Shown: one piece after another, positions 1-64,000 of the stretch
How the letters are laid out: every line of letters begins with the position of its first letter
Position numbering within the stretch: position 1 is the first letter of the stretch
Sequence record: OP745617
Direction: 5' to 3' (one strand)
Length of the DNA: 64,000 bases
Source of the DNA: Escherichia phage F13
The notes under the pieces: generated by a model
The model's database searches: none
What the model was told of the DNA's origin: nothing
The model's input: only the letters and a program-made list of their open reading frames with translations
Position numbers and translations under genes: made by a program

Positions 1-20
1 TCTTTATAAGGTACTCGACC

Positions 21-368
21 ATGGCTCATGTTAAAGACGAAGTGTTGTTTGGCGCAGAGATTAAGAAACGTGTCAGAGAAATGGCAGGAGAAGAAAGAGT
101 GAAGTCGCTGCGAAAAGGTTTTGATCACATCAATGGTGTATCCGGCACGAAGGAGATGGGCGTGTTGGTAAAAGACATTCGCATTGGCGATGTCATGGTC
201 ATCGACCGACAAGCACGAGTCGTTATCCAGGTGCAACCGAACGATGATGAAGGATGTGTCCTATTGAAGCTGAAGAAGCTTTCATCCAGCCCAGCAAAAG
301 CCGTCATCAAGAAGGTCTGGCCCGAAGGATTACGCAAACTCATTCGTCGACCCGTGGAGAATGTATAA
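21..368 (+). CDS. hypothetical early protein (115 aa)
   Basis: ORF in a tightly packed plus-strand array; stop overlaps the next start (TAATG). Confidence 0.4.
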   Translation: MAHVKDEVLFGAEIKKRVREMAGEERVKSLRKGFDHINGVSGTKEMGVLVKDIRIGDVMVIDRQARVVIQVQPNDDEGCVLLKLKKLSSSPAKAVIKKVWPEGLRKLIRRPVENV

Positions 369-604
369 TGGAAGATTATATCAATGCGATGTACATGGCA
401 TTCTATGTCGTGCAACTTCCCAATGGCGCGGTATTTTATGGCGAGTATACCTTTGACGTTCAATATGACGTTTCAGAGCGTACAGTGTTAACAAGGGAGT
501 TGATTGCGGACCTTAAGGACGACATAAAACGCGTCGCGCGGCAGCAGTTCAATTTGGATGACACCGTCATCGTTCGAATTACCGGAATAACAGAGGTGCA
601 GTGA
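368..604 (+). CDS. hypothetical early protein (78 aa)
   Basis: Internal ATG of ORF 254..604 placed at the stop of the upstream gene; translationally coupled. Confidence 0.35.
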   Translation: MEDYINAMYMAFYVVQLPNGAVFYGEYTFDVQYDVSERTVLTRELIADLKDDIKRVARQQFNLDDTVIVRITGITEVQ

Positions 605-933
605 TGACCCGTGATCAGATACTCGCCGCGCATGAGCGTGAGAAGGTGAAAGAGATTTGTAAAAGGCACGCATTATTTGCTGACTCTTATGTGTTCTTAA
701 AGTCTTGCATCAAACAAAACGCAAGGATGGATAACACTGTATTGACATTCAACCTTTTGTCTAACGGAGCAAAGCTTGATGCAATATGCGGGTGCAGAAT
801 TGCCAGCATGACGTTTGAACGAGGTGCTCACAAAGACTCTTTCTTCTATCAATTCTCCCACCGGACGGGTGATACAAAGATAACAAGGACAAGGCACGAG
901 ATAGAGATTGACCTACTCCACTATGTAAAATGA
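601..933 (+). CDS. hypothetical early protein (110 aa)
   Basis: ATGA overlap with upstream gene; several Cys residues. Confidence 0.4.
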   Translation: MMTRDQILAAHEREKVKEICKRHALFADSYVFLKSCIKQNARMDNTVLTFNLLSNGAKLDAICGCRIASMTFERGAHKDSFFYQFSHRTGDTKITRTRHEIEIDLLHYVK

Positions 934-949
934 ATGTCAAAGGTGATTT

Positions 950-1144
950 ATGAGTGTTAAACTAGACATACAGAAAACTCTTGATAAGGCCGCTGCAATA
1001 AAGAACTTCATGGATTGTTATGCCAGTTGCACGCTTTATGGAAGCGTGCCAAACGGCGACGTAAGGCCGGAAAGCATGCTTGAGTGGCTTGTTGAACATC
1101 GTTACATCATCGACATAGTTGATGAATACATAAAGCAGAAATGA
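950..1144 (+). CDS. hypothetical early protein (64 aa)
   Basis: ORF in the early gene array. Confidence 0.35.
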   Translation: MSVKLDIQKTLDKAAAIKNFMDCYASCTLYGSVPNGDVRPESMLEWLVEHRYIIDIVDEYIKQK

Positions 1145-1168
1145 ATATCAAAAAGGTGAGCTAAATGC

Positions 1169-1197
1169 TTGCCTTTTCTTTTATCAATACTTATACT
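1169..1197 (+). promoter_or_regulatory. sigma70-like promoter (-35 TTGCCT, 17-bp spacer, -10 TATACT)
   Basis: Hexamers read directly; part of a conserved ~80-bp block also present at 2399-2476; followed by GAGGTG RBS and ATG at 1229. Confidence 0.5.
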
Positions 1198-1228
1198 CTT
1201 TTCATCAAGACGAAAAGTGAGGTGAATT

Positions 1229-1546
1229 ATGATTTACTTAGGCATCGACAAGGAACAAGACGAGCGGTTAGGAAGCGTGTTAAACGTAGACTTGAACACA
1301 GCTGTACACATCAAGCCTTGGCCAGATGGCCACCCCGACGTAGTTGTACCCGTTGCGCCTTGGACGCGTTACGTTGCCATTGACAATAACGGCCTTGTTC
1401 ATTGTTATTCAGAAAGGCCAACGTATTTCGAGATGTACCGCGAATGGCTCATGACTGGATGGGCAAAGGTGCGCTGTTGCGGCGAAGTCGGTCTGGATGG
1501 CTGGAGCTTCGAGGCTAGTGAATCGTGTGTCGAGGTGCAATTATGA
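1229..1546 (+). CDS. hypothetical early protein (105 aa)
   Basis: ORF with GAGGTG RBS immediately downstream of the promoter block. Confidence 0.45.
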   Translation: MIYLGIDKEQDERLGSVLNVDLNTAVHIKPWPDGHPDVVVPVAPWTRYVAIDNNGLVHCYSERPTYFEMYREWLMTGWAKVRCCGEVGLDGWSFEASESCVEVQL

Positions 1547-1761
1547 ATGGCGCGCTGGGTAAGTTGTCTTTCAACAAGCGTAATGAGCTGCGCATGGTGT
1601 CGCGCTTTCAGTTTGTATTGAACGCAATGTCGAATATTGCCATCACGATGCTTCGCGCTGATTGCCCTGCTGAAAAGCGTGAGACTTTATTTGAACGTCA
1701 CAACCAATTACGAAAGGCTGCTTATAAGCTGCAGCAATATGCTATGGAGTATGCAAAATGA
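1543..1761 (+). CDS. hypothetical early protein (72 aa)
   Basis: Internal ATG overlapping upstream stop (ATGA). Confidence 0.4.
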   Translation: MNGALGKLSFNKRNELRMVSRFQFVLNAMSNIAITMLRADCPAEKRETLFERHNQLRKAAYKLQQYAMEYAK

Positions 1762-2141
1762 GAATGAAGCGTTGCCCTTACTGCCACGATGTGATGCACC
1801 TTCCACACGAAGAGTTTGTGCAGCACATGACTAACTGTGATAAGAATCCTAATAGCGAAAGCCAGCTTGAAGAAAGAATGTTCTTGGTGTCATTCAAAGC
1901 TTCTGCTTATGAAGTGCAACGTTCTTACGGCGCACCAAGTACGATTTACTGTCCAACAACATTGAGAAGTGATATCGACTCAATTCAGCTTGCTGCCTGG
2001 ATTAACGTTAAGGAAGGAATCACGCCGCACTTTATTGCGCGCATCCAATCTCAGATTCTACAAATGAAGCGCGAATACAACCGTGACATCACTGAAGTGA
2101 AGGTGTTGTCCATCACGCCAATGAATAAGGAGTTGCCGTGA
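1758..2141 (+). CDS. hypothetical protein with Cys/His cluster (127 aa)
   Basis: ATGA overlap; N-terminal CPYCHDVMHLPHEEFVQHMTNC suggests a zinc-binding motif. Confidence 0.45.
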   Translation: MRMKRCPYCHDVMHLPHEEFVQHMTNCDKNPNSESQLEERMFLVSFKASAYEVQRSYGAPSTIYCPTTLRSDIDSIQLAAWINVKEGITPHFIARIQSQILQMKREYNRDITEVKVLSITPMNKELP

Positions 2142-2398
2142 ACAAGGGTCCGATGACTAAGTTAGCCGTTGCCGCGCGGAAGCTTCGACAAGCCGTTAAT
2201 GGGTCGCGCCCCGTGGTGTTAACACTCGACGACGCAAAGGCACTGGTAGAGCTACTCGACGAGCACAACCGACGCAAGAATCTGGAGAACACATTACGCT
2301 GGCGCGTTACTCCGAAAGGGCGGGAGAGTGAAAAGAAAGCTTACTTGCGACGCAAACTAAGGTCGGTCGGCCTCCACGAAGAGGCGAAGAATATTTAA
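2138..2398 (+). CDS. hypothetical basic protein (86 aa, GTG start)
   Basis: GTG start overlapping upstream stop; Arg/Lys-rich C-terminus. Confidence 0.4.
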   Translation: MNKGPMTKLAVAARKLRQAVNGSRPVVLTLDDAKALVELLDEHNRRKNLENTLRWRVTPKGRESEKKAYLRRKLRSVGLHEEAKNI

Positions 2399-2420
2399 TT
2401 CAAAAAGGTGATCTAAATGC

Positions 2421-2448
2421 TTGCCTTTTTATTTGCCTGTATTATACT
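2421..2448 (+). promoter_or_regulatory. sigma70-like promoter (-35 TTGCCT, 16-bp spacer, -10 TATACT)
   Basis: Second copy of the conserved promoter block; followed by AAGGAG RBS and ATG at 2477. Confidence 0.5.
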
Positions 2449-2476
2449 TAGTTCATCAAGCAAAGGAGATTTGATT

Positions 2477-2779
2477 ATGAGTTACGACGAAAGGTTTGGC
2501 AGAAGTGGATTATTTCACGATGCTGTATGTAAGGACAGCCAAGATGTTGTCTGCGTATTCAACGTTGATTCTTACGGCGTGCTCAAACCGTTTAAAATCG
2601 GTGAGACATACGAATTGTTTCACGGATGGTTGACGCGTCGCAACAACCTTCCTGATATGGAAGTCTGGTGGATAGAATATAAGGGCCAGGCCCATCGCTG
2701 CAAGGTTGTAGAGGTGCGCGGCGTGAACTACTATCAATCTGTTATCAGCGGCTTTGTTTTTAAAGAGGGTGAGCTATGA
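2477..2779 (+). CDS. hypothetical early protein (100 aa)
   Basis: ATG with AAGGAG RBS; the longer ORF start at 2417 lies inside the promoter and is rejected. Confidence 0.45.
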   Translation: MSYDERFGRSGLFHDAVCKDSQDVVCVFNVDSYGVLKPFKIGETYELFHGWLTRRNNLPDMEVWWIEYKGQAHRCKVVEVRGVNYYQSVISGFVFKEGEL

Positions 2780-3081
2780 GTACCGAAGCAATGAAGAAAA
2801 AGATTTTGAACGCTTTGCAAGAAGCCGTGAACTGTGGTGCAATTAAAGAGTTCAAGGAGACGCAAGAAGGCGGTGAGCCAGTATTCTTCTTTAAGAATAA
2901 AAAGGACGGTGTAGCGGCAATCATGCTATTAAAGAATAGTGATGATACATTTATTCTTTGCGTCGGCGGTTACGACCTTGTCACTGATGATGCATTCATC
3001 ACTTGTGTCGACGGCCTTAATCCTATGTTGACATTTGAGCGTCGCGCCATCCGTGTTGCAACGTTTGGAGGGAATTTATGA
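2776..3081 (+). CDS. hypothetical early protein (101 aa)
   Basis: ATGA overlap. Confidence 0.45.
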   Translation: MSTEAMKKKILNALQEAVNCGAIKEFKETQEGGEPVFFFKNKKDGVAAIMLLKNSDDTFILCVGGYDLVTDDAFITCVDGLNPMLTFERRAIRVATFGGNL

Positions 3082-3263
3082 GTACCGAAGTCCATAACGC
3101 TTCAGCAATGGTAAGCTTTTACCGTAACAAAGGCGTGTCACTCGTTAAAACGCCGCAAGGCATGATGTTCTTTGGCACGCGATTCCTTAAGGCTTCGGAG
3201 CGTGAAACGCTGTCCAAGTTTGACCAGAAAACATTGCACGCAGTTTGGAGAAGACAACAATGA
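3078..3263 (+). CDS. hypothetical early protein (61 aa)
   Basis: ATGA overlap. Confidence 0.35.
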   Translation: MSTEVHNASAMVSFYRNKGVSLVKTPQGMMFFGTRFLKASERETLSKFDQKTLHAVWRRQQ

Positions 3264-3553
3264 GATTAAGCCTAGCTCAGATTCAGACATTATATCGCAT
3301 GGAAGACGGCACATCATACATGTTGCGCGGCGACCGCAAGAAGGCTTATGAGAAACGGCCTTCATTGTTTCACGACGTTAACGCGCCATCAATCCCTGTC
3401 TTATTCCGGCTGGGCCTTGTTGACTGGAAAGTGCCAGGAGAGAAAGACCCAACTCGATATTCACCGGTTGTGATGACAAAGAAAGGTCGTGCAGCATTAA
3501 AAGAAATTAAAGAGCATATGGCTGGAGAAAAATACTATGACATCAAATCTTAA
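3260..3553 (+). CDS. hypothetical early protein (97 aa)
   Basis: ATGA overlap; motif GAGAAGACAACAATG also precedes the gene at 3718. Confidence 0.4.
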   Translation: MRLSLAQIQTLYRMEDGTSYMLRGDRKKAYEKRPSLFHDVNAPSIPVLFRLGLVDWKVPGEKDPTRYSPVVMTKKGRAALKEIKEHMAGEKYYDIKS

Positions 3554-3717
3554 GGCCCGTTTGTTATTCATCAAGCCGCATGTGCCATATAAGATTAGTA
3601 AGCGCACCTGGCTTAACATTTACAACCGCAGCGGCGACCGTTGTCTGTACAAGGCGAAGCGACGCAAGAAGGTATATTCTTACACAACATCTATCAAATA
3701 AATAGGAGAAGACAACA

Positions 3718-4221
3718 ATGAAAATAGAACAACTCGAAGCAGTATTGGAAATGGCCGTAAAAGCTGGCGCAATCAGAAGCTATCGCCGCGAGAAGTCGGA
3801 AAACGATATGGTGTTTTGTCGCAACTTCTATATCGTCGGCAACCTTAATGACCACTACACCATCGAGTGGTATACTAACATGATGACGCTTAAGTCGCGC
3901 ACCATGGAGCTTTGGTGTGATGACATCTGCTTATCCAACACCCATCCATCCTACGACGTTGCATTGGCATTCTATTACGGAAGCCGTCAACCTGTCGCCC
4001 ACATCGGTGAGAAGCATGAGCATCTTAAGGCGCGACCAGAGGAATCAATGGAAGGTTGGATTGAATGGGCTGGCGGCAAGAATCCGGTGCCTGGTAAGAA
4101 GGTCATGTTGATGTGGAGGAATGAAGGGAAGTCTTCTTATTCATCCAATTCAGAAGGATGGCTATGGCAGCACAACGGAAGCGTTTATGACATCATTGCT
4201 TATCGCGTCGTGGAGGAATAA
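3718..4221 (+). CDS. hypothetical protein (167 aa) sharing a C-terminal domain with 5103..5528
   Basis: RBS GGAG; C-terminus WIEWAGGKNPVPGK...DIIAYRVVEE parallels the 5103..5528 product. Confidence 0.5.
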   Translation: MKIEQLEAVLEMAVKAGAIRSYRREKSENDMVFCRNFYIVGNLNDHYTIEWYTNMMTLKSRTMELWCDDICLSNTHPSYDVALAFYYGSRQPVAHIGEKHEHLKARPEESMEGWIEWAGGKNPVPGKKVMLMWRNEGKSSYSSNSEGWLWQHNGSVYDIIAYRVVEE

Positions 4222-4562
4222 TGGAAGAGCAAGAAGGCCGTGAGCTAACATTTGACGAGCAGATGCAAGAGCTTCAGCGCACATCGCCGCTGCGCGGTAA
4301 GGTTGTTGACATTGAGGCGAGCGAATCCAATCTCACCCAGTGGCGACTCAAGTGCACCAGCACAAGCAAGGATATGTTAAGCTTCAAAGTCGGTCAAACC
4401 TATTTGCTTTATGAGGCAAAAGGACTTATTATTGATGGAAGGCAAATCGTCTTCACGGTAGTCAGCGGAATGCGTTGGTTCGTGAAGCGTGATGTCGAGG
4501 GCCGTGATATGTTTGTCGCAGGCTTTCCAGAAACAAGATTCCAATTGGAGAAGGTTAAATGA
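4221..4562 (+). CDS. hypothetical protein (113 aa)
   Basis: Start overlaps upstream stop. Confidence 0.45.
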   Translation: MEEQEGRELTFDEQMQELQRTSPLRGKVVDIEASESNLTQWRLKCTSTSKDMLSFKVGQTYLLYEAKGLIIDGRQIVFTVVSGMRWFVKRDVEGRDMFVAGFPETRFQLEKVK

Positions 4563-4888
4563 AATTGAAATGGTACGTGGACCCTGAGCCGACAGGCCAA
4601 TACAGGTCATTCCAACGTCGCGGCTGGCCGATTTGTTACAGCGGCAATCCCGATAAAGAAGATTGCGAGATGCTCGCCGCGATAGTAAGTCTTAACCATG
4701 ACGGCTATGAAGGCCACTACGCGAGAGCAACCAACCTTCGGCTCAAGGTGCGCATCCATTTCAAGGTCGCAGGCGAGGACCGCACCGGACTCTCCAAAGA
4801 AGAGTTCAGCAGCATTGCCGAAGCAAAGGCATGGCTAAAGGCATTCTACAAGGCCAATCCTAAATTTTATCCAACTAAGGGTGCATAA
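4559..4888 (+). CDS. hypothetical protein (109 aa)
   Basis: ATGA overlap. Confidence 0.45.
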   Translation: MKLKWYVDPEPTGQYRSFQRRGWPICYSGNPDKEDCEMLAAIVSLNHDGYEGHYARATNLRLKVRIHFKVAGEDRTGLSKEEFSSIAEAKAWLKAFYKANPKFYPTKGA

Positions 4889-5106
4889 TGACCGATAAAC
4901 AATACGCAGTCGGGCAACGTGACATCGAGCAACTCGACGAGGGCGGTTATTATACACGCCACATCTATGCTATGACTCAAGAAGGACTTTACAGCAAGTC
5001 GGACATCGCCGCTGAACTGGCCCATCGCGACTTGCAAATTGATCTTCTCAAGATAGAAGTGCAGAACTTACGAAACACCCTGTTAAACACCTGGAGCTTA
5101 AAATGA
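4888..5106 (+). CDS. hypothetical protein (72 aa)
   Basis: Start overlaps upstream stop. Confidence 0.4.
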   Translation: MTDKQYAVGQRDIEQLDEGGYYTRHIYAMTQEGLYSKSDIAAELAHRDLQIDLLKIEVQNLRNTLLNTWSLK

Positions 5107-5528
5107 TACAGCGTTACGACCTGACATATGATGTGGCATCGGACGATTTCGCCGTCACTCCCGTTCCAGAAAGTCATGAAGGACGTTTTGTTGCATATGA
5201 GGACTATGAATCACTGCTCAAGCTTAATGAGTCGCTAACAAAAGAGATTGAGCAATACCACGAGCGCATCAAAGTCGCTGAAGATGTTATCAAGCTTTTT
5301 AGCGAGGCTGTTGAGAAATACAAGGAGCGCAACGTACCGATTAAGGAGGAAGCGTGGACCGTGTGGCTTGGTGGTGAGAATCCTGCACCTGGCGAGATTG
5401 TTGAATACAAGCTGCGCAATGGAGGTGATAAAGTATTGTCGAGACTTTCTGACCATCTTCACTGGGGTCATATAGGAGCACTCAAAGGCAGCGACATCAT
5501 TGCTTATCGGGTCGTTAAGGAGGGGTGA
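5103..5528 (+). CDS. hypothetical protein (141 aa), paralogous C-terminal domain
   Basis: C-terminus WTVWLGGENPAPGE...DIIAYRVVKEG similar to the 3718..4221 product. Confidence 0.5.
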   Translation: MIQRYDLTYDVASDDFAVTPVPESHEGRFVAYEDYESLLKLNESLTKEIEQYHERIKVAEDVIKLFSEAVEKYKERNVPIKEEAWTVWLGGENPAPGEIVEYKLRNGGDKVLSRLSDHLHWGHIGALKGSDIIAYRVVKEG

Positions 5529-6061
5529 TGGGTAACGATGCAGGATGGGGCAAGCCGCGATACTCAAAACTTGCCCACTACTTTGACGACGGCGAGCAAA
5601 TCAGCTTGTGCGGTAAATTCAACAAAGGCAATACAGAGTTGACCGATGCTCAAGAAATGGAATCAAGTCTGACAATTGGTGATTGCTCTAAGTGCAGAAA
5701 GGCATTATATGAGTTATTGACTCTAAGGGGATTGAAAGCGGCAAAATCAAGGGATGAATGGGTCATCAACGTCTGTGAAGGGAATCCAGAATTGATGGAT
5801 GAATTGCTGAAAACAGATGCCGTTAATGCCATTTTCAAAAGGCATTATAAAACTTGTATGCGTTACAAGATGAATGATGATATTATTTTTATGGTATTAT
5901 CTTATTCAAGGAGCACAATGGACGTCAAAAAGCTTCGACAATATCGCCACAAGGTCATGTGTGAATTGCGCCGTTTAGGAGTTATTGTGGATAATAATGT
6001 CATTAAAACGGAGTTAAAGAAGCGTGATAAAAGGAATGGTGACTGGAAGGTCAGCGGATAA
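5525..6061 (+). CDS. hypothetical protein (178 aa) with possible Cys cluster
   Basis: ATGA overlap; SLCGKF...DCSKCRK spacing suggests metal binding. Confidence 0.5.
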   Translation: MMGNDAGWGKPRYSKLAHYFDDGEQISLCGKFNKGNTELTDAQEMESSLTIGDCSKCRKALYELLTLRGLKAAKSRDEWVINVCEGNPELMDELLKTDAVNAIFKRHYKTCMRYKMNDDIIFMVLSYSRSTMDVKKLRQYRHKVMCELRRLGVIVDNNVIKTELKKRDKRNGDWKVSG

Positions 6062-6319
6062 ATAAACACTGTTTACGTGTTTTGAAGAATGGAATGTGTG
6101 CAATGGGTCGCTTTATGCGGCCTTTTGTCGTTTGGGTCATGTTTTGCTATGGAATAATTATGAGGTTGTGTTTTATTTATTAATTGTGCGGAAATATTTA
6201 GAAATATATATAAACAGGATTGTTAATATTTTAATAGTTTATGGCTATTGGTCCGTGGTGTTTGTTAGATTCTATCTATGGATTGGATTTTCTTGGGTCG
6301 TGAAACGTGGTTTTGAACA

Positions 6320-6690
6320 CATTTGATACGCCTAAAATACGGTTAAAAATTAAGCGTATCATGGCTGCAGGCCGCGCCGTTCCTGGATTCCTCTTTTCCA
6401 AATTGGTACACCCTTACGTCATGATACGTCATGGTTTTTTATCCGTATCAGTGTACAACCCTTGCCGCGCCTGGCTTGTACATTAATCTTACGGATGATA
6501 CGGATAAAACTGAGCATCGTTATATATAGAATTCGAAAAATTAATTAACTCCATTTTAAAAACATTTATATTAATTTTTTTCATATCCTCATACTTATGT
6601 TAATTTATATATTTAACGTATCATCCGTAAGATATAAGTAAAAACAAAGACTTGCGGCAATACGGATGATACGTCATGATACGCTTCAAC
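6320..6690. repeat. iteron-like module: direct and inverted ATCCGTATC / GATACGGAT 9-mers flanking an AT-rich core (copy 1)
   Basis: Repeats read directly (tatccgtatca, ttacggatgatacggat, cgtatcatccgtaag, tacggatgatacgtcatgatacg); AT-rich core 6530-6615; homologous module at 22845-23135. Confidence 0.7.
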
Positions 6691-6874
6691 CAGCCAGCAG
6701 CGGCTAAGTCGTTGATTTGCATAACAAGCGGCAAAAGGGATGGATTTCTTTTATACGTATCAAACAGTACACCACGCACCACGGTCCGTTATCCATTCAG
6801 CAATATGATTTGTGTACGTTTATAGCCATAATGAACATCAATCTGCACTTGAATATAATGTCCATCCATTGTAT

Positions 6875-8095
6875 AATTCACACTATTAATTTGCACTATG
6901 GGATTTTGCACTATGAGTCAAGATTATGTAGCGATGCCTGAAGACTTTGAAGACCCGCGATTCGCAGAGCACAATCAGGCTTTATTCGATGAGTTCATTG
7001 ACCTTGTTATTCAGGGTCATGACATGCGCGCAGCTTTTGCACTAGTATTTGGAATGGAAGTTGCAACGGATAACTACACTGGCCAGCGAATCCTTTGCAC
7101 GCAACGCAATCCATACTACAAGATGCGCTTCAAAAAGCGTATGGAAGAGATGCCACTCAAGGATTTGTGGAGCGTAAAAGGTGCAATTCACAATTTGGTT
7201 AAGCTTGTTCGTGATCCAGAAGTCGCGGCGTCAGCCAAGCTTAATGCTATTCGTGAACTGAATATCATCTACGGCATCACGATGATTGATGAAAACGGCA
7301 ATAGTAAAATGGGCCGTTCCATGGACGATTTCTACAAGGATTTTGGAGAGGCGGCCAAAGAAGGTGAGCAATTCTCCCGCCACTAGCCAATTTGCACTAT
7401 AAAACGGCCCTAGAACACATTTTCTCCAATTCTAGGGCCATCGGTAATACGACGGGGAAGGTTACAAACATAAACGCGTTAGAAAGTGTATTATTATAAG
7501 TCATCTTTTAGTCACCTTACGTAACAATTTACGACCTTCAACCGTCCAATCGAACGACTCCACCAGCAGATTCGCACTATAACCTAAGACGATGCGTCCC
7601 TTCTCGTTATCGACCCGCCAACAAGTCTCGAATAGCATTCGATTTGCACTATTAACTATTGCCGCAACTCGCGTAGGATAAGCGCAATTTGAACTATGGT
7701 CGTAAAGGGATAAGGTGCGACCACTTCCGATGGACAACGTAGCGATGAGAATGAGCGTATTCATAAGCCACCAATTTGCACTATGAAAAGCGACCCCGAA
7801 GGGCCGCCATTCGATTAGATAATCTGGAAGGTATAGGATTTGTTGCCGAACTCAAAGTTCAAGCGCCCAGCTTCCTTAAGCTTCATGCGGAAGCGAATGT
7901 GCTTGCTATCCGGCAAGCCCAGCACGGCGAACGCTACGCGGACCGATTTGAACTCGCCTACACCCTCGACCATAACGCCGTTACGGGTGAGACGCTTTTG
8001 CGCCACTTCCTTATTATCCCAACTTTTTGCAATACCTTCGCTATTCGAACGGCGATGGGAAGGAGTTCCATTTTGCACTACGCAATTTGCACTAT
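6875..8095 (+). repeat. array of about 10 copies of the 12-bp motif (A/G)ATTTGCACTAT, all on the plus strand
   Basis: Copies at 6875, 6888, 6903, 7389, 7569, 7641, 7686, 7773, 8071, 8083 (some with one mismatch). Confidence 0.7.
6898..7386 (+). CDS. hypothetical protein (157-162 aa); speculative small terminase or DNA-binding protein
   Basis: ORF starting inside the first motif copies (alternative ATG at 6913); the terminase idea is only from size and the adjacent repeat array. Confidence 0.4.
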   Translation: MGFCTMSQDYVAMPEDFEDPRFAEHNQALFDEFIDLVIQGHDMRAAFALVFGMEVATDNYTGQRILCTQRNPYYKMRFKKRMEEMPLKDLWSVKGAIHNLVKLVRDPEVAASAKLNAIRELNIIYGITMIDENGNSKMGRSMDDFYKDFGEAAKEGEQFSRH

Positions 8096-8441
8096 CGTTT
8101 AGACCGCTCTTAACGAAGGCTTCATACTCTTCGTCGGTCATCGCGTCGAGTTCTTCCTGGGTCGGCTCGGCCTTTTTAACGACCGCACGCGCCTTATGCG
8201 TTTTTACATCGCTGGACACTTCCTCGCGCGACTTCGCTTCGGGGATGGGCGATTCGTTGGACGGCTCATCGAGCGCGTTTAAGGACTCGATTAACGCGAT
8301 TACGCGAGTCTCGGCGGTACGGCGGTCCGCAAATTTCTTAATCGGCTTCGAACCGGAATTTGCATTATAAAATGCAACGAGGTCGGCGGTCTTAGTTGCG
8401 ATAACGTCGCCGCTAGTCGAGAAACGATTTAAGCTAACCAT
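7815..8441 (-). CDS. hypothetical protein (208 aa)
   Basis: Protein-like composition (acidic stretch EEELDAMTDEEYEAF); the antisense plus-strand ORF looks like a shadow. Confidence 0.45.
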   Translation of the reverse strand: MVSLNRFSTSGDVIATKTADLVAFYNANSGSKPIKKFADRRTAETRVIALIESLNALDEPSNESPIPEAKSREEVSSDVKTHKARAVVKKAEPTQEELDAMTDEEYEAFVKSGLNDSANCVVQNGTPSHRRSNSEGIAKSWDNKEVAQKRLTRNGVMVEGVGEFKSVRVAFAVLGLPDSKHIRFRMKLKEAGRLNFEFGNKSYTFQII

Positions 8442-8521
8442 AATGAACTCCTATTTGTTAGGGCGCTAGGCGCGAAAGAATTTTATTAAAGCGCCGCGCA
8501 CGACGCTCTAAAAATCCTCTC

Positions 8522-8806
8522 TTACGCTTCGACGAGGGAGAAGGTCTCAAATTCTTCTTCGCCCATAACGAGTAAGATGTTACCGATTTCGACCGCTTCG
8601 AAGAAGTATCCGTTAACGTTTACTTCGAAGGCTTCGCGGTCCGATTCCGGTAACGCCGCGTAAAGTTTAAAAGCCTCGGCGACCGTTACCCCACCCGCCT
8701 CGATGGTCTGGTCTACGTTCGCGGCGTAGACTTCGGATAAAATTTGTTTTACGCCGTAGTTCTCGACGATAGCGTTACGGATGGAAGAAACGTTAAGAAT
8801 AGCCAT
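8522..8806 (-). CDS. small protein (94 aa), paralog family member
   Basis: Aligns with the 9744..10034 product (SxIR, VY..NVD..IE, NG[YF].[FY]..EIG); own promoter upstream. Confidence 0.5.
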   Translation of the reverse strand: MAILNVSSIRNAIVENYGVKQILSEVYAANVDQTIEAGGVTVAEAFKLYAALPESDREAFEVNVNGYFFEAVEIGNILLVMGEEEFETFSLVEA

Positions 8807-8874
8807 TTTAAACTCCTAGTTGGGAGAGGCGTTAACGACCTATTCGCTAACTCATCCCGTCCCGATATGAGTAC

Positions 8875-8902
8875 ATTATAATATAGTGTAGAAAAAAGTA
8901 AA
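8875..8902 (-). promoter_or_regulatory. sigma70-like promoter on minus strand (-35 TTTACT, 16-bp spacer, -10 TATAAT)
   Basis: Reverse complement of 8875-8902; inverted copy of the promoter module at 9345-9373. Confidence 0.5.
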
Positions 8903-8946
8903 GCACTTTTTCGATAAAAATGCGATAAATTATTTTATCTTTTTTC

Positions 8947-8974
8947 TTTACTTCTTCGTACACTCGCGTATACT
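8947..8974 (+). promoter_or_regulatory. sigma70-like promoter (-35 TTTACT, 16-bp spacer, -10 TATACT)
   Basis: Diverges from the minus-strand promoter; drives the gene at 9031. Confidence 0.45.
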
Positions 8975-9030
8975 TGTTTATATCGAGACGGGCGATGGCC
9001 CTTCCTTCTACTAGCATCGGGAGCTTTATT

Positions 9031-9333
9031 ATGACTACTTTAATCTCTTCCATCCTTACTTACGACGAAGACCGTTTAACCGTTCGCTCTCTTATCGCCG
9101 CCGTTAACGCCGAACTAGAATCTAGCGCCATTAAGGTCCGCGCGGTTGCCTTCGTCGGTCTTTCCTTCGACGATATCAAGTACGCCGAACGTAGCGCCAT
9201 CCGCTTCGCGAAGACCGACGACGAAGCCGTTACCCTTATCGAGACGGTTACTCCGCGCGGCGAAACGTTAATTATCGTCGAGTATATCGACGTAGAAGGC
9301 GATAAGGCTTATAAATATTTTATCGCAAAATAA
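9031..9333 (+). CDS. small protein (100 aa), probable distant member of the same paralog family
   Basis: ATG with GGGAG RBS; 3' 200 bp of this gene is duplicated in the tandem repeat. Confidence 0.5.
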   Translation: MTTLISSILTYDEDRLTVRSLIAAVNAELESSAIKVRAVAFVGLSFDDIKYAERSAIRFAKTDDEAVTLIETVTPRGETLIIVEYIDVEGDKAYKYFIAK

Positions 9334-9744
9334 CGAAAAAGTGCTTTACTTCTTAGTACACTAAGACTATAATGTTTTATATCGAGAGGGGATGAGGTAG
9401 CGAATAGGTCGCTACCCTCCCGACTAACTAGGAGAATATTACGCGCGGTTGCCTTCGTCGGTCTTTCCTTCGACGATATCAAGTACGCCGAACGTAGCGC
9501 CATCCGCTTCGCGAAGACCGACGACGAAGCCGTTACCCTTATCGAGACGGTTACTCCGCGCGGCGAAACGTTAATTATCGTCGAGTATATCGACGTAGAA
9601 GGCGATAAGGCTTATAAATATTTTATCGCAAAATAACGAAAAAGTGCTTTACTTCTTAGTACACTAAGACTATAATGTTTTATATCGAGAGGGGATGAGG
9701 TAGCGAATAGGTCGCTACCCTCCCGACTAACTAGGAGAATATTA
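9139..9744. repeat. tandem direct duplication, 2 x 303 bp (9139-9441 and 9442-9744)
   Basis: Near-identical units read directly; each carries the gene 3' end, promoter (TTTACT-17-TATAAT at 9345-9373 and 9648-9676), leader hairpin and RBS. Confidence 0.85.
9442..9639 (+). pseudogene. promoter-less 3' fragment of gene 9031..9333 created by the tandem duplication
   Basis: Copy of the C-terminal coding part; at the junction the RBS is followed by ACG rather than ATG. Confidence 0.5.
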
Positions 9745-10034
9745 TGATCACTTTATCCGCTATCCGTGCCGCTCGCGTCGAAACTTCCGAAAACTCTAAC
9801 GTATTTGGCGAAACCTTAGAGAGCGTTTATCTCTCTAACGTTGACGCGATTATCGAGTCTATTTATGAGCCGATCAACTTCCTCGACCTTTACAAGTATC
9901 GCGATGAGGACATCGTGTCCTACCGCGTAACGATTAACGGCTTCGTTTATACGATTACCGAAATCGGCGGCGAATATCTCGCTGTACCGCAACTCGGCGG
10001 CGAAGTAACTTACTTTAAAATCGTAAGCCTTTAA
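9744..10034 (+). CDS. small protein (96 aa), paralog of 8522..8806
   Basis: AGGAG RBS; clear alignment to the 8522..8806 product. Confidence 0.55.
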   Translation: MITLSAIRAARVETSENSNVFGETLESVYLSNVDAIIESIYEPINFLDLYKYRDEDIVSYRVTINGFVYTITEIGGEYLAVPQLGGEVTYFKIVSL

Positions 10035-10045
10035 GGAGAAGAAAA

Positions 10046-10255
10046 ATGATTAATATGAATAACTCTCTTAACGCGCGCGCCCATCGCACCGCCGTCATCG
10101 ATATGTTCCGTGAGCTTAAGGACTTATGCGATAATATGAACGCGATGTTATCCATCGGCGGCTGGGGATACGAAGAAGAAGTTAAATATGCGGTTATGCG
10201 TCGCCGTCGCGATAACGTCCTTGGGCAAATTAAACGCGCCGGATTATTCCTTTAA
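10046..10255 (+). CDS. hypothetical small basic protein (69 aa)
   Basis: ORF with AAGGAG RBS; RRRRD motif. Confidence 0.4.
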   Translation: MINMNNSLNARAHRTAVIDMFRELKDLCDNMNAMLSIGGWGYEEEVKYAVMRRRRDNVLGQIKRAGLFL

Positions 10256-10281
10256 TTATAATCAACCACCGTTACTAATAG

Positions 10282-10306
10282 GCCGCGCTTAGTCGCGGCT
10301 TTTCTT
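10282..10306 (+). terminator. Rho-independent terminator
   Basis: GCCGCG-cttagt-CGCGGC stem-loop followed by TTTTCTT. Confidence 0.6.
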
Positions 10307-10419
10307 CGTCCCTATCTCGGTGCGCTCCTACGCGAAAACTCCTTTATCCTTCCCTTCGTCGTCGCATAATCTTCGTCGATATGCGCCTTAGTTCGCATAA
10401 CAGGTATTACGTTAAATGG

Positions 10420-10960
10420 AGAACATCGCGTAAGTCCTTGTTTTATATAGACACCTATATCGGACCGTTAGGGCGGGTCGCGTAAGTCGTTGTTTTATAA
10501 AGGCGCAAAACTTTCCCTTCGTTCCGAACTAAAACGAGGAATATGCCGACCCTTCGTCCGAAAATAGTACGCATGCGAAATTACATGCATCTAGAATAAT
10601 CCCCACAGATATTATCCTACACGCAATCATTCGCTTTCGAATCATTATGCTTCATATTATTATGCGTCGAATCATTCGCTTTCGAATTGTAACGCTGGAA
10701 ACTGTAACGGCGATTGATTATTGCGTTCGTGTGGTTTTTATGGCATGGGTCTTTTGGTGCGTTTTGCTACTTGATGGAATTTGCGGTACACTAATCAAAA
10801 TACGACACATTTAGTCTACTAACTTTTCAAAGAAAAAGTCCTGGACAGTACCGTACTATTTTGTACCCACAGGAAATTTGCAGTACACTCCTGCGCGCGG
10901 CAGGCAAAATAAAGGGCCGCACCAAGCGACCCACGATTCACGATTCACGGTTAAAGCAAC
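10420..10960. repeat. noncoding region with several short direct repeats
   Basis: cgcgtaagtc(c/g)ttgttttata x2 (10425-10500), aatcattcgctttcgaat x2 (10628-10700), ggaa(a)tttgc(g/a)gtacact x2 (10774, 10872), cacgattcacgattcacgg (10934). Confidence 0.6.
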
Positions 10961-10969
10961 ATCCACCCA

Positions 10970-11416
10970 CTATTCACTCTTATGGGCATCACCAAATCCA
11001 TCAGCAATCTGGCTGATCAACGACTCAATGGACACAGTTTTACCAATTGATCGAGCGGTTATGGCGAGCATATTATCAATCAAACCATGATTGACACAAT
11101 ACTCTGGAGATTTAGAATCATCTTCAGAACAACCAAAAAGCTGGTCGCGCAGACTTTCAAGAGAACGCTCAATATTTTCCAACTTCTCTTCTAAATCGGA
11201 TTGGCGACGTAAAACCCATGTTAAGTCTCGGTTGCCGACTTCCAACCCATCAGAATAGCAAGGTGGAGCGTCAATTTTGATGCTGGAACCAAAAGCAGTG
11301 CCGCTGCCTTTAGTATAAGTATGGCTCATAGAATCATTTTTATTTGACATATCATTACCTTTAATATTTGGGTGATTAACAATAACTATAATAAAGCCGC
11401 ATAGCGCGGCATTCAA
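10970..11416 (-). CDS. hypothetical protein (148 aa)
   Basis: ORF; coiled-coil-like central region. Confidence 0.4.
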   Translation of the reverse strand: MNAALCGFIIVIVNHPNIKGNDMSNKNDSMSHTYTKGSGTAFGSSIKIDAPPCYSDGLEVGNRDLTWVLRRQSDLEEKLENIERSLESLRDQLFGCSEDDSKSPEYCVNHGLIDNMLAITARSIGKTVSIESLISQIADGFGDAHKSE

Positions 11417-11447
11417 ATCGATTTATTAATTGTGACGATTGGATTCA

Positions 11448-11642
11448 TCAATCGATACCAACTGAGCCGATGTGCTGAAAGAACTCTGAATAAACTTCCT
11501 TCCAGTACTTACGCGCTGCTTTCTGGGCTTGTCCTTTGCGCTTGAAGCTTTTGCCTTGAAAGATGAAACGGTCGCTTGTCGCGCGATACTCCACCACACC
11601 TTCCAGCCATTGTAAGAATGCTACTGATTCATTTTTATTCAT
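11448..11642 (-). CDS. hypothetical protein (64 aa)
   Basis: ORF. Confidence 0.35.
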   Translation of the reverse strand: MNKNESVAFLQWLEGVVEYRATSDRFIFQGKSFKRKGQAQKAARKYWKEVYSEFFQHIGSVGID

Positions 11643-11649
11643 TTCAACC

Positions 11650-12117
11650 TCAATATTTTAATAAGAAAGCACCCAACCAACTTTCCTCAACCTCGCGGCC
11701 AGTAGCCACACGGTCGGTCTTGGCTATGGGTCTGGATTCGCCGCAGGGCAACCCGTCTTGTAGTTGTGTACTATTGCCAATTCTCACCAGAACCTTTCCA
11801 TCAGGGTCGATATAAGCGCGACAACCCATGATTTCGAGTCGTTGTAGACACTGGCGAATCGTTTTCAGCTTCTCACCGGACCGGATAGAGCGCGGTCGCG
11901 ACCGCTGACCGTTCTTATTTACTGTACGCTTGAAGACCGGAATATCATTGGTGCGTTGCGGCTTGGGTCGGTAGTAGGCTTCTTCGCCAGGAGTCGCACC
12001 TGGCGTCAATTCGCGCTTGAGCGCCTTTTCAATATCAATGATCATAATTATGCCGCAGCAGCGTGAATTATTGCGTAAACAATTCCTAACAGGGCGACAA
12101 CGCAAACAGTGCCCCAA
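11650..12117 (-). CDS. hypothetical basic protein (155 aa)
   Basis: ORF; Arg/Lys-rich with several Cys; function not recognised. Confidence 0.4.
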   Translation of the reverse strand: MGHCLRCRPVRNCLRNNSRCCGIIMIIDIEKALKRELTPGATPGEEAYYRPKPQRTNDIPVFKRTVNKNGQRSRPRSIRSGEKLKTIRQCLQRLEIMGCRAYIDPDGKVLVRIGNSTQLQDGLPCGESRPIAKTDRVATGREVEESWLGAFLLKY

Positions 12118-12138
12118 AATGCAAAGCGTCGTGCCTCT

Positions 12139-12438
12139 TTATCCATTGTCCACCGCCCCAATATCCATGAAATTAAAAACCAATTTCGCCATTTCATCTT
12201 GTGAAATGACATTATAGTGCTTAGGCAAATCGCTTTCTGATAATACCTTCTGGGCTTCTTCTTTTGTCTCAAAGAGAGGGATGCACCAGTTTACTGCTTC
12301 ACCAGATTCATTACTGTCTACTTGCTTTAAAAAGACCAAGCGGTTATCTTCAGGATCAATGCCGCAGATGACGTATTTTGGCAATGCTTTTGCTTTTTGA
12401 GTCTTATCAATATCTTCAAATTTCATAATACACCTCAC
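12139..12438 (-). CDS. hypothetical protein (99 aa)
   Basis: ORF. Confidence 0.4.
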   Translation of the reverse strand: MRCIMKFEDIDKTQKAKALPKYVICGIDPEDNRLVFLKQVDSNESGEAVNWCIPLFETKEEAQKVLSESDLPKHYNVISQDEMAKLVFNFMDIGAVDNG

Positions 12439-12507
12439 TTGTTAACGTATAATGAGTATAACTTAATAGCGCATAAAGTAAAGGCGCTTTTCAGCGCCTT
12501 GAGTGAA

Positions 12508-14817
12508 TTATTTTGCTGATTTCAGCGCGGCTATCTCTGCCTTGAGTTCACCTATCTGATCCATGAGTGCAAGAATAGCCTCGTGGTGCAATGCCGCTGC
12601 CACTCCGTAAGTGTCGACTGATTTGACATCCTTGACCACGGTCCCATCAGCCAGTTCCATATCACCTGAAACAGAAACGGCTTCTGGGAAATCAACCTCA
12701 ACATCTTGAGCCACGAATCCAAAACCTACTTTCGCGCCGTCAGTTTTCAATCGCCATGACACGCCATTAATCCTTTTCATCTTGGTCAATGGGTCTTGAA
12801 TCTTGACAATCTCATCCTTGATTCTGACGTCTGAAGAAGTACCCCAACCGCCAGCGCAAACAGCATTACCTGCTTGCAGGAATTGGAAATACTTGTTGGT
12901 GCCTACACCGCCAGCAGTAGTGGTCATTATGGTCACATCGCCATTACGCTCAGAATATACCCGACCATACGTTGCTGTGTTGGCACTGTTCTTAAAATCG
13001 ATGAACGATTGGTTGTTGGTGTTTCCAATGAACGTCGCTTGACCGCCGCGAGTTATCAACTGGCCTTTTGCATCAACGTTCCCAGAGCTGGTGATCAAGT
13101 TATTTGGCACAAGCAAGTTGCCGTTGTCGACAAAATCGAATGCCTGGCTGGCGGCAGTCGTCAAATTGGTAACGGTCAATCGCATGTAATAAGCGCCACC
13201 GATAACAGCGCGAATGCGCATGCGACCTTCAGCCTCAACAGCAGTCCCCACTCGATACTCCGACATGACGCTGCCGCCGTCAGCGGTCGTGCCTGGACCT
13301 GGCATTGCCGTATCGCCGTTTATAACAGACCATTGCGTATTCGCCGCTGTGAATCCACCGGATGCACGAATCACCCAAACGCCTGAAAAGTTGCGCGGCA
13401 ATACTTCATCTGTTGCAAGGTTGTTACGACCGTAAGCTGGGCTTGAGTTAGAAGCTCTTAGCGCAACGCTTCCCAAAGAGTTCGCACCAGAACTTAAAAG
13501 CGAAACACCTCTTACATATCGCGGAATGGTGAATCCTTCTCCATTGATGAATGCGCCGCCAGCACCTGCGACAACCGTTCCTGATGCTGGTTCACTTGCA
13601 GGGCCGGACCCGTGGAAGTTGATGTTGCCAGTGATGTTTGGCAGGAAGGATTCCATTATCATTCCGTCATTTGACGAGTTGCCGCCATCGCCACGGGCAA
13701 AAAGTGCACGAACACTTCCTGTCTGAACGCCGTTACGGTCTGGAACACGGAATGTTGTTGTTCCGTTGCCTAAAGAATACTTTCCGCGCTTCAGCGGGTC
13801 AGCCAACCAATCTGCATCAGCAATAGGCGTAAGCATTTGCGCATAAGCCCAAAGCTCAGGCCAGTCTGCACGGTTAAGCAATTGTCCGTCGGCAACAACT
13901 TCATACGACTGAATATAGGCGCGACTGTCGCGCAGGTGAAAGTCACCAACGCCATAGTTCATTACGCCGTTCATGCTTGGGCCAACGGTGCCAGTATTTA
14001 CTAAGTTCTCAACCCAACGCTTCGTCGCGGCATCATAATCATTGACGGGGTCGCCAGCCAGTGGTGTTGAGCCTTGTGGACGAATATTCAACCATGCTTG
14101 CGCATTGTCTGCTGATCCTGTGCCGCCCATGGAAGTTGGAACGATGCTCTGATCAGCAACAGGGCCAAATCCAAAGGCATCTTTCATTCCCTGAATAGTC
14201 GTTTGACCTGTGCCGCCGTTTGCAATTGGAATTGTGCTTTGTGAACTATAAATTTGCGCCCAAGGCGACCATGAAGATGTTTCAGCATTGTACCTTCTTT
14301 GGTACAAGTTATTTGAGTTGAATGTGGTGTATCTTTGAATGCAACTTTCCAAAGATATGGCAGTCTGCAGGACTTCCAATATCCCAGCTTCCAAGGCTAC
14401 TGGATAGTTGAGGGATGTCTGCGCAGCAGCATTTGAATATTGGTAATATTGCCCAAACCAAGTTCCAGTCAAAGAGTTCAGATTTATCCCCGACGGCAAA
14501 AGTCCAAAATTCCTGACAGTATTGGTCAAAGATGCGGCAGTTGTTCGAATGGAAAGCATGTCGCCTGCCGCCCATGCGCGCGCTGCAGTTCCTTCCTGTG
14601 CACGCTGCACAGTCAGGACGTTCCCAACCACGGCTGTTACAGTGATGATTTCAAATTGGAGGCCTGTTGCAGCGTCGACGATTGTCGCCACTACACGCTC
14701 GTTTGCACCCAAGGTCGGAAAGCCCGACCCTGAGCGGATTGTGATTGTGGTGTCTGAAGTCGTCGCTGGCTGAGCGAGCGCGACCTCAAAGTTGTTTTTG
14801 AATATTAGCCTTGGCAT
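12508..14817 (-). CDS. tail fiber or tailspike with C-terminal intramolecular chaperone (peptidase S74-like) domain
   Basis: 769 aa; C-terminus SSDVRIKDEI...GVSWRLK...GFVAQDV...LKAEIAALK is typical of the self-cleaving chaperone domain of fibers and endosialidases. Confidence 0.8.
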   Translation of the reverse strand: MPRLIFKNNFEVALAQPATTSDTTITIRSGSGFPTLGANERVVATIVDAATGLQFEIITVTAVVGNVLTVQRAQEGTAARAWAAGDMLSIRTTAASLTNTVRNFGLLPSGINLNSLTGTWFGQYYQYSNAAAQTSLNYPVALEAGILEVLQTAISLESCIQRYTTFNSNNLYQRRYNAETSSWSPWAQIYSSQSTIPIANGGTGQTTIQGMKDAFGFGPVADQSIVPTSMGGTGSADNAQAWLNIRPQGSTPLAGDPVNDYDAATKRWVENLVNTGTVGPSMNGVMNYGVGDFHLRDSRAYIQSYEVVADGQLLNRADWPELWAYAQMLTPIADADWLADPLKRGKYSLGNGTTTFRVPDRNGVQTGSVRALFARGDGGNSSNDGMIMESFLPNITGNINFHGSGPASEPASGTVVAGAGGAFINGEGFTIPRYVRGVSLLSSGANSLGSVALRASNSSPAYGRNNLATDEVLPRNFSGVWVIRASGGFTAANTQWSVINGDTAMPGPGTTADGGSVMSEYRVGTAVEAEGRMRIRAVIGGAYYMRLTVTNLTTAASQAFDFVDNGNLLVPNNLITSSGNVDAKGQLITRGGQATFIGNTNNQSFIDFKNSANTATYGRVYSERNGDVTIMTTTAGGVGTNKYFQFLQAGNAVCAGGWGTSSDVRIKDEIVKIQDPLTKMKRINGVSWRLKTDGAKVGFGFVAQDVEVDFPEAVSVSGDMELADGTVVKDVKSVDTYGVAAALHHEAILALMDQIGELKAEIAALKSAK

Positions 14818-14855
14818 TTTACGGTCCTCGTTTTGTCGACAACCGTATTATAACC

Positions 14856-15197
14856 TTAATTTCTTTTGAGAGGAATATGACGGTGGCTGCCATTATTTGG
14901 TTTAATAATGAGCATAAAAACGATTAGAAAGATGATGGCTGATATACTTAATTCAATCAGCGCGGCTTGAGATATAGATTGATCTTCGTGATACTGCTTT
15001 TGCATTTCTGCTTTCTTCTGAGCGCAAACTTCAGGTGATATGTAATCGCCTTTTGAGTTGCCATAATAAATTTCGCCGTTTTCAGAAATCAGTCTGCCGC
15101 AAATATCCGTTTCAGCCTTTGCACTTGACATCATAATAACGGTGCCGATAATAGCGGCGATAGTCCAGATTAACAGTTGTGATAAAGTGTTGTTCAT
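14856..15197 (-). CDS. membrane protein with N-terminal signal peptide and C-terminal TM anchor (113 aa)
   Basis: Start at internal ATG with AAAGAGG RBS; signal-like MNNTLSQLLIWTIAAIIGTVIMMSSAKA and C-terminal hydrophobic segment. Confidence 0.5.
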   Translation of the reverse strand: MNNTLSQLLIWTIAAIIGTVIMMSSAKAETDICGRLISENGEIYYGNSKGDYISPEVCAQKKAEMQKQYHEDQSISQAALIELSISAIIFLIVFMLIIKPNNGSHRHIPLKRN

Positions 15198-15393
15198 GAT
15201 AACCTCTTTAAATTCCCTTCCCATATCGGGAAGGGTGATAATTATTTTACGCGAAAGAATAGGCGCGTGCCACACAGCGAGTCCCAACGGCCTTCACCAT
15301 CCCATACCGACCCAACGCCAGCGGTGATGACACCAGCAGAATTGGCGGCATTGGCCCAGGCGAGTCGTTTCAGCTTCCAACTACACCAACGAT

Positions 15394-15645
15394 TCACAGT
15401 TCATCTCCAGATTGCAGAACAAGTCCCGCATAGAGGATTGCCAAGGCCAAAGGTGCACCACCACCAGCCTCTCTATTCTCTTTGATTTGAAGAGTATCCT
15501 TAAGGAATTGCAGCTGAACGTTGAATTCACTTTCAATTCCAAGCACTCTAGCCAATTCTTTTACAGAATCTGCATATGCCTTGTCTAGCACTTCTTTTGG
15601 TACTGTTAAGGTTAATTCATTTGCCATTTTCTTTCCACTCCACAA
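15394..15645 (-). CDS. hypothetical protein (83 aa)
   Basis: ORF. Confidence 0.4.
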   Translation of the reverse strand: MWSGKKMANELTLTVPKEVLDKAYADSVKELARVLGIESEFNVQLQFLKDTLQIKENREAGGGAPLALAILYAGLVLQSGDEL

Positions 15646-15838
15646 ATGTGTTGCCGCTTGTTTCTCTGTTTAGCAGGTATCTGCCGCGCATCCCATGAAG
15701 GCTGAACTCAACCGTCGATGGATTAGATTTTGAAAGCCATATAGGCTGCCCGTCGAATGGACCGCCTACGCATGTATATTTCGCTTTTGGCTCACTCCTT
15801 TTGGGCCGTTTTGCCCGCTCTTTGATTGATAGTCTCAT
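15617..15838 (-). CDS. hypothetical basic protein (73 aa)
   Basis: ORF. Confidence 0.35.
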   Translation of the reverse strand: MRLSIKERAKRPKRSEPKAKYTCVGGPFDGQPIWLSKSNPSTVEFSLHGMRGRYLLNRETSGNTFVEWKENGK

Positions 15839-16053
15839 CAGTCTTCACCTTGAGATTCCAGACAAGTAAGGACAAGCCAAGTCATCGGAAGAATCAAAAC
15901 CAGAGAAATGAGGGACCAGATAGACCAGCACAGGATGACAGACTTGAATGTGTGAACGTCGCCAAACGCAGCAGTAAAACAGAATCCCATTACAAATGCA
16001 ATAGCGGTGGAATGGTTGTCTATGGCTTTGATGGCACGGTCGATGAGTTTCAT
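15838..16053 (-). CDS. small two-TM membrane protein (71 aa), holin-like
   Basis: Two hydrophobic segments and charged C-terminus; assignment from topology only. Confidence 0.4.
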   Translation of the reverse strand: MKLIDRAIKAIDNHSTAIAFVMGFCFTAAFGDVHTFKSVILCWSIWSLISLVLILPMTWLVLTCLESQGED

Positions 16054-16125
16054 ATTACCTCCGGTTTTGAGTTAATATGATTATAACGCAGAGTCTCAGA
16101 AAGGCAAACTTTTTGTGAATTTTAA

Positions 16126-16156
16126 TCAAAAAAAATGGCCAGAAAAAAATCTGGCC
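16126..16156 (-). terminator. stem-loop GGCCAGA-loop-TCTGGCC with T-tract on minus strand
   Basis: Inverted repeat read directly, at the junction of divergent modules; role uncertain. Confidence 0.3.
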
Positions 16157-16232
16157 GAAAGATCACCCTTTATCCACTACTAAGCTGGAATCATAATTTT
16201 ACTTGATATAGCTTGTACAAGCAAACTATAAT

Positions 16233-17693
16233 ATGAATAAAATATTAACACATAATTGGAAATTCATGTACCAGTTGAATCCTGCTTTAAAAGAAGTCTG
16301 GAAGACAAAAGCGCGATACAAAGTAATATACGGCGGTCGTGCATCTTCCAAATCGCACGATGCCGCTGGTTTTGCTATTTATTTGGCGGCAAACTTCAAA
16401 TTAAAATTCCTTTGCGTTCGACAATTCCAGAACAAAATTTCTGAATCTGTATATACTCTATTAAAAGACAAAATAGAGATTTCTGATTTCAAAGATGAGT
16501 TCAATTTATTAAAGAACTCTATTGAACATAAAAGAACTAAATCTGAATTTCTATTTTACGGTATCGCACGTAACGTTGATGAAATTAAATCAACAGAAGG
16601 TGTTGACGTCCTTTGGCTGGAAGAAGCGCACGCGCTTACTGAAGAACAGTGGGACATTATTGAGCCGACAATCCGTAAAGAAGGGTCCGAAATATGGATC
16701 ATCTTTAACCCCGATGAAGAGGCCGATTTTGTCTACCAAAACTTTGTTATGCGACCGCCGAAGAATGCCATTGTTAAAAAGATAAACTGGCAAGACAATC
16801 CATTTTTGTCGCAAACGATGCTGGACGTTATTGCAGGCATGTACGAGCGCGACCCGAAAAAGGCAGAGCACGTTTATGGCGGCGTGCCGAAGACTGGCGG
16901 CGATAAATCTGTAATCAACCGCGCATTCGTTAAGGCCGCGCTTAATCTCCACAAACACCCTACGCTGGGATGGAGTTTGTCAGGGTCTAACCGTATAGGC
17001 TTTGACGTAGCGGACGATGGCGACGACCTTAACGCCACTGCATTCGTTACAGGAAACGTATTGCGCGGCATCAAGACATGGGAAGGTCTGGAAGATGAAT
17101 TGTTAAAATCGGCAAGCGGAGTTTGGAAAGATGCGCTTACATTTGGCGCTTCTATAACTTATGACGCCATCGGTGTCGGCGCTTTTGCTGGTTCAAAATT
17201 TGATGAACTGAACGAGTATGCAATACATGAAAATCCATCATTTCCAAGAATCGAATTTAATGCGTTCAATGCGCAAGGGTCTGTTGATGATCCTGATGAC
17301 GTTTTTCTTGAATTACCACACGTTGAAATACTCAATAAAGACCATTTCGCAAACATAAAAGCGCAAAAGTGGACTGAAATTGCAGAGAGATTCAGAAAGA
17401 CATACGAATATGCAACTGGGCAAGCCGTATATCCGACTGATGAGTTGATTTCAATCGACACCGATGGCATACCAGAACTTGGAATTCCAGCTTGGACTAC
17501 TGAAGAGATTGAGACGTTTCTTTTTGAGATGTCAGCGCCGCGCAAAGATACGTCTGTTCTTGGCAAGTTCAAAGTTGAATCTAAAAAGGATATGGCAAAG
17601 CGTGGAGTCAAATCACCTAACAAAGCGGACGCGGCAATCATGGCATTAATGAAACCAATCGTTGCAGCATCCGGCTTCTTCTCTAACCTTTAA
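16233..17693 (+). CDS. terminase large subunit
   Basis: 486 aa; N-terminal ATPase motif KVIYGGRASSKSHDAAGF; position upstream of portal. Confidence 0.85.
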   Translation: MNKILTHNWKFMYQLNPALKEVWKTKARYKVIYGGRASSKSHDAAGFAIYLAANFKLKFLCVRQFQNKISESVYTLLKDKIEISDFKDEFNLLKNSIEHKRTKSEFLFYGIARNVDEIKSTEGVDVLWLEEAHALTEEQWDIIEPTIRKEGSEIWIIFNPDEEADFVYQNFVMRPPKNAIVKKINWQDNPFLSQTMLDVIAGMYERDPKKAEHVYGGVPKTGGDKSVINRAFVKAALNLHKHPTLGWSLSGSNRIGFDVADDGDDLNATAFVTGNVLRGIKTWEGLEDELLKSASGVWKDALTFGASITYDAIGVGAFAGSKFDELNEYAIHENPSFPRIEFNAFNAQGSVDDPDDVFLELPHVEILNKDHFANIKAQKWTEIAERFRKTYEYATGQAVYPTDELISIDTDGIPELGIPAWTTEEIETFLFEMSAPRKDTSVLGKFKVESKKDMAKRGVKSPNKADAAIMALMKPIVAASGFFSNL

Positions 17694-17696
17694 CAA

Positions 17697-17936
17697 TCAA
17701 AGCATTCCGTGCTGAAGGTCTAGTTTTCTTGCAGCAAATGACCTGGCACGGAATCGCTTACCCGCCCTTACTGCCTGCCGAATCTTCTTTTGCATACACT
17801 TACGGTCAAAATCGTTGCGGTCAACGGCTTCGAGTAAATCCCGACGCAAAGCACCTAGTGTCGCCTTTTCGGATAATTCTACGCCCAGCGCGGCTGCAAC
17901 GTCTTTCAAAACATCGAGTTCGGTTAACGTTCTCAT
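17697..17936 (-). CDS. hypothetical protein (79 aa), possible Rho-N-like domain
   Basis: LTELDVLKDVAAALGVELSEKATLGALRRDLLEAV resembles Rho N-terminal/SAP-like motifs. Confidence 0.35.
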   Translation of the reverse strand: MRTLTELDVLKDVAAALGVELSEKATLGALRRDLLEAVDRNDFDRKCMQKKIRQAVRAGKRFRARSFAARKLDLQHGML

Positions 17937-18349
17937 TTGATAATCCCCTTGATGTCTGATTCTGCCATAAAGATTGGAGTGCCGCCGCCAGGAACAATCG
18001 AGCGCGTTACTTTGTCGAACATATCGTTTTCTTCAACTTGAATACGATAAAATTTATTCTTGGATGAAGATGGGCACAATTCCATAAATTTACCAATGCC
18101 GCGAACGCATTCATCTTCAAAGTATACTGTTTCACCTTGAATGGATTCGATGTTTTCAACCGGATACACCTTGCGACCTAAAAGCCATTCATCCATGGTC
18201 GCCTGCAACACGCTTCTCGCATCCAAAATCCAAGGGTCAACTGTGGCACCTTCATATCGCGCAGCAGTGGCTTTTGCCAGCTCTTCATATTCGCATACGT
18301 TTACTACTTCGCCTTGATGAAGGACGACAAATACAATTGTTGTGCTCAT
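17933..18349 (-). CDS. hypothetical protein (138 aa)
   Basis: ORF between terminase and portal on the opposite strand. Confidence 0.45.
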   Translation of the reverse strand: MSTTIVFVVLHQGEVVNVCEYEELAKATAARYEGATVDPWILDARSVLQATMDEWLLGRKVYPVENIESIQGETVYFEDECVRGIGKFMELCPSSSKNKFYRIQVEENDMFDKVTRSIVPGGGTPIFMAESDIKGIIK

Positions 18350-18511
18350 TTCAATCTCCTTTCGTTTGGTTAACTAAAATATAACTCAAAATGATACAAA
18401 AGCAAAATATTTTATGAACTATTTATGATTACTATACATATCATTTGCTTACAAACACATGAATATTTATAATATAGATTGATTCCCTTTCACTGTCAGG
18501 TGGCGTTAACA

Positions 18512-20887
18512 ATGAAAATTCTTGGCATAAAACTCTGGGAGAAGACGCGACCAGAAGCCGAACCAGCGGAGATGCCGCCAGGCGACCCATTGGCACCGTT
18601 TGAACGCCTTGAAAGGCGCGGCAGCGGTCAACGCTGGGAAAAGACTGAAAGCAATCGACCGACCTTTAAAACGGTTGATGACTTCCCTTTATATGAGCCT
18701 GATATTAACGGGGACGGTGTTGCAATCATCAAAGGTCGCTCAGTAGATTCAGCAACCGTATCCAAAAAAGTTATGGATAATGCCTTAAAGAACATCAGTT
18801 CAGAAGGGCAGGTGAATCCATACACAGTGCCTATTCAGTTGCAAAACTGGTACTTATCGCAATCATTTATCGGATATCAAGCTTGCGCCATCATCGCGCA
18901 GCACTGGCTAGTGAACAAGGCTTGTTCCATGGTAGGCCGCGATGCGGTCCGTAAAGGCTGGGAAGTCAAATCCAGTTCTGAGTCGGAATTGTCAGTACAG
19001 GCCAGCGAACGCTTAAAGCAAATTGATAAAGAATTTAACATCAAAGAGCACTTAGTTGAAGCCGAACGATTCAAGAATATTTTTGGCATCCGCGTCATCA
19101 TATTTGATGTGCGCAGTGATGACCCAGAATATTATAGCAAACCTTTTAACATCGATGGTGTGACAAAAGGGTCTTATAAGGGAATCATTCAGGTTGACCC
19201 TTATTGGATGATGCCATTCTTGACGTCTGAAAACACTGCAGACCCTGCGTCACAGCATTTCTATGATCCAGAATACTGGGTGATCAGCGGACAGCGTTAT
19301 CATCGCAGCCACCTAATCATCTTGCGCAACGATGAGCCAGCTGATATTCTCAAGCCGACTTATATCTACGGCGGCATTCCTCTGACTCAGCAGATTTATG
19401 AACGTATCTATGCCGCTGAACGTACCGCTAACGAAGCGCCATTGCTGGCGATGTCTAAGCGTACAACCACGCTTCGGACCGACGTTGACAAGGCGATTGC
19501 CAATGAGCGGTCGTTTGCCGAACGTCTGATGATGTGGATTAAGTACCGCGACAACTATGCAGTCAAAGTGCTTGGTCAGAAAGAAGAGATGGACCAGTTC
19601 GACATCAACTTGTCAGACTTCGACAGCATCATCATGAACCAGTACCAGCTGGTGGCCGCAATCGCAAAAGTTCCGTCGACAAAACTGTTAGGGACGTCAC
19701 CTAAAGGCTTTAACGCCACTGGTGAGTTCGAAATGGTCAGCTATCACGAAGAATTGGAGACTTGTCAACAGCACGATTTGACGAAGATTCTTGACCGCCA
19801 CTATAAAATCCTTTTGAAGTCTGAAGGCGTGGAAGTCGACGTTAAAGTGGCATGGGAGCCAGTTGGTTCACTTACTGCTACTCAGCTTGCAGAGATTAAC
19901 GACAAACGAGCGAATACTGGCAAGACTCTCATTGATGCTGGCGTAATCTCCCCTGATGAAGAGCGCGACCGCATCAAGGACGACAAAAACAGCGGCTACA
20001 ACCGTTTGCCGGAAGATGCAGCAGAAGAAACCCCAGGGATGTCTCCAGAGAATATGGCACTGCTTGGCAAGTCTGCTGGTGAAGTTCTGCAAGGCAAGGC
20101 CGATATTGAACAGGCCAAAGCTGATGTTGTCAAGATGGGCGGCCAGTTCTATAGCGAGACTGGTATTATGCCGGAAGGTGCCGCGCGTGGTGAGTTGGCG
20201 GAAAACCCTGACAGGGCACCAGTTGAGATTAACATGGATGATACCGATGACGAATCAAGCCATCACGTTGATGTCCTAACGCAACTGAAAGAAGGTCTGG
20301 AGGGTATTGCTGACTATTACCTTAAAGAAGGTCAGGACGTGGATTTTGACCCTCAAAAAGATGCAAGGTCGGTGCAACCGTCTACGCTTCCAAGCGTAAA
20401 AGGAAATGTCGTGAACTTGCGACACAATGTAGGGAAGATGGATGCTGCATCGCTGCCTAAGATGAAGTTGCACGGGATGATTCTTGGTATTGAGAATCCT
20501 CGCAACAGCATTCGCAGGGGTAACAGCCTTGATGGTGAATGGGCAGTTAAGATGCCGCACCATTACGGATTTATCAAAGGCACCAAGGGCGCTGATGGTG
20601 ATGAAGTCGACTGCTTTGTTGGACCAAACATGAAGTCGCCTAAAGTATTCATCATTAACCAAAATGATAATTATTCTGGCGAATTTGATGAACACAAGTG
20701 TATGCTTGGATTTGATTCAGCAGAAGAAGCGAAAGAAGCTTATCAGGCGTCATTTGGTAACGGTTGGAACGGATTTGACTCAATCCACGAATTGGATGTA
20801 AACTCATTCAAGGAGTGGTTGAAGGGTGATTGCTCTCAAGCATATGGAGCACTCAACAATCCTACTAATTCACCGAAGCAAGGTTGA
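18512..20887 (+). CDS. portal protein with C-terminal inorganic-pyrophosphatase-like domain
   Basis: 791 aa from ATG 18512; synteny terminase-portal-head morphogenesis; C-terminus YGFIKGTKGADGDEVDCFVGP matches the family I PPase signature and context. Confidence 0.65.
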   Translation: MKILGIKLWEKTRPEAEPAEMPPGDPLAPFERLERRGSGQRWEKTESNRPTFKTVDDFPLYEPDINGDGVAIIKGRSVDSATVSKKVMDNALKNISSEGQVNPYTVPIQLQNWYLSQSFIGYQACAIIAQHWLVNKACSMVGRDAVRKGWEVKSSSESELSVQASERLKQIDKEFNIKEHLVEAERFKNIFGIRVIIFDVRSDDPEYYSKPFNIDGVTKGSYKGIIQVDPYWMMPFLTSENTADPASQHFYDPEYWVISGQRYHRSHLIILRNDEPADILKPTYIYGGIPLTQQIYERIYAAERTANEAPLLAMSKRTTTLRTDVDKAIANERSFAERLMMWIKYRDNYAVKVLGQKEEMDQFDINLSDFDSIIMNQYQLVAAIAKVPSTKLLGTSPKGFNATGEFEMVSYHEELETCQQHDLTKILDRHYKILLKSEGVEVDVKVAWEPVGSLTATQLAEINDKRANTGKTLIDAGVISPDEERDRIKDDKNSGYNRLPEDAAEETPGMSPENMALLGKSAGEVLQGKADIEQAKADVVKMGGQFYSETGIMPEGAARGELAENPDRAPVEINMDDTDDESSHHVDVLTQLKEGLEGIADYYLKEGQDVDFDPQKDARSVQPSTLPSVKGNVVNLRHNVGKMDAASLPKMKLHGMILGIENPRNSIRRGNSLDGEWAVKMPHHYGFIKGTKGADGDEVDCFVGPNMKSPKVFIINQNDNYSGEFDEHKCMLGFDSAEEAKEAYQASFGNGWNGFDSIHELDVNSFKEWLKGDCSQAYGALNNPTNSPKQG

Positions 20888-20888
20888 T

Positions 20889-21740
20889 ATGGCTTTTAAA
20901 GCTTCGAAAAAACGTGAACGCCGCTCACCCGATAGAATCGGGCGCGGCAGTCCGATAATCCCATCCAACGCAATCGCGATGGCCTATCGTCGTGAGATGA
21001 AAGGTCTTTGCTATGCGATGATTGACGACTATCAAGAAGGAATTGCTGAGTGGCTTGAAAAGAAGCAGGTGAAAAAATTCTTTGCGCAAGACTCTGCTGA
21101 TTCAACTTTTCAAACCTTGATGAAGCGACTGCAACTGAAATGGGCAAAAGCTTTCGCCCGTGTCGGGTCAAAGATTGCCGCAGATTTCATCAAGTCAGTT
21201 GAAAAGGGTGCCACTTCTGCTACATTTGCAAGTCTTAAATCTGCAGGAATAGAAGCGCCAAAAGCCACATATAATAAATTCGTTGAGAACACTCTTAAAA
21301 CAAGCGAGACGTTCAACACGACTTTAGTGACTAAGGTTGGCGAGGATATTCACAACAGGGTGTACGAAGCGGTGATGCTTTCGCTGACTTCGCCAGACCC
21401 AGCGCAACAAGGCACGTCCGGTATTCAGGCGGCATTAAGGAATGTAAAACACTTCTCTGCAAAGCGCGTAGACCTTATTGCAAAAGACCAAACGAGCAAA
21501 CTTTATTGCGTATTAAGTGATGAAAGGATGCGACAGAATGGAGTCGAGGAATTTGAGTGGGCGCATTCAGGAGCAGGCAAAGAGCCGCGAATATCGCATG
21601 AGCATGTCGATGGAATGAGATTCAAGCTTGATGACAAACGCTTATGGGAAGTAGGTGGAGAACTTAAGTTCAAAAAGGGTGACATCGGTCCTCCTGGATG
21701 GGCGATACACTGCAAGTGCAGGAAAATACCAATTATCTGA
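20889..21740 (+). CDS. head morphogenesis protein (SPP1 gp7 / Mu F-like)
   Basis: Position after portal; C-terminal HEHVDG...WAIHCKCRK motif. Confidence 0.7.
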   Translation: MAFKASKKRERRSPDRIGRGSPIIPSNAIAMAYRREMKGLCYAMIDDYQEGIAEWLEKKQVKKFFAQDSADSTFQTLMKRLQLKWAKAFARVGSKIAADFIKSVEKGATSATFASLKSAGIEAPKATYNKFVENTLKTSETFNTTLVTKVGEDIHNRVYEAVMLSLTSPDPAQQGTSGIQAALRNVKHFSAKRVDLIAKDQTSKLYCVLSDERMRQNGVEEFEWAHSGAGKEPRISHEHVDGMRFKLDDKRLWEVGGELKFKKGDIGPPGWAIHCKCRKIPII

Positions 21741-21747
21741 GGTCATT

Positions 21748-22668
21748 ATGACGATACCAATCAACACATTCCCTCTATCTGGACAAACTCCAGTCTTGCC
21801 TGCGGTGTATGCTAATGGCTTGGCAATTGTCTCAGAATTCACTTCTGATAAAAACTTGATTGTTCCACTGAGCCCGCCGCTTTCATCAGGGTATAACTCA
21901 GTAGGCCAGTTCTTTATGATTGGCAATGATGGCGATTCGACCAGCAAGCCTAATCTGACATTGTCTGTACCTAAGATGAACATCACCGACGTTCAAACTG
22001 GCTTGACTGCATCAACAATCACCATTGCTTTTGGAGAAGCAGTGATTATAGGAATGGAGTCTGGAGGGTCCAAGAATGCTGTCGCCGTTAAGGTAGTCAA
22101 ATCCAGCGACAACCAATACACTTTACCAGCTGCGACGGCTTCCGTTCTCGGCGGCGTCAAAATAGGAAGCGGAATAAGCGTCGCAGGTGACGGTACAATT
22201 AGCGTAACTCAATACTCATTGCCGATTGCGTCAGCATCTACTTTAGGCGGCGTAAAGGTCGGTACAACTCTATCAATTGATGGTTCCGGTGTGCTTAACG
22301 CAGCAGCAAGCACCGTCCAGAATGCCACGAACAGTGTTAGCAATCCTCCAACCACTTTGGTTAATCTGGCAACCTTAAACCTTCCTGCAGGAAAGTGGCT
22401 TGTGACGGCAAGCCAATTGACCGTTGCAACTGCAGGCATTCAAGCGAATACCGGAATCACTGTAAAATTATCAACAAGCAATTCAGATATTACGGATGAT
22501 GCATTTACCATGTCAGCGGGTATTCGGGCTTCAGGACGTTTTGGCGGTAACGTCCCAACAAAAATGATTACTCTTGCCGCGCCTGGTAATGTGTATCTAA
22601 ACTATCAGTGCACCGATGCGTTAACATCTACCGTTTACGGACAGATCACCGCAATTAAGCTGAACTAA
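21748..22668 (+). CDS. structural protein with internal tandem repeats (fiber or decoration-like)
   Basis: Repeats TLPAATASVLGGVKIGSGISVAGDGTISV / SLPIASASTLGGVKVGTTLSIDGSGVLNA; start at internal ATG 21748. Confidence 0.5.
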   Translation: MTIPINTFPLSGQTPVLPAVYANGLAIVSEFTSDKNLIVPLSPPLSSGYNSVGQFFMIGNDGDSTSKPNLTLSVPKMNITDVQTGLTASTITIAFGEAVIIGMESGGSKNAVAVKVVKSSDNQYTLPAATASVLGGVKIGSGISVAGDGTISVTQYSLPIASASTLGGVKVGTTLSIDGSGVLNAAASTVQNATNSVSNPPTTLVNLATLNLPAGKWLVTASQLTVATAGIQANTGITVKLSTSNSDITDDAFTMSAGIRASGRFGGNVPTKMITLAAPGNVYLNYQCTDALTSTVYGQITAIKLN

Positions 22669-22678
22669 AGAGGAAGTT

Positions 22679-22816
22679 ATGCAAAAGATTATTCAGTCAC
22701 GTTATGTTAAAGTGCGAAATATTAATTGCAACTCTTTGCTTTCTTGGAAATGGGCTGTTTATGACTCGATGTTGATTGGCGTTTTAGTGGCAGGAGTGCT
22801 ATTTAATATTCACTGA
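22679..22816 (+). CDS. possible small hydrophobic protein (45 aa)
   Basis: Short ORF with GAGGAAG RBS and hydrophobic C-terminus; not in the supplied ORF track (below its length cutoff). Confidence 0.25.
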   Translation: MQKIIQSRYVKVRNINCNSLLSWKWAVYDSMLIGVLVAGVLFNIH

Positions 22817-22844
22817 ATTCATCGGCAAAGGATTGCCGCGAGTT

Positions 22845-23135
22845 TTATACGTATAATGACGTATCATCCGTATCAAGTAAGTTGTTGTTTTCAAAAGAAT
22901 CTTACGGATGATACGGATGATACGCGTTGCCGCCGTACTATATAGGAATTCAAATAAATTAATTTAAAATTATATATCTAATTTAATTTTATTTTTTTAT
23001 AAACTCTTATATATATGAAAAGTATCCGTATCATCCGTATCATCCGTAGCACACCAGTGATAGCGCGGCTTATACACCGATACGGATAAAAATACGCCTC
23101 ATTTTATCCGTATCATCCGTATCACACTAATAAAG
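22845..23135. repeat. iteron-like module (copy 2): GATACGGAT / ATCCGTATC 9-mer arrays flanking an AT-rich core
   Basis: ttacggatgatacggatgatacg (22901-22923), gtatccgtatcatccgtatcatccgta (23021-23047), tatccgtatcatccgtatc (23105-23123); shares the 21-mer aatcttacggatgatacggat with copy 1. Confidence 0.7.
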
Positions 23136-23239
23136 GCGCGGCTATATCGGTTGTTATACATATTCAAACCATAATTATTGTTTGCCTAAGTTTTTTTCAT
23201 TAGATATAATACACAATACTTATTTGAGGGTGGATGCGA

Positions 23240-24655
23240 ATGCAAACGGCACGCGAAATTGACAAAAATGGATTCTTGACGATTATGGGTTGTCCGATTT
23301 CGTCATTTGGCATTTTTGATTATTCTGCTGGTCAAGTTGGTCTTGATGGTGATCCGAATCGCATCGTAAAAGTCTATCGCCCTGAGTCAGCGGTGAAAGA
23401 CCCCGAAGCGATAGATTCATTCAAAAATATCCCTTTCATCGACAATCACGAAATGCTTTCTGGATTTGAAGGTGATGAGGATAACACAGCACCCGAAGAG
23501 TATGGCGTTGATGGCGTTCTGACTGGCAATGTTTATTATGACAAGCCATGGATGCGCGGCGACCTTAAAGTGTTTAGCCGTCGTCTGAAGAAGGCCATTG
23601 ATTCTGGAAAGGTTGACTTGTCTTTGGGCTATGACTGTGAATTCATCATACAGTCTGGAGAGTTTGACGGGCAGCCGTATGAAGTGGTGCAGACAACTCT
23701 TCGCGGCAACCACATTGCTCTCGTGGACGTTGGTCGAGTACCAGGTGCACGGGTGCTGGATGGTCGTTGCTTTGACCATCTTTGTTTGACGACTGTAACA
23801 CCATCCAACGAGGATTTAGACATGCCAAAACCGTTAAAAGGTAAAGCGCGTGATAATGCTGTTGAACAGCTGAAATCACTGATCCCTGCGCTCGAACAAT
23901 TTCTGAACGAAGAGAGTACTGAAGCTGCTCATCAGGACGAAGTTGAAGTGAAAGCAGAAGAGAAGGACTCAACCGAAAATCGTGAAGAAGTAATGGTTGA
24001 TCCAGAAGTCAAGGCAGAAGCAGAAGAAACCCCAGAAGGTGAAGAGAAGTTTGAAGTTGAAACTGAATCTCACGCTGGCGGCGAACTTCCGCAATTGATC
24101 AGCCAAATCGAAGCACTTATTGCAAAACTGAAAGGTGGCGCGGTAGGTGATGAAGAAGAAGTTGAAGCCGAAGTCAAAGACGAAGAAGAAGTTGAAGTCA
24201 AGGCTGAAGATGTATCACCTTGCGACAAAGCTGAAGATGTGGTTAGCGGCCTGCAAAACAGCAACGTAAAGGGGGCTTCGGTCGAAAAAGATGACAAACC
24301 GACAAAAGCGGCGAAAGCGTCGCCAGGTCCAGCAAAAGGGGAACACTCAATGGCATCTGATTCAGCAGTTGCTGCTTTCTACGCTGATTCTGCTCGTAAG
24401 AATAGCCTCTACCAGCGCCTGTCTAAAGTTGTTGGTGCCTTTGATCATGCAACTATGGACTCCAAGTCCGTAGCGAAATATGGCGCTAAAAAGTTAGGCT
24501 TGAAGTGCGTTGATGGTGCTGAGTTTGACGTGGTGGATAATTATCTGCGCGGCGTTGAGCACGGTCAGAAACAGCGTGTAGTCGCAAAACAAAAGGCCGC
24601 TGCGGATTCTGCAGCAACTGACGAAGCATTTGAAGCTTGGTTGAAAGGGGAATAA
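23240..24655 (+). CDS. scaffolding / prohead protease-like protein with acidic region
   Basis: Position between head morphogenesis and capsid; long Glu-rich stretch (EVEVKAEEKD...EEEVEAEVKDEEEVEVKAED). Confidence 0.5.
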   Translation: MQTAREIDKNGFLTIMGCPISSFGIFDYSAGQVGLDGDPNRIVKVYRPESAVKDPEAIDSFKNIPFIDNHEMLSGFEGDEDNTAPEEYGVDGVLTGNVYYDKPWMRGDLKVFSRRLKKAIDSGKVDLSLGYDCEFIIQSGEFDGQPYEVVQTTLRGNHIALVDVGRVPGARVLDGRCFDHLCLTTVTPSNEDLDMPKPLKGKARDNAVEQLKSLIPALEQFLNEESTEAAHQDEVEVKAEEKDSTENREEVMVDPEVKAEAEETPEGEEKFEVETESHAGGELPQLISQIEALIAKLKGGAVGDEEEVEAEVKDEEEVEVKAEDVSPCDKAEDVVSGLQNSNVKGASVEKDDKPTKAAKASPGPAKGEHSMASDSAVAAFYADSARKNSLYQRLSKVVGAFDHATMDSKSVAKYGAKKLGLKCVDGAEFDVVDNYLRGVEHGQKQRVVAKQKAAADSAATDEAFEAWLKGE

Positions 24656-24657
24656 AC

Positions 24658-25275
24658 ATGACTTTCCAAACTAGTGTAGGCCGTCAATATACAACTGGCT
24701 TTCCTGGCGACATCGTTCGCGACGGCCCACAGCGTGGGAAGCCAGGCCGAATCGTTAGCGCCAACGACGGTGCAAACGTAAACGCCATCAGCCGTGTGTT
24801 TGGTTTTAAGGCTGACGTGTCATTAATGGGTACTGGCCAGACCAAAACCTTGGGCGCGCAGGACTTTGAAGTTGAACTGGGCGGCACCAATTACTATGGC
24901 ATCCTTGGCAACAGCAAGCGTTACGCTCTGTATGGCAACTCTACTGGTCCTTTGGGTGCCAGCATGGTTCTGCCTCAATATAGCGAAGGCGAGTTCTACG
25001 ATATGTGCACGGGCCTCGTAGTTGAAGTGTTCAACCCAAGCACCAGTCCGCAGACGCTGAACTACGGCGACCTGCTCGCTTATGTACCTAAAGGCATTTC
25101 CAGCGGTAACAACCCGAACAACTTGCCTATCGGTGCAATTATCGCCTATACTGGCTCACTGCCAACTGGCATGGTTGCCATTCCAGGCGGTATCGTGATT
25201 GACCCGACTGCTATTGCCCTTTCCGGCCCAAGCGTCCAGTCTTCCACTTATACCATTGTACAATTGACTCGTTAA
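24658..25275 (+). CDS. head-associated structural protein (205 aa)
   Basis: ATG after AAAGGGG RBS; Gly/Ser-rich; immediately upstream of capsid. Confidence 0.45.
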   Translation: MTFQTSVGRQYTTGFPGDIVRDGPQRGKPGRIVSANDGANVNAISRVFGFKADVSLMGTGQTKTLGAQDFEVELGGTNYYGILGNSKRYALYGNSTGPLGASMVLPQYSEGEFYDMCTGLVVEVFNPSTSPQTLNYGDLLAYVPKGISSGNNPNNLPIGAIIAYTGSLPTGMVAIPGGIVIDPTAIALSGPSVQSSTYTIVQLTR

Positions 25276-25289
25276 TAGGCAGGTGAATA

Positions 25290-26429
25290 ATGACTCGCAT
25301 TAGCCAAACACACTCTCGCCTCCCAGCGAGCAAGGTGCGCCCTTTTGATATGCAATCTGTTACCGACGCGGCTGTTTCCCAGCTTGCTCGTATCGGTATT
25401 GTGTTTGATTCCGCGATTGTGCGTGATCAGATTGAGCACTTAAACCGTGCAGGCGCTTTCCGCGTAGGTGACGCCGCGTTCACTGCACCGCAGACTACTC
25501 CGTCAATCCCGACCCCGCTGCAGTTCCTGCAGCAGTGGCTGCCTGGCTTCGTCAAAATCATGACCGCTGCTCGTAAAATCGACGAGCTGGTTGGTATTGA
25601 TACCGTTGGTCAGTGGGAAGATGCAGAAATCGTTCAGGGTATCGTTGAACCAGCTGGCACCGCAGTTGAATATGGTGATTTCACCTCTATTCCTCTGGCA
25701 AGCTGGAACGTAAACTTTGAACGTCGTTCTATCGTTCGTGGCGAAATGGGCATGGCAGTTGGTATGCTGGAAGAAGGCCGCGCGTCTGCTATGCGTCTGA
25801 ACTCCGCAGAAACCAAGCGCCAGCAGGCTGCTGTATCTCTGGAAATCATGCGTAACGCAATCGGCTTCTATGGCTGGTACAACGGGAACAACCGCACATT
25901 CGGCTTCCTGAATGATCCAAACCTGCCAGCGGCGATGACTTCCAACACCACTTCCGGCTGGGCTACTGCGACTTTCCAACAGGTAACTGCAGACATCCGT
26001 TTGATGGTTCGTCAAATTCGTGTGAACTCTCAGGACCAGATTGATCCAGAGAAAGTTGACATGACTCTGGCGCTGCCGACTAACTCTATCGATTGGCTGT
26101 CCAACACCACTGACTTCGGTATTTCTGTACGTGACTGGATCACCCAGACCTATCCGAAGATGAAGATCAAATCTGCACCGGAACTCAACGGCGCACTTGG
26201 CAGTGACCCGACTTTCTTGAACGTGGCATACCTGTACGCTGATCACATCGATTCCTCAATCGATGGTTCAAGCGATGATGGTTCCGTATTCAGTCAGCTG
26301 GTTCAAACCAAGTTCATGACTCTGGGCGTTGAAAAGCGTGCTAAGAGCTACGTTGAAGACTACGCAAACGCAACAGCAGGCGTTCTGCTCAAGCGTCCGT
26401 TCGCAGTCGTCCGTATGACTGGCATTTAA
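25290..26429 (+). CDS. major capsid protein
   Basis: 379 aa; position after scaffold; codon usage typical of a highly expressed gene. Confidence 0.65.
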
Positions 26430-26454
26430 TTGCTGTGATTACACAGTAAAACAC

Positions 26455-26484
26455 ATGGGGCGTGGTCGAAAGGCTTCGCCCCAT
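26455..26484 (+). terminator. stem-loop downstream of the capsid gene
   Basis: ATGGGGCG-14 nt-CGCCCCAT with no T-tract; may be a stabilising hairpin rather than a terminator. Confidence 0.25.
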
Positions 26485-26544
26485 ATCAATAGACCTCAAG
26501 GGCTGTAGGGGCTTATCTGAGGCTTATATAAATAGGACTACAAA

Positions 26545-27009
26545 ATGTCAAAATACATCGTTTCAACTATGTCTATGTCAGTTAACTACACTTTCTATAC
26601 GGAAGTGAAAGAAAACCCGAATGCAAAAGCTGGTTCAGGCGCTCTTCCAAATATTCGCAAACAGATTCTAATCAAGGGCGGCGCTGGTCTTACTTCAGCA
26701 ACTTCCGGCTTTGGTGAAATGGCAAAAGGCGCTGACGGTGCACCTTTGTGGACTCCTGAAGGAATCGTCACCGTTGTAAGCGATGCAGATTTTGAGCATC
26801 TGAAAGATCATCACGTGTTTAAGCAGCATCTTGAAAAAGGTTTGGTGAAAGTCGTAAATCACGACATTGTTGGCAATCACAAAGCCGTCGCTAAAGAAGT
26901 TCGCAGCATGTCAGACGACCCGTTTGCGCCTATGACGCGCGAAACTGCTGACAAGCGCATCAAGGTAAAATTGAGCGGCGACCAAGAAGATGATTTGTTC
27001 CGCGTTTAA
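26545..27009 (+). CDS. structural protein (154 aa)
   Basis: ORF after capsid. Confidence 0.45.
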   Translation: MSKYIVSTMSMSVNYTFYTEVKENPNAKAGSGALPNIRKQILIKGGAGLTSATSGFGEMAKGADGAPLWTPEGIVTVVSDADFEHLKDHHVFKQHLEKGLVKVVNHDIVGNHKAVAKEVRSMSDDPFAPMTRETADKRIKVKLSGDQEDDLFRV

Positions 27010-27023
27010 ATAAGGTGAATGCC

Positions 27024-27479
27024 ATGTCATTAGATTACGAAAAGTTCAGAATTAAATTTCCACAGTTTGCTGATCAGGTTAAATTCCCTGACACAACACT
27101 TCAAGTATTCTATGACATGGCATGTGAATTTATTGAATCACAAGACAGTCCTTGTCGTGTTTTAAATGGCAGTAAATTGGAGCTGGCATTGGAATATATG
27201 ACGGCTCATCTTTTATGCATAGCCGCAGACCAACAAGTGTCTGTGTCTTCTGGTGACGGAGTTGAACAAGGCGGCTTCGTGACTGGCGCAACAATTGGTG
27301 ACATCACAGTGAACAAAGTCGCGCCGCCTGCGAGTGATGGCTGGGAATACTGGCTATCAAGCACTCCATATGGCATGGCGCTGTGGGCGCTTCTTCAAGC
27401 ACTGGCCGTTGGCGGCTTGTCATTCGGCGGTCTTCCAGAGCGTGAAGGATTCCGTAAAATTGGTGGGGTATTCTGGTGA
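27024..27479 (+). CDS. head-tail connector or head completion protein candidate
   Basis: ATG 27024 with AAGGTGA RBS; position in the connector region. Confidence 0.45.
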   Translation: MSLDYEKFRIKFPQFADQVKFPDTTLQVFYDMACEFIESQDSPCRVLNGSKLELALEYMTAHLLCIAADQQVSVSSGDGVEQGGFVTGATIGDITVNKVAPPASDGWEYWLSSTPYGMALWALLQALAVGGLSFGGLPEREGFRKIGGVFW

Positions 27480-27862
27480 GGATTCCTGGCGTAAACTTAT
27501 ATCGAGTTGCGACAAAGGTTATCGGTCGCCAACCGATTCAATATTACATGTACAAGGGGCGCACCCTTGATAAGATGCGCAACTATGTCACTACATATGA
27601 AGAACCAATCACCTTACTTGCTTCGGTGCAGGCTGTACTTCGAAACCAATACGTTGAGCTTGGTTTAGAGCTTCAAAAGAACTATGTCAAAATCTGGGTG
27701 GACAAAGACATTGTTGACCTTGACCGCGACGCTTCCGGCGACTATTTTGTGTTTGGTGGCAAAACATACAAGATGGAAGATGAAACGACATGGTTTGACC
27801 AAGATGGTTGGACGTCTTGCCTTGCCGTGGAAGTAAAACAAAGCTTTCCAGTGTCTACTTGA
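27476..27862 (+). CDS. neck / head-tail joining protein candidate (128 aa)
   Basis: ATGA overlap in the structural operon. Confidence 0.45.
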   Translation: MRIPGVNLYRVATKVIGRQPIQYYMYKGRTLDKMRNYVTTYEEPITLLASVQAVLRNQYVELGLELQKNYVKIWVDKDIVDLDRDASGDYFVFGGKTYKMEDETTWFDQDGWTSCLAVEVKQSFPVST

Positions 27863-27863
27863 G

Positions 27864-28445
27864 GTGTATATGACAGATGTCGACCTGATTGACATGCTGG
27901 CAACGCGAATTGAAGAAGGTCTGGCGGCGTATAGTCGTGCAGACCTTTCTGCTGTTCCGGTCCAGAAAAAATACCAACCGACTCAACAGGGCATTCCGAC
28001 TGGTGATCAGATTTGGTTTAACCTTTTATTCTCAGTCCCATTCGGTTGGTCAATGAGAAAGAATGAATTTGTCAATGATGAATCTCAATTCGTTAATGGC
28101 AAATTTAAAGATATTGAAGATCAGATATACGCAACACGTTTTCAAATTAGCGGCTTATTTCCAGAAGTTCCTGGCAATCCAGAAAAGCCTACGGCTAATG
28201 ACGTTTTGACTTATTTAGCAAGATTCATAACCCACAAGGCTAATTTGAGGGATTGGTTTAAAAGGCATCAAGCTTCAGTATATAGAGTCGACATGAACAA
28301 CAATGAAAAGTTCTATGACGACATGTCTCAGTTTGAATCGTTTCCTTCTTTTGATTTGGTAATCCTTCACAGAAACGCAATTTCAATTGACACGCCTGCT
28401 GTTGCAAGAGCTGTTAATAACGATTTAGGCGATATTCCGGTGTGA
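27864..28445 (+). CDS. neck / tail completion protein candidate (193 aa)
   Basis: ORF in the structural operon. Confidence 0.45.
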   Translation: MYMTDVDLIDMLATRIEEGLAAYSRADLSAVPVQKKYQPTQQGIPTGDQIWFNLLFSVPFGWSMRKNEFVNDESQFVNGKFKDIEDQIYATRFQISGLFPEVPGNPEKPTANDVLTYLARFITHKANLRDWFKRHQASVYRVDMNNNEKFYDDMSQFESFPSFDLVILHRNAISIDTPAVARAVNNDLGDIPV

Positions 28446-28446
28446 T

Positions 28447-28932
28447 ATGACAAAATCAAAAATGATAGAAAAACAGATAAAGGCGCTTCAATCGATGAAG
28501 GGTCTTACTGTTGAAGCAGGATGGTTTGATTCTACCAGATACCCTTCAGAAACTGGTGGGGAAGGCATGTTGGTGTCAGAAGTCGCGCGACTGAATGAAT
28601 TTGGTCACATAGCCGTTTTGAACTTTGGGCAAGGGCCAGTCAGGGTAGAAGTGCCACCCAGACCATTCATGAGATATGCCTATGAATTATTCGTTAGTGA
28701 GCGCAGTGAAATAGAGAATAAAATTGCTAAAAAGATTTTTTCCGGTAAAATAGACGCTAGACAGGCATTAGGTCAGATTGGGCTTGCGATGGAAGCAAAG
28801 ATTGTCGAATCAATTAAAAACGGACCTTGGCAAAGAAACGCCAGATATACCGTGCGTGTGAAAGGATTCGACAAACCTTTAATTCACAGCAGCCTTATGT
28901 GGCAATCTGTCAACAGCCAAGTCATTAAATAA
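28447..28932 (+). CDS. tail completion / terminator protein candidate (161 aa)
   Basis: ORF immediately upstream of the sheath candidate. Confidence 0.45.
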   Translation: MTKSKMIEKQIKALQSMKGLTVEAGWFDSTRYPSETGGEGMLVSEVARLNEFGHIAVLNFGQGPVRVEVPPRPFMRYAYELFVSERSEIENKIAKKIFSGKIDARQALGQIGLAMEAKIVESIKNGPWQRNARYTVRVKGFDKPLIHSSLMWQSVNSQVIK

Positions 28933-28944
28933 GAGGACACCGAC

Positions 28945-30483
28945 GTGATCAGTCAATCTCGTTATATTAAAATTGTATCAGGGGTCGGAGCAGGCGCGGC
29001 TGTTGCAGTTCGCAAACTGTCGCTTCGCATCATGACTTCCAATACAGTTCTGCCGCCAGGCATTGTAGCAGAATTTTCAACTGCTGATGCCGTTGGATCA
29101 TATTTCGGTTTTTCTTCCGAAGAATACAAGCGTGCAGCACTGTATTTCGGATTCATCAGCAAGCAAATCAACTCGCCTGATTCAATCAGCTTTTCTCGCG
29201 TTGTATCCACGGCGATTCCTGCAATGGTTATCGGCGACACTGAGCCTAAAACGCTTGCTACTTTCCAGGCATTCACTGGCGCTATCTTAAGCATCACTTA
29301 TGACGGCACAGACTACCTGACTGACGCCATCAACCTTTCAGCGGCAACAAGTCTTGCCAACGTAGCGGAACTTTTGGAAACGGCAATCAACACCAAGTTT
29401 GCAGCAGAAGGTGGCACGTCGGTGCCTGCACTTGCTGATGCAGAAGTGTATTGGAATGCCAACACCCAGCAGTTCACTTTGGAAGCCGCTCCGTCGACCG
29501 CTGGTGCTGGAAACCTTTCGATTAACGTCACAGGTCAACCGACAGACCCATCTCAGGCGCTTGGTTGGACGACTACTGGCACCGTTACGGTTGCTGGACA
29601 GGGTGTAGCAAGTCCGGTAGAAGCCATCGCGGCATCTGTGGAGATTTCCAACAACTTTGGCTCATTCCTTTTCGCTGGAGCAGACCGAACGCTGGAAGAA
29701 ATCACAGCCGTTGCAGCTTGGACTCACTCGCAGAACAACATGTACATGTATCTGTTCTCGACTGCATTCGCCAACATCGGCTCATACTATACCGCGTTGA
29801 AAGGTTACTCAGGCGTTGGTATGATGATCCGTGCAACTAACCTCGCGAATGATTACATCGACCAGGCGCCTGCTGAAATTCTTGCGGCGACAAACTATAA
29901 CACTGTAAATGCAACTCAAAACTACATGTATTATCAGTTTGAAACGCGAAATGTAACCGTATCGACTGATTCACGCGCAGATACTGCTGATCAAAACCGT
30001 GCAAACTATATCGGTGCGACTCAGCAAGCTGGTCAAACTCTCGCGTTCTTCCAGCGTGGTGTTCTGATGGGCGGGTCTACCGCAGCAGTTGACATGAACA
30101 CTTATGCCAACGAGATGTGGCTTAAATCTGCTATCACTTCTCAGCTGTTCAGCATGTTCTTGAATCTTGGTCGCGTGCCTGCAAACGAAGAAGGCAAAGC
30201 GACTGTCCAAGCCATGATTCAAGTTGCTGTTGACAATGCGAAGGTTAACGGCACCATCTCTGTCGGTAAGGCGCTGACGGAAATTCAGAAACAGTACATC
30301 ACGCAAACCTCCGGTGACAACACTGCTTGGCGGCAGGTTGAGACTATCGGTTATTGGTTGACTGTCGATTTTGACACTGAAACCACTTCCGATAACCGCA
30401 CCGAATACTATGCAACATACACGCTAATCTACTCTAAAGATGATGCTGTGCGTCGCGTTGAAGGTCGTGACGTTCTTATTTAA
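28945..30483 (+). CDS. tail sheath protein candidate (512 aa, GTG start)
   Basis: Size and position before small tube-like proteins; AAGAGGA RBS; no motif confirmed. Confidence 0.5.
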   Translation: MISQSRYIKIVSGVGAGAAVAVRKLSLRIMTSNTVLPPGIVAEFSTADAVGSYFGFSSEEYKRAALYFGFISKQINSPDSISFSRVVSTAIPAMVIGDTEPKTLATFQAFTGAILSITYDGTDYLTDAINLSAATSLANVAELLETAINTKFAAEGGTSVPALADAEVYWNANTQQFTLEAAPSTAGAGNLSINVTGQPTDPSQALGWTTTGTVTVAGQGVASPVEAIAASVEISNNFGSFLFAGADRTLEEITAVAAWTHSQNNMYMYLFSTAFANIGSYYTALKGYSGVGMMIRATNLANDYIDQAPAEILAATNYNTVNATQNYMYYQFETRNVTVSTDSRADTADQNRANYIGATQQAGQTLAFFQRGVLMGGSTAAVDMNTYANEMWLKSAITSQLFSMFLNLGRVPANEEGKATVQAMIQVAVDNAKVNGTISVGKALTEIQKQYITQTSGDNTAWRQVETIGYWLTVDFDTETTSDNRTEYYATYTLIYSKDDAVRRVEGRDVLI

Positions 30484-30530
30484 ATAATTGCCGCCGTAAA
30501 TGGCGGCCATCTCTCTGAGAGGAATCTGTA

Positions 30531-30998
30531 ATGATTAACGTTTCCGGTTTTGGCGCTTCGATTCGTTTGGTAGCATCAAACACTTTTCCGAATGGTGTGA
30601 CTCTTTCTGATTTTGCAGATGATGCTGATCCGATTGACGCGCCGGACCTGCAAATCTCTGAGGCTGCAATGGGCCTTAACGGTGACTTAGTAGTATGGAA
30701 CCGTGCAAACCCGCTTGAAGTAGGTGTGAACATCATCCCTACTTCTGAAAGTGATGTCAACTTGGACGTTCTTGCAGCTGCAAACCGCGTAGGCAAGCGT
30801 AAGAACTCTGCAAAAGACGTGATCACACTTGTGCTGACTTATCCTTCTGGAATGGTTATCACGCTAAACAAAGGCACCTTGACAACTGGTTCAGTAATTC
30901 CTGGCATCCAGTCTCAAGGTCGTGTGAAAACACGTCAATATCGCTTCAAGTTTGAGAACGTAGTCAAAACTGGCGTGAGCAACCAAGAGATTTTATAA
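30531..30998 (+). CDS. tail tube protein candidate (155 aa)
   Basis: Position after sheath; paralog of 31949..32446. Confidence 0.5.
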   Translation: MINVSGFGASIRLVASNTFPNGVTLSDFADDADPIDAPDLQISEAAMGLNGDLVVWNRANPLEVGVNIIPTSESDVNLDVLAAANRVGKRKNSAKDVITLVLTYPSGMVITLNKGTLTTGSVIPGIQSQGRVKTRQYRFKFENVVKTGVSNQEIL

Positions 30999-31327
30999 TG
31001 TATCAAATACCACTTGACAGCGTACCTAACCAGAATATCAGCTTTAACGTTGACGGTGCATATTGGCAGTTGCACATTTTTGCCGCTATCGAGCACATGT
31101 GCGCCGACGTATACCGCAACGGTGAACTTTTGATTCAAGGGGTGCGCTGTTTTGGTGGTATCCCAATGGTGCCTTATAAGTATCTCATGATTGGGTACGG
31201 TAATTTCATTTTCGACAGCGTACCTGATTATGAAAGTTTTAACTCTGGCGGCTGTAATCTATATTACATGTCAGAATCTGAGTTGGCTGAATTCCAGGCA
31301 ACTGCTGAAGCGGAGTTTGCAATTTGA
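30998..31327 (+). CDS. structural protein (109 aa)
   Basis: Start overlaps upstream stop. Confidence 0.45.
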   Translation: MYQIPLDSVPNQNISFNVDGAYWQLHIFAAIEHMCADVYRNGELLIQGVRCFGGIPMVPYKYLMIGYGNFIFDSVPDYESFNSGGCNLYYMSESELAEFQATAEAEFAI

Positions 31328-31680
31328 CAACTCTAACAATTGAAGTTAACGAAAATAATGACCTTTTTCTGCCTGATGGAAGAAACTTAAATATTCTTTC
31401 AGGAGAAAAAGCGATGGTGCAAGTAATCAAGGCCGCGCACCAGATGCGACTTGGTGAAGACTTGTACGATATAGAAAACGGTGTCGATTATTTGGGGACC
31501 GTTTTCAAGTCGCCCGTTGACGAAGACGGTGCGCGAAAGTCGATTGCAGATGCTATTCTGAAGAAAGCAGACGTTGCCGGAATCGACTCGTTGACTGTCA
31601 CCATCCAAAACGGTATCCTTGGATTCACTGCAGAAGTGGTGACTATTTATGGCGAACGTATAAAGGTGAGTAATCAATAA
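31324..31680 (+). CDS. structural protein (118 aa)
   Basis: Overlapping start. Confidence 0.45.
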   Translation: MTTLTIEVNENNDLFLPDGRNLNILSGEKAMVQVIKAAHQMRLGEDLYDIENGVDYLGTVFKSPVDEDGARKSIADAILKKADVAGIDSLTVTIQNGILGFTAEVVTIYGERIKVSNQ

Positions 31681-31946
31681 TGGCACAAGTAATTCATTTT
31701 GCAAATGGCGTCATGAAATTTGGCGAAAAATTTGAAGACGCATCAGAGCTGTTTAATAAGAAGGTTGATCCTGTTGCAGAAATCAAAGAGCAGGTCGAAG
31801 AAAAATCCGTTGAACAAAAACTAGATTTTGATTCCATGAGCGTTTCAGAATTGAAGTCTTATGCTAAAGAAAATGGCATTGACATCAAGGGTCTTTCTTA
31901 TAAGGATGAAATTCTTGCTGCAGTTAAATCTGCATCTGCGGAGTAA
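31680..31946 (+). CDS. structural protein (88 aa)
   Basis: Overlapping start. Confidence 0.4.
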   Translation: MAQVIHFANGVMKFGEKFEDASELFNKKVDPVAEIKEQVEEKSVEQKLDFDSMSVSELKSYAKENGIDIKGLSYKDEILAAVKSASAE

Positions 31947-31948
31947 AC

Positions 31949-32446
31949 ATGGTCAATATTAGTGGATTTGGCACAAGCATTAGAATTGTCGCTCTTCAAT
32001 CTTTTCCTGTTGGGCTGAATATCAGTTCTTTGTCTGATGACCAGGATTCGCTAATCATTGAGGAAGTTGAATCAGTAGGTTATCAACTTACTTACGACGG
32101 CGGCATTTGCATATACGACAAAGCCGCCGTCGTTCGCGTATCCATTGCGGTCATTCCAAACACTGAAGACGACATAAATCTTAAGCTTTTATTATCTGCC
32201 CGTAAAGGTGGATTCAAGTGGTTGCCAATTCAGGATGTGACATCGATGCTCATTACATATCCTGACGGTGGAAGGGTGGCATTCTCTAACGGAACGATAA
32301 TCAGCGGTCCGCTTGGTGACTCCATAGAGCAATCAGGCCGTCGCAAGACAAACCGATACACATTTGTGTTTGCCAGCTACGGTGGCGCACAGAGCACGTC
32401 TCAAATTGCCAAGGGCGTGGTGCAGAGCATATTGGGGTCCATTTAA
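31949..32446 (+). CDS. tail tube-like paralog (165 aa)
   Basis: Aligns with the 30531..30998 product (M[IV]N[VI]SGFG[AT]SIR[LI]VA...[LM][VI][LI]TYP[SD]G...G[TS]...G...QS[QG]R.KT..Y.F.F). Confidence 0.5.
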   Translation: MVNISGFGTSIRIVALQSFPVGLNISSLSDDQDSLIIEEVESVGYQLTYDGGICIYDKAAVVRVSIAVIPNTEDDINLKLLLSARKGGFKWLPIQDVTSMLITYPDGGRVAFSNGTIISGPLGDSIEQSGRRKTNRYTFVFASYGGAQSTSQIAKGVVQSILGSI

Positions 32447-32979
32447 TGGCTATCGATTTACTGTCATATAGTCTATCAAACAGAAGCTTCACGATAAAGA
32501 GCTTCAACCTTGGAGAAGTATCCACGCTTGGATGGGCCATAGTCAACGTCAAAATAAGACTCCAAGCAAAGATATTCAAAAACCAAAGGGAAGACGGCAG
32601 CTATATTGTCGATGGCAGAGTAAAGATGCCGCGAATACTCACTGTCACCGTGATAGCTCAGACGAAAAGCGCATCAGATGCAATAGCTAAGATGTTGCAA
32701 AACAGGTCGACTATATACACAATTAATTCCCGTGGTCTAATATTCGAACGTATGGTGCTGCAAAATAACAACTTCAGCCAGGACGCTGACAATATAACGT
32801 CTCAGCCCATACAATTGGTCTTCCATGAGATATTAACACAGCAGGATGTGTCTATTCAAACAGCGCAGGCAGGCGACTCAACAGTAATAGAGCGCGGCAT
32901 TGCATACATAAAAGAAACTTCTGCCAGCGTCACCGGCGTCGCTACAAAGGTGATGAATGGTATCAAGGGGATGTTCTGA
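32446..32979 (+). CDS. tail structural protein (177 aa)
   Basis: ORF in the tail operon. Confidence 0.45.
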   Translation: MAIDLLSYSLSNRSFTIKSFNLGEVSTLGWAIVNVKIRLQAKIFKNQREDGSYIVDGRVKMPRILTVTVIAQTKSASDAIAKMLQNRSTIYTINSRGLIFERMVLQNNNFSQDADNITSQPIQLVFHEILTQQDVSIQTAQAGDSTVIERGIAYIKETSASVTGVATKVMNGIKGMF

Positions 32980-33539
32980 TGGACTTCGTTTCGATTCTGC
33001 TTTCTGGTCAATCTTTGACCATAACGAATGAGTCAACAGGTCTTCCTGTCTGGACAAGGCTTTCACCTGTTTCTGCAGAAATAACATCCCCAGCAGAAAC
33101 AACTCAATTCCCTCTTGCTGGCACAGCCATGCAGGTTGTCGAAGTATCAAGCACGTCATCAGTAAGCAATTTACAGGCAGCAAAGGTTGTAATGCCAGCC
33201 CATATGGCGTTAAACGTAATTTGCAATGACCAGTCTACAATTGAAAATATCATAAATTCATTTGATGATGACGAAGTCACATTTTCAATAACTTCTCGAA
33301 GCATCATTGCCAGTAAAATGTCGATGTCCGACGTTGAAATAACCCAGTCAGAAGAAAACTTGAATGGAGTCTCAATAGTAATAACTTTCGAGCAAACGTC
33401 ATTTAGCATTCAAGGAAGCTTCGACCCTAAACAATCTGCAGACGAATCATCAAATGGTGTTGCTATTAAAGAACCAGTCAGTTTGACTACAACTGTGAGT
33501 TCGTTATATAATAAAATAAAATCAACAGTAGGAATATAA
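32979..33539 (+). CDS. tail structural protein (186 aa)
   Basis: ORF in the tail operon. Confidence 0.45.
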   Translation: MDFVSILLSGQSLTITNESTGLPVWTRLSPVSAEITSPAETTQFPLAGTAMQVVEVSSTSSVSNLQAAKVVMPAHMALNVICNDQSTIENIINSFDDDEVTFSITSRSIIASKMSMSDVEITQSEENLNGVSIVITFEQTSFSIQGSFDPKQSADESSNGVAIKEPVSLTTTVSSLYNKIKSTVGI

Positions 33540-33540
33540 A

Positions 33541-33957
33541 ATGAAGATCACCAACAAACAAACTGGTCGTACAGTAGAAATTAAAATCAGCAAAATGACT
33601 GCGATGGAAGGCTGGAATATTCAGCGTCGCTTTGTCGAATTTGCAATGTCGAAAGACCCTGCGTTTCGTTCAGAGTATACGATGGAAGTGTTGAGCTTCG
33701 CAAAAGTCGAGCTTGATGTGGGTCAAGAAATCCCATTAAGCACTGGTGCACTAATTGACAACCATCTTGGTGACTGGGAAAACCTTAAAGAAGTCTTCGA
33801 AGCAGTCCTCATGGAGAACGGTATAAACCCAGATACTCACGCCGAGCGTGAAGGCTACTGGGAACAAGCTGGCGGCGAAATGGCTGCAGCATTCATCGGC
33901 GAATCGATGCGATTAATCGCGCCATTCCTCAGCGGCGAGACTCCAAACAAGGGGTAA
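33541..33957 (+). CDS. tail assembly chaperone candidate (138 aa)
   Basis: Position immediately upstream of tape measure. Confidence 0.4.
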   Translation: MKITNKQTGRTVEIKISKMTAMEGWNIQRRFVEFAMSKDPAFRSEYTMEVLSFAKVELDVGQEIPLSTGALIDNHLGDWENLKEVFEAVLMENGINPDTHAEREGYWEQAGGEMAAAFIGESMRLIAPFLSGETPNKG

Positions 33958-33960
33958 ACT

Positions 33961-36141
33961 GTGTCTGACTCATTAGAAAAATTTGTGCTTCAATATACGG
34001 TGGACTTGAAAGAGTCCATCAATCGTCTTGAGCAATTGCAAGATAAAGTTGATCAGACAAACAAAAAGGCGAAATCCGCTGGAAAAGATTTCTCTGGAGC
34101 ATTCAAAGATGTTTTTGGCGAGCTAAAGCCGCTCACTGGTGAGCTAGGGTCAATCGACGGAATACTTGCGCGGCTGACATATCGTTTTGCCGCGCTTGTT
34201 CCTGTGGTAGCAGGATTGGCTGTCGTTGTCAAATCCATCGTTGATGTTCGAAAAGAATACGAAGCGCAAAGAAAGCTTGGTTTTGAAGCCGGACTCTCTC
34301 CAATGGGTGTCGAACAACTACAACGACAGTTGAATGAAAGTTCAGGTGGCATCCTTGGCGCACAGGGGTCGCGCGATTTAATCAGCAAAGCTTCTAATTT
34401 GGCATTCAATGCATACACCAACCCTGATGTGATGAACAAGGACAACTTGTTGCTGAACAAGATGGGGACAAGTCCTTTCAATAGTAACGGCGGCATCAAA
34501 GACACGAATCAGCTGCTTGATGAAATTGGAACAAAGCTGAGAAGTGTTAATGAGCAAACCGCTCGTGCCATTGGTGCTCTGGCAGGATTCACGGCTGATG
34601 AAGTCCGCGCCCTTCGTGAGCGCAACCAGTCTGTGAAAGAAAGCACGCGCATAAGTGACGAAGAAACCGCGAAGCTGCAAAGACAGCAAGCTGCTCTTGA
34701 GACTATACGAAATAGTATGGGGCAAATTCAAGAAGATTGGCGGCGTATTGAACTGGTCATCGGTGAAAACGTTATGCCTGCATTCTCGACGCTTGTCAGC
34801 AAAACCGCCGATACAGTCGAAGGATTCCAGATGATGTTCCAAAGAATGTCCGATGGGTGGTCTGAATTCGTCGACAATTTCATCGCTGACTTGAAACATC
34901 CGTTCGACAAGCAGGCCGCTGTCAACGAGCGTCACGAGCGTGCCGTTGATAGATGGATCACGCAGATGGCAGACGGCGATGTGAAACGCCAGAGGAACCA
35001 GGAGCAAAACGCTGCTGAACAACGCTCTGCACAGGCTCTTTTTACTCGCGATATCAACCTGTTTTCAAGTGCCGTTTCAACCTTTGCTGGCGTGATTGAT
35101 GAGCGTCAAGCTTGGGCGGCATGGGCAGGTGAAATCGGGCGCAGCGCAGGGCAATCCGCGATGCCTGGAACACCAGCATTGAATACTGGCGCGACCGTAG
35201 GGAATAATCTTGGGTCAGGGAATCCGACAGCATACGACTCAATATATGAGGAAGCTTCAAAACGCTATGGTATACCTGTTGCGATGATGAAGGCCGTAAC
35301 AGAAGTCGAATCTGGATTCAACCCCAATGCCGTAAGCGGAGCAGGTGCGACCGGACTGATGCAAATCATGCCTTCCAACTTCAAGGGTCTTGGTATCACA
35401 GACGGCAACGACCCTAGACAAAACATTATGGGCGGCGCTCAACTGTTGAAAGAGTATTTAAACGCTGCCAACGGCGATTGGAATCTTGCGCTGACGATGT
35501 ATCACGGTGGCTACGACCGCAGCGGCTGGGGCAAGAATACACGCGCTTATCCTGGAAAGGTCATGGCAGCTCTCGACCGACAATCCAATGGTGAGTATGC
35601 CACGGCAGCGCCGCAAGGTGCACCAGTTACTCCAGTACTTAGCGGTAGCGGAGCGGAAGCACCAAAGGGCCGTTATGCACCAGTACAAGGTCAATCGCGC
35701 CAAACGGTGCAATACAGGCAATTGCAAGAAGCCATTGCAGGATACCTGAACGTACCAGTTGAGCAGTTGATGCAGGGACAAGTCAACAAAGGTGATATTG
35801 ACTTTGCTCAAACTTACCTTAAGCTTGGAACGCAAAGGGATTATATTAAAAACATGCAACTGGCTTCAACTCCAGGTGTAAGACCGAACATTCAAGCCGA
35901 AGCGATGAAAAACGCTCGTCTTGCTGCATTCCAACTTGAAGCATTCCAGAAATACGGCGGCGACCTTTCCGCGAATAGTCGACCTGGTGGGCGTGATATT
36001 ACTATGGGTCAGAAAAACGTTGTCATCAACGTCAACGGCGCTCAAGACCCACGCAGCACGGCATTCGAAACGAAACGAGTGCTTGAACAAGATGATATCA
36101 ACGACATAAACAACCTTACTGCTACACCTTTGAAGTGGTGA
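33961..36141 (+). CDS. tape measure protein with lytic transglycosylase (SLT) domain
   Basis: 726 aa; helical N-terminus; SLT motifs EVESGFNPNAVSGAGATGLMQIMP...GGAQLLKEYL. Confidence 0.7.
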   Translation: MSDSLEKFVLQYTVDLKESINRLEQLQDKVDQTNKKAKSAGKDFSGAFKDVFGELKPLTGELGSIDGILARLTYRFAALVPVVAGLAVVVKSIVDVRKEYEAQRKLGFEAGLSPMGVEQLQRQLNESSGGILGAQGSRDLISKASNLAFNAYTNPDVMNKDNLLLNKMGTSPFNSNGGIKDTNQLLDEIGTKLRSVNEQTARAIGALAGFTADEVRALRERNQSVKESTRISDEETAKLQRQQAALETIRNSMGQIQEDWRRIELVIGENVMPAFSTLVSKTADTVEGFQMMFQRMSDGWSEFVDNFIADLKHPFDKQAAVNERHERAVDRWITQMADGDVKRQRNQEQNAAEQRSAQALFTRDINLFSSAVSTFAGVIDERQAWAAWAGEIGRSAGQSAMPGTPALNTGATVGNNLGSGNPTAYDSIYEEASKRYGIPVAMMKAVTEVESGFNPNAVSGAGATGLMQIMPSNFKGLGITDGNDPRQNIMGGAQLLKEYLNAANGDWNLALTMYHGGYDRSGWGKNTRAYPGKVMAALDRQSNGEYATAAPQGAPVTPVLSGSGAEAPKGRYAPVQGQSRQTVQYRQLQEAIAGYLNVPVEQLMQGQVNKGDIDFAQTYLKLGTQRDYIKNMQLASTPGVRPNIQAEAMKNARLAAFQLEAFQKYGGDLSANSRPGGRDITMGQKNVVINVNGAQDPRSTAFETKRVLEQDDINDINNLTATPLKW

Positions 36142-36145
36142 TAAT

Positions 36146-37018
36146 TTGAAAAAGAGAATCCTTAAAGTCACCTTATCTATGCCGGATGGCACAAGCCAAG
36201 TGCTTGATGAAGGATTGATGCTTAGATGCCGAATCAAAAAGGCAGCACTTTCCGTGCAAAATAAGGCCACAATCGAAGTCGCAGGATTGACAGGGTACTT
36301 GAGAGAGTACCTGCTTTCCAACTTCACCGCATTCAACAAACGTCTGCGTGATCAAGGTCAATTGGCGGCGAATTATGTCAACGTAACAATTGAAGCTGGA
36401 TATAGAGAAGGCAACGTTGTTAGTAGCAACTTAGTCTACAAGGGGCAAGTCACAACGGTCGAGATAACAGCGCCGCCGCCGAACATCGTCATACGCATCA
36501 CTTGCTACACCAACCAGATAAACAGGACTAAGTTTATCACTCAAGCTGCACCGTCAAACCCAACATTCAAAGAGTTTGTGGAGTGGTCGGCAAAGCAAAT
36601 GGATATTGATACTGTTATATGCGATACTTCGATTAACAATCAGCGCCTTGTTAACCCAGGCCGCACAACATATGTTGCAGCCGCCTTGTTGCTTGAGATT
36701 CAGAACTATCAAAGGAACTCTATTGCGGCATATATCGATGATGATACGCTCATCGTCAAGGATAAAGACAAAATTCTGAATCCAGAACAGATAACGGTGA
36801 TTGAGGAATTTGTCGGAATACCGATGTGGAACGAGTGGGGCGCTGACTTCACTTGCATGTATAACGCGGATTTGAAGCTTGCCCAAGGTGTGAAATTCAA
36901 ATCAGTCTTAAACCCAAGCTTGAACGACACCACATTCGTCATCATGCAACTTGAATATGATTTAGCAAGTCGTGATGACATATTTACGGTGACGGGCGGC
37001 GTTGCACCATCGGCCTAA
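36146..37018 (+). CDS. distal tail / baseplate protein (290 aa, TTG start)
   Basis: ORF after tape measure. Confidence 0.45.
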   Translation: MKKRILKVTLSMPDGTSQVLDEGLMLRCRIKKAALSVQNKATIEVAGLTGYLREYLLSNFTAFNKRLRDQGQLAANYVNVTIEAGYREGNVVSSNLVYKGQVTTVEITAPPPNIVIRITCYTNQINRTKFITQAAPSNPTFKEFVEWSAKQMDIDTVICDTSINNQRLVNPGRTTYVAAALLLEIQNYQRNSIAAYIDDDTLIVKDKDKILNPEQITVIEEFVGIPMWNEWGADFTCMYNADLKLAQGVKFKSVLNPSLNDTTFVIMQLEYDLASRDDIFTVTGGVAPSA

Positions 37019-37020
37019 AT

Positions 37021-37542
37021 ATGAGAAAGAATAAAGTAATTGATTTGTTTGGAGTTACTTATGAAATACATCAATTCAGCGCAATAGATGCGTTTGAAAT
37101 GGTTGATGCGATAAGCATATTAACTCCACTTGAATTATTAAGTGAATGTCATGTTATTAAATATGACGGAACTAAAGTCAGATTAAATTCTGAGAAGGCC
37201 ATCAGTGAAGAAGTGAAAAGTGTGCCAAATCACTTGCCGCCCAACCTTGTATTGAAAGTTCTAATGGAAGCGGTAAAGAAGCACAATTTTGGATTCCTCA
37301 GTGATTGGAAAGGCACTAAGATTCCAAATAGATTCTTGGCTGACGTTCCGACCGTGGAGCCTAATTATCTTGAGCCGATGGTTGCAAGCCTAATAAACAA
37401 TGGTCTTGCTTCGTTAAAAGAATTGGAAGAATATTATTCATTGCGTGATGCATTCGCTATGTTTGATGGACTAATAGCAAAATCACTTAATGAAGCCTAC
37501 TCAAACGAAGCTGCCATTAAAGAATCAAAGTCAAATCGCTAA
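37021..37542 (+). CDS. baseplate-associated protein (173 aa)
   Basis: ORF. Confidence 0.4.
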   Translation: MRKNKVIDLFGVTYEIHQFSAIDAFEMVDAISILTPLELLSECHVIKYDGTKVRLNSEKAISEEVKSVPNHLPPNLVLKVLMEAVKKHNFGFLSDWKGTKIPNRFLADVPTVEPNYLEPMVASLINNGLASLKELEEYYSLRDAFAMFDGLIAKSLNEAYSNEAAIKESKSNR

Positions 37543-37599
37543 AATATTGCTTATAGACTCCTTATAGATTATAATTTGTTGATCAGATATAAGGAGTCT

Positions 37600-38328
37600 A
37601 TGATGGCAGAAAAGTTAACCCAACTTACAAGCCCCAACCAAACTGACAAATCAAGTATGTTTGCCGCGCTGCAGGGAATGCTGGACCGTGGCAAGTATAC
37701 CACTGACGGCATGATTCCTGCACAAGTAATATCTTATGACCGCAAACAGAATTTAGCAGTCATAAAGCCTGTTATTCATTTCGTAAGTCTTGATGATAAA
37801 CCAGTGGAGCGTCAACCCCTGGTGTCAATTCCTGTGTTGGCAATCGGCGGCGGCGGCTTTGTAATCAACTTTCCTCTGAAAGAGGGTGATTTGGGCTGGA
37901 TATTCGCTGGCGACCGCGAGTTGTCGACATTCCTTGAAGAATTGAAGCCGACCGCGCCTACCAATGGTCGCGCGAAAACTTTCGCTGATGGACTGTTCAT
38001 ACCGGATGTATTTCGAAAATACACCATAAGCGGAGAGGATGCAGGCTCAATGGTAATCCAGTCACTCAGCGGCGCTGTCCGCATTGCATTAAGTGATGAC
38101 TCGATAAACATAACTGCATCCGCTGGAGTAAATGTGAAAACACCAATAACCACTATCGACCAACAATTGATAGTTAATGGAAAGGCAACGTTCAATGGTG
38201 GTATAGAAGGGAAAGAAGGAACGACGGCAACGCTTCCGACTGGCACAACAATCGGCGGCATAAATGTATCCACTCACGGTCACATAGGTAACGGACCTGG
38301 AAACAGAACTGGGGATATGATAGAATGA
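37600..38328 (+). CDS. baseplate hub / spike-like protein
   Basis: AAGGAG RBS; Gly-rich segments (IGGGGFVINFPLKEGDLGWIFAGD); assignment by position and composition. Confidence 0.4.
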   Translation: MMAEKLTQLTSPNQTDKSSMFAALQGMLDRGKYTTDGMIPAQVISYDRKQNLAVIKPVIHFVSLDDKPVERQPLVSIPVLAIGGGGFVINFPLKEGDLGWIFAGDRELSTFLEELKPTAPTNGRAKTFADGLFIPDVFRKYTISGEDAGSMVIQSLSGAVRIALSDDSINITASAGVNVKTPITTIDQQLIVNGKATFNGGIEGKEGTTATLPTGTTIGGINVSTHGHIGNGPGNRTGDMIE

Positions 38329-39596
38329 GTGCACAATATTCTTACATAGTAAGCACTGGTGTAATAACCATCGACACAGCCGATTTGCTGGCTGACGTTC
38401 AAAGTGAATGGATTGAGTCATTAGGGGTCGGGCTTGACGTTGATGCATCGACACCGCAAGGCACCCTAATCGCGACAGAGACTTTGGCAAGAACTTCAGT
38501 CATGAAGAACAACGCCGAGCTGGGAAGTCTCATCAACCCTAATTATTCATATGGCGTATACCTTGATGCCATCGCGGCATTGCTTGGTATTGAGCGAACG
38601 AAAAACATCAGCACGATGTTGAAAGGAATTACCGCAGAAGGAACGCCGCTGTTGGAAATTCCTGCTGGAAGTTTGCTGACGGATTCAAACGGCACATACT
38701 GGTATGTTCTTGAAGACGTTCAAATCACTTCGACTGGCAAGACAAGCAACATGACTCTTGCATCAAAAGATTATGGCTCATTTACTGTTGCCCCTGATGA
38801 AGAGTTTACAGTGGTGCAAGGATATGACGTCATCGGATGGTCAAGAACGTATTCAACATCAGCAACGACGACCGTACCAGGTACGCAATACATGGGCGAC
38901 GGAGCGTTAAAGGCCGCTCGCGTAAAGCGCCTTTACCAGCAGGGAATTGCATCGCTTGGTGCTATTCGCGCTCGCGCCATGTCGGTCGACGGCGTGGAAT
39001 CGGTGATGGTCGTGGAGAACGACACGGGATTGCCTGGAACGGTGCGCGGCATCACCTTTTCAACGCCTAACGGTGTCTGGGTGTGCGCAAGCGGAACGTT
39101 CGATAAGCAAGTTTTTGCTGAGACTATTTTCAAGGCAAAGATGGGCGGCCAGCCGTGGGACTTTGGTGCTACCAACCAGGGTGATCCAGTCAACTCGCCT
39201 GATGGAATAGAAGTTGTCGACGAAGAATCGCAACTGTCTTATTTCGTAAAGTTCAACACTGCTGTCATATATGACTTGTATGTCGATATTACTGTTGTAA
39301 GAGGCACCGCAACCGCCGATGCCGAATCTATTATTGCCGCTGTGTTGAATTACGGTAATGGAAATTTTAACGGCGAGCAAGGATATGCAGTGGGCCAATC
39401 TCAATCTTCTTTTGAGATTGCTTCAGCAGTGTCTTGCGAGTATCCAGGTCTGTACATTAAAGATTGCAAAATTGCAGCAGTAAAAAGCGGACAGGCAGCG
39501 CCAAATTATCCATCCGATTACGGCAGCGAGTGGATTGCCAATCCTTGGGATAAGGCTAATACTATGCGCGGCTTCATCAACGTTAAATTTGTGTGA
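38325..39596 (+). CDS. baseplate wedge-like protein (423 aa)
   Basis: ATGA overlap; position. Confidence 0.4.
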   Translation: MSAQYSYIVSTGVITIDTADLLADVQSEWIESLGVGLDVDASTPQGTLIATETLARTSVMKNNAELGSLINPNYSYGVYLDAIAALLGIERTKNISTMLKGITAEGTPLLEIPAGSLLTDSNGTYWYVLEDVQITSTGKTSNMTLASKDYGSFTVAPDEEFTVVQGYDVIGWSRTYSTSATTTVPGTQYMGDGALKAARVKRLYQQGIASLGAIRARAMSVDGVESVMVVENDTGLPGTVRGITFSTPNGVWVCASGTFDKQVFAETIFKAKMGGQPWDFGATNQGDPVNSPDGIEVVDEESQLSYFVKFNTAVIYDLYVDITVVRGTATADAESIIAAVLNYGNGNFNGEQGYAVGQSQSSFEIASAVSCEYPGLYIKDCKIAAVKSGQAAPNYPSDYGSEWIANPWDKANTMRGFINVKFV

Positions 39597-39602
39597 GGAA
39601 CT

Positions 39603-42341
39603 ATGCAAAAGTTTGACACAAACCTGTTGCAAAACCTTAAGTGGATGCAGAACAATGCGCCAAACATTACATCTTTGGTGCAAAAGAAAAGTGACTGGTA
39701 TGAAAGATACCAAGATCAGTTTTGGACTGACTGGTACAATAACATTTTTAACATTGACACTTGTGATGCAATGGGCATTTATATTTGGTGCGACATTCTT
39801 TGCATACCAAGAGACTTTGTGGACTTAAGCAATTATGAGCACAACTGGGCGTTTGGACCGACGCGCGACAACTTTGAAGGTGCGGACAACATCGGCGGCA
39901 ACTTCTTTGGTGCTGGCGGGAAGGTTGTAAAGAATATCGAAGAAGCGCGCATACTTCTTAAGCTTCGTTATCTGACGCTTACAAGTGATGGCCGCATCGA
40001 AAGTATCAATCGCATGCTTAAGTGGATTTTCAACCGTGGAGAGGCTTGGGATTACTCTTCATCACGCTACGCATATGTGACCGACAATACTCAAGGCGCA
40101 GTGTCTTCGTCTGAATCAACCAATGGCTCATTCCTTCTGTACGACTGGCAAGGGTCAACTGAGATTCAGCACGATTATAAGCAGATACTTTTAAGCCATG
40201 GCAACAACGCCGGACTGACCATCAGCGGAGTATCAGGCACCGTGTCACGGATGGCGCATCCAGATTGGTACTCATGGGGGAATGGCTCCGGCACAGGTCT
40301 TGTCGGCGGCGACACCAGACAGTATGGCGGCCCTGATTACTATGGACAGTTGTGTGGTGATTACCCAGGCGAGGCCATAGAGAATTTTGCCAACGCAGTA
40401 AGGGTAGTCAAGACTGCTTCAAGCGGTGAGCCTGTGTATTCTTTGGCAGATAATCCAAGCGCCCAATCCATTGCGCTTCCTTCGCAGGCTGGCGTTAACG
40501 TTTGTTATAGCTTCTACATAAAGGTGCTTTCTGAAAATGTCGCTTCTGTTTCGGTTACAGAGAATAGTGATGCATCTAGTAATGGAAAGTTGTTTGACCC
40601 AGTCACTGGGCAGTTCAACTTGGACCCGTATTTGAGCTATTTCATCACAGGCAAATTCGATGGAGTAAGAAGGGAATCAAGCCGTGGTGGCATCAAAGCA
40701 ATCGGCGGCGATTGGTATCGAATCTGGATTGTAGAGCAGACGGCAACCGCTGCGTCTGGAGTAAGTACCAGCTTTTCAATAGAGTTGAAGGCGACTGCCG
40801 CTGGATCAACTCAAACTCGTGAATTGCCTGAAGGGTCTGATGCACTTCTTTTTGGATACTCGATTTGCGTCTGCGACCCTGTTCAGAATCCAAATGGACC
40901 TGAGCCTTATTTTTATGGAACGCAAAACCCTCCTTCTGACGGAACAGCAATACTGTCTGTAACGGCGGGAACGCTCAACAACATCTCCTGTGCAAACGGA
41001 CCGCTGACGACAAGAAACGGTGTGGTTGGCGAGTCATTCATGCAACCTGGCTCATCACTTGCATACTCTGGCTCAATCGGCGGCTACCCGTACCCAGGGA
41101 ACGCCACATTGATTGCAGAGACTGACGGCATCAGACGCTCATGGAACGTTAGCAGGCTTGATGGAGTACCGCCGCCGCCGACCGCTGACTATTACATGGA
41201 ATACGTCATCGGACCTTATTTCGCCAACAACCTGTCAGACAACTTTAAGACGCTAGTTGGCGACAGGGATGAAGGATTCTTGCCAGCAAATGCCGGAATA
41301 CGCTGGCAGCGTTACCAAGAAGTCGCAGACTTATCTGATATTGATTTGACTGTCAGCAACATAACAGACACGCGAGTAGGATTTGAAACGGAAGGTGTTG
41401 CTTGGATTAACACTGACGGTATCATCAGAGTTGGCGGCATTAACGAGTGGCCGCTGAACAACTTCAACGGTGTGATACGCCAGCTTGAATCTTTGAAAGG
41501 TGTAAACCAGGTCATCGACGGCGCGCTTGTCAACGACTATTCAATCTCAAAAGCATCAAGAGATGACTTTGGTCGTGAAATCCCACGTGCCGCAATCACT
41601 AACTACTGGAGATACACACAGCCCAATGACGGCACATCTTTTGGCAATATCATTGAGGATGGCGCAAACACGGTCACAGCGACGCCAATCAGCGGTGTAC
41701 CCAACCAGTTCCCATCATTCAAGCTTTCCGCTACAATAGGGACTGTGCCAGCGTCCGGTTATGCACGCGCTGTACTTGCTACTAAATACACTGGCACCCT
41801 GACTGGTCCTTTATCATTCATTGCGGTAGTCAAAAACAACACGGTTAACGGTCAAAAACTTTTTGTAACTGTACCGGATGGGATGGGTGGCTATATCCCT
41901 AAATTCTACAACATAGGCGCAGGTGATTTGCAACGTATCGAAATTGACCTTGCCGCTGAGATTGTTGAAGGCGCTACCTGGGATGGATCAACAGGCGGCA
42001 TCAGCATCGGTTTGATATCAGGGAAAGACTTGCCGACCGAAGTTGGTACGACTCTTGAACTTGATATTTTAAGCTTGATGCTTGTGTCTGGTAATACGAT
42101 GAATGCGCTTGCAATTTCAACAAGCGAAGATTTCGCAAAGAAGACTGCGACTTCTATATACATCAAAAACCCAGGATCACTTGCCACTGGAGTTCAATTG
42201 ATTGCTTCTAATGGTGATGTTGTAGCAACAGTAAACTTTCCGAGAAGTGCTGCTGGTGGTTATGTTTCAAGCATGAACATAACTGACTTAACTGGTGATT
42301 GGGCATCAACCCTTTTATCAAAAATTAAATACATCGTGTAG
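39603..42341 (+). CDS. large tail fiber / baseplate-associated structural protein (912 aa)
   Basis: Size, Gly/Ser/Thr-rich composition, position before the fiber gene. Confidence 0.5.
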   Translation: MQKFDTNLLQNLKWMQNNAPNITSLVQKKSDWYERYQDQFWTDWYNNIFNIDTCDAMGIYIWCDILCIPRDFVDLSNYEHNWAFGPTRDNFEGADNIGGNFFGAGGKVVKNIEEARILLKLRYLTLTSDGRIESINRMLKWIFNRGEAWDYSSSRYAYVTDNTQGAVSSSESTNGSFLLYDWQGSTEIQHDYKQILLSHGNNAGLTISGVSGTVSRMAHPDWYSWGNGSGTGLVGGDTRQYGGPDYYGQLCGDYPGEAIENFANAVRVVKTASSGEPVYSLADNPSAQSIALPSQAGVNVCYSFYIKVLSENVASVSVTENSDASSNGKLFDPVTGQFNLDPYLSYFITGKFDGVRRESSRGGIKAIGGDWYRIWIVEQTATAASGVSTSFSIELKATAAGSTQTRELPEGSDALLFGYSICVCDPVQNPNGPEPYFYGTQNPPSDGTAILSVTAGTLNNISCANGPLTTRNGVVGESFMQPGSSLAYSGSIGGYPYPGNATLIAETDGIRRSWNVSRLDGVPPPPTADYYMEYVIGPYFANNLSDNFKTLVGDRDEGFLPANAGIRWQRYQEVADLSDIDLTVSNITDTRVGFETEGVAWINTDGIIRVGGINEWPLNNFNGVIRQLESLKGVNQVIDGALVNDYSISKASRDDFGREIPRAAITNYWRYTQPNDGTSFGNIIEDGANTVTATPISGVPNQFPSFKLSATIGTVPASGYARAVLATKYTGTLTGPLSFIAVVKNNTVNGQKLFVTVPDGMGGYIPKFYNIGAGDLQRIEIDLAAEIVEGATWDGSTGGISIGLISGKDLPTEVGTTLELDILSLMLVSGNTMNALAISTSEDFAKKTATSIYIKNPGSLATGVQLIASNGDVVATVNFPRSAAGGYVSSMNITDLTGDWASTLLSKIKYIV

Positions 42342-42351
42342 AGGAACGGCA

Positions 42352-44136
42352 ATGCCAACACTTATTAACAGACCTTTCGCGCAAAGCGGTGATGTATCCG
42401 TGGTGCCGGATGCAAGTCCAAGCGGTTATGTGAACTTCCAGCGCGGCTACACCCCTGACTATGCACTTGCGCTGGAAGCCGGAAACGTCGCCGCGAAAGC
42501 AGTTGAACGTGAGTCGATGAACTGGTTGCTGAATCTGATCACCGACAACCTTATGTTCATCCAGGACCACGGCGCTCAACAGTATTTCTCGTCTGACTTG
42601 AAGCCAGATGGATACCCGAAAAATGCCATCGTTGTCAGCAACTCTGGCACCCCTTCAGCGCCTGAATGGCGCATTTTCCAGAGTGTGGTAGACGGCAACA
42701 CCAGCGCAGTCCCAGCTAACGGCGAAACGGAATCTTGGCAGGAATTGACGCTGCCTAGCGAAGCGAGAAAATATATTCCTATGCCTGCTGGCGGCGATGC
42801 GCAAAACCCGTATTTTGTTCGCGGACTGATTTCAAACTTTGTGGACTTTGATAATATCACGACTTCCACAACTATTGTCATTCAATCTGATGCCGTTGCC
42901 GCTCTCTGCTCTAACATCCCGAACGCGGTTGGTGCGACGAAGGTTGCAGGTCGTCTCCAGGTTTGCGCTTGGCAGGTTGATGCGCAGACTTTCGCCCTGC
43001 AACAATACACGTCAATGAACGGATATGTTTTCACCCGCTCTTATACTTCTGGTGCTTGGAGTGCTTGGATTCAAAATGCAACTGTTCAAGACGTGCAAAT
43101 CGGCACGCCGAATCTTGCATCAGGTAAAGGCGCACAAGATATAATCCTTACCGTTCCGGCAGGTTATGCATGGCCGCCGTCAGCAGGTAGTCGCCTGACA
43201 ATTGTCAATGATGTAACGACTACCGGACCTGTTACCGTGACCATTGGTGCAAACAAAGTTGCAGTCCTTGGATTCGACGGCGGCGAGCTGCCAGCAGGGT
43301 CCATCGTCGGTCTTCTTCCTTTTACTATTATTTATGACGGCACCGTTTGGCGTCTTCTTCAAGCATTCGGCGCGGCGCAAATCGGTGTCGATGCTAGTGA
43401 GCCGCAACAGTTTGTTACAAAGCGCCAACTCGATGCTTTGGCTGCGAAATTGATAACTATGGGTGATGTATTCGAAGTCGGTGAGACTCGATTCTTGACT
43501 AATGGCACTAACCCAAATACTAAACTGGGCGCTTATGGACAGGTTTGGACCAGATTGCCTGACAACATGGTCATCAGGACATCTGGCACAGCAAGAAACG
43601 GCCTTGCCACTGGCGGCGCGGACTCTGTTACTCTTACCGCCGCCATGCTTCCTCTGCACAATCACAGCGTGAACATAACTACGCGACAGAGCGGTCCATG
43701 GTCCAATACCACTGGAGGCGCAGGCAACCATAACCACACAGGCGATACCAGTCAAAACGGCGCTCACGTGCACGGAATGGATGCTGCTGGTAATCATCAT
43801 CACGACAGTGGCTGGGGTGAGGCTTATGCAGACCAGGCTAGATACGGGGTGTATGATGGCACGCACAATAACCTTGGAAGTGCAAGGTCTGATTATGACA
43901 ACTACAAATACAACACCTCGACTAACGGTAGCCACGTCCACAATATTCAATCTTCTGGGTCACACACCCATGGGTTGAATATAAATTTCGCTGGCAATCA
44001 CAGCCATAGCTATACCCTTCCCGCTCACACTCACGATGTGGTCGGTAACACTGGCAATGCAGGGCAGTCCGTCCCAACGGCTGTTTCAACTCTGCCGCGA
44101 TATGTCGTCTTGAACGGCTGGTACAGAAGCGCATAA
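42352..44136 (+). CDS. tail fiber protein with His-rich HxH C-terminal tip
   Basis: 594 aa from ATG 42352 (GAGGAA RBS); C-terminal HNHS..NHNHTGD..HVHG..NHHHD..HVHN..HTHG..NHSHS..HTHD repeats. Confidence 0.6.
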   Translation: MPTLINRPFAQSGDVSVVPDASPSGYVNFQRGYTPDYALALEAGNVAAKAVERESMNWLLNLITDNLMFIQDHGAQQYFSSDLKPDGYPKNAIVVSNSGTPSAPEWRIFQSVVDGNTSAVPANGETESWQELTLPSEARKYIPMPAGGDAQNPYFVRGLISNFVDFDNITTSTTIVIQSDAVAALCSNIPNAVGATKVAGRLQVCAWQVDAQTFALQQYTSMNGYVFTRSYTSGAWSAWIQNATVQDVQIGTPNLASGKGAQDIILTVPAGYAWPPSAGSRLTIVNDVTTTGPVTVTIGANKVAVLGFDGGELPAGSIVGLLPFTIIYDGTVWRLLQAFGAAQIGVDASEPQQFVTKRQLDALAAKLITMGDVFEVGETRFLTNGTNPNTKLGAYGQVWTRLPDNMVIRTSGTARNGLATGGADSVTLTAAMLPLHNHSVNITTRQSGPWSNTTGGAGNHNHTGDTSQNGAHVHGMDAAGNHHHDSGWGEAYADQARYGVYDGTHNNLGSARSDYDNYKYNTSTNGSHVHNIQSSGSHTHGLNINFAGNHSHSYTLPAHTHDVVGNTGNAGQSVPTAVSTLPRYVVLNGWYRSA

Positions 44137-44144
44137 GGTGATTT

Positions 44145-44789
44145 ATGATTAATGCAAACGTAATATCTAAAGGGACCGGATGCAGCATGGATGTTGCTGA
44201 AAAATGGGTCGACCCCTTCAAGCAGGCTTGTGAGCACTACGGAATCAAAAGCAAGAATGCCATCGCGGCGTTGCTTGCAAACGTAGGAGTAGAAACAGGC
44301 AGTATGAAGACTTTTGTGGAGAACTTGAATTACTCCGCTCAAGGTCTTGCGAATACATGGCCTAGCCGTTACAGCGCCAGCGGTCGTTTCGGTGGCGCAC
44401 CAAACTCCTTGGCATTGTCTATTGCCCGTAAACCAATGGAAATCGCCAATAATACATATGCAAACCGAATGGGCAATGGTTCGGTAGCATCTGGCGACGG
44501 TTGGAAGTACCGTGGCCGTGGTGCCATTCAGCTGACTGGAAAGGCTAACTATGCAGAGTATTCAAAGCAATCAGGGTATGATGCATTGAATAACCCTGAC
44601 ATTTTGACTGAGCCGAAACACATCGCTGACAGCGCGGCATGGTTCTTCAAGAACAGCGGTTGCATCCCACTTGCTGATGCTGGCGCATTTGATTCGACTG
44701 TGAAGCGGATTAACGGGGCCGCGCCGAATACGGCTAACCATGGAGATTTGCGACGGAAGCGTTACAAGGATGCACTAGCAGTTATGTAA
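44145..44789 (+). CDS. endolysin, glycoside hydrolase family 19-like
   Basis: 214 aa; motifs YANRMGNG...GWKYRGRGAIQLTGKANY typical of GH19 lysozymes. Confidence 0.7.
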   Translation: MINANVISKGTGCSMDVAEKWVDPFKQACEHYGIKSKNAIAALLANVGVETGSMKTFVENLNYSAQGLANTWPSRYSASGRFGGAPNSLALSIARKPMEIANNTYANRMGNGSVASGDGWKYRGRGAIQLTGKANYAEYSKQSGYDALNNPDILTEPKHIADSAAWFFKNSGCIPLADAGAFDSTVKRINGAAPNTANHGDLRRKRYKDALAVM

Positions 44790-44792
44790 GAA

Positions 44793-44820
44793 AAAGGCCC
44801 ATATGGGCCTTTGTTTATTT
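44793..44820. terminator. bidirectional Rho-independent terminator
   Basis: Palindrome AAAGGCCCATATGGGCCTTT flanked by T-tracts on both strands, between convergent genes. Confidence 0.75.
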
Positions 44821-45045
44821 TACGGCTTCAACCTGGACGGGCGGCGCGGAACTTGTATCAATGTCTGGCAAGTCGAAGTAATACCCCGCCATGCCAATCA
44901 CGCCAACAATCGCGGCCCGTGCCACCTTGTTGCTGATTGACTCCCCAATAAGCTTTACCAACAGGGACAAGATTTGAGACGTCAAAGCCTTTTTCAGCCT
45001 TTTGTTTTCTTCCAAATCTTTCTGCATAACTACCACCCATGTCAA
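44815..45045 (-). CDS. small membrane protein (76 aa)
   Basis: One hydrophobic segment (AAIVGVIGMAGYYF). Confidence 0.35.
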   Translation of the reverse strand: MTWVVVMQKDLEENKRLKKALTSQILSLLVKLIGESISNKVARAAIVGVIGMAGYYFDLPDIDTSSAPPVQVEAVK

Positions 45046-45584
45046 CGCACTTCCTGTGTCTTAACATTACCTGAAGCATCTCTTAAGGGCAGTGGATAGT
45101 AGGCCATTTGGTAGTCTGATACGCCTTCAACATGATAAAACACGATTACGTCTTTGCTGTTGATGAGCATGTTAACGACATCTGATTTATCTTCTGGAGT
45201 GAGTATGAGTGCGCCGCCTGTCCTGCTGTCTACTGCAACAGGGTATGTCTTATCGACAAGGCCGCTGTCCAATGTATTATACCTGACAACGATTTCAGGG
45301 GCATCAACTTTTGCAATTGACATTCCGAACACAAACGACACGACTTGGCGACCGCGATCATTCATTACGCACATCTTTTCCTTATCAAACCTTTCCTTTA
45401 TCACATCATATTTGTTCCAACAAAATTCGAACGATTGGCCGTTGTTAAAATATCTCGTTAATACTTTTGCATTGCTGTTTGGCGGCGTAAACATACTTTC
45501 AGCCGCTGCACTTTTGGTGAAGAACAAAACTGTCAGCATAGCCATGATGATGATCAAAACAATCTTTAAGTTTTTCGATTTCAT
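45042..45584 (-). CDS. secreted or periplasmic protein (180 aa)
   Basis: N-terminal signal-like MKSKNLKIVLIIIMAMLTVLFFTKSAAA. Confidence 0.45.
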   Translation of the reverse strand: MKSKNLKIVLIIIMAMLTVLFFTKSAAAESMFTPPNSNAKVLTRYFNNGQSFEFCWNKYDVIKERFDKEKMCVMNDRGRQVVSFVFGMSIAKVDAPEIVVRYNTLDSGLVDKTYPVAVDSRTGGALILTPEDKSDVVNMLINSKDVIVFYHVEGVSDYQMAYYPLPLRDASGNVKTQEVR

Positions 45585-45654
45585 TATAATTCACCTTTTG
45601 ATTACGAATATTAATAGTATAGGCCGAAGGTTTTGAAAGTAAATAAGGCGAAAG

Positions 45655-45686
45655 GTAAATAAAAGAAAAGCCGGAGATTTCCGGCT
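45655..45686 (-). terminator. Rho-independent terminator (minus strand)
   Basis: AGCCGGA-gatt-TCCGGCT hairpin followed on the minus strand by TTTTCTTTTATT; downstream of the ligase gene. Confidence 0.6.
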
Positions 45687-45760
45687 TTATGTATACACTG
45701 TATATTAAATTCTATAAAACGACGAGATAGATTATCCGCACCAATTATTTATCTAGTGTC

Positions 45761-46738
45761 TTAGAAATACTCCATATCGGTAATATCACGGAAGCATTTA
45801 TACAAAGCAGAGCGCGGCACGTCAACGATGCCAAAGTTAAAGAATTTATACGTAAGGTATTTATCGCGATAGTTTTCGCGATTCTCCCAAAGCATTTTAC
45901 GCTCTGCCATAGGCATTGAACCAGCGGAGACGCGGAAAGGAATCATTTCACCTTTCTCATCCACATATTTTGGATTGACGACTACGAATGAGCCAAGGTA
46001 TCCTTTCGCAACTAAACCTTCAGCCTCTTTTGAACGCTTGGTGCGACCCAATTCGTCAATGAATGCTTCGTTGTTGTTCTCCATCATCTCAACGAAGTCT
46101 ATGATCAATCCTTCTTCATCGGTCCACGGCTTGTCCTTCCACACATCACGTGACTTCGGCGTCGCGCGGCCATGCTTGTATTTGCCCGTCCAAGACTTGC
46201 CATACAAGCCTTCATATCCAAGCTGGTCCGCTTCGATTTGCATCGCCGCGTACTGTTCCATATTTTCGATGTTTCGATATTCGAGAGCGCGAAGGAATGG
46301 GCGTCGACCATGGTTGATGAGATGTTGATTAACTTCAGCAACTCTAGCTCGATAGTTCGCATAACGCTTTTCAAAAGGCAAATCAGGGTCGCTGAAGTCA
46401 TCAAACACCCACCATGTAAAGTTAGTGATTGCATCAGTATTCATGCACGCAGTATAGGCCTGTTGCATGACGTTCTTGTCATTTGGATTGCCGTCGATTA
46501 GCTCTCCATCAAGTCCGTGAATTAGTTCACCCAAAAAGAGGAATTCTTTTTTGATTTGAACGTTTCTCAGCGCCATGCCGGACGTGCCCATTGGCAAGTT
46601 GTCATACGCCATTGCGCGTATTCCATCGACCTTGAATGACAATCCGCAAGGCAGCGGCACGTCTTCGCCGCGCTCGATTATTTGCTTACGCTGGCAACCC
46701 TTCATTGGTTTTAATGCTTTGATTTCTCCTGCCATCAC
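45761..46738 (-). CDS. ATP-dependent DNA ligase-like protein
   Basis: 325 aa; adenylation motif KVDGIR and EG..K-type motifs (EGLYGK, AEGLVAKG). Confidence 0.55.
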   Translation of the reverse strand: MMAGEIKALKPMKGCQRKQIIERGEDVPLPCGLSFKVDGIRAMAYDNLPMGTSGMALRNVQIKKEFLFLGELIHGLDGELIDGNPNDKNVMQQAYTACMNTDAITNFTWWVFDDFSDPDLPFEKRYANYRARVAEVNQHLINHGRRPFLRALEYRNIENMEQYAAMQIEADQLGYEGLYGKSWTGKYKHGRATPKSRDVWKDKPWTDEEGLIIDFVEMMENNNEAFIDELGRTKRSKEAEGLVAKGYLGSFVVVNPKYVDEKGEMIPFRVSAGSMPMAERKMLWENRENYRDKYLTYKFFNFGIVDVPRSALYKCFRDITDMEYF

Positions 46739-47328
46739 TCAAACTCCTTATTCATCACTTGTTCCAGCGCATAGGCGTAAGCCTGATCAGTAGATTTGAT
46801 GAACGTTCCGTTGTACATGACACCTTTGCGGTCCTTGATGTCTTCGTAGGCCGCTTGCGCACAGTCGGATAAGCGAAGGCCATAATCATGAGCTACGCCG
46901 GAAAGGTAATCGACTGCGGCCATGATGGTGACGTCAATATCCATGGTCTGATTCTTAGCAATAGCATCACCAAGCCGTCCAAGGGTCTTTGCCAGGCGAA
47001 GGATGAATGAATGAGGGTGAGCGCCTTTATCAGCACAACCGCCGCCATTAATGTTTTCGATTTCAGTACCGTTTTGCGCCGCCAGGATGGTCAACACAAC
47101 AAGACAATCGCCAATGTCGTCCTTGATTGCAGCTTGCAAGTCACAGATGGCCTGCTCTGTATATCCAATTTCAGGGTCGAAGAACACAAGGTCATGGAGT
47201 TGATCAACGTGGTCGGTTAACTCCCCAAACTCGCTGATAAGCTTCGGGTATTGGTCCTTAAGGTCGCAACCTTGGATGATGTTACGGTCAGAAGCCCACT
47301 GGCGAATGTTTGCATAAATCTGTTTCAT
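46735..47328 (-). CDS. MazG-like nucleotide pyrophosphohydrolase candidate
   Basis: 197 aa; acidic helix motifs (LISEFGELTDHVDQL, DDIGDCLVVLTILA). Confidence 0.4.
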   Translation of the reverse strand: MKQIYANIRQWASDRNIIQGCDLKDQYPKLISEFGELTDHVDQLHDLVFFDPEIGYTEQAICDLQAAIKDDIGDCLVVLTILAAQNGTEIENINGGGCADKGAHPHSFILRLAKTLGRLGDAIAKNQTMDIDVTIMAAVDYLSGVAHDYGLRLSDCAQAAYEDIKDRKGVMYNGTFIKSTDQAYAYALEQVMNKEFE

Positions 47329-47844
47329 TTATTTTTCCTTTGATGCATTGAATTGATCGATTTTTATTTTAGCCTGATTATAAGTATCAATCAAGCTATT
47401 AACTTTCTCTTTTAATCGATTTGTTTCTGCGGCGAACTGAACAAGAAATCTGACATCCTCTTCTGATAGTCCACAGTTTCCTTCTGGGATAGAGAGGCGT
47501 CCAGTGGTCGCAGAGTCGGGCACACTCCTGAGTAACTCACGGGAGCAGCTGAGTTGCTCGCGCAACTTGACATTCCCAGACTTGTAACGAGCAATAGTGT
47601 CATCAGCAACCAGTTGCGCTTCCTGGCGACCCTTCTCATATGCCGATGCCGATTCAACCTGTAAAGTTGCAATTTGCTCTTCGAGTGCATTTATCTTGTC
47701 CTTACGCTCATTAAGCGATGTCAGATATTGATTATCCTTGGCCAGTGATGCGTTGGTTTGCTGCAGGTCTTCAACGTATGATCCAGCGGCAAACGCGCCA
47801 ACAAGGGCCAGAATCTTCAGGAGCGGTACAATTCTTTCTATCAT
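47329..47844 (-). CDS. i-spanin (Rz-like) candidate: N-terminal TM plus coiled coil
   Basis: 171 aa; TM IVPLLKILALVGAFAAGSYV then heptad-rich sequence; embedded out-of-frame ORF with lipoprotein-like signal. Confidence 0.4.
   Translation of the reverse strand: MIERIVPLLKILALVGAFAAGSYVEDLQQTNASLAKDNQYLTSLNERKDKINALEEQIATLQVESASAYEKGRQEAQLVADDTIARYKSGNVKLREQLSCSRELLRSVPDSATTGRLSIPEGNCGLSEEDVRFLVQFAAETNRLKEKVNSLIDTYNQAKIKIDQFNASKEK
47412..47603 (-). CDS. embedded o-spanin (Rz1-like) candidate
   Basis: Out-of-frame ORF inside 47329..47844; MTLLLVTSLGMSSCAS resembles a lipoprotein signal but the lipobox is non-canonical. Confidence 0.25.
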   Translation of the reverse strand: MTLLLVTSLGMSSCASNSAAPVSYSGVCPTLRPLDASLSQKETVDYQKRMSDFLFSSPQKQID

Positions 47845-47901
47845 GATGCACCAGATAAATAAAAGGCCGCCAATCGGCAGCCTTGTTGATTTGATTGTCG
47901 A

Positions 47902-48762
47902 TTAAAACTCTTCTGCGTCGGTCGGAGTTTCATTGACAGGGCCAGCGGCACCGCTTGCTTCTTCCTGCTTGCTGCGGTCAATGTTAACGTTGCCGCCAAC
48001 TACGTCGTTGTGGAATGCCTTGGCGACTTCGTACAGACCTTTGTCCTGCACCAGACCTTCCAGCTCAAACTTCAGAACTGACCATGTATTGCCGTCTTTG
48101 GACTGGGATGCAGTGCCCATGCGAACGATGTTCATAAAGGTCGGCGGCGTTTTCAGACCCTGCGGAGTCTGAACTTTCTTCTGCTGCAGAGCTGTCATCA
48201 GCATGCGAGACGGCTTGATCATGGAAGAAGTCAGAGACAGCATTGCGCTACCAAATTCACCAGTTTCTTCGTTCAACAGAATTACGAAGTGGTTACGTGT
48301 ATCTGCGTAGTAAGGCGATTTCTTCTCGTGCACCTTGCCGTTTTCGTCCGGCACAAACACTTTACCGTTGATCTCAACAGCGCGCCCTGCCGCGACTTCT
48401 GCATCAACGTGCTCTTTGGTGAATTCACCTTTAAAGCCTTTATCGTCGGACTCGCGACCGCCCCAAAGGATGAAGGTGCGTTTGAATGCACAAGGGATGA
48501 TCTGCACGCCTTTCTTGCCGTCATACAACTCACCAGTGACGGTGTTGTAAAGCATGCCAGCTTTTGCGCCAGGAACGTGTTTCGGATCATCTTCGTCGAC
48601 CATAGGTGACATCTTCTGCAGGACGACGATAAAAGGAATGGCATACGCATCGGCATCGGCACCTTCAAAACCAGCGCCAAAATCGGTCATGTCGACAAAA
48701 TCGGCCATAGCGGACATCTGGGTGTTTTTCACTGCAACTTCGGTGGTTTCTTTCTTAGACAT
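47902..48762 (-). CDS. single-stranded DNA-binding protein candidate (T7 gp2.5-like)
   Basis: 286 aa; acidic C-terminal tail ending in Phe (TDAEEF); position in the replication module. Confidence 0.35.
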   Translation of the reverse strand: MSKKETTEVAVKNTQMSAMADFVDMTDFGAGFEGADADAYAIPFIVVLQKMSPMVDEDDPKHVPGAKAGMLYNTVTGELYDGKKGVQIIPCAFKRTFILWGGRESDDKGFKGEFTKEHVDAEVAAGRAVEINGKVFVPDENGKVHEKKSPYYADTRNHFVILLNEETGEFGSAMLSLTSSMIKPSRMLMTALQQKKVQTPQGLKTPPTFMNIVRMGTASQSKDGNTWSVLKFELEGLVQDKGLYEVAKAFHNDVVGGNVNIDRSKQEEASGAAGPVNETPTDAEEF

Positions 48763-48821
48763 TTGATATTTTCCTATAGTATCAAGTTTCGTGGCAACCT
48801 GATTTCAAGATAAAGGTTAAA

Positions 48822-49379
48822 TTACTTTTTGCTTTTAGGCAAGGTTATTTTAGCTTCTTTGTATTCAAAAACGCTAATATCTTCACTAACTGGATTGCCT
48901 GCTTCCAGCTGTTCTTTTACAAATGACTTCAGTGTAGCAGAATGAACGCCTTGTTTCAATGTGGCTTCAACGCCATCTTCACGCAGCGCGGCAACAATCT
49001 CTTGCGCCTGTTCGATTTCTTCGCGACCGAACTCAGCCGTGACGCTGGACTTGATCAAGCCGCCGTAACCGTTGTTGACAAGCCAATCGAAAACTTTTAA
49101 TTCGTTTTCTTTCTTGATTGAAGCATTCACCTTGGACTCGACCTTGATTTTGGTCTTGTCCTCAAGCTTGATTTCAGACACACCAAGCTCATCCATTACG
49201 CCAGGAAGCAAAACAGTTTTGATTTCACTGATGCGCTGCTTTTGCATATCAGCTTCATCTTCAAGCTCTGTCAAAGCTTCTTGACGTTCTGCAAGTTCAG
49301 ATACTAAGCGCGCAAGGCGCTCTTGAATGCTCTCAGGAGCGACCTGCGGCAAATCATCTTCCCAATTAATATTGCTCAT
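48822..49379 (-). CDS. hypothetical protein (185 aa), coiled-coil N-terminus
   Basis: ORF in the replication or recombination neighbourhood. Confidence 0.4.
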   Translation of the reverse strand: MSNINWEDDLPQVAPESIQERLARLVSELAERQEALTELEDEADMQKQRISEIKTVLLPGVMDELGVSEIKLEDKTKIKVESKVNASIKKENELKVFDWLVNNGYGGLIKSSVTAEFGREEIEQAQEIVAALREDGVEATLKQGVHSATLKSFVKEQLEAGNPVSEDISVFEYKEAKITLPKSKK

Positions 49380-49639
49380 ATTTTACCTTCTTGCATTAGC
49401 CCTTCAACACGGGTCATTTGATAACGTTCAGGTTTCCAAGCCGCCAAAGCCTTCTCAGCGCCTTTTAAGGTTTTATATGCCTTGATGCCAGGCACAATAA
49501 CGGTATTCACCCCAGCGCCGTTGCCATAATCAAACTCTTTAACAACGCGGAACATCCCGTCAATTTCTTTGACCAAAAGACGTTTGAAAGCGATTGCGCC
49601 AGTAGCTTCATTTTTGTAACGTTCAAGGATGCGTACCAT
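49376..49639 (-). CDS. hypothetical protein (87 aa)
   Basis: ORF with overlapping stop/start. Confidence 0.4.
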   Translation of the reverse strand: MVRILERYKNEATGAIAFKRLLVKEIDGMFRVVKEFDYGNGAGVNTVIVPGIKAYKTLKGAEKALAAWKPERYQMTRVEGLMQEGKI

Positions 49640-49713
49640 TTTGTGTTCCTCTGTTTCGTTTCGATGAAGTAATTATGACTCATCTTCCATGACAAGTCAA
49701 ATTATTTTTGATA

Positions 49714-51237
49714 TTAATTCATCTTTTTGCCGTCGAGGATGTGATCAGCAAGCATAGATTTCATGCTCAGTGAACGCTGAATTTCTTCATCGATGGTATC
49801 AACACCAATAAAATCAACATACAACACACTTGATTTGGTGCCGATGCGGTGATTTCGGTCTTCGGATTGCTTGCGCAGCTCGTTGTCATAGTTGCAAGAA
49901 TAATAGATTGCCAAGTCGGCGGCGGTAAGCGTGATTCCGATGCCTGCCGCTGCAGCGTGGCAAACCAAAACTTGTGTTCCACCGTTCTCGACTGTGTTTT
50001 TCTGGAAGTCATCAATCAAGAACTCTCGCTGCTCTTTCGACGTTTCACCGTTGTATACACCAGTGACCACGCCTTCAGACTCAAGCCAATCCTTAATCTG
50101 GTTCATCTCTTCCTTAAAGATGGCCCACACAATGAATTTGCGCTCTGGGTCGTCTTCCAGCACCCCTTCCACATAGTCCTTAAAGGCCGTGAATCGTGGG
50201 TTGTCTTCCATGTAGACCATCTCATCATACACCTTAACAAAGCCTGATGTCACCTGCTTCATCTTGGTGCGAGATGCGATCATCTCAAACTTAACGTTTT
50301 CTTCTTCGCCTTTGTACTCCATCAGATAGTTGTACTCATTCTTGAGTTCATCATATACATCGCGCTGCTTAGGCGACAACTCGAAGTCGATAAACTTGTA
50401 CACCTTCTCTGGAAGGTCCGGCAAGTATTCCGCTTTTGTCGCGCGGAAATAGTGCGGTTCCATCAGCCGGATAAGCTTGTCAAGGTTCTTGTACATCGGT
50501 CGGCCAAACTGGTCTTTGCGAGGCACTTGCGGAATGCCATAACCGTTGCCGCCGATTTTCTTGAGAATGGCCTGCATCTCTGGGTCGTGCGCTTCAAGCA
50601 GGACTGTAAATTCAGAGTTGAATGCACGGAACGATTTGGTGCCAAGCAAGCCAGCTTCAAGGAAGTGATATTGCATGTAAATATCAGCAGGCGAGCGCGG
50701 CAGCGGCGTACCGGAAAGGATTCGACGGGCCTTTGCCAGCCGTCCCAATTCCACAACCTTGATGGAGCGTTTGGCTGTGTTATTTTTGATACGCGTCGAT
50801 TCATCAATGATCATCAAACAGCGGTATTTCTTCAAGACCGACTCAATGTGTTGATAACCGACTGGTGTGTTGACGGTATCAATGTTGAATGAGAAGATGC
50901 GCGCAGGCACTTCGCCTTCAGGGTAGTGATCAGCAAACATCTTCTCCCAAATCGCCTTGCCCTTTTTAGTCTTCATCTTGTCATTGCCGCGCCAGTAATG
51001 CCCAATCCACTTGATGGAAAGGTGTTCTGGTGCTTCACGACGAATCCAGTTTGAGTGCACACCGTTAGGAGCGATGACAACCATGGCATCAAATGCGCCA
51101 GCGGCGAAGTGTTTTTCAAACTCTGCCAAAGCAGTCCAGGTTTTGCCAAGACCCTGCTCCATAAAATAAGCAAAGTATTTTCTGCGGCCTGCTTTATCAA
51201 GCGCCAATAATTGGTGGCGCATTCCTTGTGTTTTCAT
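49714..51237 (-). CDS. SNF2-family helicase
   Basis: 507 aa; GLGKT Walker A, DESTRIKN (DExx box), C-terminal helicase motifs. Confidence 0.8.
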   Translation of the reverse strand: MKTQGMRHQLLALDKAGRRKYFAYFMEQGLGKTWTALAEFEKHFAAGAFDAMVVIAPNGVHSNWIRREAPEHLSIKWIGHYWRGNDKMKTKKGKAIWEKMFADHYPEGEVPARIFSFNIDTVNTPVGYQHIESVLKKYRCLMIIDESTRIKNNTAKRSIKVVELGRLAKARRILSGTPLPRSPADIYMQYHFLEAGLLGTKSFRAFNSEFTVLLEAHDPEMQAILKKIGGNGYGIPQVPRKDQFGRPMYKNLDKLIRLMEPHYFRATKAEYLPDLPEKVYKFIDFELSPKQRDVYDELKNEYNYLMEYKGEEENVKFEMIASRTKMKQVTSGFVKVYDEMVYMEDNPRFTAFKDYVEGVLEDDPERKFIVWAIFKEEMNQIKDWLESEGVVTGVYNGETSKEQREFLIDDFQKNTVENGGTQVLVCHAAAAGIGITLTAADLAIYYSCNYDNELRKQSEDRNHRIGTKSSVLYVDFIGVDTIDEEIQRSLSMKSMLADHILDGKKMN

Positions 51238-51656
51238 GACAATTCCTCTAAATACTTGATGATGTGATGAATAGTTCCCTTCACGATTATCTCACGTTGA
51301 ACGTCTGCAGTATTATAACGCTTTAATTCAATAGAAGGGTGGACTAAATAAAACATCTTCTCAGAATCAACCTTAAGCAGAACAAATGATGGGTATTTCC
51401 AATCATTCCACGAAGAAAGAAAGCTGCATTGGCCTTTCTCAAATGCATTTCTGAAAGGTGCAGTGGTGGCCCTTGCAGGCCACGATTCAAAGAACTTCAT
51501 TTCAAGCCAAAAGCCGCGCCCTTTCCGGTTGGTGCCGATTACGTCCGGCACGCCATCACCAGTCATCGACTCGATTCGTTGAAGCTTCAATACCGATTCT
51601 GAATGCTTCTTCAAAGGCACGAATATGTATTTCTGCTCACGGTTATTTGTTGCCAT
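51234..51656 (-). CDS. VRR-NUC-like nuclease (PD-(D/E)xK)
   Basis: 140 aa; GDGVPDVIG...GFWLEMKF motif; commonly paired with SNF2 helicases in phages. Confidence 0.5.
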   Translation of the reverse strand: MATNNREQKYIFVPLKKHSESVLKLQRIESMTGDGVPDVIGTNRKGRGFWLEMKFFESWPARATTAPFRNAFEKGQCSFLSSWNDWKYPSFVLLKVDSEKMFYLVHPSIELKRYNTADVQREIIVKGTIHHIIKYLEELS

Positions 51657-54540
51657 CTGGATACACCTGTTTGATCACGTCAACGATGAACATGTCAATG
51701 CCTTCAAGCTTACGACCTTTCATCAGGAAGAATGCGCCGTTCCCGACGTTTTCAGCGATGTACTTCCCGTACTTCTGGAATTTCTCTGGACGAATCCTGA
51801 AGCGCATTGGCGAGTCGGTCGAGTCATCCTTGCACATAAGGTCGATGAACTGAGTCTCAAGCTTGTTCCCGTACTGGTCAAACTCTGCGTAGCGGCCATC
51901 AGCTTGAAGACCCTTTTTAAGCTTGCCGTGCTTTGTATAGATGCCGCGCTCAAGTCGTTTACGGATGCGTGTTGCTTCGTTCTCGTCCGCAAGCACTTTC
52001 TTTGTCAACTTGCCGATTACTATTGCGCGCTCGTCATCACCGACTTCCTTCATCTGGCGTATTGAAGCGCCGGACGTCACGCCAATCAGATAAGGGTCAT
52101 TATATGCCCATCCGAACTTTGTGTGCATCTCTGTCAGGTCGCCATATTTAACTTCAGCATTGGCCAATGCATCCTTCTGCTTTTGCGTTAAGGTTCCGGC
52201 TTCACGCGCTTCGATATATTTCATCGCCTTCACCATGCCGTACCCTTTCGCGTTCATGATGCCGCCGATTAGCTTTCCGTTCGCGATGGTCCAGTTCATT
52301 GAAGAGTGATCAGGGTCGATTGGCACATAATCCACGCCTTCCTTCGCAAGTTCACGTAATATCGCAATCGTCTGGTCTTCGTCCTTAGCAGCGCGTAAGC
52401 AGGCTGCGGCAAATTCCAACGGGTAGTGTCGCTTAAGCCACAAGGTCCAGTAGGTCACGACCGCGTATGACACGGAGTGTGACTTGTTAAAGCCCCATGA
52501 CCCGAACGTGGCCATCGCTTGCCAAAGCTTTCTTGCATCCGCTTCCGGTACGCCATTATTTATTGCGCCTGCAACAAAGTCCTCTCCAAGCTTGTTAAAG
52601 TATTCTTCACCCTTACGGCCTGACATTGCCTTACGTACAGCGGATGTTTTCGCCCAGTCGAATGAACCAATCTCTTTAACCACGGCCATGATTTGCTCTT
52701 GGTAAAGAAACACGCCGTAAGTCTCTTTTAGGTACGGCTCAATCTGCGGCACGTCGTACTCAATCGGCGCACGCCCTGCCGCGCGTTCAATGTATTTCTG
52801 GGCCATACCGGATGACAACGGGCCAGGTCGACCCAAAGCCGTCAGGTTGTCGATTTTGTTAAAGTTATCGACGTGCACAAAGTTTGTTACTGAGCGTACA
52901 GCGTCGCCTTCAAACTGGAAGATGCCTGACATCTTGTTTTCGTTAAGAATGTCAAGGACGCTTTGATCATCAAGCTTGATGCCGTAGAGCGTTTCAGCAT
53001 CAATAACGCCTGTATCAGAAATAATTCCGAGAGTACGAAGGCCCAACGCATCAAGCTTCAAAAGGTTAAGGTATTCGCTGTCAGGCTTATCAATTTGTGC
53101 AATCCCTTCTGCAGTTACAGTACAGTAATCAGAGATTGGGTCATTACACACAATGATTCCCGCTGCGTGAACACCTGTGTGGGACGGGTGAATCTCAAGG
53201 TCGCCCATGCAACGCGCGGCATCAGGATATTTGGCCACGAACTCTTGACCCGTGGTTGTTGTTGCAAAGGTATCCTCCAGGCCGTGACCATAACGGGCGT
53301 CACCGGATGAGTATTCAAGCAGTGCGTTTTTAATGTTGGCCGTTTCGTGGTATCCAATGTTGAACTTCTTACCAACCTGCGCCATTACTGAGTTGGCCTT
53401 AAGCGTGTTGATGTTGCCAAGCTTTGCAACGTTCATTTCGCCGTATTTCTCTTTAAGGTAATCAAACACCATGTAGCGTTTGGTATCTTCAAAGTCGATG
53501 TCGATGTCAGGAAGGTCGGCGCGGCTTACGTCGATGAATCGGGCAAACAGCAGCTTATACGGGATTGGGTCCACTTCCGTGATGCCAAGGCAATAGCAAA
53601 CAAGTGAACCAGCCGATGAGCCGCGAGCAGGACCGACGAGCATTTTTGTTTTTGCGAATCGTACAAGGTCCGCTACTACCAGAAAGTATGAGTCGAAATC
53701 TTTCAGCTGAATCTGGTGAATTTCTTCGTTGAAGCGGTCCTCATATTCCTGAGTCCATTCTTTGATGTGACCTGCTTTGAGACGGTACTCCATCCCCTCA
53801 CGCGCAAGCTTTACCATATCACCAGCAAGGTGAATAATCGGTGCCTTGCGTAATTTCAGGTCAAGTCCGACTATGCCGTTTGCTATGTCAACAGCATTGG
53901 CCGTTGCCTGATTCAGCTCATCTTCCGTCAAGATGCCTTTAAGCTGTTTGCGCAAGTCTTCCGCGTCAACGATGCAGTGCGGCTTGACCGTGTCGCGCAC
54001 TTCCCAAGCATAAGCAAAGTCAACGTGCTCAGGTGAAGGCATGTGGTTGTATCCGGTTAAAACCAGCGGCCTTCCGTTGCTGCGGTGAGCCAACACCTGG
54101 CGCTTAGCCAAAAGGAACGATGATGGGTTGACGTCTATATAATCGTAGTCCTCTGGCCGCAGCAACTCCACGGCACCGCCACAGAATTTAACGACGCCAT
54201 CGAGCGCACCGAACTCTGCACGGGTAAGCCCGCCGCGCTGCGTTGAAAGTGTTGTAGCGTTGTAAAAAGATTTTAAGTCAAGGGCCAATATCCAAGCCTT
54301 CGGTTTGAATCCCTTTTTCGGGTCCGCATCAGGGTCGATGATTGGAATCTCCATCCCAAACATAGGCTTAATATCATTTTTCTGGCATTCCTTTTCCCAG
54401 CGAACGTGACCCCATGTATTGTTATCAACTAATGCCGCGACTTCGCAGCCCAACTCTTTGAGCCGTGCTATAATTTCAGGATGCCGTCCATAAACTTCTT
54501 TGAACGTGTAACCGCTGCGAACTCTCAATTGTGGAAACAT
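51643..54540 (-). CDS. DNA polymerase III alpha-like (DnaE-type, PHP domain)
   Basis: 965 aa; N-terminal PHP; catalytic motif GPARGSSAGSLVCYCLGITEVDP...FIDVSRADLPDIDIDF. Confidence 0.9.
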   Translation of the reverse strand: MFPQLRVRSGYTFKEVYGRHPEIIARLKELGCEVAALVDNNTWGHVRWEKECQKNDIKPMFGMEIPIIDPDADPKKGFKPKAWILALDLKSFYNATTLSTQRGGLTRAEFGALDGVVKFCGGAVELLRPEDYDYIDVNPSSFLLAKRQVLAHRSNGRPLVLTGYNHMPSPEHVDFAYAWEVRDTVKPHCIVDAEDLRKQLKGILTEDELNQATANAVDIANGIVGLDLKLRKAPIIHLAGDMVKLAREGMEYRLKAGHIKEWTQEYEDRFNEEIHQIQLKDFDSYFLVVADLVRFAKTKMLVGPARGSSAGSLVCYCLGITEVDPIPYKLLFARFIDVSRADLPDIDIDFEDTKRYMVFDYLKEKYGEMNVAKLGNINTLKANSVMAQVGKKFNIGYHETANIKNALLEYSSGDARYGHGLEDTFATTTTGQEFVAKYPDAARCMGDLEIHPSHTGVHAAGIIVCNDPISDYCTVTAEGIAQIDKPDSEYLNLLKLDALGLRTLGIISDTGVIDAETLYGIKLDDQSVLDILNENKMSGIFQFEGDAVRSVTNFVHVDNFNKIDNLTALGRPGPLSSGMAQKYIERAAGRAPIEYDVPQIEPYLKETYGVFLYQEQIMAVVKEIGSFDWAKTSAVRKAMSGRKGEEYFNKLGEDFVAGAINNGVPEADARKLWQAMATFGSWGFNKSHSVSYAVVTYWTLWLKRHYPLEFAAACLRAAKDEDQTIAILRELAKEGVDYVPIDPDHSSMNWTIANGKLIGGIMNAKGYGMVKAMKYIEAREAGTLTQKQKDALANAEVKYGDLTEMHTKFGWAYNDPYLIGVTSGASIRQMKEVGDDERAIVIGKLTKKVLADENEATRIRKRLERGIYTKHGKLKKGLQADGRYAEFDQYGNKLETQFIDLMCKDDSTDSPMRFRIRPEKFQKYGKYIAENVGNGAFFLMKGRKLEGIDMFIVDVIKQVYPDGNK

Positions 54541-55082
54541 TATTTACTCCAGATGTCATATACGCCAATTTGTTGGCAGACTTTGTGCAGTAATATTACG
54601 TCGTCTAATGCACGGTGCTTCTGTTCATATTTTCCGAAATATAATTCATACAACTCTTGAAGCTTAACTCTTCGGCCAAAAATAGGCAAGGTTTGCTCAA
54701 CTGTACATATGTTTATTTCTGGAAAATTAACATCATCAAGCGTAAGTCCTTCGCGCTGTAGTGCATAATCAAGAATGTTTTTATCGAACGCATGGTTGTG
54801 CGCGATAGTTGCATCAGTCTTCTTGAAGATTTCTTTTAGCTGCGGGACGAAATTGATGAACGGTGGATTGCACTCAAGGTCTTCATTTGTTAATCCGGTA
54901 ATCTTTGTGATGATTTCTTCGATCACAATTTCAGGATTAATTATGAATTCAAAAGTTTCAAGAATCTCTTTGCCGTCTGTCAACAGACCTGCAAATTCAA
55001 TAGGGCGCGGCTGCATCCCAAGCGGCGCTTTCGGGTGCACTGTCAATCCGGTTGTTTCGAAGTCATAAGGGAGAAATAACAC
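54540..55082 (-). CDS. DnaQ-like 3'-5' exonuclease (DEDDh)
   Basis: 180 aa; Exo I YDFETTG, Exo II HNHAFD, Exo III HRALDD. Confidence 0.7.
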   Translation of the reverse strand: MLFLPYDFETTGLTVHPKAPLGMQPRPIEFAGLLTDGKEILETFEFIINPEIVIEEIITKITGLTNEDLECNPPFINFVPQLKEIFKKTDATIAHNHAFDKNILDYALQREGLTLDDVNFPEINICTVEQTLPIFGRRVKLQELYELYFGKYEQKHRALDDVILLHKVCQQIGVYDIWSK

Positions 55083-55136
55083 ATTAGCCTCCTACAAAAA
55101 GGCCGCCCATTAGGACGGCCACAGATTCACGATTCG

Positions 55137-55688
55137 TTATACAGTGTACGGAGTACCGTCTTGATTCAAGCGCACGATAAACTTCAAATCAACGCCGATG
55201 ATTTCACGCGTATCAAAGATCACATAGTTGTAACGACGTTGACCAGCAATGTTCGGGTTGGTATGAGAGTCAGTTACAACTTCCTGTGCAACCTGAATAC
55301 CTTCTTCTTTAAAGAACTTACGCCATTCAGCAAGTTCAGCGGCAGTCACGTGCATGCCAAGGTGGCTGACCTGATTGTCATGCGCATCGATATATTCGAT
55401 GTTTTCGTTAATCCAGTTGCAGCCCATTGTGTAGTCAAGGATTTCAAGCTCAAGAGGCTTACCAGCGCCGCCATCAGTACCGTTGCCAGCCTGATAGTTG
55501 AAGCGCAAGTCAGCTTCATTGGTGCAATCGTCGCGACGACCTTTAAAGTCATCAGCTTCAAATACGCGACCAGTAGCAACAACATGATCATGGAACCATT
55601 CTGTCAGGCCGATTTTAGCCAAGAAATCCTGTGCGCGCTGAGCATCTGGAATTGACAGGGCGATTTGTTCAATTTTAAAATGTGGCAT
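55137..55688 (-). CDS. VOC (glyoxalase/bleomycin-resistance-like) family candidate
   Basis: 183 aa; two beta-alpha-beta-like modules; low-confidence fold guess. Confidence 0.3.
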   Translation of the reverse strand: MPHFKIEQIALSIPDAQRAQDFLAKIGLTEWFHDHVVATGRVFEADDFKGRRDDCTNEADLRFNYQAGNGTDGGAGKPLELEILDYTMGCNWINENIEYIDAHDNQVSHLGMHVTAAELAEWRKFFKEEGIQVAQEVVTDSHTNPNIAGQRRYNYVIFDTREIIGVDLKFIVRLNQDGTPYTV

Positions 55689-55784
55689 TTTGTTTCCTTA
55701 ATTAAATATTATTGATTAATTACTGCGTTGTCTTCGTCCTGTTTCTTTTCAGGAGCGGGTGTGACAACTTCAAGTGTTCGTGAT

Positions 55785-56468
55785 TTATTTACCAAATGGA
55801 ATATCAGTGCCAGACATAAAGCGCCATGCGCCCGTAATTAAGATATGGCGAATGAAGTCAGCAATTACTTGCGGCTCAGTCTCCAATCCATTCATCAGTG
55901 CCTTTTTCTGGTATTCAGCGGCGTATTCAGGAGTCCAGCCGCGAGTCGCGCAAACGGCATCTTCAATCTGTTTAGACATGCCAGTGCCGCGCAACTTGTT
56001 AGGACTAATAGAGAATACCGTGATGCCGTACTTAGGCGTAAGTTCGTGAGCCATCTGCTTGCTGATCATAAGCGCAGCGGCCTTGGATGCATTATAACAC
56101 AAGCTGGACGTCATAGGAATATGCGCAGCATTTGAAACGATGTTGATCACAAAACCTTTGTTTTCGATAAGACCTTTCAGCGCGGCCTGAGTCGTGTTAA
56201 CGAAAGAGAATGCATTGGTGTGCATAACGCGGTTAAACTCTTCATAGTTTACATCTTCAAACCAATTGTTAGAGTTGACACCAGCACAGTTGATCAAGCC
56301 TTCAACATCATATGGGCTTAAAATTTCTTTCATCTGTTTAGCATCGCGGACGTCATATCCGTATGCTGAATCGATGCCAAGCACGTTATGACCGTAAGCG
56401 CCAAGGGTGTCAAAAATAGATTTACCAAGACCGGAATTGGAACCTGTTACAACAATTACTTTTTTCAT
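55785..56468 (-). CDS. short-chain dehydrogenase/reductase (SDR)
   Basis: 227 aa; cofactor motif VTGSNSGLGK (TGxxxGxG) and catalytic YNASK. Confidence 0.75.
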   Translation of the reverse strand: MKKVIVVTGSNSGLGKSIFDTLGAYGHNVLGIDSAYGYDVRDAKQMKEILSPYDVEGLINCAGVNSNNWFEDVNYEEFNRVMHTNAFSFVNTTQAALKGLIENKGFVINIVSNAAHIPMTSSLCYNASKAAALMISKQMAHELTPKYGITVFSISPNKLRGTGMSKQIEDAVCATRGWTPEYAAEYQKKALMNGLETEPQVIADFIRHILITGAWRFMSGTDIPFGK

Positions 56469-56533
56469 TTATTTATCCTTTTTGGACTTCGTTTCGATGA
56501 GGTAAATATAACTCATCGAAACGAACAAGTAAA

Positions 56534-57406
56534 CTATTTATTGAAATTAATATTATGGGTGTTTACAAGACGTTCACACATGGCGCTATAAACACCATCG
56601 TCGTGTATTGAGTCTTCGTGCTTCAGGCCGCTGATTGCGAAGCGTGTAAGCTTGACAATCTTAAGCTCGAACAGATGCCACATGTGGTAGTCTTCCGGCG
56701 TTTTCAACGTTACGCCATTAGGGAAAAGCACCTGCATAACCTGACCTACCATCACAGCGTTATCGCCATAGACAGCGTTGCGCTCACGGAAGGTCGCTGC
56801 CATTGCATCAAGAATATCGGCGGCAGTTGCCGGAGATTGTTCAACTTCCACAGCCTTAGTCTCTTCTTGCCCTGTTGCGCTTGGATCAATTGCTAATTGT
56901 TGCACCACTTCACCTGCTTTGCAAAGATTAAATGTAAAAGCGATTTTATTTTGAGCAACGGAGTTATAATACAATGCTTCATCTTGCATCCGCGCGAGTA
57001 CGTCTTGTCGGTCGTCGAATACATTGATGATTCGATAATCGCCGTGCCGCAAAGCGTGCGATAGCCATGCAGATTTCATAATAGTTGATGGACGTTTGTC
57101 GCCATAGTCTCTCATCTTGATTGTAAATTCATCAAAAGGGAAAACATTGTCCAGACGTTCAAAAGTCACTTGTCTGTATTTTTCTGGCCTTGCAGTCCAA
57201 TATTCAACCGCCTCACCGCGAAGAGATGCCGACTCTACTGCTGATGCAATGTGAGGATAGAACTGATCATAACCAATACCGCTGTGATAGTCATCATAGT
57301 CTGACAACGGACCTGCCACCTTGATGCGGTCTAAGCGCCAACGGTCATCAAACAGAGTTCCGTCAAGGTCGAATACGTTTAAGATTTGGTTATTTTTGAT
57401 ACTCAT
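56534..57406 (-). CDS. HAD-family phosphatase domain fused to a C-terminal domain of unknown function
   Basis: 290 aa; HAD motif I FDLDGTL, WTARP, K, NVFDD; about 120 aa of unassigned C-terminus. Confidence 0.5.
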   Translation of the reverse strand: MSIKNNQILNVFDLDGTLFDDRWRLDRIKVAGPLSDYDDYHSGIGYDQFYPHIASAVESASLRGEAVEYWTARPEKYRQVTFERLDNVFPFDEFTIKMRDYGDKRPSTIMKSAWLSHALRHGDYRIINVFDDRQDVLARMQDEALYYNSVAQNKIAFTFNLCKAGEVVQQLAIDPSATGQEETKAVEVEQSPATAADILDAMAATFRERNAVYGDNAVMVGQVMQVLFPNGVTLKTPEDYHMWHLFELKIVKLTRFAISGLKHEDSIHDDGVYSAMCERLVNTHNINFNK

Positions 57407-58206
57407 CCTTTTGATACTCCATCTTTGGCAACCGGATTATTGGTGATTGGCATCGCATCCCAAAACTGGATGCGCAACTCTTCTTGCTGTGCAGTGGTAT
57501 CCATCCAATCACGATACCAAGGGCAATGGGCCTTGCCATGGCGAGGGAATGCGCACTTGCCCATACCGATGCATTGCGGCTGTAGTAAAGGATTAGCCCA
57601 CGGGTGCACCTTGAGGACTTCCGCTACCATCGCACGGAAAACTTCCTGATACTCGCCTTGAGTACGCGTGCACAAGCGGTTAGAGGCCATTTGTTGTAGA
57701 GTGCGCAAGTTGAACTTTGCCATGATATGCGTTTGCATATTAGAAGGCAACACGGCACGTGCATCTTGAATCTCTGCGCCAGCCGCGCGAAGTTCTTGGT
57801 ATAGGGCGTCAATGGTTGCCATTGCATCATCCCATTTCTCTGCCAGTTCAGCAGCCTTCTCGTCATGACGAGTCCATCCCTTTGGATCATCCTCTGGGTA
57901 AGTGAATTTGGCAGGACGAATCGCATCAAACGCTGACGACTCCTGAGCGCGGCTTGTTCGTTCTTGATATGCACCTGTTCGTGTGCGCACCATCTGATGA
58001 GTCATATTCTTTGATACATCAGTGATGTCAAAGATATAGTCAACAAAGTCGAAAGGTGACTTTATGGTGTCAAGCATGTAGCGCCAGTGCTCTTGCTTCT
58101 CTGATTCTGTCATCTCAGAGACTGGCTTACCAGCCATGCGCGTATTCTTTGTTTCCAGCAGAAGGTCAAGTGCATCTTGGGTGTATCGAATTAATTCAAC
58201 TTTCAT
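57403..58206 (-). CDS. divergent flavin-dependent thymidylate synthase (ThyX)-like protein
   Basis: 267 aa; N-terminus and core align with ThyX (PFDFVDYIFDI...HQMVRTRTGAYQERTSR; ARAVLPSN) but RHR is RTR; Cys-rich C-terminal extension. Confidence 0.55.
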   Translation of the reverse strand: MKVELIRYTQDALDLLLETKNTRMAGKPVSEMTESEKQEHWRYMLDTIKSPFDFVDYIFDITDVSKNMTHQMVRTRTGAYQERTSRAQESSAFDAIRPAKFTYPEDDPKGWTRHDEKAAELAEKWDDAMATIDALYQELRAAGAEIQDARAVLPSNMQTHIMAKFNLRTLQQMASNRLCTRTQGEYQEVFRAMVAEVLKVHPWANPLLQPQCIGMGKCAFPRHGKAHCPWYRDWMDTTAQQEELRIQFWDAMPITNNPVAKDGVSKG

Positions 58207-58219
58207 TTTAATTATCCTA

Positions 58220-58666
58220 TTAACGGTAGTTAACTAGTTGCTGATCACCAGAGAAGGTGCAATGATAAACGAATTGTGCGTTATAAAGCAACTGAAAACT
58301 TTTCTTTGGTTCATTATTAGAACTCATTGATGTAAAGATTTCTGCACCAGAACGGTTTTCACCAATCAGGTTGATAAAGCCGCCAGTTGAACGAGGCTGA
58401 ACGAAAGTGAAACGTTGCATCCACGGAGTGCGGTTGGCACCTTTCCCTGTGAATCCTTGAATCTGAATATTCAGGCCTTCTTGCTCGTTCACACCGATGT
58501 AAGTGGTAATTGTTGCGCCAGTCGTTGCTGCAGTCTTGCCGTCCATCGCTTCGCAATCGTAAACAGCGATTGAATCGGAAGTACGGACAGCGGCTTCAGT
58601 CGCTTCCATATACATGGTTCCGAGAATAGCAGTTGCGGCAAGCGCGATTCCAGTGATTCGTTTCAT
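58220..58666 (-). CDS. small secreted protein (148 aa)
   Basis: Signal peptide MKRITGIALAATAILGTMYMEATEAA; two Cys. Confidence 0.45.
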   Translation of the reverse strand: MKRITGIALAATAILGTMYMEATEAAVRTSDSIAVYDCEAMDGKTAATTGATITTYIGVNEQEGLNIQIQGFTGKGANRTPWMQRFTFVQPRSTGGFINLIGENRSGAEIFTSMSSNNEPKKSFQLLYNAQFVYHCTFSGDQQLVNYR

Positions 58667-58731
58667 TTTCGTTTCCTCTATGAGTTCTGCTTCAATGATT
58701 AAAGTATACGCCCATTGAAGCAGAAAGCAAA

Positions 58732-59727
58732 TTATTTATTAGCAATATAAGCAAATTTTTGATAGTTATTTGCTTTGATGAGTTTTTCAACTTCAACAAG
58801 GTCATGAGCAACGTCATCAAGCAAAATGTTTCGCCAAGTAGCAAAGCGACCGACACTAAATACGTTCAAATCCATGGTCAGCTGTAGGAGTAGAGCGTGT
58901 CGCAAGTCTTTCGGAATGTCGACAATCTTGCCATACTTCTGGTCGACCTTTTCAACTTCTTCGAGATCGATGTCACTCCATGATAGGCCAAAGGCTGTCA
59001 ATACTTCGTCAACTTCTGCACGCAACTTAATGTCACGGTAACGAGTAATGCCGCCAGCGGCTTCAACTGCGGCTTCACTTACGCTAACCAAAGGAATTGT
59101 TTCAATGATCAGTGTGTCACCAGTGATTGATGCGCGGTAAGTTCTGACGGAGTAGTCAGGAAAGTAAATGGTTTGATACAGTGCACACTTGCGCTTAATC
59201 TTAAAGCGGTAAACACGAATGTTTGCCTTATCGAATGAGAAATCAATCTTTTGATCAATCCCAGCAAGCTTCATCATGACTGGCAGCGGCGACGTGTTGA
59301 TGATTGGCGTCTCGCTATAGCCGCAAAGAGTATCAACAGGAGTATTAAAGAATATGCGGTCACCCAGTTTGTCGACAAGCTGATCATAAAAGTCATCAGG
59401 CGCAATATAACGCGTTGCAGTTTTAAGCTTCATGATTGAGCGGCTACCGAATTGATTAGTGACCTTCATGGAATACATATTGGCAAGGTTGATTGGGCAA
59501 TGGTCGTGGTAGTAGTTGCCGCGAAAATACACAGCCTTGTCAACTGTCACGGCCTTAAAAGGGATTCCGGTAATACGGCTTACTTCTTCGCCGCGAAATC
59601 GTAGCAAAGCCTTGTGCTGTGGCGCTCGTTCCCCTGCTTCGTACACAATGGAGTTCGGGAAGTGACACGCGGTAATAAGTCCTGCCAAACCGCCGCCGAT
59701 AATCATTACAGGTTGTTTCATGTTCAT
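58732..59727 (-). CDS. FAD/NAD(P)-binding oxidoreductase
   Basis: 331 aa; N-terminal Rossmann motif VMIIGGGLAGLITA. Confidence 0.55.
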   Translation of the reverse strand: MNMKQPVMIIGGGLAGLITACHFPNSIVYEAGERAPQHKALLRFRGEEVSRITGIPFKAVTVDKAVYFRGNYYHDHCPINLANMYSMKVTNQFGSRSIMKLKTATRYIAPDDFYDQLVDKLGDRIFFNTPVDTLCGYSETPIINTSPLPVMMKLAGIDQKIDFSFDKANIRVYRFKIKRKCALYQTIYFPDYSVRTYRASITGDTLIIETIPLVSVSEAAVEAAGGITRYRDIKLRAEVDEVLTAFGLSWSDIDLEEVEKVDQKYGKIVDIPKDLRHALLLQLTMDLNVFSVGRFATWRNILLDDVAHDLVEVEKLIKANNYQKFAYIANK

Positions 59728-59860
59728 TTGTCCTTTGTGGGTGATATGAGAAGTATAATAGCTAAATTATTTTACAGCAACAAGTCATTTCTATTTAGTA
59801 CAGACGAAAAAGACCCACAACAAGTGTGGGTCAATTACCGCTATATAACCGTCCTACAGG

Positions 59861-60706
59861 TTATTCCGCTTGATCACCGTCTTCGGCATTGTCGTTGGAT
59901 TCAACATCGACAAACTCGATGTGGCCCATCTCTTCCAGCTTGCTCAGGTAGGAGCGAACGGAAGCGCCAAACAGTTGATCTTTAACTTTTTCGCCCAGCT
60001 CATCGATAGACTGCGCCACGCCAACTTCGCCTTCTTTGATCGCCGCCAGAACGCGTCCACGGGTGGAATGCTCTTGCGGCTGGCTCAGGCCATTGCCGGT
60101 GTAGATGAAGTGAGTGGCTTTTGCACGACGCTGACCGTTTGCCTTTTTAGCAGCCTTGCGCTCTGCGATGGCTTTGCGACGTTCTTCAGCTTCTTTCTTA
60201 CGCTGTTCTTTCTGCTGTTCTGCAGCTTCTTTAGCCGCAATCTTAGCAGCTTCACGCTCTGCCTTGCGTTTCGCTTTAGCTTCTTCTTTGGCCTTCTCTT
60301 TTTCGGCCTTCGCTGCAGCACGGGCTTGATCACGCTCTGCTTTCTTGGCCGCAGCCTGCTCAGCTTTCAGGCGCTTGGCTTCTTCTTTAGCCTTTGCCTT
60401 TTCGATTTCTTTTGCTGCTTTAGCGGCTTCACGCTCTGCTTTCTTAGCAGCAGCCTTTTCTGCACGCTCTTTAGCTTTCTTAGCTGCTTCTTCAGCACGC
60501 TTCTGCGCCTTCTCATCAGCAGCCTGCTTGCGTTTCAGCGCAGCTTCTTCACGCTTGGCTTGTTTTTCCTGCTCACGCTTCTGGCGCTTCTCTTCGGCTT
60601 CTTTCTTTTTAGCCAGGCGTTTTTCTTCAGCCACGCGACGACGTTCTGCTGCGGCTGCTTGTTTTTCTTCTTTAGATAATACTTTGATTGCTTCGGCCAT
60701 ATTCAC
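59861..60706 (-). CDS. Lys/Ala/Glu-rich low-complexity protein with C-terminal globular domain
   Basis: 281 aa; about 190 aa of KEA-rich helix then about 80 aa of ordinary sequence; opposite-strand ORF is a shadow. Confidence 0.5.
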   Translation of the reverse strand: MNMAEAIKVLSKEEKQAAAAERRRVAEEKRLAKKKEAEEKRQKREQEKQAKREEAALKRKQAADEKAQKRAEEAAKKAKERAEKAAAKKAEREAAKAAKEIEKAKAKEEAKRLKAEQAAAKKAERDQARAAAKAEKEKAKEEAKAKRKAEREAAKIAAKEAAEQQKEQRKKEAEERRKAIAERKAAKKANGQRRAKATHFIYTGNGLSQPQEHSTRGRVLAAIKEGEVGVAQSIDELGEKVKDQLFGASVRSYLSKLEEMGHIEFVDVESNDNAEDGDQAE

Positions 60707-60859
60707 AGTCCTTAAATAAATTAGTTTATTTTATATTCCCCGTTTGGGATAACTTAATTATGCCTTCAGTTGCCGCCAGTAGCAACTAAAAACTATGGCG
60801 GCAATGCCACTTTAATTAAACTGATTTTCAGTTTTATTTTTCGTAAATTTACGTCAACA

Positions 60860-62044
60860 TTAACGCGCTTTCAAATCACGGTACACGGTCAGATTCTTCT
60901 TAGCACGGGTGATAGCGGTGTACATCATCTTGGAGTACGGAACGCCGCGCAAGATTTCTTCCAGCACGCACACATTATCCCACTCGCTGCCTTGCGATTT
61001 GTGCACCGTGATGACATAGCCATAGTCCATCCCGCCAACAGCGCGTTGCGCTTCTTTGCGCACTTCCTGATCAGTAGAGAAGGAAAGAGGATTGATCTTC
61101 ACCTTTATATCTTTACCATCAGTTAATGAACGCAAGTTGACATACATTATTTCATTCGACTCATCTTCATCCCTTTCAAAGTCCGGCACTGGCTCATAGC
61201 TAATAACAATCCCTTGCTCGCCATTACAGAATCCTGGACCGTGTTGGTTGAATGTGCAAATAACCTTCTCGCCGATTCCTGGCATTGGCGTTATACGTCC
61301 GCTCACTTGCCGTAATAATGAATTCCATTTATCTTTGGTGCTATTATAGGAGCAAATAATTTGATCATCTTCGCCCATGAATTTCTTCAATGCAGTAACG
61401 CGCGGCGATTCTGCCAATACTTTGACGTCATCGTATTCACGCGGGGGAAGGCGGTTGCCTTGGCGCACGAAGAAGGAGGCGCGGATTATATTGGACTCTT
61501 TCCCTTGCCGCATGATTTCGGTTAACAGCACGTCAACGGCATCTTCAGTAAAGTAGGCGGCGGCTTTTACCGGAGGGACTTGTCCAATGTCGCCTAATGC
61601 CAGGACAGGGATGCGGTGATCAAGAAGGCGCTCTGTGTCCCACTCGCCAACCATCGACGCTTCATCGAGTACAACAAGGTGCGGCCTTTCATCCAGCTTT
61701 GACTTTCTCGAAAAGATTGGCTCATTGTCGTCATTTACGCCGCGCACGTTATAGATGAACTGGTGAAGGGTCTTAGCGCCACGACAGCCTTTTTGCTTTA
61801 ATCGGCTTGCAGCCTTTCCGGTCGGCGCAATATAGATAGCTCCATACTCACCGACACAACGGCGCACAATCTCGCGAGCAATAGAGGTTTTACCAGTCCC
61901 TGCATAGCCAGCGATGAAAAACACGCGCTTCGTCGTTTTACCGTCCTGCAATCGCTTGTACCATGCAACGGCTTTCTCGATGGCGTCGATTTGTTGCGCG
62001 TTAAACTGAATCACTGGCTCATCATTAAATTCTGGAATGTTCAT
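60860..62044 (-). CDS. Dda/RecD-like SF1 DNA helicase
   Basis: 394 aa; Walker A GYAGTGKTS, Walker B LVVLDEASMV, C-terminal VITVHKSQGSEWD...YTAITRAK. Confidence 0.7.
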   Translation of the reverse strand: MNIPEFNDEPVIQFNAQQIDAIEKAVAWYKRLQDGKTTKRVFFIAGYAGTGKTSIAREIVRRCVGEYGAIYIAPTGKAASRLKQKGCRGAKTLHQFIYNVRGVNDDNEPIFSRKSKLDERPHLVVLDEASMVGEWDTERLLDHRIPVLALGDIGQVPPVKAAAYFTEDAVDVLLTEIMRQGKESNIIRASFFVRQGNRLPPREYDDVKVLAESPRVTALKKFMGEDDQIICSYNSTKDKWNSLLRQVSGRITPMPGIGEKVICTFNQHGPGFCNGEQGIVISYEPVPDFERDEDESNEIMYVNLRSLTDGKDIKVKINPLSFSTDQEVRKEAQRAVGGMDYGYVITVHKSQGSEWDNVCVLEEILRGVPYSKMMYTAITRAKKNLTVYRDLKAR

Positions 62045-62370
62045 TATAACTCCACTACGCTTTCAAGGTCCAGATATACTGGAATAAAATGGCAATCTTC
62101 TTTTCGTTCAAACATCTCACCATCAACATGGCTGAAGAAAACAGTTGTGTTTGGTATCTTCCATCCTTTCTCGTCGCGCACTAAGTACGCCATGGATTCA
62201 ACAGGGATGTACAGCGATACCGGATTTGCGGCAAAAATAAATTTGATTCTGTCTGGTTGGCCCAGAAATCGCATGATTGTTAGGCTTGAATTCAATCTTG
62301 TATTAAGGAAGGACTCAACGATTCCGACGTGTGTTGCACGTTCGCGTTGCTTCGTCTCTTTTTCGTTCAT
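62044..62370 (-). CDS. hypothetical protein (108 aa)
   Basis: ORF overlapping the helicase start. Confidence 0.4.
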   Translation of the reverse strand: MNEKETKQRERATHVGIVESFLNTRLNSSLTIMRFLGQPDRIKFIFAANPVSLYIPVESMAYLVRDEKGWKIPNTTVFFSHVDGEMFERKEDCHFIPVYLDLESVVEL

Positions 62371-62530
62371 TTCAGGCGACCTTTGTTAGTGCGGAAATAT
62401 TTTCTGATAGTATAATTGCAGATATAGTATAAAGCAAAGTAAATCGAAATTGTGAACTAAATGGTAAATATTGTTGACTTTGTATCACTCAATATTATAC
62501 TGCAGGTATTGATCACCAAAGGAAAGAAAG

Positions 62531-63613
62531 ATGGCTAGTTTAAGAGAAGAAGCAAAAATAATTGAAGAGTTTTTAACAGAACTCCAGAGAGGCATCCCAG
62601 AAGATGAGCGCGTCATGACGGTGTTTGCTCCTGAAGCAACGGTGCAGACTGACGAGCGCGGAAAGAAGATTAACAGCAGCTTCTGGCCTAAGCCTTGGAA
62701 GTTGGGCAAGCCGCTCATGCAGCACCAAAACGGCTATGCTTGCATCAGTTCAATGCGTAAGTCTCCCAACCCAAAGACGGGTGAGATGCGATACTGGCGT
62801 ACAGAGTCGGCCTTTGGTCACGGTATGGCGATGATGGTCGACGACATCGGTCACGGTAAAGGGTCCAAAGGCGATTTAGATTTGGAATTCTTTTTTGAGC
62901 GACTGAAGCCGACTGTCATCGTCGAGACTTCACCGAACAACCACCAGCTTTGGTACTTCTTTAAAGAACCGATTGACCATCTTATTCAGTTCAAAGCGTT
63001 CCTTGGGTCTTTCGTTAACATGGTACTCAAGAAGGGCGGCGACAACACGATTAAAGACGTAACGCGCGTGGGCCGTGTTCCTGGGTGCATCAATAACAAG
63101 CGTGTGACTCACGACGGCCCCTATAAATATGTCGATGAGAACGGCGACCCGTTCCGCTGCCGACTTGTCCATGCAGACTACTCCTTGCGCTACACCATCG
63201 AAGACATTTGTCACGCATTTGGCTTTCACGTCGTCATGCCGCAAAAGCGTGAGATTCAAATTGACGTCGATGAATACAAGTATGATGCCGTTTGGTATAA
63301 AATAGCCCAGCAGATTCTGGCGCGCAACAAGATGGGTGAAGGGTCTGATGGCGACGTCATCGAGAATATGTCAGGCAAGTGCCGCATAATCTGTCCTTGG
63401 GGTGAAGAGCACACCAACGGCGACCCGTATGGCGCGTACTTTCGCGGCCCTATCCCTGGTGCAGAACATGAATTTGTGTTCGGTTGCGCCCACGACTGTC
63501 ACCGGAAAGGGGAAGGCAAGAAAGGTTGGACTGCTTTTGTTGAAGCAATCGTCATGCCTTATATTGAGAATCAACTTGACATGATAAATCGTCGTGCAGG
63601 TGGCATAAAATAG
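62531..63613 (+). CDS. primase-like protein (AEP / prim-pol-like core with C-terminal Cys/His cluster)
   Basis: 360 aa; acidic MMVDDIG, ETSPNNHQLWYFF, RVGRVPGCINNK, and CPWGEEH...CAHDCH. Confidence 0.45.
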   Translation: MASLREEAKIIEEFLTELQRGIPEDERVMTVFAPEATVQTDERGKKINSSFWPKPWKLGKPLMQHQNGYACISSMRKSPNPKTGEMRYWRTESAFGHGMAMMVDDIGHGKGSKGDLDLEFFFERLKPTVIVETSPNNHQLWYFFKEPIDHLIQFKAFLGSFVNMVLKKGGDNTIKDVTRVGRVPGCINNKRVTHDGPYKYVDENGDPFRCRLVHADYSLRYTIEDICHAFGFHVVMPQKREIQIDVDEYKYDAVWYKIAQQILARNKMGEGSDGDVIENMSGKCRIICPWGEEHTNGDPYGAYFRGPIPGAEHEFVFGCAHDCHRKGEGKKGWTAFVEAIVMPYIENQLDMINRRAGGIK

Positions 63614-63671
63614 TTTGCTTTTATTTTCATAGCAACTATAATCATTTTATGAACTGAAGCAGAGGTGATTT

Positions 63672-63818
63672 ATGCAAAGCGAAGAATTGAACATCGAGGT
63701 TGAAGGACTGTTAAAGTCGTTAGAACCTAAACCAGTAGAGCTTCCGACCCTTCAAGGCGTCATGGCTCACCATCAATCGGCTGCGGCCCAACACTACTCT
63801 GAATTTGTTAAGGAATAA
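63672..63818 (+). CDS. possible small protein (48 aa)
   Basis: Short ORF after GAGGTGA RBS; below the ORF-track cutoff. Confidence 0.25.
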   Translation: MQSEELNIEVEGLLKSLEPKPVELPTLQGVMAHHQSAAAQHYSEFVKE

Positions 63819-63820
63819 AA

Positions 63821-64000
63821 ATGAACGAACCAAAAATGATGACCGTTGAAGAAGCACAAAAGCTTCGTGTTGAAAACGAGCTTAAGCTTGTCAACCAGAT
63901 TCTTCCTTTGTTTGCAGGCTACGCAGTGGAGGAAGTTGTTGGGGCAATCCTTAACGTATCCACGCATGTCGCTATGAATCTTCAGGCCGAGCGATTCAAC
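63821..64000 (+). CDS. hypothetical protein, 5' partial (continues beyond window)
   Basis: ATG after AAGGAA; open to the window end. Confidence 0.3.
   Translation, partial: MNEPKMMTVEEAQKLRVENELKLVNQILPLFAGYAVEEVVGAILNVSTHVAMNLQAERFN

Follow-up and report, generated by a model that had tools for sequence, protein, structure and literature searches.

A probable embedded two-component spanin of the lambda Rz/Rz1 type among the replication genes of a Wifcevirus coliphage

Spanin genes are typically, but not obligatorily, linked to the genes for the holin and the endolysin. In phage lambda, the o-spanin Rz1 is encoded in the +1 frame inside the i-spanin gene Rz; Rz has an N-terminal transmembrane domain (TMD) and a two-helix periplasmic region, and Rz1 is a short lipoprotein of 40 mature residues. 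Burkholderia phage Mica carries its spanin genes (gp68/gp69) directly after a class II holin and a SAR endolysin, and the homologue in Yersinia phage PY54 (ORF63) comes after a holin and a glycoside hydrolase. The T4 spanins PseT.3 and PseT.2 are unlinked from the holin (t) and the endolysin (e), yet act in lysis (PMC6139136). Closest to the system presented here is the pair of phage ECML-117, which Kongari et al. 2018 placed among the embedded two-component spanins as a singleton family and labeled “best possible candidates,” with the lipobox GISS-C, a 75-aa o-spanin, and, in their supplement, a coiled coil for the i-spanin (PMC6139136).

Here, we analyzed the corresponding locus in a 64,000-nucleotide stretch of Escherichia phage F13 DNA (OP745617), referred to below as the window. 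Its interval 44000-49500 shares 100% identity with Escherichia phage vB_EcoM_SP13 (genus Wifcevirus; OP352608) and matches ~30 other wifceviruses at 93-97% identity, including ECML-117, Mansfield, WFC/WFH, FEC19, vB_Eco4M-7, and Bas98-101. Both an i-spanin and an o-spanin are annotated at homologous coordinates in the GenBank records of Mansfield and Bas98-101, and RefSeq names an i-spanin in WFC, WFH, FEC19, and ECML-117. The SP13 record lists the outer gene as a “hypothetical protein” and contains no o-spanin annotation. Our literature searches on this spanin family found no experimental work, and lysis genes go unmentioned in the announcement paper for Mansfield. The parts of the pair in the window are as follows.

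47329..47844, minus strand: i-spanin gene, 171 aa, ORF from ATG to TAA (PHROG 1327 match, homology to the Mica i-spanin, AlphaFold2 helices)
47776..47832, minus strand: codons of the predicted i-spanin N-terminal transmembrane helix, aa 5-23 (Kyte-Doolittle hydropathy; conserved in relatives)
47412..47639, minus strand: o-spanin gene, short form, 75 aa (MRRVARKRNW...), +1 frame, with a 25-aa signal peptide and a 50-aa mature lipoprotein predicted
47640..47690, minus strand: 17 codons that may extend the o-spanin at its N-terminus, giving the 92-aa form of the Mansfield and Bas100 annotation
47562..47564, minus strand: lipobox Cys codon (LGMSS-C), predicted lipidation site and first mature residue (PS51257-type pattern)

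The i-spanin and o-spanin of ECML-117 are 98.8% and 94.7% identical to the window proteins, respectively, and the two phages share the +1 embedded architecture and the location between a gp34-like gene and MazG. The lipobox is GMSS-C in the window and GISS-C in ECML-117. The window i-spanin has 171 aa and a TAA abutting the MazG ATG, whereas that of ECML-117 has 172 aa and an ATGA overlap. A one-base difference from Mansfield and ECML-117 within 47326-47334 places the i-spanin stop one codon earlier in the window (171 vs. 172 aa).

The only hydrophobic segment of the outer protein is aa 5-23 (IVPLLKILALVGAFAAGSY), where hydropathy peaks at a Kyte-Doolittle 19-mer mean of 1.8 and a 15-residue mean of 2.33. 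The topology of this segment is predicted, and it is helical in the AlphaFold2 model. That model, which used five homologues, has a helix at residues 5-106 and another at 128-170, joined by a loop (107-127), with pLDDT values of 84-93 across aa 30-100. Heptad periodicity peaks at aa ~38-65 and 136-170; by this crude measure, 25 of 2000 shuffled sequences reach the same score. As modeled, the i-spanin would thus comprise a membrane helix at its N-terminus plus a pair of long helices joined by a ~20-residue linker. The PHROG 1327 “Rz-like spanin” profile matches aa 6-160 with E=1.9e-26, covering profile positions 9-156 of 158. Among its cysteines, C100 is invariant in eight sequences, including lambda Rz, and C124 is conserved among the relatives and PY54.

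The embedded ORF (47412-47690, minus strand) encodes 92 aa in the +1 frame, lies wholly inside 47329-47844, and translates as MHSKSKLQLYRLNRHRHMRRVARKRNWLLMTLLLVTSLGMSS followed by CASNSAAPVSYSGVCPTLRPLDASLSQKETVDYQKRMSDFLFSSPQKQID. Its lipobox, LLVTSLGMSS-C, fits the PROSITE PS51257-type pattern with Ala at +2, and lipidation is predicted from this pattern test. The lipobox Cys is invariant across the relatives, Mica, and lambda Rz1 in a multiple alignment. The periplasmic cysteine C40 (mature Cys15) is also invariant. The mature protein has only 4 prolines in 50 residues, which we count against the spanin reading, and its match to a family model is weak (phrog_4306, E=0.0039). We also considered a unimolecular spanin of the T1 gp11 type, in which one polypeptide combines a lipobox signal with a C-terminal TMD, and rejected it: the TMD of the i-spanin is N-terminal and that protein lacks a lipobox, and the o-spanin has no TMD past its signal peptide.

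We then compared both proteins with recognized spanins. The i-spanin is 33% identical to the Mica i-spanin (E=5e-14), and the o-spanin is 43% identical to the embedded o-spanin of Mica (E=2e-7). Furthermore, the mature o-spanin is 47-50% identical to frames within Rz-like genes of PY54, P840, P744, LIET2, Nafs113, and Acinetobacter phage Alexa; the surroundings of the spanin in Pantoea phage LIET2 are unrelated and proved uninformative. Mica and PY54 have homologues of both proteins in the embedded arrangement, but these belong to canonical holin-endolysin-spanin cassettes and are 28-50% identical to the window proteins. Neither window protein matched PF03245 (Rz) or PF06085 (Rz1), even at E<=10, and Pfam and NCBIfam scans of both returned no spanin match. 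A direct comparison of the i-spanin with lambda Rz was not significant (BLASTP E=4.9; hhalign probability 0.6%). Because these direct comparisons are not significant, the link to the Rz family is only transitive, via Mica, whose i-spanin is a clear PF03245 member (6e-17, 62.4 bits). The relative P0004 scores below the threshold of the same family (E=0.0021; 18.7 bits vs. a 25.4-bit cut-off).

The likeness to lambda Rz/Rz1 lies in the +1 embedding, the i-spanin with an N-terminal TMD and two periplasmic helices, and the short lipoprotein o-spanin. Multiple alignments place i-spanin Cys100 opposite lambda Rz Cys99 and the periplasmic o-spanin cysteine opposite Rz1 Cys29. The window o-spanin is longer than Rz1, at 50 vs. 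40 mature residues, and, unlike in lambda, the pair does not adjoin a holin and an endolysin. Taken together, we consider it probable, at roughly 0.88, that this Wifcevirus coliphage encodes a two-component spanin of embedded, lambda Rz/Rz1-like architecture. The original prediction, made from the letters alone, had described a 171-aa protein with an N-terminal TM helix and a long coiled coil, with which the ORF, the hydropathy, the AlphaFold2 helices, and the heptad score all agree. It had also pointed to an out-of-frame embedded ORF with a lipoprotein-like signal, borne out by the lipobox pattern match and Ala +2 in 47412-47690, and had recognized the architecture of Rz/Rz1 spanins, in keeping with the PHROG 1327 match, the Mica homology, and the conservation of the embedded lipoprotein.

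An open frame within a gene of this length can arise by chance, and we estimated how often using 20000 synonymous recodings of the 171-aa protein. An out-of-frame ORF of at least 75 codons appeared in 19% of these, and one of at least 50 codons with a lipobox in 4.2%, a value too weak to decide the matter, as this null retains the co-evolved protein sequence. We therefore turned to comparisons between genomes. A protein search of 5.8 billion sequences yielded four diverged i-spanin homologues from assembled sequencing runs (52-65% identity; contigs L006-L009). All four retain the +1-frame lipoprotein ORF, with lipoboxes AISG-C, AISS-C, and ATSS-C, and the mature core of the o-spanin is highly conserved among them: GVCPTLxPL(D/E)ASLSQKETVDYQ..MS.FLF. 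Over the mature o-spanin, the i-spanin frame has an invariant third position in 27 of 50 columns; outside the overlap, the figure is 8 of 72 (Fisher p=4e-7). When only columns with one and the same i-spanin residue across the five sequences are counted, the values are 15/24 and 5/22 (p=0.009). No other part of the overlap is as constrained as the mature region. Additionally, tblastn found the 75-aa frame at full length and unbroken in 28 of 28 Wifcevirus-type records, so that none of 32 genomes (28 close and 4 diverged) has a stop or frameshift in it. At the level of sequence, this third-position invariance is a dual-coding signature, with both frames under purifying selection. We judge the embedded frame to be real because this comparative evidence is decisive; the chance level obtained from the single sequence is modest.

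The start of the o-spanin is ambiguous. ATG codons at 47690 and 47639, which precede the lipobox Cys by 42 and 25 codons, are both kept in the five diverged sequences. The upstream ATG has an AAGGA motif 8 nt before it (47699-47703) that is conserved in all five, and the downstream ATG has no clear Shine-Dalgarno sequence. Over the 17-codon extension, i-frame third positions are invariant in 2 of 17 codons, which equals background, so third-position change is not suppressed there; amino-acid-level constraint on the o-spanin begins at ATG 47639. For ECML-117, Kongari et al. 2018 chose the 75-aa start (PMC6139136), and the annotation of Mansfield and Bas100 uses the 92-aa form. Constraint thus points to 47639 and the conserved AAGGA favors 47690, and the predicted mature lipoprotein would be identical either way. 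Within the i-spanin frame, it is the invariant residues R47-K48-D49 that encode the AAGGA motif 8 nt upstream of the +1-frame ATG (47688-47703). The next conserved i-spanin position varies among N, Y, H, and D, always through an xAT codon followed by G, by which the ATG is preserved. This pattern at 47688-47703 suggests selection on an internal translation-initiation signal, and not on the i-spanin residues themselves.

Next, we examined the surroundings of the pair, which include the following features.

46735..47328, minus strand: MazG-like pyrophosphatase gene (phrog_1992, E=1e-62), translationally coupled to the i-spanin gene
45761..46738, minus strand: ATP-dependent DNA ligase gene (phrog_114, E=6.5e-42), last of the spanin-MazG-ligase unit
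47853..47884, minus strand: terminator-like hairpin (9-bp stem, 6 GC) with a T tract, just upstream of the i-spanin RBS GGTG at 47849-47852
45667..45688, minus strand: terminator-like hairpin closing the spanin-MazG-ligase unit; recurs in relatives

The i-spanin TAA directly abuts the MazG ATG in the window, with an ATGA overlap in the relatives, and the MazG and ligase genes overlap by 4 nt. Both hairpins are found at the same positions in the relatives and are annotated as terminators in Mansfield. The hairpin preceding the spanin genes is also present, with different stem sequences, at the same position in L006-L009, in Pbunavirus Ab27, and in Serratia phage MTx. We found no sigma-70-like promoter between this hairpin and the spanin ATG; therefore, transcription of the spanin-MazG-ligase unit most likely depends on read-through out of the replication cluster, as judged from sequence organization. 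In L006-L008, the gene order runs from a DnaE-like polymerase through a VRR-NUC-like gene, a SNF2 helicase, a DUF7307 gene, and a Pam3-gp34-like gene to the spanin pair, then continues with the MazG-like gene, the ligase, a 180-aa ORF, a 70-aa ORF, and the convergent endolysin. Contig L009 is short and contains only the part from the DUF7307 gene to the ligase, in unchanged order.

The remaining lysis functions were searched for across the window, giving one endolysin gene and four membrane-protein ORFs that could act as, or together with, a holin.

44145..44789, plus strand: GH19 endolysin gene (Pfam Glyco_hydro_19, 31.2 bits vs. a 25.5-bit cut-off; phrog_181, E=1.9e-69)
44815-45027, minus strand: 70-aa ORF, phrog_5165, convergent to the endolysin; candidate holin or lysis accessory
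45042-45584, minus strand: 180-aa ORF with an N-terminal signal/anchor (MKSKNLKIVLIIIMAMLTVLFFTKSAAA), no family match; candidate holin
15838-16053, minus strand: 71-aa orphan membrane ORF with two TMDs; possible holin/antiholin
14856-15197, minus strand: 113-aa ORF with a signal peptide, a periplasmic segment, a C-terminal TMD, and a basic tail; possible holin/antiholin

The endolysin gene is the last of the tail-fibre operon, and its product has no hydrophobic N-terminus and no flagged transmembrane segment; a holin is therefore expected. The Bas100 annotation contains no holin anywhere, and in the announcement paper of the related phage MTx, neither a holin nor a spanin was identified. Only the 70-aa ORF among the four candidates matched any family (phrog_5165, unknown function). 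Its product combines an amphipathic helix with a single weakly hydrophobic segment (ARAAIVGVIGMAGYYF). Convergent orientation of the ORF relative to the endolysin slot is conserved in Wifcevirus, Pbunavirus, MTx, and metagenomic relatives, and extends to genomes in which a phrog_90-type endolysin takes the place of GH19. By position alone, it may be likened to an 8.5-kDa protein that was reported to enhance endolysin killing in the paper on Pantoea phage PA1. The 180-aa protein is conserved at 41-63% identity in relatives. Its ORF is preceded by a conserved sigma-70-like promoter (45616-45643, minus strand; TTTACT, 16-17 nt spacer, TATACT/TATAAT) located just past the ligase terminator. Together, the 180-aa and 70-aa ORFs form a separate small transcription unit that ends at a bidirectional terminator beside the endolysin. 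The 71-aa and 113-aa ORFs belong to a leftward operon, divergent from the terminase gene, in which a second tail-fibre gene (12508-14817) is also found; they are identical in Bas100 and have no PHROG or NCBIfam family match. The identity of the Wifcevirus holin is of practical concern for engineering these O157-targeting phages. Separately, the endolysin slot of two diverged contigs holds an unrelated ~150-aa phrog_90-type endolysin (L006:9065-9520 and L007:9078-9530), where the window and L008 have GH19; this is a non-orthologous endolysin replacement.

The spanin pair is 2540 bp from the endolysin gene and on the opposite strand; MazG, the ligase, and two ORFs of unknown function separate the two. 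The distance of about 2.5 kb from the GH19 endolysin given in the original prediction was accurate, as was its placement of the pair in a replication operon, since the gene order puts it between the Pam3-gp34-like gene and MazG/ligase. Its proposal of co-transcription with the MazG-like and ligase genes gains support at the level of sequence organization, from the TAA-ATG coupling and the 4-nt overlap. Its view that the lysis genes are scattered also holds, as the pair is unlinked to the endolysin, for which T4 offers a precedent: PseT.3/PseT.2 likewise stand apart from holin and endolysin. Its remark that no holin adjoins the endolysin stands less firmly, given the conserved 70-aa phrog_5165 ORF, with its weak hydrophobic segment, convergent to that gene. 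The likeness to T4 is one of arrangement; the T4 spanin genes are separated, whereas those of the window are embedded.

We also asked what occupies the spanin slot in sister genera. In Pbunavirus Ab27 (ORF69, L010:5792-6397) and Serratia phage MTx of the genus Myosmarvirus (gp064, L011:5940-6545), it holds a 201-aa phrog_1544 protein whose N-terminal hydrophobic segment is Gly-rich and which also has a coiled coil and two C-terminal TMDs. This protein has a weak, sub-threshold match to GTA_holin_3TM (E=0.01), and no homologue of it was found in the window. A sequence for the PB1 u-spanin was not found in the supplement of Kongari et al. (PMC6139136). One tentative and rather doubtful idea is that the interval between the gp34-like gene and MazG is a conserved lysis-gene slot of the PB1-like myophage replication cluster, fed by read-through past the hairpin, with spanins in Wifcevirus and its relatives and with phrog_1544, maybe the missing holin, in Pbunavirus and Myosmarvirus.

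Other explanations of the locus were weighed against the spanin reading. The 171-aa protein could be an unrelated membrane coiled-coil protein of the replication module, with the embedded ORF an untranslated chance frame; the original prediction had itself named a different membrane coiled-coil protein as its alternative. The position among replication genes, the coupling to MazG, the lack of a Pfam or NCBIfam match, and the 4.2% of recodings with a lipobox ORF of at least 50 codons are what one would expect under such an explanation. However, it is contradicted by the dual-coding signature (p=4e-7), by a frame and lipobox kept in 4 diverged and 28 close genomes, and by the homology of both frames to spanin pairs in canonical cassettes. 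On these grounds we reject it as highly improbable. It is just as hard to believe that only the i-spanin functions and that the o-spanin frame is a decaying remnant. The absence of a clear Shine-Dalgarno sequence at ATG 47639 and the weakness of the phrog_4306 match would suit a remnant, but decay is at odds with a mature region that is the most constrained part of the overlap, with a frame free of stops and frameshifts in every one of the 32 genomes, and with the conserved AAGGA motif ahead of the upstream ATG.

A further possibility is that a spanin-derived pair was recruited for an early- or mid-infection job, for example envelope remodelling or superinfection exclusion, with outer-membrane disruption at lysis accomplished otherwise. 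The placement in the replication cluster, away from late genes and stable across relatives, would accord with this, as would the different membrane protein, phrog_1544, in the slot of the sister genera. We nevertheless regard recruitment as unlikely: all spanin hallmarks are kept, including the cysteines aligned with those of lambda; the T4 spanins are lytic although unlinked from e and t (PMC6139136); and we saw no other spanin candidate in the window.

As a two-component spanin, the pair may be expected to work by analogy with lambda Rz/Rz1. The spanin genes would be read through the conserved hairpin from the replication-gene cluster, coupled to MazG and the ligase. Anchored in the inner membrane, the i-spanin would extend its helices into the periplasm, and the o-spanin, after signal peptidase II cleavage and lipidation, would reach the outer membrane and occupy its inner leaflet. 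Each could form disulfide-linked homodimers, the i-spanin through Cys100 and/or Cys124 and the o-spanin through mature Cys15. Binding between the i-spanin and o-spanin C-termini would then give a complex that crosses the periplasm, threading the peptidoglycan mesh. Once the GH19 endolysin clears the peptidoglycan, the complexes would collapse, the inner and outer membranes would fuse, and progeny would be released. Such a complex would be inert while the wall is intact; therefore, expression outside a late lysis cassette is possible.

The embedded i-/o-spanin pair is genuine and conserved, but it is already catalogued and ordinary. The scientific value of the result is accordingly small: existing annotation is confirmed, and the SP13 record is seen to lack the o-spanin and to list the i-spanin as “hypothetical.” The spanin-MazG-ligase unit is now documented as a stable arrangement between terminator-like hairpins. 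Furthermore, comparative and statistical support for dual coding now exists for a family previously known as a singleton “best candidate” in the survey of Kongari et al.

Follow-up and report, generated by a model that had tools for sequence, protein, structure and literature searches.

The replication machinery of Pbunavirus and Wifcevirus phages is only partly annotated, with no SSB assigned, and the question is whether a gene labelled "hypothetical" in the replication module of a Wifcevirus (ECML-117-like) genome encodes one. Of the Pseudomonas phages applied in personalised therapy, those of Pbunavirus are among the most widely used, and Wifcevirus phages are their E. coli-infecting relatives, for which unusually fast replication has been reported (PMC11990801). 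No E. coli-type SSB, gp2.5-type SSB or SSAP was found in the window, which is the whole 64-kb stretch of DNA that was analysed. We consider the chances evenly balanced that the gene product, a member of the family PF23977, binds ssDNA as a new SSB-type protein, recruits partners through its tail and acts together with a Gam-like protein. If it is an SSB or a recombination mediator, a missing part of a DnaE-based phage replisome would be identified. PF23977 would then define a new SSB architecture with the terminal phenylalanine as an experimentally tractable handle, and its tie to the adjacent Gam-like determinant of Gabija sensitivity would bear on the choice of therapeutic phages. Should the protein fail to bind ssDNA, the SSB-like tip found across the family would instead suggest a hijack of the host SSB interactome, an outcome of interest as well.

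The gene and its protein family

An earlier note on this DNA had placed at 47902-48762 the gene of an SSB-like protein ending ...ETPTDAEEF, and exactly these coordinates were found for an ATG-initiated, 286-aa ORF on the minus strand, with the product end ...GPVNETPTDAEEF (Table 1). A Shine-Dalgarno-like AGGAAA lies 7 nt 5′ of the ATG. Escherichia phage ECML-117 and 19 other Wifcevirus records encode a protein with 100% identity to the product, and about 500 deposited phage genomes carry the gene under the label "hypothetical".

Table 1. Coordinates of the target gene, the parts of its product and the neighbouring features in the window
Feature	Position	Strand	Remarks
Terminator-like hairpin, 18 nt past the target stop	47863..47884	-	9-bp stem, 6 G-C pairs, 4-nt loop, TTATTTATCT tail; consensus scan only, the count of such sites in the region being not above shuffle expectation
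Target gene	47902..48762	-	PF23977 (Pam3_Gp34) and phrog_2402 member, 286 aa; stop codon 47902-47904
Residues 261-286, disordered acidic linker and tip ...NETPTDAEEF	47905..47982	-	pLDDT below 50 for residues 263-286; tail statistics
Residues 41-260, folded core	47983..48642	-	core pLDDT 82-98; charge 0, pI 7.2
Residues 1-40, acidic N-terminal region	48643..48762	-	pLDDT 31-63; pI 4.05, charge -5
DUF7307 gene (Pam3 gp33-like), 185 aa	48822..49379	-	PF23984 E=3e-37; N-terminal coiled coil, Lys-rich C-terminus
87-aa ORF between the SNF2 helicase and DUF7307 genes	49376..49639	-	phrog_27467, unknown function
SNF2-family helicase	49714..51237	-	PF00176, PF00271
DnaE-type polymerase	51643-54540	-	Pfam: PF07733, PF17657, PF02811, PF00929 over 51643..55082
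Epsilon-like 3'-5' exonuclease	54540-55082	-	Pfam: PF07733, PF17657, PF02811, PF00929 over 51643..55082

The protein matched the Pfam family PF23977 (Pam3_Gp34-like) with E=4.2e-86 and 289 bits against a cutoff of 27, the match spanning residues 15-259, which correspond to profile positions 3-234 of 235. It also matched phrog_2402 (E=4e-105), which is listed as function unknown, while NCBIfam gave no match. All 143 diverged relatives matched PF23977 as well, and nothing else in Pfam at E<=1. The family comprises 4,676 clusters at 50% identity and has a mean column identity of 24% across its diverged members. Near-invariant positions in the 143 diverged sequences are P43, Q49, S52, P53, G69, W100, G109, D154, T155, H158, K183, S185 and W227, and R156 is invariant among closer homologues. 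The best-conserved motif, AIPFxxxLQKxSP, corresponds to residues 41-53 of the target. No Cys or His cluster is conserved in the 143 sequences, and the target has a single cysteine, C91. No literature was found on PF23977, DUF7307 or phrog_2402 under those names, and nothing relevant on Pam3 gp34; the source annotations of ten members with DDIPF-type tips all read just "hypothetical protein". A single annotation as "putative holin", in phage phiLCL12, was rejected, as the protein has no long hydrophobic stretch and a soluble beta-rich model, and its gene belongs to the replication module.

Searches of Pfam, PHROG and NCBIfam gave no match to any SSB family, and neither PF21265 (gp2.5) nor PF10991 (Enc34) was matched at E<=1 by the 143 members. 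In hhalign comparisons the probabilities were 0.75% (closer alignment) and 0.15% (diverse alignment) against the gp2.5 profile, and 0.84% and 0.16%, respectively, against the Enc34 profile, with short, non-collinear alignments; the sensitivity of this test is limited, because the positive control, gp2.5 against Enc34, was collinear over 140 columns and yet itself weak (P=0.009). The probability of 0.1% against an SSB-like profile comes from a weak test, with a template made of E. coli SSB and five tail-only phage ORFs without a Pfam domain. A tblastn search of the window with E. coli SSB found nothing. The comparison with a phiC31 gp3 alignment gave a probability of 0.2%, and the tblastn matches of gp3 (229 records) included none from a proteobacterial phage. 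The comparison of the target family with the Mu Gam profile was also negative (E 0.2).

These results bear on the possibility that the target is a true, highly diverged homologue of the T7 gp2.5/Enc34 SSBs, which binds and anneals ssDNA. The similar size and the acidic tail with a hydrophobic end would fit such an origin, given that Enc34-type tails are acidic with terminal L, I or V and that gp2.5 ends in F, and a DUF669-annotated protein occurred lower in the list of weak matches to BFVD (probability 0.51, E 0.016). However, besides the negative profile comparisons, 1JE5 and the Enc34 structure were both absent from the top 50 PDB Foldseek matches of either of two structural models. With profile probabilities below 1% and 1JE5 outside these matches, the kinship with T7 gp2.5 proposed in the earlier note was not borne out, and we regard this origin as very improbable. 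An SSAP of the Rad52, Red-beta, RecT or Erf type was rejected as well, as there were no matches and no partner exonuclease gene. Red-beta, RecT and such SSAPs bind SSB tails and do not carry them, so a tail-bearing protein is more SSB-like than SSAP-like.

The C-terminal tail and the core fold

The last 26 residues of the target have a net charge of -5 and are predicted to be disordered (pLDDT below 50). All 35 homologues of 50-79% identity have the terminal F, and it is kept in 108 (76%) of 142 diverged proteins, which are the full-length representatives of 50%-identity clusters; the last residue is hydrophobic in 130 of them. Tail positions -4 to -6 are rich in D/E, and P is found at -2 in 32 of the 108 F-ending tails. 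The commonest tips are IPF and VPF (9 each), and many members end with DD[IV]PF, which is the bacterial SSB tip. In the window, only 3 of the 89 non-overlapping ORFs encode products ending in F. The tail feature is far beyond chance. The disordered linker, the acidic tip and the conserved terminal F agree with the SSB-like tail that had been proposed, while T7 gp2.5 (...EESEEADEDGDF) has a longer and more acidic tail, that of the target being only moderately acidic. A preprint on gp2.5 states that its terminal residue is needed for the interaction with polymerase and helicase, and that deletion of the terminal F abolishes the polymerase interaction and leaves ssDNA binding intact (10.64898/2026.02.22.705581; for the deletion also titles cited in PMC12339929).

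The presence of tips that are indistinguishable from those of bacterial SSBs in many family members (e.g., DIDADDIPF, ESDDIPF and TDFDDDVGF) could also mean that the protein is a decoy or hub, which catches host chi/psi, PriA, RecQ, ExoI, RecJ and RecO without coating ssDNA, disarming host repair or redirecting host factors to phage DNA. The neighbouring small protein that also ends with xPF in several PolA-lineage loci would be consistent with this role. On the other hand, the target tip DAEEF and the Pbunavirus tip EAEEF are without the I-P of the host tip, with which the target shares acidity and the terminal F alone, and other DnaE lineages end with GKF or EKF, where a basic residue precedes F. 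The terminal F is the only universal feature of the tips, which better suits co-evolving phage partners, and the conserved 220-residue core goes far beyond the needs of a decoy. Such a role hence appears improbable.

The two AlphaFold models of the family, which are independent and of high confidence in the core, showed the same order of elements, with a beta1-2-3/helix/beta4-5 core and disordered ends. The core elements are the long strands 86-101, 151-163 and 170-177, the helix 179-194, the strands 211-222 and 225-237, and the C-terminal helix 241-255. This predicted order would fit an OB-like beta1-2-3/alpha/beta4-5 topology if residues 102-150 are taken as a large insertion. PDB Foldseek searches with the two models gave no significant match to a solved structure (all E >= 0.008, TM <= 0.26), and phmmer/hmmsearch of the target and two family profiles against all PDB sequences gave nothing meaningful. 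The best of the weak fold matches were repeatedly ssDNA binders, which was counted in favour of the SSB reading. The top match of both models was the RPA chain 9mj5_C (E 0.008 and 0.017, not significant), and bacterial SSBs recurred in both lists. The PB1-type model matched the phiC31 gp3 RDF, which was confirmed as chain I of 9teh, with E 0.029 (not significant), probability 0.66 and TM 0.21/0.26; the alignment, with an rmsd of 8.0 A over 186 columns, had the highest probability and the lowest rmsd in the list of this model. The BFVD matches with probabilities of 0.96-1.0 include SSB- and RDF-annotated proteins, among them gp3-type "RDF"/"SSB" actinophage proteins at 0.96-0.99; the Microbacterium-phage "RDF" annotations correspond to gp3 homologues. 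A DNA-binding fold of the target is weakly supported by these comparisons. With an order of elements that suits an OB topology and with OB-fold ssDNA binders as the best weak matches, none of them significant, the refuting result named in the earlier note, the lack of an OB fold, was neither obtained nor averted. A sliding clamp or processivity factor was rejected, as no clamp or PCNA was present in the Foldseek lists and the tip is unlike the QLxLF clamp-binding motif.

The near-invariant W100, W227, K183 and H158, with R156 in closer homologues, were likewise counted for the SSB reading, together with the D/E-rich tips and the conserved terminal F. The succession of a disordered acidic N-terminal peptide, core and disordered tail in the two models parallels T4 gp32 and the TG1 RDF/SSB (PMC11795197). 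The N-terminal region contains the conserved motif DFxDxxDFGxGFEGAD, and G29, G31, F32, E33 and D36 are invariant or nearly so in the alignment of closer homologues; this region might possibly serve as a self-interaction or partner-interaction peptide. Counted against the SSB reading were, besides the lack of a significant structural match and of a sequence-profile link to SSB families or gp3, the neutral core, whereas many SSB cores are basic, and the polar character of the top motifs QKxSP, DTRxH and KxS. Such motifs would suit a catalytic site, or one for specific recognition, better than generic base stacking.

Conserved polar motifs atypical of SSBs, as well as the outcome of the fold searches, would also be expected if the likeness of the tail were incidental and the protein had an unrelated role, for example as an enzyme using D154, T155, H158, K183 and S185. 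However, no enzyme family was matched in the Pfam, NCBIfam and PDB searches, and the conservation of the terminal F cannot be incidental, because about 76% of the members keep it in a family whose mean column identity is 24%. Hardly any weight can be given to this explanation.

In the preferred reading, as an SSB-type protein, the target would coat ssDNA at forks and resected genome ends with its beta-rich core of about 220 residues, probably a much-embellished OB-like barrel. Its flexible acidic linker with the obligatory terminal Phe would dock on the phage polymerase, helicases, primase or ligase and, in the DD[IV]PF-tipped lineages, on host SSB-interacting proteins. Folding back of the tail on the DNA-binding surface, known from T7 gp2.5 and E. 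coli SSB, is a further possibility.

The replication module and the DUF7307 partner

The target gene is flanked by the SNF2 helicase and DnaE genes on one side and by MazG and ligase genes on the other. In the earlier note the combination with a DnaE-type polymerase was considered unusual, which did not hold, as the PF23977 family is found with both DnaE and PolA polymerases. The tip of E. coli SSB, ...DDDIPF, works with the DnaE-type Pol III through the chi subunit, and an F-tailed SSB next to DnaE is therefore the ordinary bacterial arrangement. The broader proposal of an SSB-like protein is partly supported, by the C-terminal architecture and by a replication-module locus in which no other SSB was found, but not in its link to gp2.5. 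In PolA lineages, a second small protein with an SSB-like tip is encoded directly downstream, so PF23977 need not be the replicative SSB. The "SSB" gp29 of Vibrio phage QH was rejected as a canonical SSB; it matched SSB models only via its C-terminal tail and has no Pfam domain, which weakens the argument from co-occurrence with canonical SSBs.

In each of the 78 loci with upstream room, a DUF7307 gene lies immediately upstream of the target homologue, and the two genes often overlap or nearly abut. Of 51 lineages, 31 have the SNF2 helicase, with a median offset of -2.2 kb; it usually lies upstream of the gene pair, as also in Vibrio phage QH and Pseudomonas phage Jack. In other lineages the position of the 87-aa ORF is taken by a Pam3_gp32-like gene (PF23992); the gp32-like cluster occurs in 33 of 51 lineages, and by BLAST the ORF type of the window falls outside it. 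A RepB-type primase and a DUF5906 helicase directly follow the target homologue in other lineages, and an ATP-dependent ligase is found near the pair in many. No 5'-3' exonuclease was found next to the pair in the loci compared. The DUF7307 proteins have a Lys-rich C-terminal tail (49/67 end in K), and DUF7307 corresponds to the GamMu-like end-binding protein of Pbunavirus F8/PB1, which licenses Gabija (preprint PMC12407980). The DUF7307 product of the target locus is a homologue of PB1_gp54, whose residue 73 is Arg, matching PB-1 Gam as given in PMC12407980. Our own hhalign comparison of DUF7307 with the Mu Gam profile (P=0.015) is only suggestive of Gam-likeness.

A narrower role, specific to ends, is indicated by the strict pairing with a dsDNA-end binder. 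Rather than a general fork SSB, the target could be a dedicated partner of the Gam/Ku-like end binder, in a complex on linear-genome ends that blocks RecBCD or bridges the ends for the phage ligase, and its F-tail would recruit ligase, polymerase or host factors. The invariable upstream position of DUF7307, its Gabija-licensing role in F8/PB1, the complementary charge of its Lys-rich tail and the acidic tail of the target, the ligase nearby in many lineages and the adjoining SSB-tip protein in PolA lineages are all consistent with such a complex. However, the weak fold matches are ssDNA binders and not Ku or dsDNA-end binders, our own test of DUF7307 Gam-likeness was weak, and Mu and the other phages that encode Gam are not known to need a partner of this kind. 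We consider a dedicated end-complex partner possible, though doubtful; it overlaps with the SSB-type reading, as both could accommodate an ssDNA binder at resected ends.

As the preferred SSB-type protein, the target would act with the GamMu/Ku-like dsDNA-end-binding protein of the upstream gene, and the two together would protect the linear-genome ends and process them for recombination-dependent replication. A more far-reaching proposal, which taken as a whole is unlikely, is that PF23977 and DUF7307, often with the Pam3_gp32-like protein and the SNF2 helicase, form a widespread and so far unrecognised phage DNA-end/ssDNA cassette. In this cassette a basic-tailed Ku/Gam-like end binder and an SSB-type protein of novel structure, which has the acidic F-tip, would assemble on linear-genome termini, start recombination-dependent replication, exclude RecBCD, and be sensed by Gabija in Pbunavirus-type therapeutic phages. 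This would make PF23977 a novel structural class among SSBs, without a solved relative.

Comparison with known systems

The phiC31 gp3/TG1 gp25 family has an OB fold and binds ssDNA and not dsDNA in EMSA (PMC11795197). The target resembles these proteins in being a phage protein of about 240-290 aa coded among replication genes, and its C-terminal half has the same order of elements as gp3, a long hairpin, a helix and a long hairpin, when the gp3 sequence is compared with the predicted secondary structure. A disordered terminal peptide, proposed for self-interaction and polymerase interaction in gp3 and TG1 RDF (PMC11795197), is a further likeness. In contrast to the target, with its single Cys, gp3 and TG1 RDF contain a zinc site. 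The interaction peptide of gp3 is N-terminal and its C-terminus has no acidic F-tip, gp3 is without a paired Gam-like gene, and it has no sequence similarity to the target detectable by hhalign.

Like gp2.5 (PF21265) and Enc34 (PF10991), the target is encoded in a replication module, has a length within 200-290 aa and carries a disordered acidic tail with a hydrophobic or aromatic end. It differs from them by the absence of sequence or profile similarity, by its shorter and less acidic tail and by the constant pairing of PF23977 with DUF7307, and from gp2.5 also by the N-terminal motif of PF23977. The likeness of the PF23977 family to E. coli-type SSB lies in the disordered linker and the acidic P-F tip, many PF23977 members carrying DD[IV]PF, whereas the target is without a PF00436-type OB domain and its DAEEF tip without I-P. 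The lambda Red and Mu Gam systems are paralleled by the location, in an early/replication region, of an end-binding anti-RecBCD protein (DUF7307, PMC12407980) beside a putative ssDNA-handling protein. Unlike in those systems, there is no 5'-3' exonuclease beside the target/DUF7307 pair, and the putative ssDNA protein here carries an SSB-type tail instead of binding one.

Sequence comparisons and predicted fold

The ORF call confirmed the coordinates and strand of the gene as well as the C-terminal residues of its product, which ends in ...GPVNETPTDAEEF, and a ribosome-binding motif, AGGAAA, is located 7 nt 5′ of the ATG. The window genome is that of a Wifcevirus, and the same protein, with 100% identity, is present in Escherichia phage ECML-117 and in 19 further Wifcevirus records. 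Wifceviruses infect E. coli and are related to the PB1-like Pbunavirus phages of Pseudomonas. The protein is a full-length member of Pfam family PF23977, "Pam3 phage gp34-like protein" (E=4e-86), and it also belongs to phrog_2402, a family without known function. The homologue is labelled "hypothetical protein" in essentially all of 509 phage records, including even the carefully annotated BASEL Wifcevirus genomes, and a literature search found no paper naming the family. The "putative holin" label of the homologue in Pseudomonas phage phiLCL12 (OQ428192.1) is almost certainly a mis-annotation, because the model is soluble and beta-rich and the gene is located in the replication module.

Membership in the gp2.5 family, with which the earlier note had compared the tail, was not supported, because the sequence and profile comparisons were negative. 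Pfam searches at E<=1 over 143 diverged members returned PF23977 alone and no SSB family, the NCBIfam and PDB sequence searches gave no match, and profile-profile comparisons against T7 gp2.5, Enc34 SSB, a mixed SSB-like alignment and phiC31 gp3 each gave a probability <1%. The control comparison of gp2.5 with Enc34 produced a collinear 140-column alignment, yet with P=0.009 only, which indicates that the profile comparison as run was not very sensitive; the PF23977 protein gave no alignment comparable to this control.

AlphaFold2 models were compared for the protein (mean pLDDT 78) and for its orthologue from a PB1-type phage at 54% identity (mean pLDDT 83, 203 residues with pLDDT >= 90). Both models have an acidic, disordered N-terminus with a conserved DFGxGFEG motif, and a disordered C-terminal tail. 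The core consists of strands 86-101, 151-163, 170-177 (long), 211-222 and 225-237 (long), and of helices 179-194 and, terminally, 241-255, with an insertion of 50 residues after β1. The resulting order β1-β2-β3-α-β4-β5 plus a C-terminal helix would fit an embellished OB fold.

Foldseek found no significant match in the PDB for either model, with all TM-scores <= 0.26. Both had RPA chain 9mj5_C as their best match (E 0.008 and 0.017), and bacterial SSBs recurred in the lists (4dam, 3tqy, 6bhw, 3pgz, 7ym1), interleaved with unrelated beta-rich proteins such as Kir channels, kinesins and arrestin. The PB1-type model matched 9teh_I, confirmed as the phiC31 recombination directionality factor (RDF) gp3, with a probability of 0.66 and an rmsd of 8 Å over 186 columns, both the best of its list. 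Members of the gp3/TG1 gp25 family have been shown to be SSBs with an OB fold, which bind ssDNA and not dsDNA and have a second role as RDFs (MacDonald and colleagues, PMC11795197). Among predicted viral structures, 30 matches at E<=1e-3 were mostly uncharacterised but included proteins annotated as SSB, while a group just above this threshold (E 2.6e-3 to 1.6e-2) contained a DUF669-annotated protein, the SSB of Streptomyces phage BRock and a protein of Microbacterium phage Armstrong labelled "recombination directionality factor"; the Microbacterium phage "RDF" annotations are gp3 homologues. Hence, the OB fold expected for an SSB-like protein is favored by the element order and the weak RPA, SSB and gp3 matches, but not by any significant PDB match, and the fold evidence as a whole leans towards an OB-type ssDNA binder without proving one.

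The replication block and its conservation

The gene is located in a replication block on the minus strand, in which the RepB-type primase is the sole plus-strand gene. The order is RepB-type primase, Dda-like helicase, PNK, ThyX, SDR-family reductase, epsilon-like exonuclease, DnaE, a 140-aa protein, SNF2 helicase, an 87-aa ORF, DUF7307, the PF23977 gene, Rz-type spanin, MazG, and ATP-dependent ligase. Searches of the 64 kb window revealed no SSAP and no SSB of the E. coli or gp2.5 type. The ORF embedded in the Rz-like gene looks like an Rz1-type o-spanin, and the two terminator-like hairpins suggest transcript ends or attenuation inside the block. The tip of the ligase may be a docking motif common to replication proteins, by analogy with T7 gp2.5 and gp4; ligases of related loci frequently end in ...[DE]DL. 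The 140-aa ORF, which is kept in 24/51 lineages, is much too short to be the "DNA helicase" of its label; it has a weak match to RecU-like Holliday-junction resolvase (E=0.026) and could encode a small nuclease or resolvase.

Features in the window and in related loci (L numbers) carrying PF23977 homologues
Feature	Location	Strand	Remarks
PF23977 ORF	47902-48762	minus	ATG start, 286 codons
Terminator-like hairpin	47884-47863	minus	9-bp stem, T-rich tail; 18 nt past PF23977 stop codon
Second, similar hairpin	45688-45667		3′ of ligase gene
Rz-like i-spanin (phrog_1327)	47329-47844	minus	directly 3′ of PF23977 gene
ORF embedded in Rz-like gene	47412-47690	minus	out of frame; lipobox-like LLLVTSLGMSSC
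ATP-dependent DNA ligase	45761-46738	minus	acidic/aromatic tip ...DITDMEYF
140-aa ORF	51234-51656	minus	between DnaE and SNF2 helicase; "DNA helicase" per phrog_2165
DUF7307 (PF23984)	48822-49379	minus	185 aa
Small ORF at gp32 position	49376-49639	minus	no PF23992 match
gp32-like example	L083, 7463-7819		PF23992; also in 32 other loci
92-158 aa SSB-tip protein	L003, 7744-8220		Vibrio phage QH gp29
92-158 aa SSB-tip protein	L074, L076, L079, L080, L082, L086, L087		directly 3′ of PF23977 gene

In a survey of 80 IMG/VR loci with 34-100% identity, the DUF7307 gene was directly upstream of the PF23977 homologue in all 78 loci with room for one. The SNF2 helicase was further upstream in most loci, with a small Pam3_gp32-like gene between it and DUF7307 in 33/51 lineages. 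The Pfams named after Pam3 (gp32-like PF23992, gp33-like PF23984 and gp34-like PF23977) are consecutive in many lineages as a conserved cassette. The order helicase, DUF7307, PF23977 is kept in Vibrio phage QH, Pseudomonas phage Jack and Acinetobacter phage pB23, and in other lineages the RepB primase and a DUF5906 helicase are directly 3′ of the homologue.

The pairing with a DnaE polymerase had been regarded as unusual. However, the family co-occurs with DnaE (48 loci) and also with PolA, as in the Z-genome phage QH, and in bacteria DnaE-type Pol III has, via chi, its natural partner in an SSB with an F-ending tip; hence the pairing is not unusual. In the PolA lineages the homologue is directly followed by a small ORF whose product has an ...[MV]PF tip of its own, and the SSB-like tips of these small proteins include PPMDFDDDIPF and EEDDADKMPF; PolA is visible in L074 and L086, while the other contigs are closely similar and too short for the polymerase. 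This small protein lacks any Pfam domain, and for QH gp29 the "SSB" annotation is based on the tail alone.

The DUF7307 neighbor

Pbunavirus F8 and PB-1 have a DNA-end-binding protein that a 2025 preprint describes as "GamMu-like", and a single L73R change in this protein allows the phage to escape Gabija (PMC12407980). We matched it to DUF7307 by residue 73, which is Arg, within a coiled coil, in the DUF7307 protein PB1_gp54, and Ile in the alternative candidate. The profile relation of DUF7307 to Mu Gam (P=0.015) is only suggestive. The constant proximity of the two genes bears on the main rival explanation, in which the PF23977 protein serves more narrowly at DNA ends, as a partner to the Gam-like protein. 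We consider this rather unlikely, and it overlaps with the SSB-type reading.

The C-terminal tail and proposed role

HMMER, run exhaustively over 1.84 billion cluster representatives, gave 4,676 members of the family (E<=1e-3). Among 142 full-length sequences from the best 150 of these, the last residue was F in 108, F/Y/W in 115 and hydrophobic in 130; positions -4 to -6 were D/E-rich, and P was at position -2 in 32 of the 108 F-ending members. The most frequent tips were IPF and VPF (DIDADDIPF, ESDDIPF; compare TDFDDDVGF). The terminal F was invariant, and preceded by A-[ED]-x, among 35 homologues with 50-79% identity, and the linker ahead of it was variable and gap-rich. The last 22-24 residues had pLDDT <50 in both models, the net charge of the last 26 residues of the F13 protein was -5, and only 3/89 window ORFs encode F-ending products. 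The tail is beyond chance, and its analogy to the SSB tail was borne out in kind by the conserved terminal F, the acidic tips and the disorder. The tips vary between lineages: Pbunavirus/Wifcevirus proteins end in AE[EG]F, those of smaller DnaE phages in [DG]GKF, and those of PolA phages in xIPF. This variation suggests that the tail has co-evolved with partners specific to each lineage; SSB-interacting proteins of the host are plausible tail targets only in lineages with the DD[IV]PF tip.

The most economical reading, to which we assign about an even chance, is that the protein is of the SSB type. Its folded core would bind ssDNA, while the flexible acidic tail with the obligatory terminal Phe would bring in partners and possibly also auto-regulate DNA binding. 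The protein would act at forks and, in concert with the SNF2 helicase and the Gam-like end binder, also at linear-genome ends. While an SSB-type architecture is of a known kind, the PF23977 family is uncharacterised, very large and without a solved close relative, and it is locked to a Gam-like partner lately implicated in Gabija sensing.

The two adjacent proteins have tails of opposite charge. DUF7307 proteins of the window and of loci L008-L087 almost always carry a Lys-rich tail (...LPKSKK, ...PKAKKK), with K last in 49/67. This tail resembles the basic, Lys-rich C-termini of bacterial Ku proteins, while the commonest PF23977 tips, of the IPF/VPF type, are the same as the C-terminal tip of bacterial SSB.

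Follow-up and report, generated by a model that had tools for sequence, protein, structure and literature searches.

In Escherichia phage F13, the two proteins of the replicase locus very probably make up the catalytic core of a replicase belonging to the phage itself, a core that would operate within a phage-built replisome and not within the host Pol III holoenzyme. In the 64,000-nucleotide stretch of DNA that was analysed (sequence record OP745617, here called the window), this core comprises an epsilon/DnaQ-like DEDDh 3'-5' exonuclease (180 aa, GTG start, 54540..55082, minus strand) and a DnaE-type family-C DNA polymerase (965 aa, ATG start, 51643..54540, minus strand). Both ORFs have the limits given in an initial annotation, whose proposal of a DnaE homolog with a separate, adjacent DEDDh exonuclease is borne out by ORF calls, Pfam and PHROG matches, AlphaFold2/Foldseek comparisons, and active-site residues. 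The exonuclease stop codon and the polymerase start codon overlap by one base (TAATG), and a Shine-Dalgarno sequence, AGGAGG, read from the sequence at 55088..55093 (minus strand), precedes the exonuclease GTG with a spacer of 5 nt. A terminator-like hairpin (55101..55120, minus strand; 8-bp stem with 7 G-C pairs, followed by a T-run), a pattern match from a consensus scan only, lies between the glyoxalase-like and exonuclease genes and delimits the replicase block on its upstream side. Up to a circular permutation, the window corresponds to Escherichia phage vB_EcoM_SP13 (Wifcevirus), with which the replicase locus is 100% identical, and it covers all but about 4.8 kb of the genome of about 68.5 kb. 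According to the annotation of SP13 and Bas101, the 965-aa protein is the sole DNA polymerase of this genome.

The identity of this protein as a DnaE-type family-C polymerase is far beyond chance. It matches DNA_pol3_alpha (3e-63) and DNA_pol3_finger (2e-37) in Pfam and PHROG 405 'DNA polymerase' (3e-271), and the Pfam PHP model is matched at 26.7 bits, against a cut-off of 26.4. In a Foldseek comparison, the AlphaFold2 model (pLDDT 86.5, pTM 0.79) matches over its full length the Pol III alpha subunits of Taq, M. tuberculosis, and E. coli, with E values of 1e-41 to 6e-48 and TM scores of 0.68–0.75. Four regions, all encoded on the minus strand, can be distinguished. A PHP domain (aa 1 to ~235, 53836..54540), delimited by the model's strands and by MAFFT and hhalign alignments, forms a seven-stranded beta/alpha barrel. 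It is followed by the polymerase core with palm, thumb, and fingers (aa ~236–735, 52336..53835), which is defined by PF07733, PF17657, and a phmmer match to DnaE structures of the PDB spanning aa 240–798. The core harbors the catalytic residues Asp345, Asp347, and Asp497 (E. coli D401, D403, and D555), which are invariant in 114 clade members; the active site is thus intact. A helical region connects the fingers to the OB fold (aa ~736–837, 52030..52335) and is about 55–60 residues shorter than in E. coli, as judged from the clade residue profile and hhalign. The C-terminal OB fold (aa 838–959, with an insertion at aa 853–896; 51664..52029) is seen in the AlphaFold2 model and has local Foldseek matches to OBody, RPA, and AsnRS. 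Because only 6 residues remain after the OB fold in this model, the polymerase lacks a tau-binding C-terminal domain, and therefore has no link of this kind to a clamp loader.

The initial annotation had also described the polymerase as PHP-containing, which holds for the barrel fold but not for the metal site. The canonical ligands follow the consensus H-H-D-H-E-H-C-D-H (ligand table in PMC3666897). When mapped by MAFFT and hhalign onto E. coli R10/H12/D19/F44/D69/H83/G134/D201/R203, the nine ligand positions are occupied in the phage by R6, R8, E15, N40, E64, A82/K81, G122, H166, and P168; one canonical ligand is kept and eight are lost. Position 8 is a histidine in the window phage, in contrast to the aspartate usual in the clade, and the sole histidine that is well conserved (at least 90%) within aa 1–245 of the clade is found at a non-ligand position. 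With such a site, the PHP domain is excluded as a Zn-dependent proofreader like that of Taq or M. tuberculosis, and it would have to be the DEDDh protein that proofreads. Degenerate PHP domains are known to co-occur with a separate epsilon-like exonuclease, following a rule of co-evolution (PMC3666897), and by this rule the exonuclease would supply proofreading to the polymerase in trans.

Judged by its sequence, the 180-aa protein is just as clearly a DEDDh 3'-5' exonuclease with intact active-site residues: D7, E9, D100, H156, and D161 correspond to D12, E14, D103, H162, and D167 of epsilon. It matches Pfam RNase_T (1e-21) and PHROG 192 'DNA polymerase exonuclease subunit' (2e-37). The protein consists of the exonuclease domain only, its chain stopping where the QTSMAF sequence of epsilon starts, and alignment to epsilon shows that both the epsilon clamp motif and the alpha-binding C-terminal segment are absent. 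Without this alpha-binding tail, the exonuclease would have to contact the polymerase otherwise than E. coli epsilon does.

How such a core gains processivity is the point on which two readings of the locus diverge. The initial annotation had noted that no clamp or clamp loader is visible in the window, and this is confirmed by the annotation of SP13 and Bas101 and by scans of 30 proteins against Pfam and PHROG. The same holds for the other ~4.8 kb; nothing in the whole genome resembles a clamp or clamp loader, which refutes its suggestion of accessory genes elsewhere. It is possible, though on balance doubtful, that the alpha-epsilon core relies for processivity on the beta sliding clamp and clamp loader of the host, reached through a non-canonical contact. 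The want of phage genes for these functions favors such borrowing, as does the observation that clamps are usually encoded by larger viral genomes only (PMC4889955). Moreover, 99% of bacterial DnaE1 proteins carry the clamp motif, on which processivity normally depends (PMC3919608). A conserved block of the polymerase (aa 792–824), which reads L792..AEV.[FY].DL.EAHTK[WF]G..Y..P.L.GV.SG in the clade residue profile, even occupies the position of the E. coli clamp motif. In the hhalign comparison, its GVTSGxSI aligns with LYLTGHPI, and its (A/M)HTK(W/F)G falls, with low confidence, opposite QADMFG, F809-G810 (W or F in the clade) being aligned with F924-G925. However, positions 1, 4, and 5 are the most important ones of the motif (PMC3919608), and the phage has A/M at position 1 and K at position 4. 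Neither Q-x-x-[LM]-F nor the looser Q..[LMIV][FLWY] is found anywhere in the polymerase, and in a six-frame translation of the genome the strict motif occurs in antisense frames only, in no genuine phage ORF. Together with the missing tau-binding domain, epsilon clamp motif, and alpha-binding tail, this leaves the reliance on host accessory subunits proposed in the initial annotation with no sequence support. The short polymerase format is, in addition, common to phages of Pseudomonas, Xanthomonas, Burkholderia, Serratia, and Aeromonas, and its occurrence across such different hosts fits more easily with a host-independent module. Two observations run counter to a host-free replisome: a missing canonical motif is compatible with a degenerate or structural clamp contact, and almost no bacterial DnaE1 is processive without the beta clamp.

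Two other explanations concern the function of each protein taken singly. The 180-aa protein could be an independent nuclease involved in host DNA or RNA turnover or in anti-defence, leaving the polymerase devoid of proofreading. Its lack of the segment by which epsilon binds alpha would agree with this, as would the breadth of the RNase_T superfamily, its scores below the NCBIfam epsilon cut-offs (TIGR00573, 37 vs 71.5; TIGR01406, 43.8 vs 222.7), and the divergent contig L009, in which an RNase_T gene is located about 1.2 kb upstream of the polymerase gene without adjoining it. This explanation is nevertheless improbable given the one-base overlap with dnaE, the strict adjacency of the two genes across 33–100% identity, closest matches to PolC and DnaQ-type exonuclease domains, and a dead PHP site, for which the co-evolution rule predicts a separate proofreader. 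Still less probable is that the polymerase serves in repair or error-prone synthesis, like DnaE2, instead of replicating the genome. Bacterial DnaE2 and the presumed ancestral C-family enzyme (PHP-Pol3-(HhH)2-OB) do have the same domain order and no C-terminal domain, and DnaE2, which is defined by this architecture together with a disrupted PHP site, likewise has a clamp motif that is non-canonical or absent (PMC3919608); some GenBank records of relatives (H28, H33) read 'error-prone DNA polymerase'. Unlike DnaE2, however, the phage enzyme has a dedicated proofreader, to which it is translationally coupled, and no other polymerase accompanies it in a full replication module holding primases, helicases, and a ligase; no ImuA or ImuB is annotated in the genome (annotation of SP13 and Bas101 only). 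It scores 330 bits with the NCBIfam DnaE2 model, far below the cut-off of 939 and below the 496 bits reached with DnaE1 models, and in structure it most closely matches DnaE1 enzymes of the replicative kind.

Comparison with cellular replicases helps to place the phage core. The E. coli Pol III core (DnaE1 and DnaQ) likewise combines a degenerate PHP domain with a separate DEDDh proofreader, polymerase and exonuclease alike share their catalytic residues with the phage proteins, and the folds are similar (TM 0.68–0.73). By contrast, E. coli alpha is 1,160 aa long, possesses the tau-binding C-terminal domain and the QADMF motif for which the phage polymerase has no equivalent, and retains 4 of the 9 PHP ligands. 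Epsilon, with its clamp motif and alpha-binding tail, reaches 243 aa; theta, present in the E. coli core, is absent in the phage; and dnaE and dnaQ are about 27 kb apart, whereas the phage genes are adjacent and overlapping. With about 30% identity to the E. coli protein in a profile alignment, the polymerase is thus not a recent capture from the host. In PolC the exonuclease is inserted in the PHP domain, whereas the phage proteins are separate, and Foldseek scores are much weaker for PolC than for DnaE. Bacteroidetes DnaE1 carries an N-terminal exonuclease fusion, which the order of the phage genes mimics, but none of the 120 clade members retrieved has the exonuclease and polymerase fused.

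The gene pair itself is already known. Record OP352608.1 labels the two genes 'DNA polymerase III subunit epsilon' and 'DNA polymerase III alpha subunit', and the pair has been published for both Wifcevirus and Pbunavirus as homologs of Pol III alpha and epsilon (PMC7048862, PMC12390725). The initial annotation was right that most tailed phages use family A or B enzymes: family C is the rarest, with 947 genomes vs 6,560 for PolA and 2,857 for PolB (n=18,382; PMC11348598). It had also named commonness in close relatives as lowering the interest of the arrangement, which is indeed universal there and common in distant relatives too. The exonuclease has orthologs in 361 phage records, DnaE homologs are present in 1,413, and the finding is ordinary because the pairing is common to hundreds of related phages. 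Wifcevirus orthologs share 94–100% DNA identity, and Pbunavirus (PB1-like) proteins are 58% (polymerase) and 56% (exonuclease) identical. The order exonuclease, then polymerase, is kept down to 33–37% identity, the exonuclease gene lying directly upstream in Pbunavirus 14-1, in Cronobacter phage Ss1 (polymerase 37%, exonuclease 33%), and in metagenomic locus L010, which has a divergent short DnaE (35%).

The pair stands at the head of a cassette of four overlapping genes that is conserved in Wifcevirus, in Pbunavirus, and in wider relatives. Both genera arrange it as exonuclease, polymerase, small ORF, and SNF2 gene (14-1 ORF55/ORF56, Banzai gp058/gp059, vB_Eco4M-7). Nothing essential differs between them; in Wifcevirus, genes for a FabG-like reductase and a glyoxalase-like protein are inserted between PNK and the exonuclease. 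The third gene, a 140-aa ORF (51234..51656, minus strand), shares 14 nt with the dnaE 3' end and 4 nt with the SNF2 gene and has the same position in 14-1. It has no Pfam match and no PDB sequence match, and a reading by eye suggests that it may be a PD-(D/E)xK-type nuclease. PHROG 2165, to which it belongs, is labelled 'DNA helicase', for which the ORF is too small. The fourth gene encodes a 507-aa SNF2-family translocase/helicase (49714..51237, minus strand; SNF2-rel_dom 1e-21, Helicase_C 6e-11) and is kept in 14-1 and L010. Farther along the minus strand are genes for a 185-aa DUF7307 (Pam3 gp33-like) protein (48822..49379; Pfam 3e-37), a conserved member of the module that accompanies the short DnaE in L010, and for a 286-aa Pam3_Gp34-like protein (47902..48762; Pfam 4e-86), also co-located with it there. 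A second terminator-like hairpin (47863..47884, minus strand; 9-bp stem), again only a pattern match from the consensus scan, closes this seven-gene block.

The Pam3_Gp34-like protein is a candidate SSB-like partner of the replisome. Its AlphaFold2 model (pLDDT 78) has a beta-rich core, with weak matches to RPA/SSB-type folds, and a disordered acidic tail that ends in ...TDAEEF, the terminal F286 being invariant in 46 sequences. In phage T7, the SSB gp2.5 keeps the gp5 polymerase at the fork by means of an acidic tail that ends in Phe. B. subtilis DnaE3, which has no tau link, is likewise held there by the SSB C-terminal tail, although the likeness of the phage tail is an analogy only. The tail of the Pam3_Gp34-like protein could thus possibly serve as an SSB-type tether for the polymerase. 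The other phage-encoded parts of this replisome would be a VapE/D5-like primase-helicase, a RepB-type primase, a Dda-like helicase, and an ATP-dependent ligase, with which the exonuclease and the short-format polymerase may replicate the phage genome.

The replication pair is encoded on the minus strand of the window by a 180-aa exonuclease ORF with a GTG start (54540..55082) and a 965-aa polymerase ORF with an ATG start (51643..54540). Both ORFs were found where the initial annotation had placed a DnaE-like polymerase and an adjacent exonuclease, and their Pfam and PHROG assignments agree with those identities. As read from the sequence, a 5-nt spacer separates AGGAGG from the exonuclease GTG. 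A consensus scan, together with the sequence itself, revealed a terminator-like G+C-rich hairpin with a T-run 19 nt upstream of this codon (55101-55120). The exonuclease stop and the polymerase start have one base in common, within TAATG, and the genes for exonuclease, polymerase, a 140-aa ORF, and a SNF2-family translocase overlap successively by 1, 14, and 4 nt. Downstream of the SNF2 gene come an 87-aa ORF, a DUF7307 protein, and a Pam3_Gp34-like protein, and a pattern scan places the region's two strongest terminator-like hairpins on either side of the resulting seven-gene block. Elsewhere, the genome encodes a RepB-type primase, a Dda-like helicase, an ATP-dependent ligase, PNK, ThyX, and MazG, as well as a VapE/D5-like primase-helicase located outside the window.

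Two features of this neighborhood can be noted. Two genes at 55137-56468 (-) encode a FabG-like short-chain dehydrogenase of 227 aa and, with a sub-threshold Pfam match, a glyoxalase-like protein of 183 aa. In Wifcevirus they lie between PNK and the exonuclease, and they are not at that position in the Pbunavirus phage 14-1; they look like a lineage-specific insertion ending at the hairpin at 55101-55120. The 140-aa ORF (51234-51656, minus strand), which overlaps the dnaE 3' end by 14 nt, carries the label 'DNA helicase' in PHROG 2165 and in several GenBank records. This name is probably a propagated mis-annotation, the protein being far too small for a helicase. It has no match in Pfam or in a PDB sequence search, and a PD...E-x-K-like pattern seen by eye (GVPDVIG...WLEMKF) gives a putative PD-(D/E)xK reading.

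The 3.4-kb locus is 100% identical to that of Escherichia phage vB_EcoM_SP13 (OP352608.1, a Wifcevirus) and 94-97% identical to that of about 27 other Wifcevirus genomes. Relative to the unique genome of about 68.5 kb, the window is circularly permuted, and it is missing only positions ~57147-61932 of the SP13 record. In SP13, the two genes are already named 'DNA polymerase III alpha subunit' and 'DNA polymerase III subunit epsilon'. Pbunavirus 14-1 keeps the same order of ThyX, PNK, exonuclease, polymerase, small ORF, SNF2 helicase, two conserved unknowns, MazG, and ligase. The pair is thus already known from GenBank and from papers on Wifcevirus and Pbunavirus, and it is ordinary for the lineage. 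Two peculiarities of the records themselves were also observed. The 72.4-kb OP352608.1 has exactly repeated ends of 3.9 kb (1-3899 = 68486-72384), with SP13_001-009 appearing again as SP13_104-112, and sibling genomes were deposited at about 68 kb; this duplication may reflect a true direct terminal repeat or be an artefact of assembly. Similarly, among the early genes, near SP13_007/008, a 303-bp segment of 101 codons is perfectly duplicated in tandem (9139-9744; 2.0 copies, 100% identical). SP13, a record otherwise nearly identical where compared, has a single copy, and the duplication could be either real or an assembly difference.

The polymerase is a family-C enzyme of the DnaE (Pol III alpha) type, with a Pol-beta-like nucleotidyltransferase palm bearing three catalytic aspartates, fingers, a PHP fold, and the corresponding OB arrangement. 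It matches PF07733 (DNA_pol3_alpha, 3e-63), PF17657 (DNA_pol3_finger, 2e-37), and PHROG family 405 'DNA polymerase' (3e-271), and its catalytic residues D345, D347, and D497, equivalent to E. coli D401, D403, and D555, are invariant in 114 sequences. It scores 474 bits with the general superfamily model TIGR00594, over the cut-off of 434, and falls below the cut-off of every NCBIfam equivalog or subfamily model for DnaE1, DnaE2, and PolC; with the DnaE1 model PRK05673, it reaches 495.7 bits against a cut-off of 1002. An AlphaFold2 (AF2) model built from 54 sequences of the clade of retrieved phage homologs (pLDDT 86.5, pTM 0.79) superposes over its full length on Pol III alpha of Taq, M. tuberculosis, and E. 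coli (Foldseek E 1e-41 to 6e-48, TM 0.68-0.75), whereas PolC-type structures match more weakly (E 1e-25 to 1e-27). In the model, aa 1-~235 form the PHP barrel, aa ~236-735 the palm, thumb, and fingers, and aa ~736-837 a short helical region; the OB fold, also supported by Foldseek, occupies aa 838-959 and contains an insertion at aa 853-896. The position of the OB fold, C-terminal to the core, and the uninterrupted PHP domain, into which no exonuclease is inserted, are those of DnaE, unlike PolC. No exonuclease-polymerase fusion was found among the 120 clade members retrieved. Some clade members of ~1,190-1,260 aa, including P0115 and P0095, are about 250 aa longer and match in two or three stretches; P0115 contains the intein splicing domain PF14890, the extra length in these long members is of the intein type, and inteins appear to have invaded the clade polymerase repeatedly.

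The C-terminal end of the protein is where it departs from DnaE1. Because global alignment by MAFFT forces end-to-end pairing of the clade sequences with E. coli DnaE, it is unreliable in the C-terminal third, and hhalign and AF2 secondary structure were used there instead. In the model, only 6 residues follow the last OB strand, and many clade members end in ...IKRID; the tau-binding C-terminal domain of DnaE1 is therefore absent.

The initial annotation had described the polymerase as PHP-containing, which holds for the fold but not for the metal ligands. The Pfam PHP model (PF02811) is barely passed (26.7 bits against a cut-off of 26.4), the AF2 model has the seven-stranded beta/alpha barrel, and local Foldseek matches include the E. 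coli PHP-epsilon chimera (4GX8/4GX9) and the PHP domain of RNase AM. The ligand consensus is H-H-D/H-H-E-H-C/H-D/N-H, and E. coli has R10, H12, D19, F44, D69, H83, G134, D201, and R203 at these positions (PMC3666897). MAFFT alignment of 114 clade members with E. coli and a profile alignment give concordant assignments, consistent also with where the AF2 strands end, and place R6, R8, E15, N40, E64, A82/K81, G122, H166, and P168 at the nine positions in the phage. Only E64 is canonical; the eighth position is Asp in most of the clade. Independently of any bacterial alignment, the sole well-conserved histidine (at least 90%) in aa 1-245 of the clade is H45, a non-ligand position. The domain, more degenerate than that of E. 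coli DnaE, is therefore a structural PHP, and these residues show a dead PHP site instead of the active PHP proofreading site of the Taq or M. tuberculosis DnaE1 type. A degenerate PHP next to a separate exonuclease is in line with the published rule by which polymerases that have lost PHP ligands are accompanied by a separate epsilon-like proofreader (PMC3666897).

This exonuclease belongs to the DEDDh superfamily (DnaQ/RNase T-like), with matches to Pfam RNase_T (1e-21) and PHROG family 192 'DNA polymerase exonuclease subunit' (2e-37), and its active-site residues are intact: Exo I D7-x-E9, Exo II D100, and Exo III H156-x4-D161 correspond to epsilon D12/E14, D103, and H162/D167. Its scores stay below the cut-offs of the epsilon models (37 against 71.5 for TIGR00573 and 43.8 against 222.7 for TIGR01406), and its nearest solved relative by sequence is 2P1J, a PolC-type exonuclease domain. 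By comparison with E. coli epsilon, the C-terminal ~60 residues (from about residue 183) have no counterpart in the phage protein, and in E. coli this segment binds alpha (PMC2528190). The last residue of the phage protein, 180, aligns with the beginning of epsilon QTSMAF, and the protein therefore has neither the clamp motif nor the alpha-tethering segment. It would be expected to proofread for the polymerase, with which it is associated by genetic linkage only, namely the TAATG overlap and the conserved adjacency.

The polymerase, for its part, lacks three marks of an E. coli-type DnaE1: the tau-binding domain, the clamp motif, and an equivalog-level score. The internal beta-clamp motif of DnaE1 is approximately QL[S/D]LF, with positions 1, 4, and 5 the most important (PMC3919608). 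The pattern Q-x-x-[LMIV]-[FLWY] does not occur in the 965 residues of the polymerase, and a strict motif search of the six-frame genome translation matched two antisense frames only. The fingers-to-OB region is ~55-60 residues shorter than in E. coli, and hhalign places, at low confidence, (A/M)HTK(W/F)G opposite QADMFG, so that the Gln and the hydrophobic position 4 are missing. Clamp genes were not found either. Neither a clamp nor a clamp loader appears in the annotation of SP13 or of its better-annotated sibling Bas101, and Pfam and PHROG scans found no such domain in 30 proteins, among them the genes outside the window and all non-structural ORFs of about 125 aa or more that lack an annotation; a fold-level analog might lie among the smaller ORFs. 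The earlier suggestion that clamp or loader genes might lie elsewhere in the genome is thus refuted.

A few candidates were set aside during these scans. The only PHROG match carrying the name 'clamp loader' (E 7e-4) comes from a P-loop within the Dda-like helicase, and SP13_070, SP13_071, and SP13_080, considered as cryptic clamps, are not clamp-like, SP13_080 having no matches. SP13_070 (329 aa; L002:11878-12867 (-), window ~58732-59721 (-)), which belongs to PHROG 4828 and has no Pfam match, adjoins ThyX and nucleotide-metabolism genes; its GxGxxG Rossmann-type N-terminus (MIIGGGLAGL) suggests a FAD/NAD-binding oxidoreductase. About two-thirds of SP13_071 (279 aa; L002:13007-13846 (-), window ~59861-60700 (-)) is K/E/A-rich, low-complexity, and coiled-coil-like; behind it lie a small, globular C-terminal portion and an acidic tail, and no family match other than PHROG 4765 was found.

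How such a core is held at the fork can be read in several ways. Our tentative preference is that polymerase and exonuclease work inside a phage-built replisome rather than in the host holoenzyme. With similar reserve, the short-format DnaE (~900-970 aa) and its tail-less DEDDh partner may be viewed as a self-contained, clamp- and tau-independent family-C replicase, in which the hold on the fork would be provided by phage factors such as the D5/VapE-like helicase-primase and/or the acidic, Phe-ended tail of the Pam3_Gp34-like protein. A somewhat more doubtful alternative is that the phage core uses the host clamp through a non-canonical contact. A strongly conserved block (aa 792-824) does lie at the equivalent position of the E. 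coli clamp motif and could be such a contact, for the clamp or for a phage partner, but the sequence lends no support to this reading, nor to the reliance on host accessory subunits that the initial annotation implied. The architecture of the polymerase also resembles that of bacterial DnaE2 and of the presumed ancestral form (PHP-Pol3-HhH-OB), which might point to a DnaE2-like repair role. The phage enzyme differs, however, in being the only polymerase of the genome, in being coupled to a proofreader, and in scoring closer to DnaE1 models, and a repair role is therefore unlikely.

For the phage-built replisome, the Pam3_Gp34-like protein (286 aa; 47902-48762, minus strand; AF2 pLDDT 78) is a lead. 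Its C-terminal tail is acidic and disordered, and the Phe at the very end does not vary across 46 homologs (consensus ...AEGF). Acidic Phe-ended tails are typical of SSBs that recruit polymerases. In B. subtilis, DnaE3 is held at the fork via such an SSB tail (PMC3919608). A PDB sequence search gave no match, and when the model was compared with PDB structures by Foldseek, E was 8e-3 at best and TM <0.3, the top weak matches being RPA and SSB. Against a viral library, strong matches were limited to uncharacterised phage proteins, those named SSB being weak (E 1e-4 to 4e-3). With fold matches this weak, its role as an SSB-like polymerase recruiter is putative.

Family-C polymerases are the rarest among 18,382 tailed phage genomes, with 947 compared with 6,560 for PolA and 2,857 for PolB (PMC11348598; see also PMC4889955). 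By tblastn, 1,413 phage records out of 50,697 contain a DnaE homolog (near full length in 376), and 361 records, mostly Pbunavirus, contain an exonuclease ortholog. More distantly, Cronobacter phage Ss1 (42 kb, annotated as a podovirus) encodes a polymerase that is 37% identical, with a 189-aa ORF, 33% identical to the exonuclease, overlapping the dnaE start. Two phage-sized metagenomic contigs with polymerases 43% and 35% identical both carry an RNase_T gene upstream, overlapping the polymerase gene by 4 nt in one and lying ~1.2 kb away in the other. On the contig with the 35%-identical short DnaE, Pam3_Gp34, DUF7307, SNF2, and D5-like genes are also present. Relatives of the polymerase number in the thousands in the protein database, and an exhaustive representative search revealed a large radiation of 'short' DnaEs of ~900-970 aa, mostly metagenomic and almost all on contigs of at most 87 kb, and found no named cellular sister group.

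The gene pair in itself adds nothing new, and its residue-level anatomy (a dead PHP, no tau domain or clamp motifs, a tail-less proofreader) is a modest addition. [quoted passage not shown] If the self-contained reading is true, it would describe a minimal C-family replisome spread through a large phage radiation, and it may have to do with the very rapid replication that PMC11990801 reports for Wifcevirus. Should the core be truly independent of the host clamp and loader, it would provide a compact model for family-C processivity achieved by other means.

Follow-up and report, generated by a model that had tools for sequence, protein, structure and literature searches.

A phage protein with a predicted basic-ridged long helix and a putative winged-helix domain, encoded behind a Dda-like helicase gene: a candidate DNA-binding architectural protein

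The KER of yeast CAF-1 is a 128-Å single alpha-helix (SAH) that combines the usual SAH composition with "a stripe of basic residues" (PMC10335832). It is a non-specific binder of double-stranded DNA that shows a length preference, and it works together with a winged-helix domain of the same chain, which is masked by the acidic ED region (PMC10335832). A five-residue deletion, which shifts the helical phase, abolishes KER function (PMC10335832). The KER was presented by its authors as first in class and, with 90 residues, as the longest SAH known; it is the only solved helix described with such a basic stripe, and it binds DNA (PMC10335832).

Here we compare this system with a gene product encoded in a 64,000-nucleotide stretch of DNA from Escherichia phage F13 (OP745617; hereafter the window). 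The 2.6 kb around the gene are 100% identical to vB_EcoM_SP13 (Wifcevirus; OP352608.1) and 95–99% identical to 27 other Wifcevirus records. The ORF as first listed (59861..60706, minus strand), with a GTG start, is present in the sequence. Translation nevertheless likely starts at the ATG at 60700, giving a product of 279 residues, rather than at the GTG at 60706, since AAGGA lies 8 nt upstream of the ATG and only 2 nt from the GTG, and since the SP13 record gives SP13_071, annotated "hypothetical protein", as an 840-nt CDS. The intergenic gaps on both sides of the gene are unusually long. The sigma-70-like match (Table 1) sits within the 159-nt gap after the helicase gene and is a consensus match only; a comparable match, likewise by consensus only, is found upstream of the Serratia KKP 3709 homolog. 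Terminator-like hairpins occur at the equivalent position behind the homologs of Pbunavirus Ab28 and Serratia KKP 3709. On the plus strand, an ORF of 269 residues (59870..60679) is a compositional shadow of the minus-strand gene.

Table 1. Features of the gene and its predicted product in the window
Feature	Position	Strand	Basis or remark
Sigma-70-like promoter match, TTGCTA-17-CATAAT	60757..60785	-	Consensus scan, 9/12 matches
Shine-Dalgarno sequence, AAGGA	60709..60713	-	Read from the sequence; spacing suits ATG 60700, not GTG 60706
CDS, 279 residues plus stop codon (59861-59863)	59861..60700	-	Equals SP13_071; phrog_4765
N-terminal head, residues 1-9 (MAEAIKVLS)	60674..60700	-	pLDDT <50 at residues 1-8
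Predicted single long alpha-helix, residues 10-185, ~26 nm	60146..60673	-	AlphaFold and charge periodicity
Basic linker, residues 186-196 (KKANGQRRAKA)	60113..60145	-	Non-helical in both models
Putative winged-helix domain, residues 197-264 (68 aa)	59909..60112	-	Predicted strand, helix, strand, helix, helix, strand
Predicted disordered acidic tail, residues 265-279 (DVESNDNAEDGDQAE), 15 aa	59864..59908	-	pLDDT <50 at residues 268-279
Strong intrinsic terminator, 8-bp stem GACCCACA/TGTGGGTC then TTTTTCGTCT	59802..59832	-	~30 nt past the stop codon

The earlier note on this DNA described about 190 residues made almost only of K, A, E, R and Q, and this is borne out: residues 1–190 consist of 30% Ala, 24% Lys, 21% Glu, 11% Arg and 6% Gln (92% in sum), contain no proline and carry a net charge of +25. 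The other 89 residues are of ordinary composition with a net charge of -7. The best 150-residue segment of the protein is 95% KAERQ, compared with 49% for the runner-up and a median of 30% among the 89 ORFs of at least 100 residues, a composition far beyond chance. The one long charged helix that the note had predicted is also found in an AlphaFold2 model (monomer only, from a 10-sequence alignment), which places residues 10–185 in a single continuous helix with pLDDT 82–97. The note's "~80-aa C-terminal domain" does include a globular domain, but the region is better divided into the linker, winged helix and 15-residue tail of Table 1. Overall, a layout of a basic-ridged long helix, a winged helix and an acidic tail is well supported. 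The short head is variable, and many relatives have a His-rich head in place of MAEAIKVLS.

The charged residues of the helix are strictly ordered. The Fourier spectrum of charge peaks at a period of 3.65–3.7 residues (equivalent to 11/3), with a harmonic at 2.2, and the peak (z ~12–13 against composition-preserving shuffles) exceeds the maximum of 200 shuffles. The first 187 residues can be written as 17 uninterrupted 11-residue repeats in one constant phase, in which Lys or Arg fills 44 of the 68 cells at positions 1, 5, 8 and 9 and acidic residues only 2, and positions 0, 2, 3, 6 and 7 hold Glu or Ala. Since the basic positions fall within one ~100-degree arc of an 11/3 helical wheel, they would form a nearly straight basic ridge of ~26 nm, with an Ala/Glu surface on the remainder of the helix. 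Like charges are enriched at i+7, i+8 and i+11 (z 3.2–4.1), and opposite charges at i+3 and i+4 only mildly (z 1.4–1.8). Large hydrophobic residues account for 7 of the 176 helix residues. A 33-bp tandem DNA repeat was looked for and none was found, and the synonymous codons for Ala, Lys and Glu are mixed; the pattern is therefore upheld at the protein level. Even if the protein did not bind DNA, it would be a clean case of selection keeping an 11-residue charge pattern over ~180 residues without a repeat at the DNA level. A charge periodicity of 22–23 residues, which would match the pitch of DNA, is absent; the long-period power is below that of the shuffles, indicating that charge is spread evenly along the helix.

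The same period, 3.7 residues, is found in nearly all of ~30 homologs (z 8–19). In a family-wide repeat profile, which was phase-fitted per sequence and is thus partly circular, positions 1 and 5 are 65–66% basic and 3% acidic, and no position exceeds 9% large hydrophobics (L/I/V/M/F) or 42% Ala. The phase of the ridge relative to the RR.KATH motif and the winged helix is conserved (circular R = 0.8) despite the variable helix length; as shared ancestry contributes to this agreement, it lends support without being conclusive. In most homologs the helix has a net charge of +4 to +16, and whole proteins range from -11 to +20. Judged from these sequences, the conserved feature is the basic ridge and not polycationic character.

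In a model of residues 161–279 (pLDDT 77), the C-terminal region is predicted to fold as strand, helix, strand, helix, helix, strand, with three helices and a beta-hairpin wing in the canonical order of winged-helix folds. An invariant motif, ...VRSYLSKLEEMGH..F, maps to the third helix, normally the recognition helix of such folds. The polar residues R191, R192, T196, S206, Q209, S212, R214, R249 and K254 are unchanged or almost so in a set of 36 diverse members. R191 and R192 form the RR pair of the linker, S212 and R214 lie at the N-terminus of the first helix, and R249 and K254 are located on the third. By analogy with winged-helix/DNA complexes generally, S212, R214, R249 and K254 would sit at typical phosphate-contact positions. 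The tail is acidic in nearly all homologs, with a net charge of -3 to -15. Foldseek comparisons of the model gave no significant match in the PDB (best E = 0.3) and returned only members of the same family from a viral library, and the modelled domain has a generic winged-helix fold for which the searches gave no family.

The full-length protein matches phrog_4765, a group of unknown function (E = 1e-83; residues 1–279 against profile positions 14–271 of 294), and sequence searches of Pfam, NCBIfam and the PDB gave no family assignment. This PHROG is tiny and confined to PB1-like phages, among them Pbunavirus, Wifcevirus and Myosmarvirus. A tblastn search with the C-terminal part identified ~355 phage records, from phages of Pseudomonas (293, mostly Pbunavirus), Escherichia (26), Serratia (9), Burkholderia (6), Xanthomonas (6) and Pantoea (3), with further hosts in smaller numbers, including one Aeromonas phage. 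Scanned exhaustively with HMMER, 1.84 billion representative proteins yielded only 27 clusters, and in all of them the domain is C-terminal, behind a charged Ala-rich region. Word-indexed searches for other architectures or distant relatives found only fragments and family members. The helix itself varies from ~30 to ~260 residues. In the shortest case (P0031, 116 aa, at the same locus of a 70.7-kb contig), only ~30 helical residues are present, and no charged ORF was found near the locus. Thus, at least one lineage does without the long helix, and the indispensable part is the winged-helix core. Relatives carry a range of labels ("TolA", "structural protein", "head morphogenesis protein"), all of them systematic and widespread mis-annotations.

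The neighbours of the gene encode a Dda-like helicase, a RepB-type primase, ThyX, a PNK-like protein and DNA polymerase, in agreement with the placement among replication genes noted previously. The gene lies directly behind that of the Dda-like (RecD/Pif1-type) helicase in every genome examined, the most divergent members included, apart from a small intervening ORF in some metagenomic contigs (71 aa in L027 and L028, 68 aa in L031). These genomes comprise Wifcevirus, Pbunavirus Ab28, 14-1, SCUT-S1 and JG024, Serratia KKP 3709, Pseudomonas tabernarius, Aeromonas Gekk3-15 and three divergent metagenomic phage contigs of 68–73 kb. The order of the helicase and this gene is kept even where the downstream genes differ. 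GC skew was considered as a pointer to a nearby replication origin and was discarded, as it merely tracks the direction of transcription.

As the best-supported reading, we tentatively propose that the protein is a non-specific DNA-binding architectural protein that acts on phage DNA and is possibly kept in the virion, a reading to which we give somewhat less than an even chance. A DNA-binding role is plausible and is now better grounded, in the modelled winged helix, in the R, K, S and Q residues kept invariant at or near the putative recognition helix, in the basic ridge and in the precedent of the CAF-1 KER. Of the earlier reading, the long charged helix, the C-terminal globular domain and the replication setting are retained, and the analogies with H1 tails and TolA are given up. 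In the proposed mechanism, an abundant, lineage-specific protein, composed of a short head, a helix of ~176 residues, the RR linker with the winged helix, and an acidic tail, would bind DNA duplexes irrespective of their sequence. Contacts of the RR linker and the winged helix with the backbone would anchor it, and the basic ridge would run along that duplex or one next to it and define a footprint or spacing of at most ~26 nm. Helix and winged helix may cooperate, as do the KER and the winged-helix domain of CAF-1, and the acidic tail could serve either to cover the winged helix by folding back or to bring in a partner. The site of action would be phage DNA during replication or packaging. 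Several observations count against the proposal: the helix of most homologs carries only a small net charge and several of the complete proteins are negative overall, Foldseek gave no significant PDB match, and P0031 has only ~30 helical residues.

The position behind the helicase gene also accommodates a different role, unlikely in our view but one of the two main rivals, the other being a purely virion role: that of a replisome component serving as protein–protein adaptor or spacer. In this case the partner bound by the winged helix, as in the winged helices of RPA32C and kleisins, could be the adjacent Dda-like helicase, a primase or the host SSB; the rigid helix would be a mere spacer or ruler, and the acidic tail would act like that of SSB. 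However, the far end of the helix bears no conserved second domain, only short heads of at least two unrelated types, and a basic ridge of conserved phase is needless for a pure spacer. A helix that ranges from ~30 to ~260 residues is also no fixed ruler, and the synteny with the helicase may simply have been inherited within a single phage lineage.

The expression data bear on a second alternative. Absence of expression had been named in the earlier note as grounds for abandoning its reading; the ortholog in vB_Eco4M-7 (vBEco4M7_83, "TolA protein", 31.1 kDa, 98.2% nucleotide identity) is made, since it was found by LC-MS/MS in CsCl-purified particles with 7 peptides, 25.8% coverage and a score of 1198 (PMC7048862). 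As trypsin would cut the K/R-rich helix into very short peptides, we infer that this coverage (26%) is about what the C-terminal third can yield. The score compares with 1112 for the portal protein of the same particles, and the signal in ECML-117 is weak (2 peptides, score 3.2) (PMC7048862). These values, together with the "structural protein" labels in the records of JG024, KTN6, Ab28, SCUT-S1, tabernarius and XcP1, would suit a virion component instead of a replication protein: an internal head protein or an assembly factor that enters the capsid with the genome or beside it. We regard this as quite unlikely. The gene belongs to the replication module and lies far from the morphogenesis genes, and the SCUT-S1 homolog, gp69, is missing from the 31 proteins of ghost particles in which trace helicase was detected (PMC6521218). 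The "structural protein" label has no proteomic basis in the JG024 and KTN6 papers, the gene is not discussed in the 14-1 transcriptome paper, and the available part of the Pa193 cryo-EM paper does not mention the protein. The ghosts of SCUT-S1 had been freed of DNA with LiCl and DNase (PMC6521218), and the absence of gp69 from them fits a DNA-associated protein. The mass spectrometry data would fit a protein accompanying the DNA, and fit sticky carry-over equally well, since further non-structural proteins were likewise detected in the particles (PMC7048862).

Within the proposal of a DNA-binding architectural protein, the co-purification of the ortholog with virions suggests that part of the protein stays on the genome. 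In its strongest form, which we consider decidedly unlikely, the protein would be a genome-coating factor that is loaded on replicating DNA beside the helicase, packaged into the capsid and co-injected. It would then be a tailed-phage functional counterpart of linker histones or of adenovirus protein VII, measuring or bundling DNA with a basic-striped single helix that, at 26 nm, would be the longest of this type. Such a factor could protect or organise the incoming genome and might add to the very fast replication reported for Wifcevirus phages (cited in PMC11990801). The gene is conserved throughout the Pbunavirus/Wifcevirus lineage and expressed at a detectable level. Pbunavirus members are among the phages most used in Pseudomonas therapy, and their E. 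coli relatives (Wifcevirus) were isolated only recently, with an engineered laboratory strain of E. coli K-12 as host (PMC11990801), so that genetic work on Wifcevirus should be feasible.

A single-stranded DNA-binding or strand-handling protein, working with the Dda-like helicase encoded next to it and replacing a missing phage SSB, is very improbable. The replication module of Bas99, a relative with careful annotation, includes no gene labelled SSB, which is weak evidence as >60% of the genes lack annotation. T4 gp32, T7 gp2.5 and E. coli SSB recruit partners through tails similar to the acidic C-terminal tail of the phage protein. However, the predicted fold is a helix plus a winged helix and not an OB fold, the fold searches give no pointer to single-stranded DNA binding, and no SSB family match was obtained in Pfam, NCBIfam or PHROG.

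The weakest alternative, an envelope-spanning TolA-like protein or an amphipathic 11-mer that binds membranes in the manner of apolipoproteins, alpha-synuclein or LEA proteins, would account for the "TolA protein" annotations in relatives (FEC19, vB_Eco4M-7, Ro157lw, MTx, BcepF1 and Gekk3-15) and for the 11-residue periodicity, which is common to class A amphipathic helices, but it is extremely improbable, as the protein has neither a transmembrane segment nor a signal peptide and its helix has no hydrophobic face. The resemblance to TolA, which the earlier note had also drawn on, is compositional. Domain II of E. coli TolA is likewise Ala/Lys/Glu-rich, long, helical and of low complexity, and shares 48% identity over 193 residues without composition correction. 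The BLASTP match to E. coli K-12 TolA reaches E = 1e-32 only with composition correction and SEG both off and falls to E = 0.18 with correction, and Pfam gave no TolA match to the phage protein. The charge period is 7.2 in TolA compared with 3.65 here. TolA is also anchored in the membrane at its N-terminus and closes with a TolA-III domain, whereas the phage protein begins with MAEAIKVLSKEEK, which holds no hydrophobic segment, and ends in the putative winged helix.

Other 11-residue helices, such as group 3 LEA proteins, apolipoproteins, alpha-synuclein and right-handed hendecad coiled coils, have straight 11/3 stripes in common with the phage helix, and LEA3 repeats are likewise rich in A, K and E. 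The phage helix differs in lacking a hydrophobic face and in being joined to a winged-helix domain. A hendecad coiled coil appears unlikely: the period agrees, but the core positions a, d, e and h are not hydrophobic, and the AlphaFold monomer predicts no helical hairpin or coiled-coil fold-back. A relationship to the nucleoid-associated protein NA37/YejK was likewise set aside, with hhalign giving 4% probability against E. coli YejK; the hints in its direction were weak (Pfam NA37 in 3 of 12 members, best E = 0.0091; YejK in the PDB, E = 0.66).

The tails of H1-type proteins are Pro/Ser-rich, almost free of acidic residues and disordered. The phage protein shares with linker histones H1/H5 and bacterial H1-like proteins (Hc1, AlgP, HupB tail) the pairing of a winged-helix globular domain with a long Lys/Ala-rich region, but its charged region is N-terminal, near-neutral in most homologs (+4 to +16), 21% Glu, free of proline and predicted to be helical, and the earlier analogy with H1 tails does not hold. 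A linker-histone globular domain was not matched in Pfam at E up to 10, and H1 globular domains appear only among the non-significant Foldseek matches (1uss, E = 3.5; 9ipu_I, E = 6.8; probability ≤0.10). The ER/K single helices of myosins 6, 7a and 10 and of caldesmon are, like the phage helix, highly charged and free of a hydrophobic seam. In the phage helix, which is 30% Ala, opposite charges at i+3/i+4 are only mildly enriched, and the like-charge signal at i+7, i+8 and i+11 is dominant and gives rise to the basic ridge; the single helix of myosin 7a does not bind DNA (PMC10335832).

The KER and winged helix of CAF-1 therefore appear to be the closest working analogue, as an analogy of mechanism with no claim of homology. 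The basic stripe on one face of the KER helix has its counterpart in the Lys/Arg positions 1, 5, 8 and 9 of the phage repeat, and both proteins combine the helix with a winged helix in the same chain and an acidic segment. Helical phase matters in the KER and is conserved in the phage family. The two differ in domain order, and the phage protein lacks the PIP boxes and the histone-binding function of CAF-1. Searches of PDB sequences with the phage helix returned nothing, and the best-ranking fold matches did not include the winged helix of Cac1. The phage helix is also longer, with 176 residues compared with 90, Ala-rich, and built of strict 11-residue repeats. If it binds DNA, it would be the first basic-striped SAH from a virus or bacterium, about twice the length of the KER and strictly periodic. 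Such a helix would be a useful natural molecular ruler and could offer insight into how phages organise their replicating or packaged DNA.

The Lys/Ala/Glu-rich protein family includes a natural minimal member, encoded on a metagenomic contig, in which ∼30 helical residues precede the winged helix, with a short acidic stretch at the end. Located at the same locus as other family members, this protein would be a control for the contribution of the long helix. The N-terminal head also varies within the family. The window protein has a small [IV]xVKSKE motif in common with close relatives, among them L007, L009 and P0005. In many other members, a segment rich in His, such as MSHGHHHHTQDAGHTHG or HDHQHNHQHNHE, takes the place of the short head; these are homologs P0008, P0009, P0010, P0012, P0015, P0024, P0025, P0020, P0022 and P0006, together with L019:3185-4327. 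Such a segment suggests a metal-binding or pH-sensing role for the far end of the helix.

The stop-free opposite-strand frame is not a gene but an artefact that mirrors the GCN/AAR/GAR codon bias of the Lys/Ala/Glu-rich gene. Gene callers could mis-annotate it.

Features of the replication module and of the Lys/Ala/Glu-rich family
Feature	Location	Strand	Length	Description
ORF	58220..58666	-	148 aa	Within replication module; signal-peptide-like start MKRITGIALAATAILGTMYMEA
phrog_4828 gene	58732..59727	-	331 aa	Immediately 3′ of the Lys/Ala/Glu-rich gene; unknown function
PNKP-type protein	56534..57406	-	290 aa	N-terminal PNKP-type HAD phosphatase domain (PF25109)
RepB-type prim-pol	62531..63613	+		PF16793, E = 4e-36
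Primase/helicase SP13_079	L001:1547-3217			Separate gene, outside the window
Stop-free ORF	59870..60679	+	269 aa	Antisense to the Lys/Ala/Glu-rich gene; F/L/S/C-rich
Minimal family member	L031:5001-5351		116 aa	Contig ERZ27252442 k141_5270930

The phrog_4828 product has no match in Pfam or NCBIfam. Its sequence opens with a GGGLAGL motif of the Rossmann dinucleotide-binding type, and the phage Mansfield annotation reads 'UDP-galactopyranose mutase'; a flavoenzyme that modifies nucleotides, sugars or DNA is one possibility. Among the genomes examined, the Pbunavirus, Aeromonas Gekk3-15 and metagenomic relatives all have the gene at this position; Serratia KKP 3709 and Pseudomonas tabernarius do not. 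The 148-aa ORF is matched by nothing in Pfam, PHROGs or NCBIfam, and its place in a replication module is unexpected for a secreted or periplasmic protein. The C-terminal half of the PNKP-type protein matches solely phrog_4889 ('polynucleotide kinase/phosphorylase'), and the stop of its gene overlaps the start of thyX, upstream.

The lineage carries two different primases, the RepB-type prim-pol and the separate primase/helicase, as well as a PolIII-alpha-type polymerase with a separate epsilon-like exonuclease. Neither an SSB nor a clamp is annotated in the relative Bas99.

CsCl-purified particles of the relative vB_Eco4M-7 yielded several other high-scoring products from outside the annotated morphogenesis genes, namely _70, _71 and _77, the last a 'glyoxalase family protein' with a score of 718 from 8 peptides; the FabG-like reductase was likewise detected in ECML-117 (PMC7048862, Table 1). 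These products are either carried over from infected cells into such preparations or belong to a set of non-structural proteins that is packaged in Wifcevirus virions.
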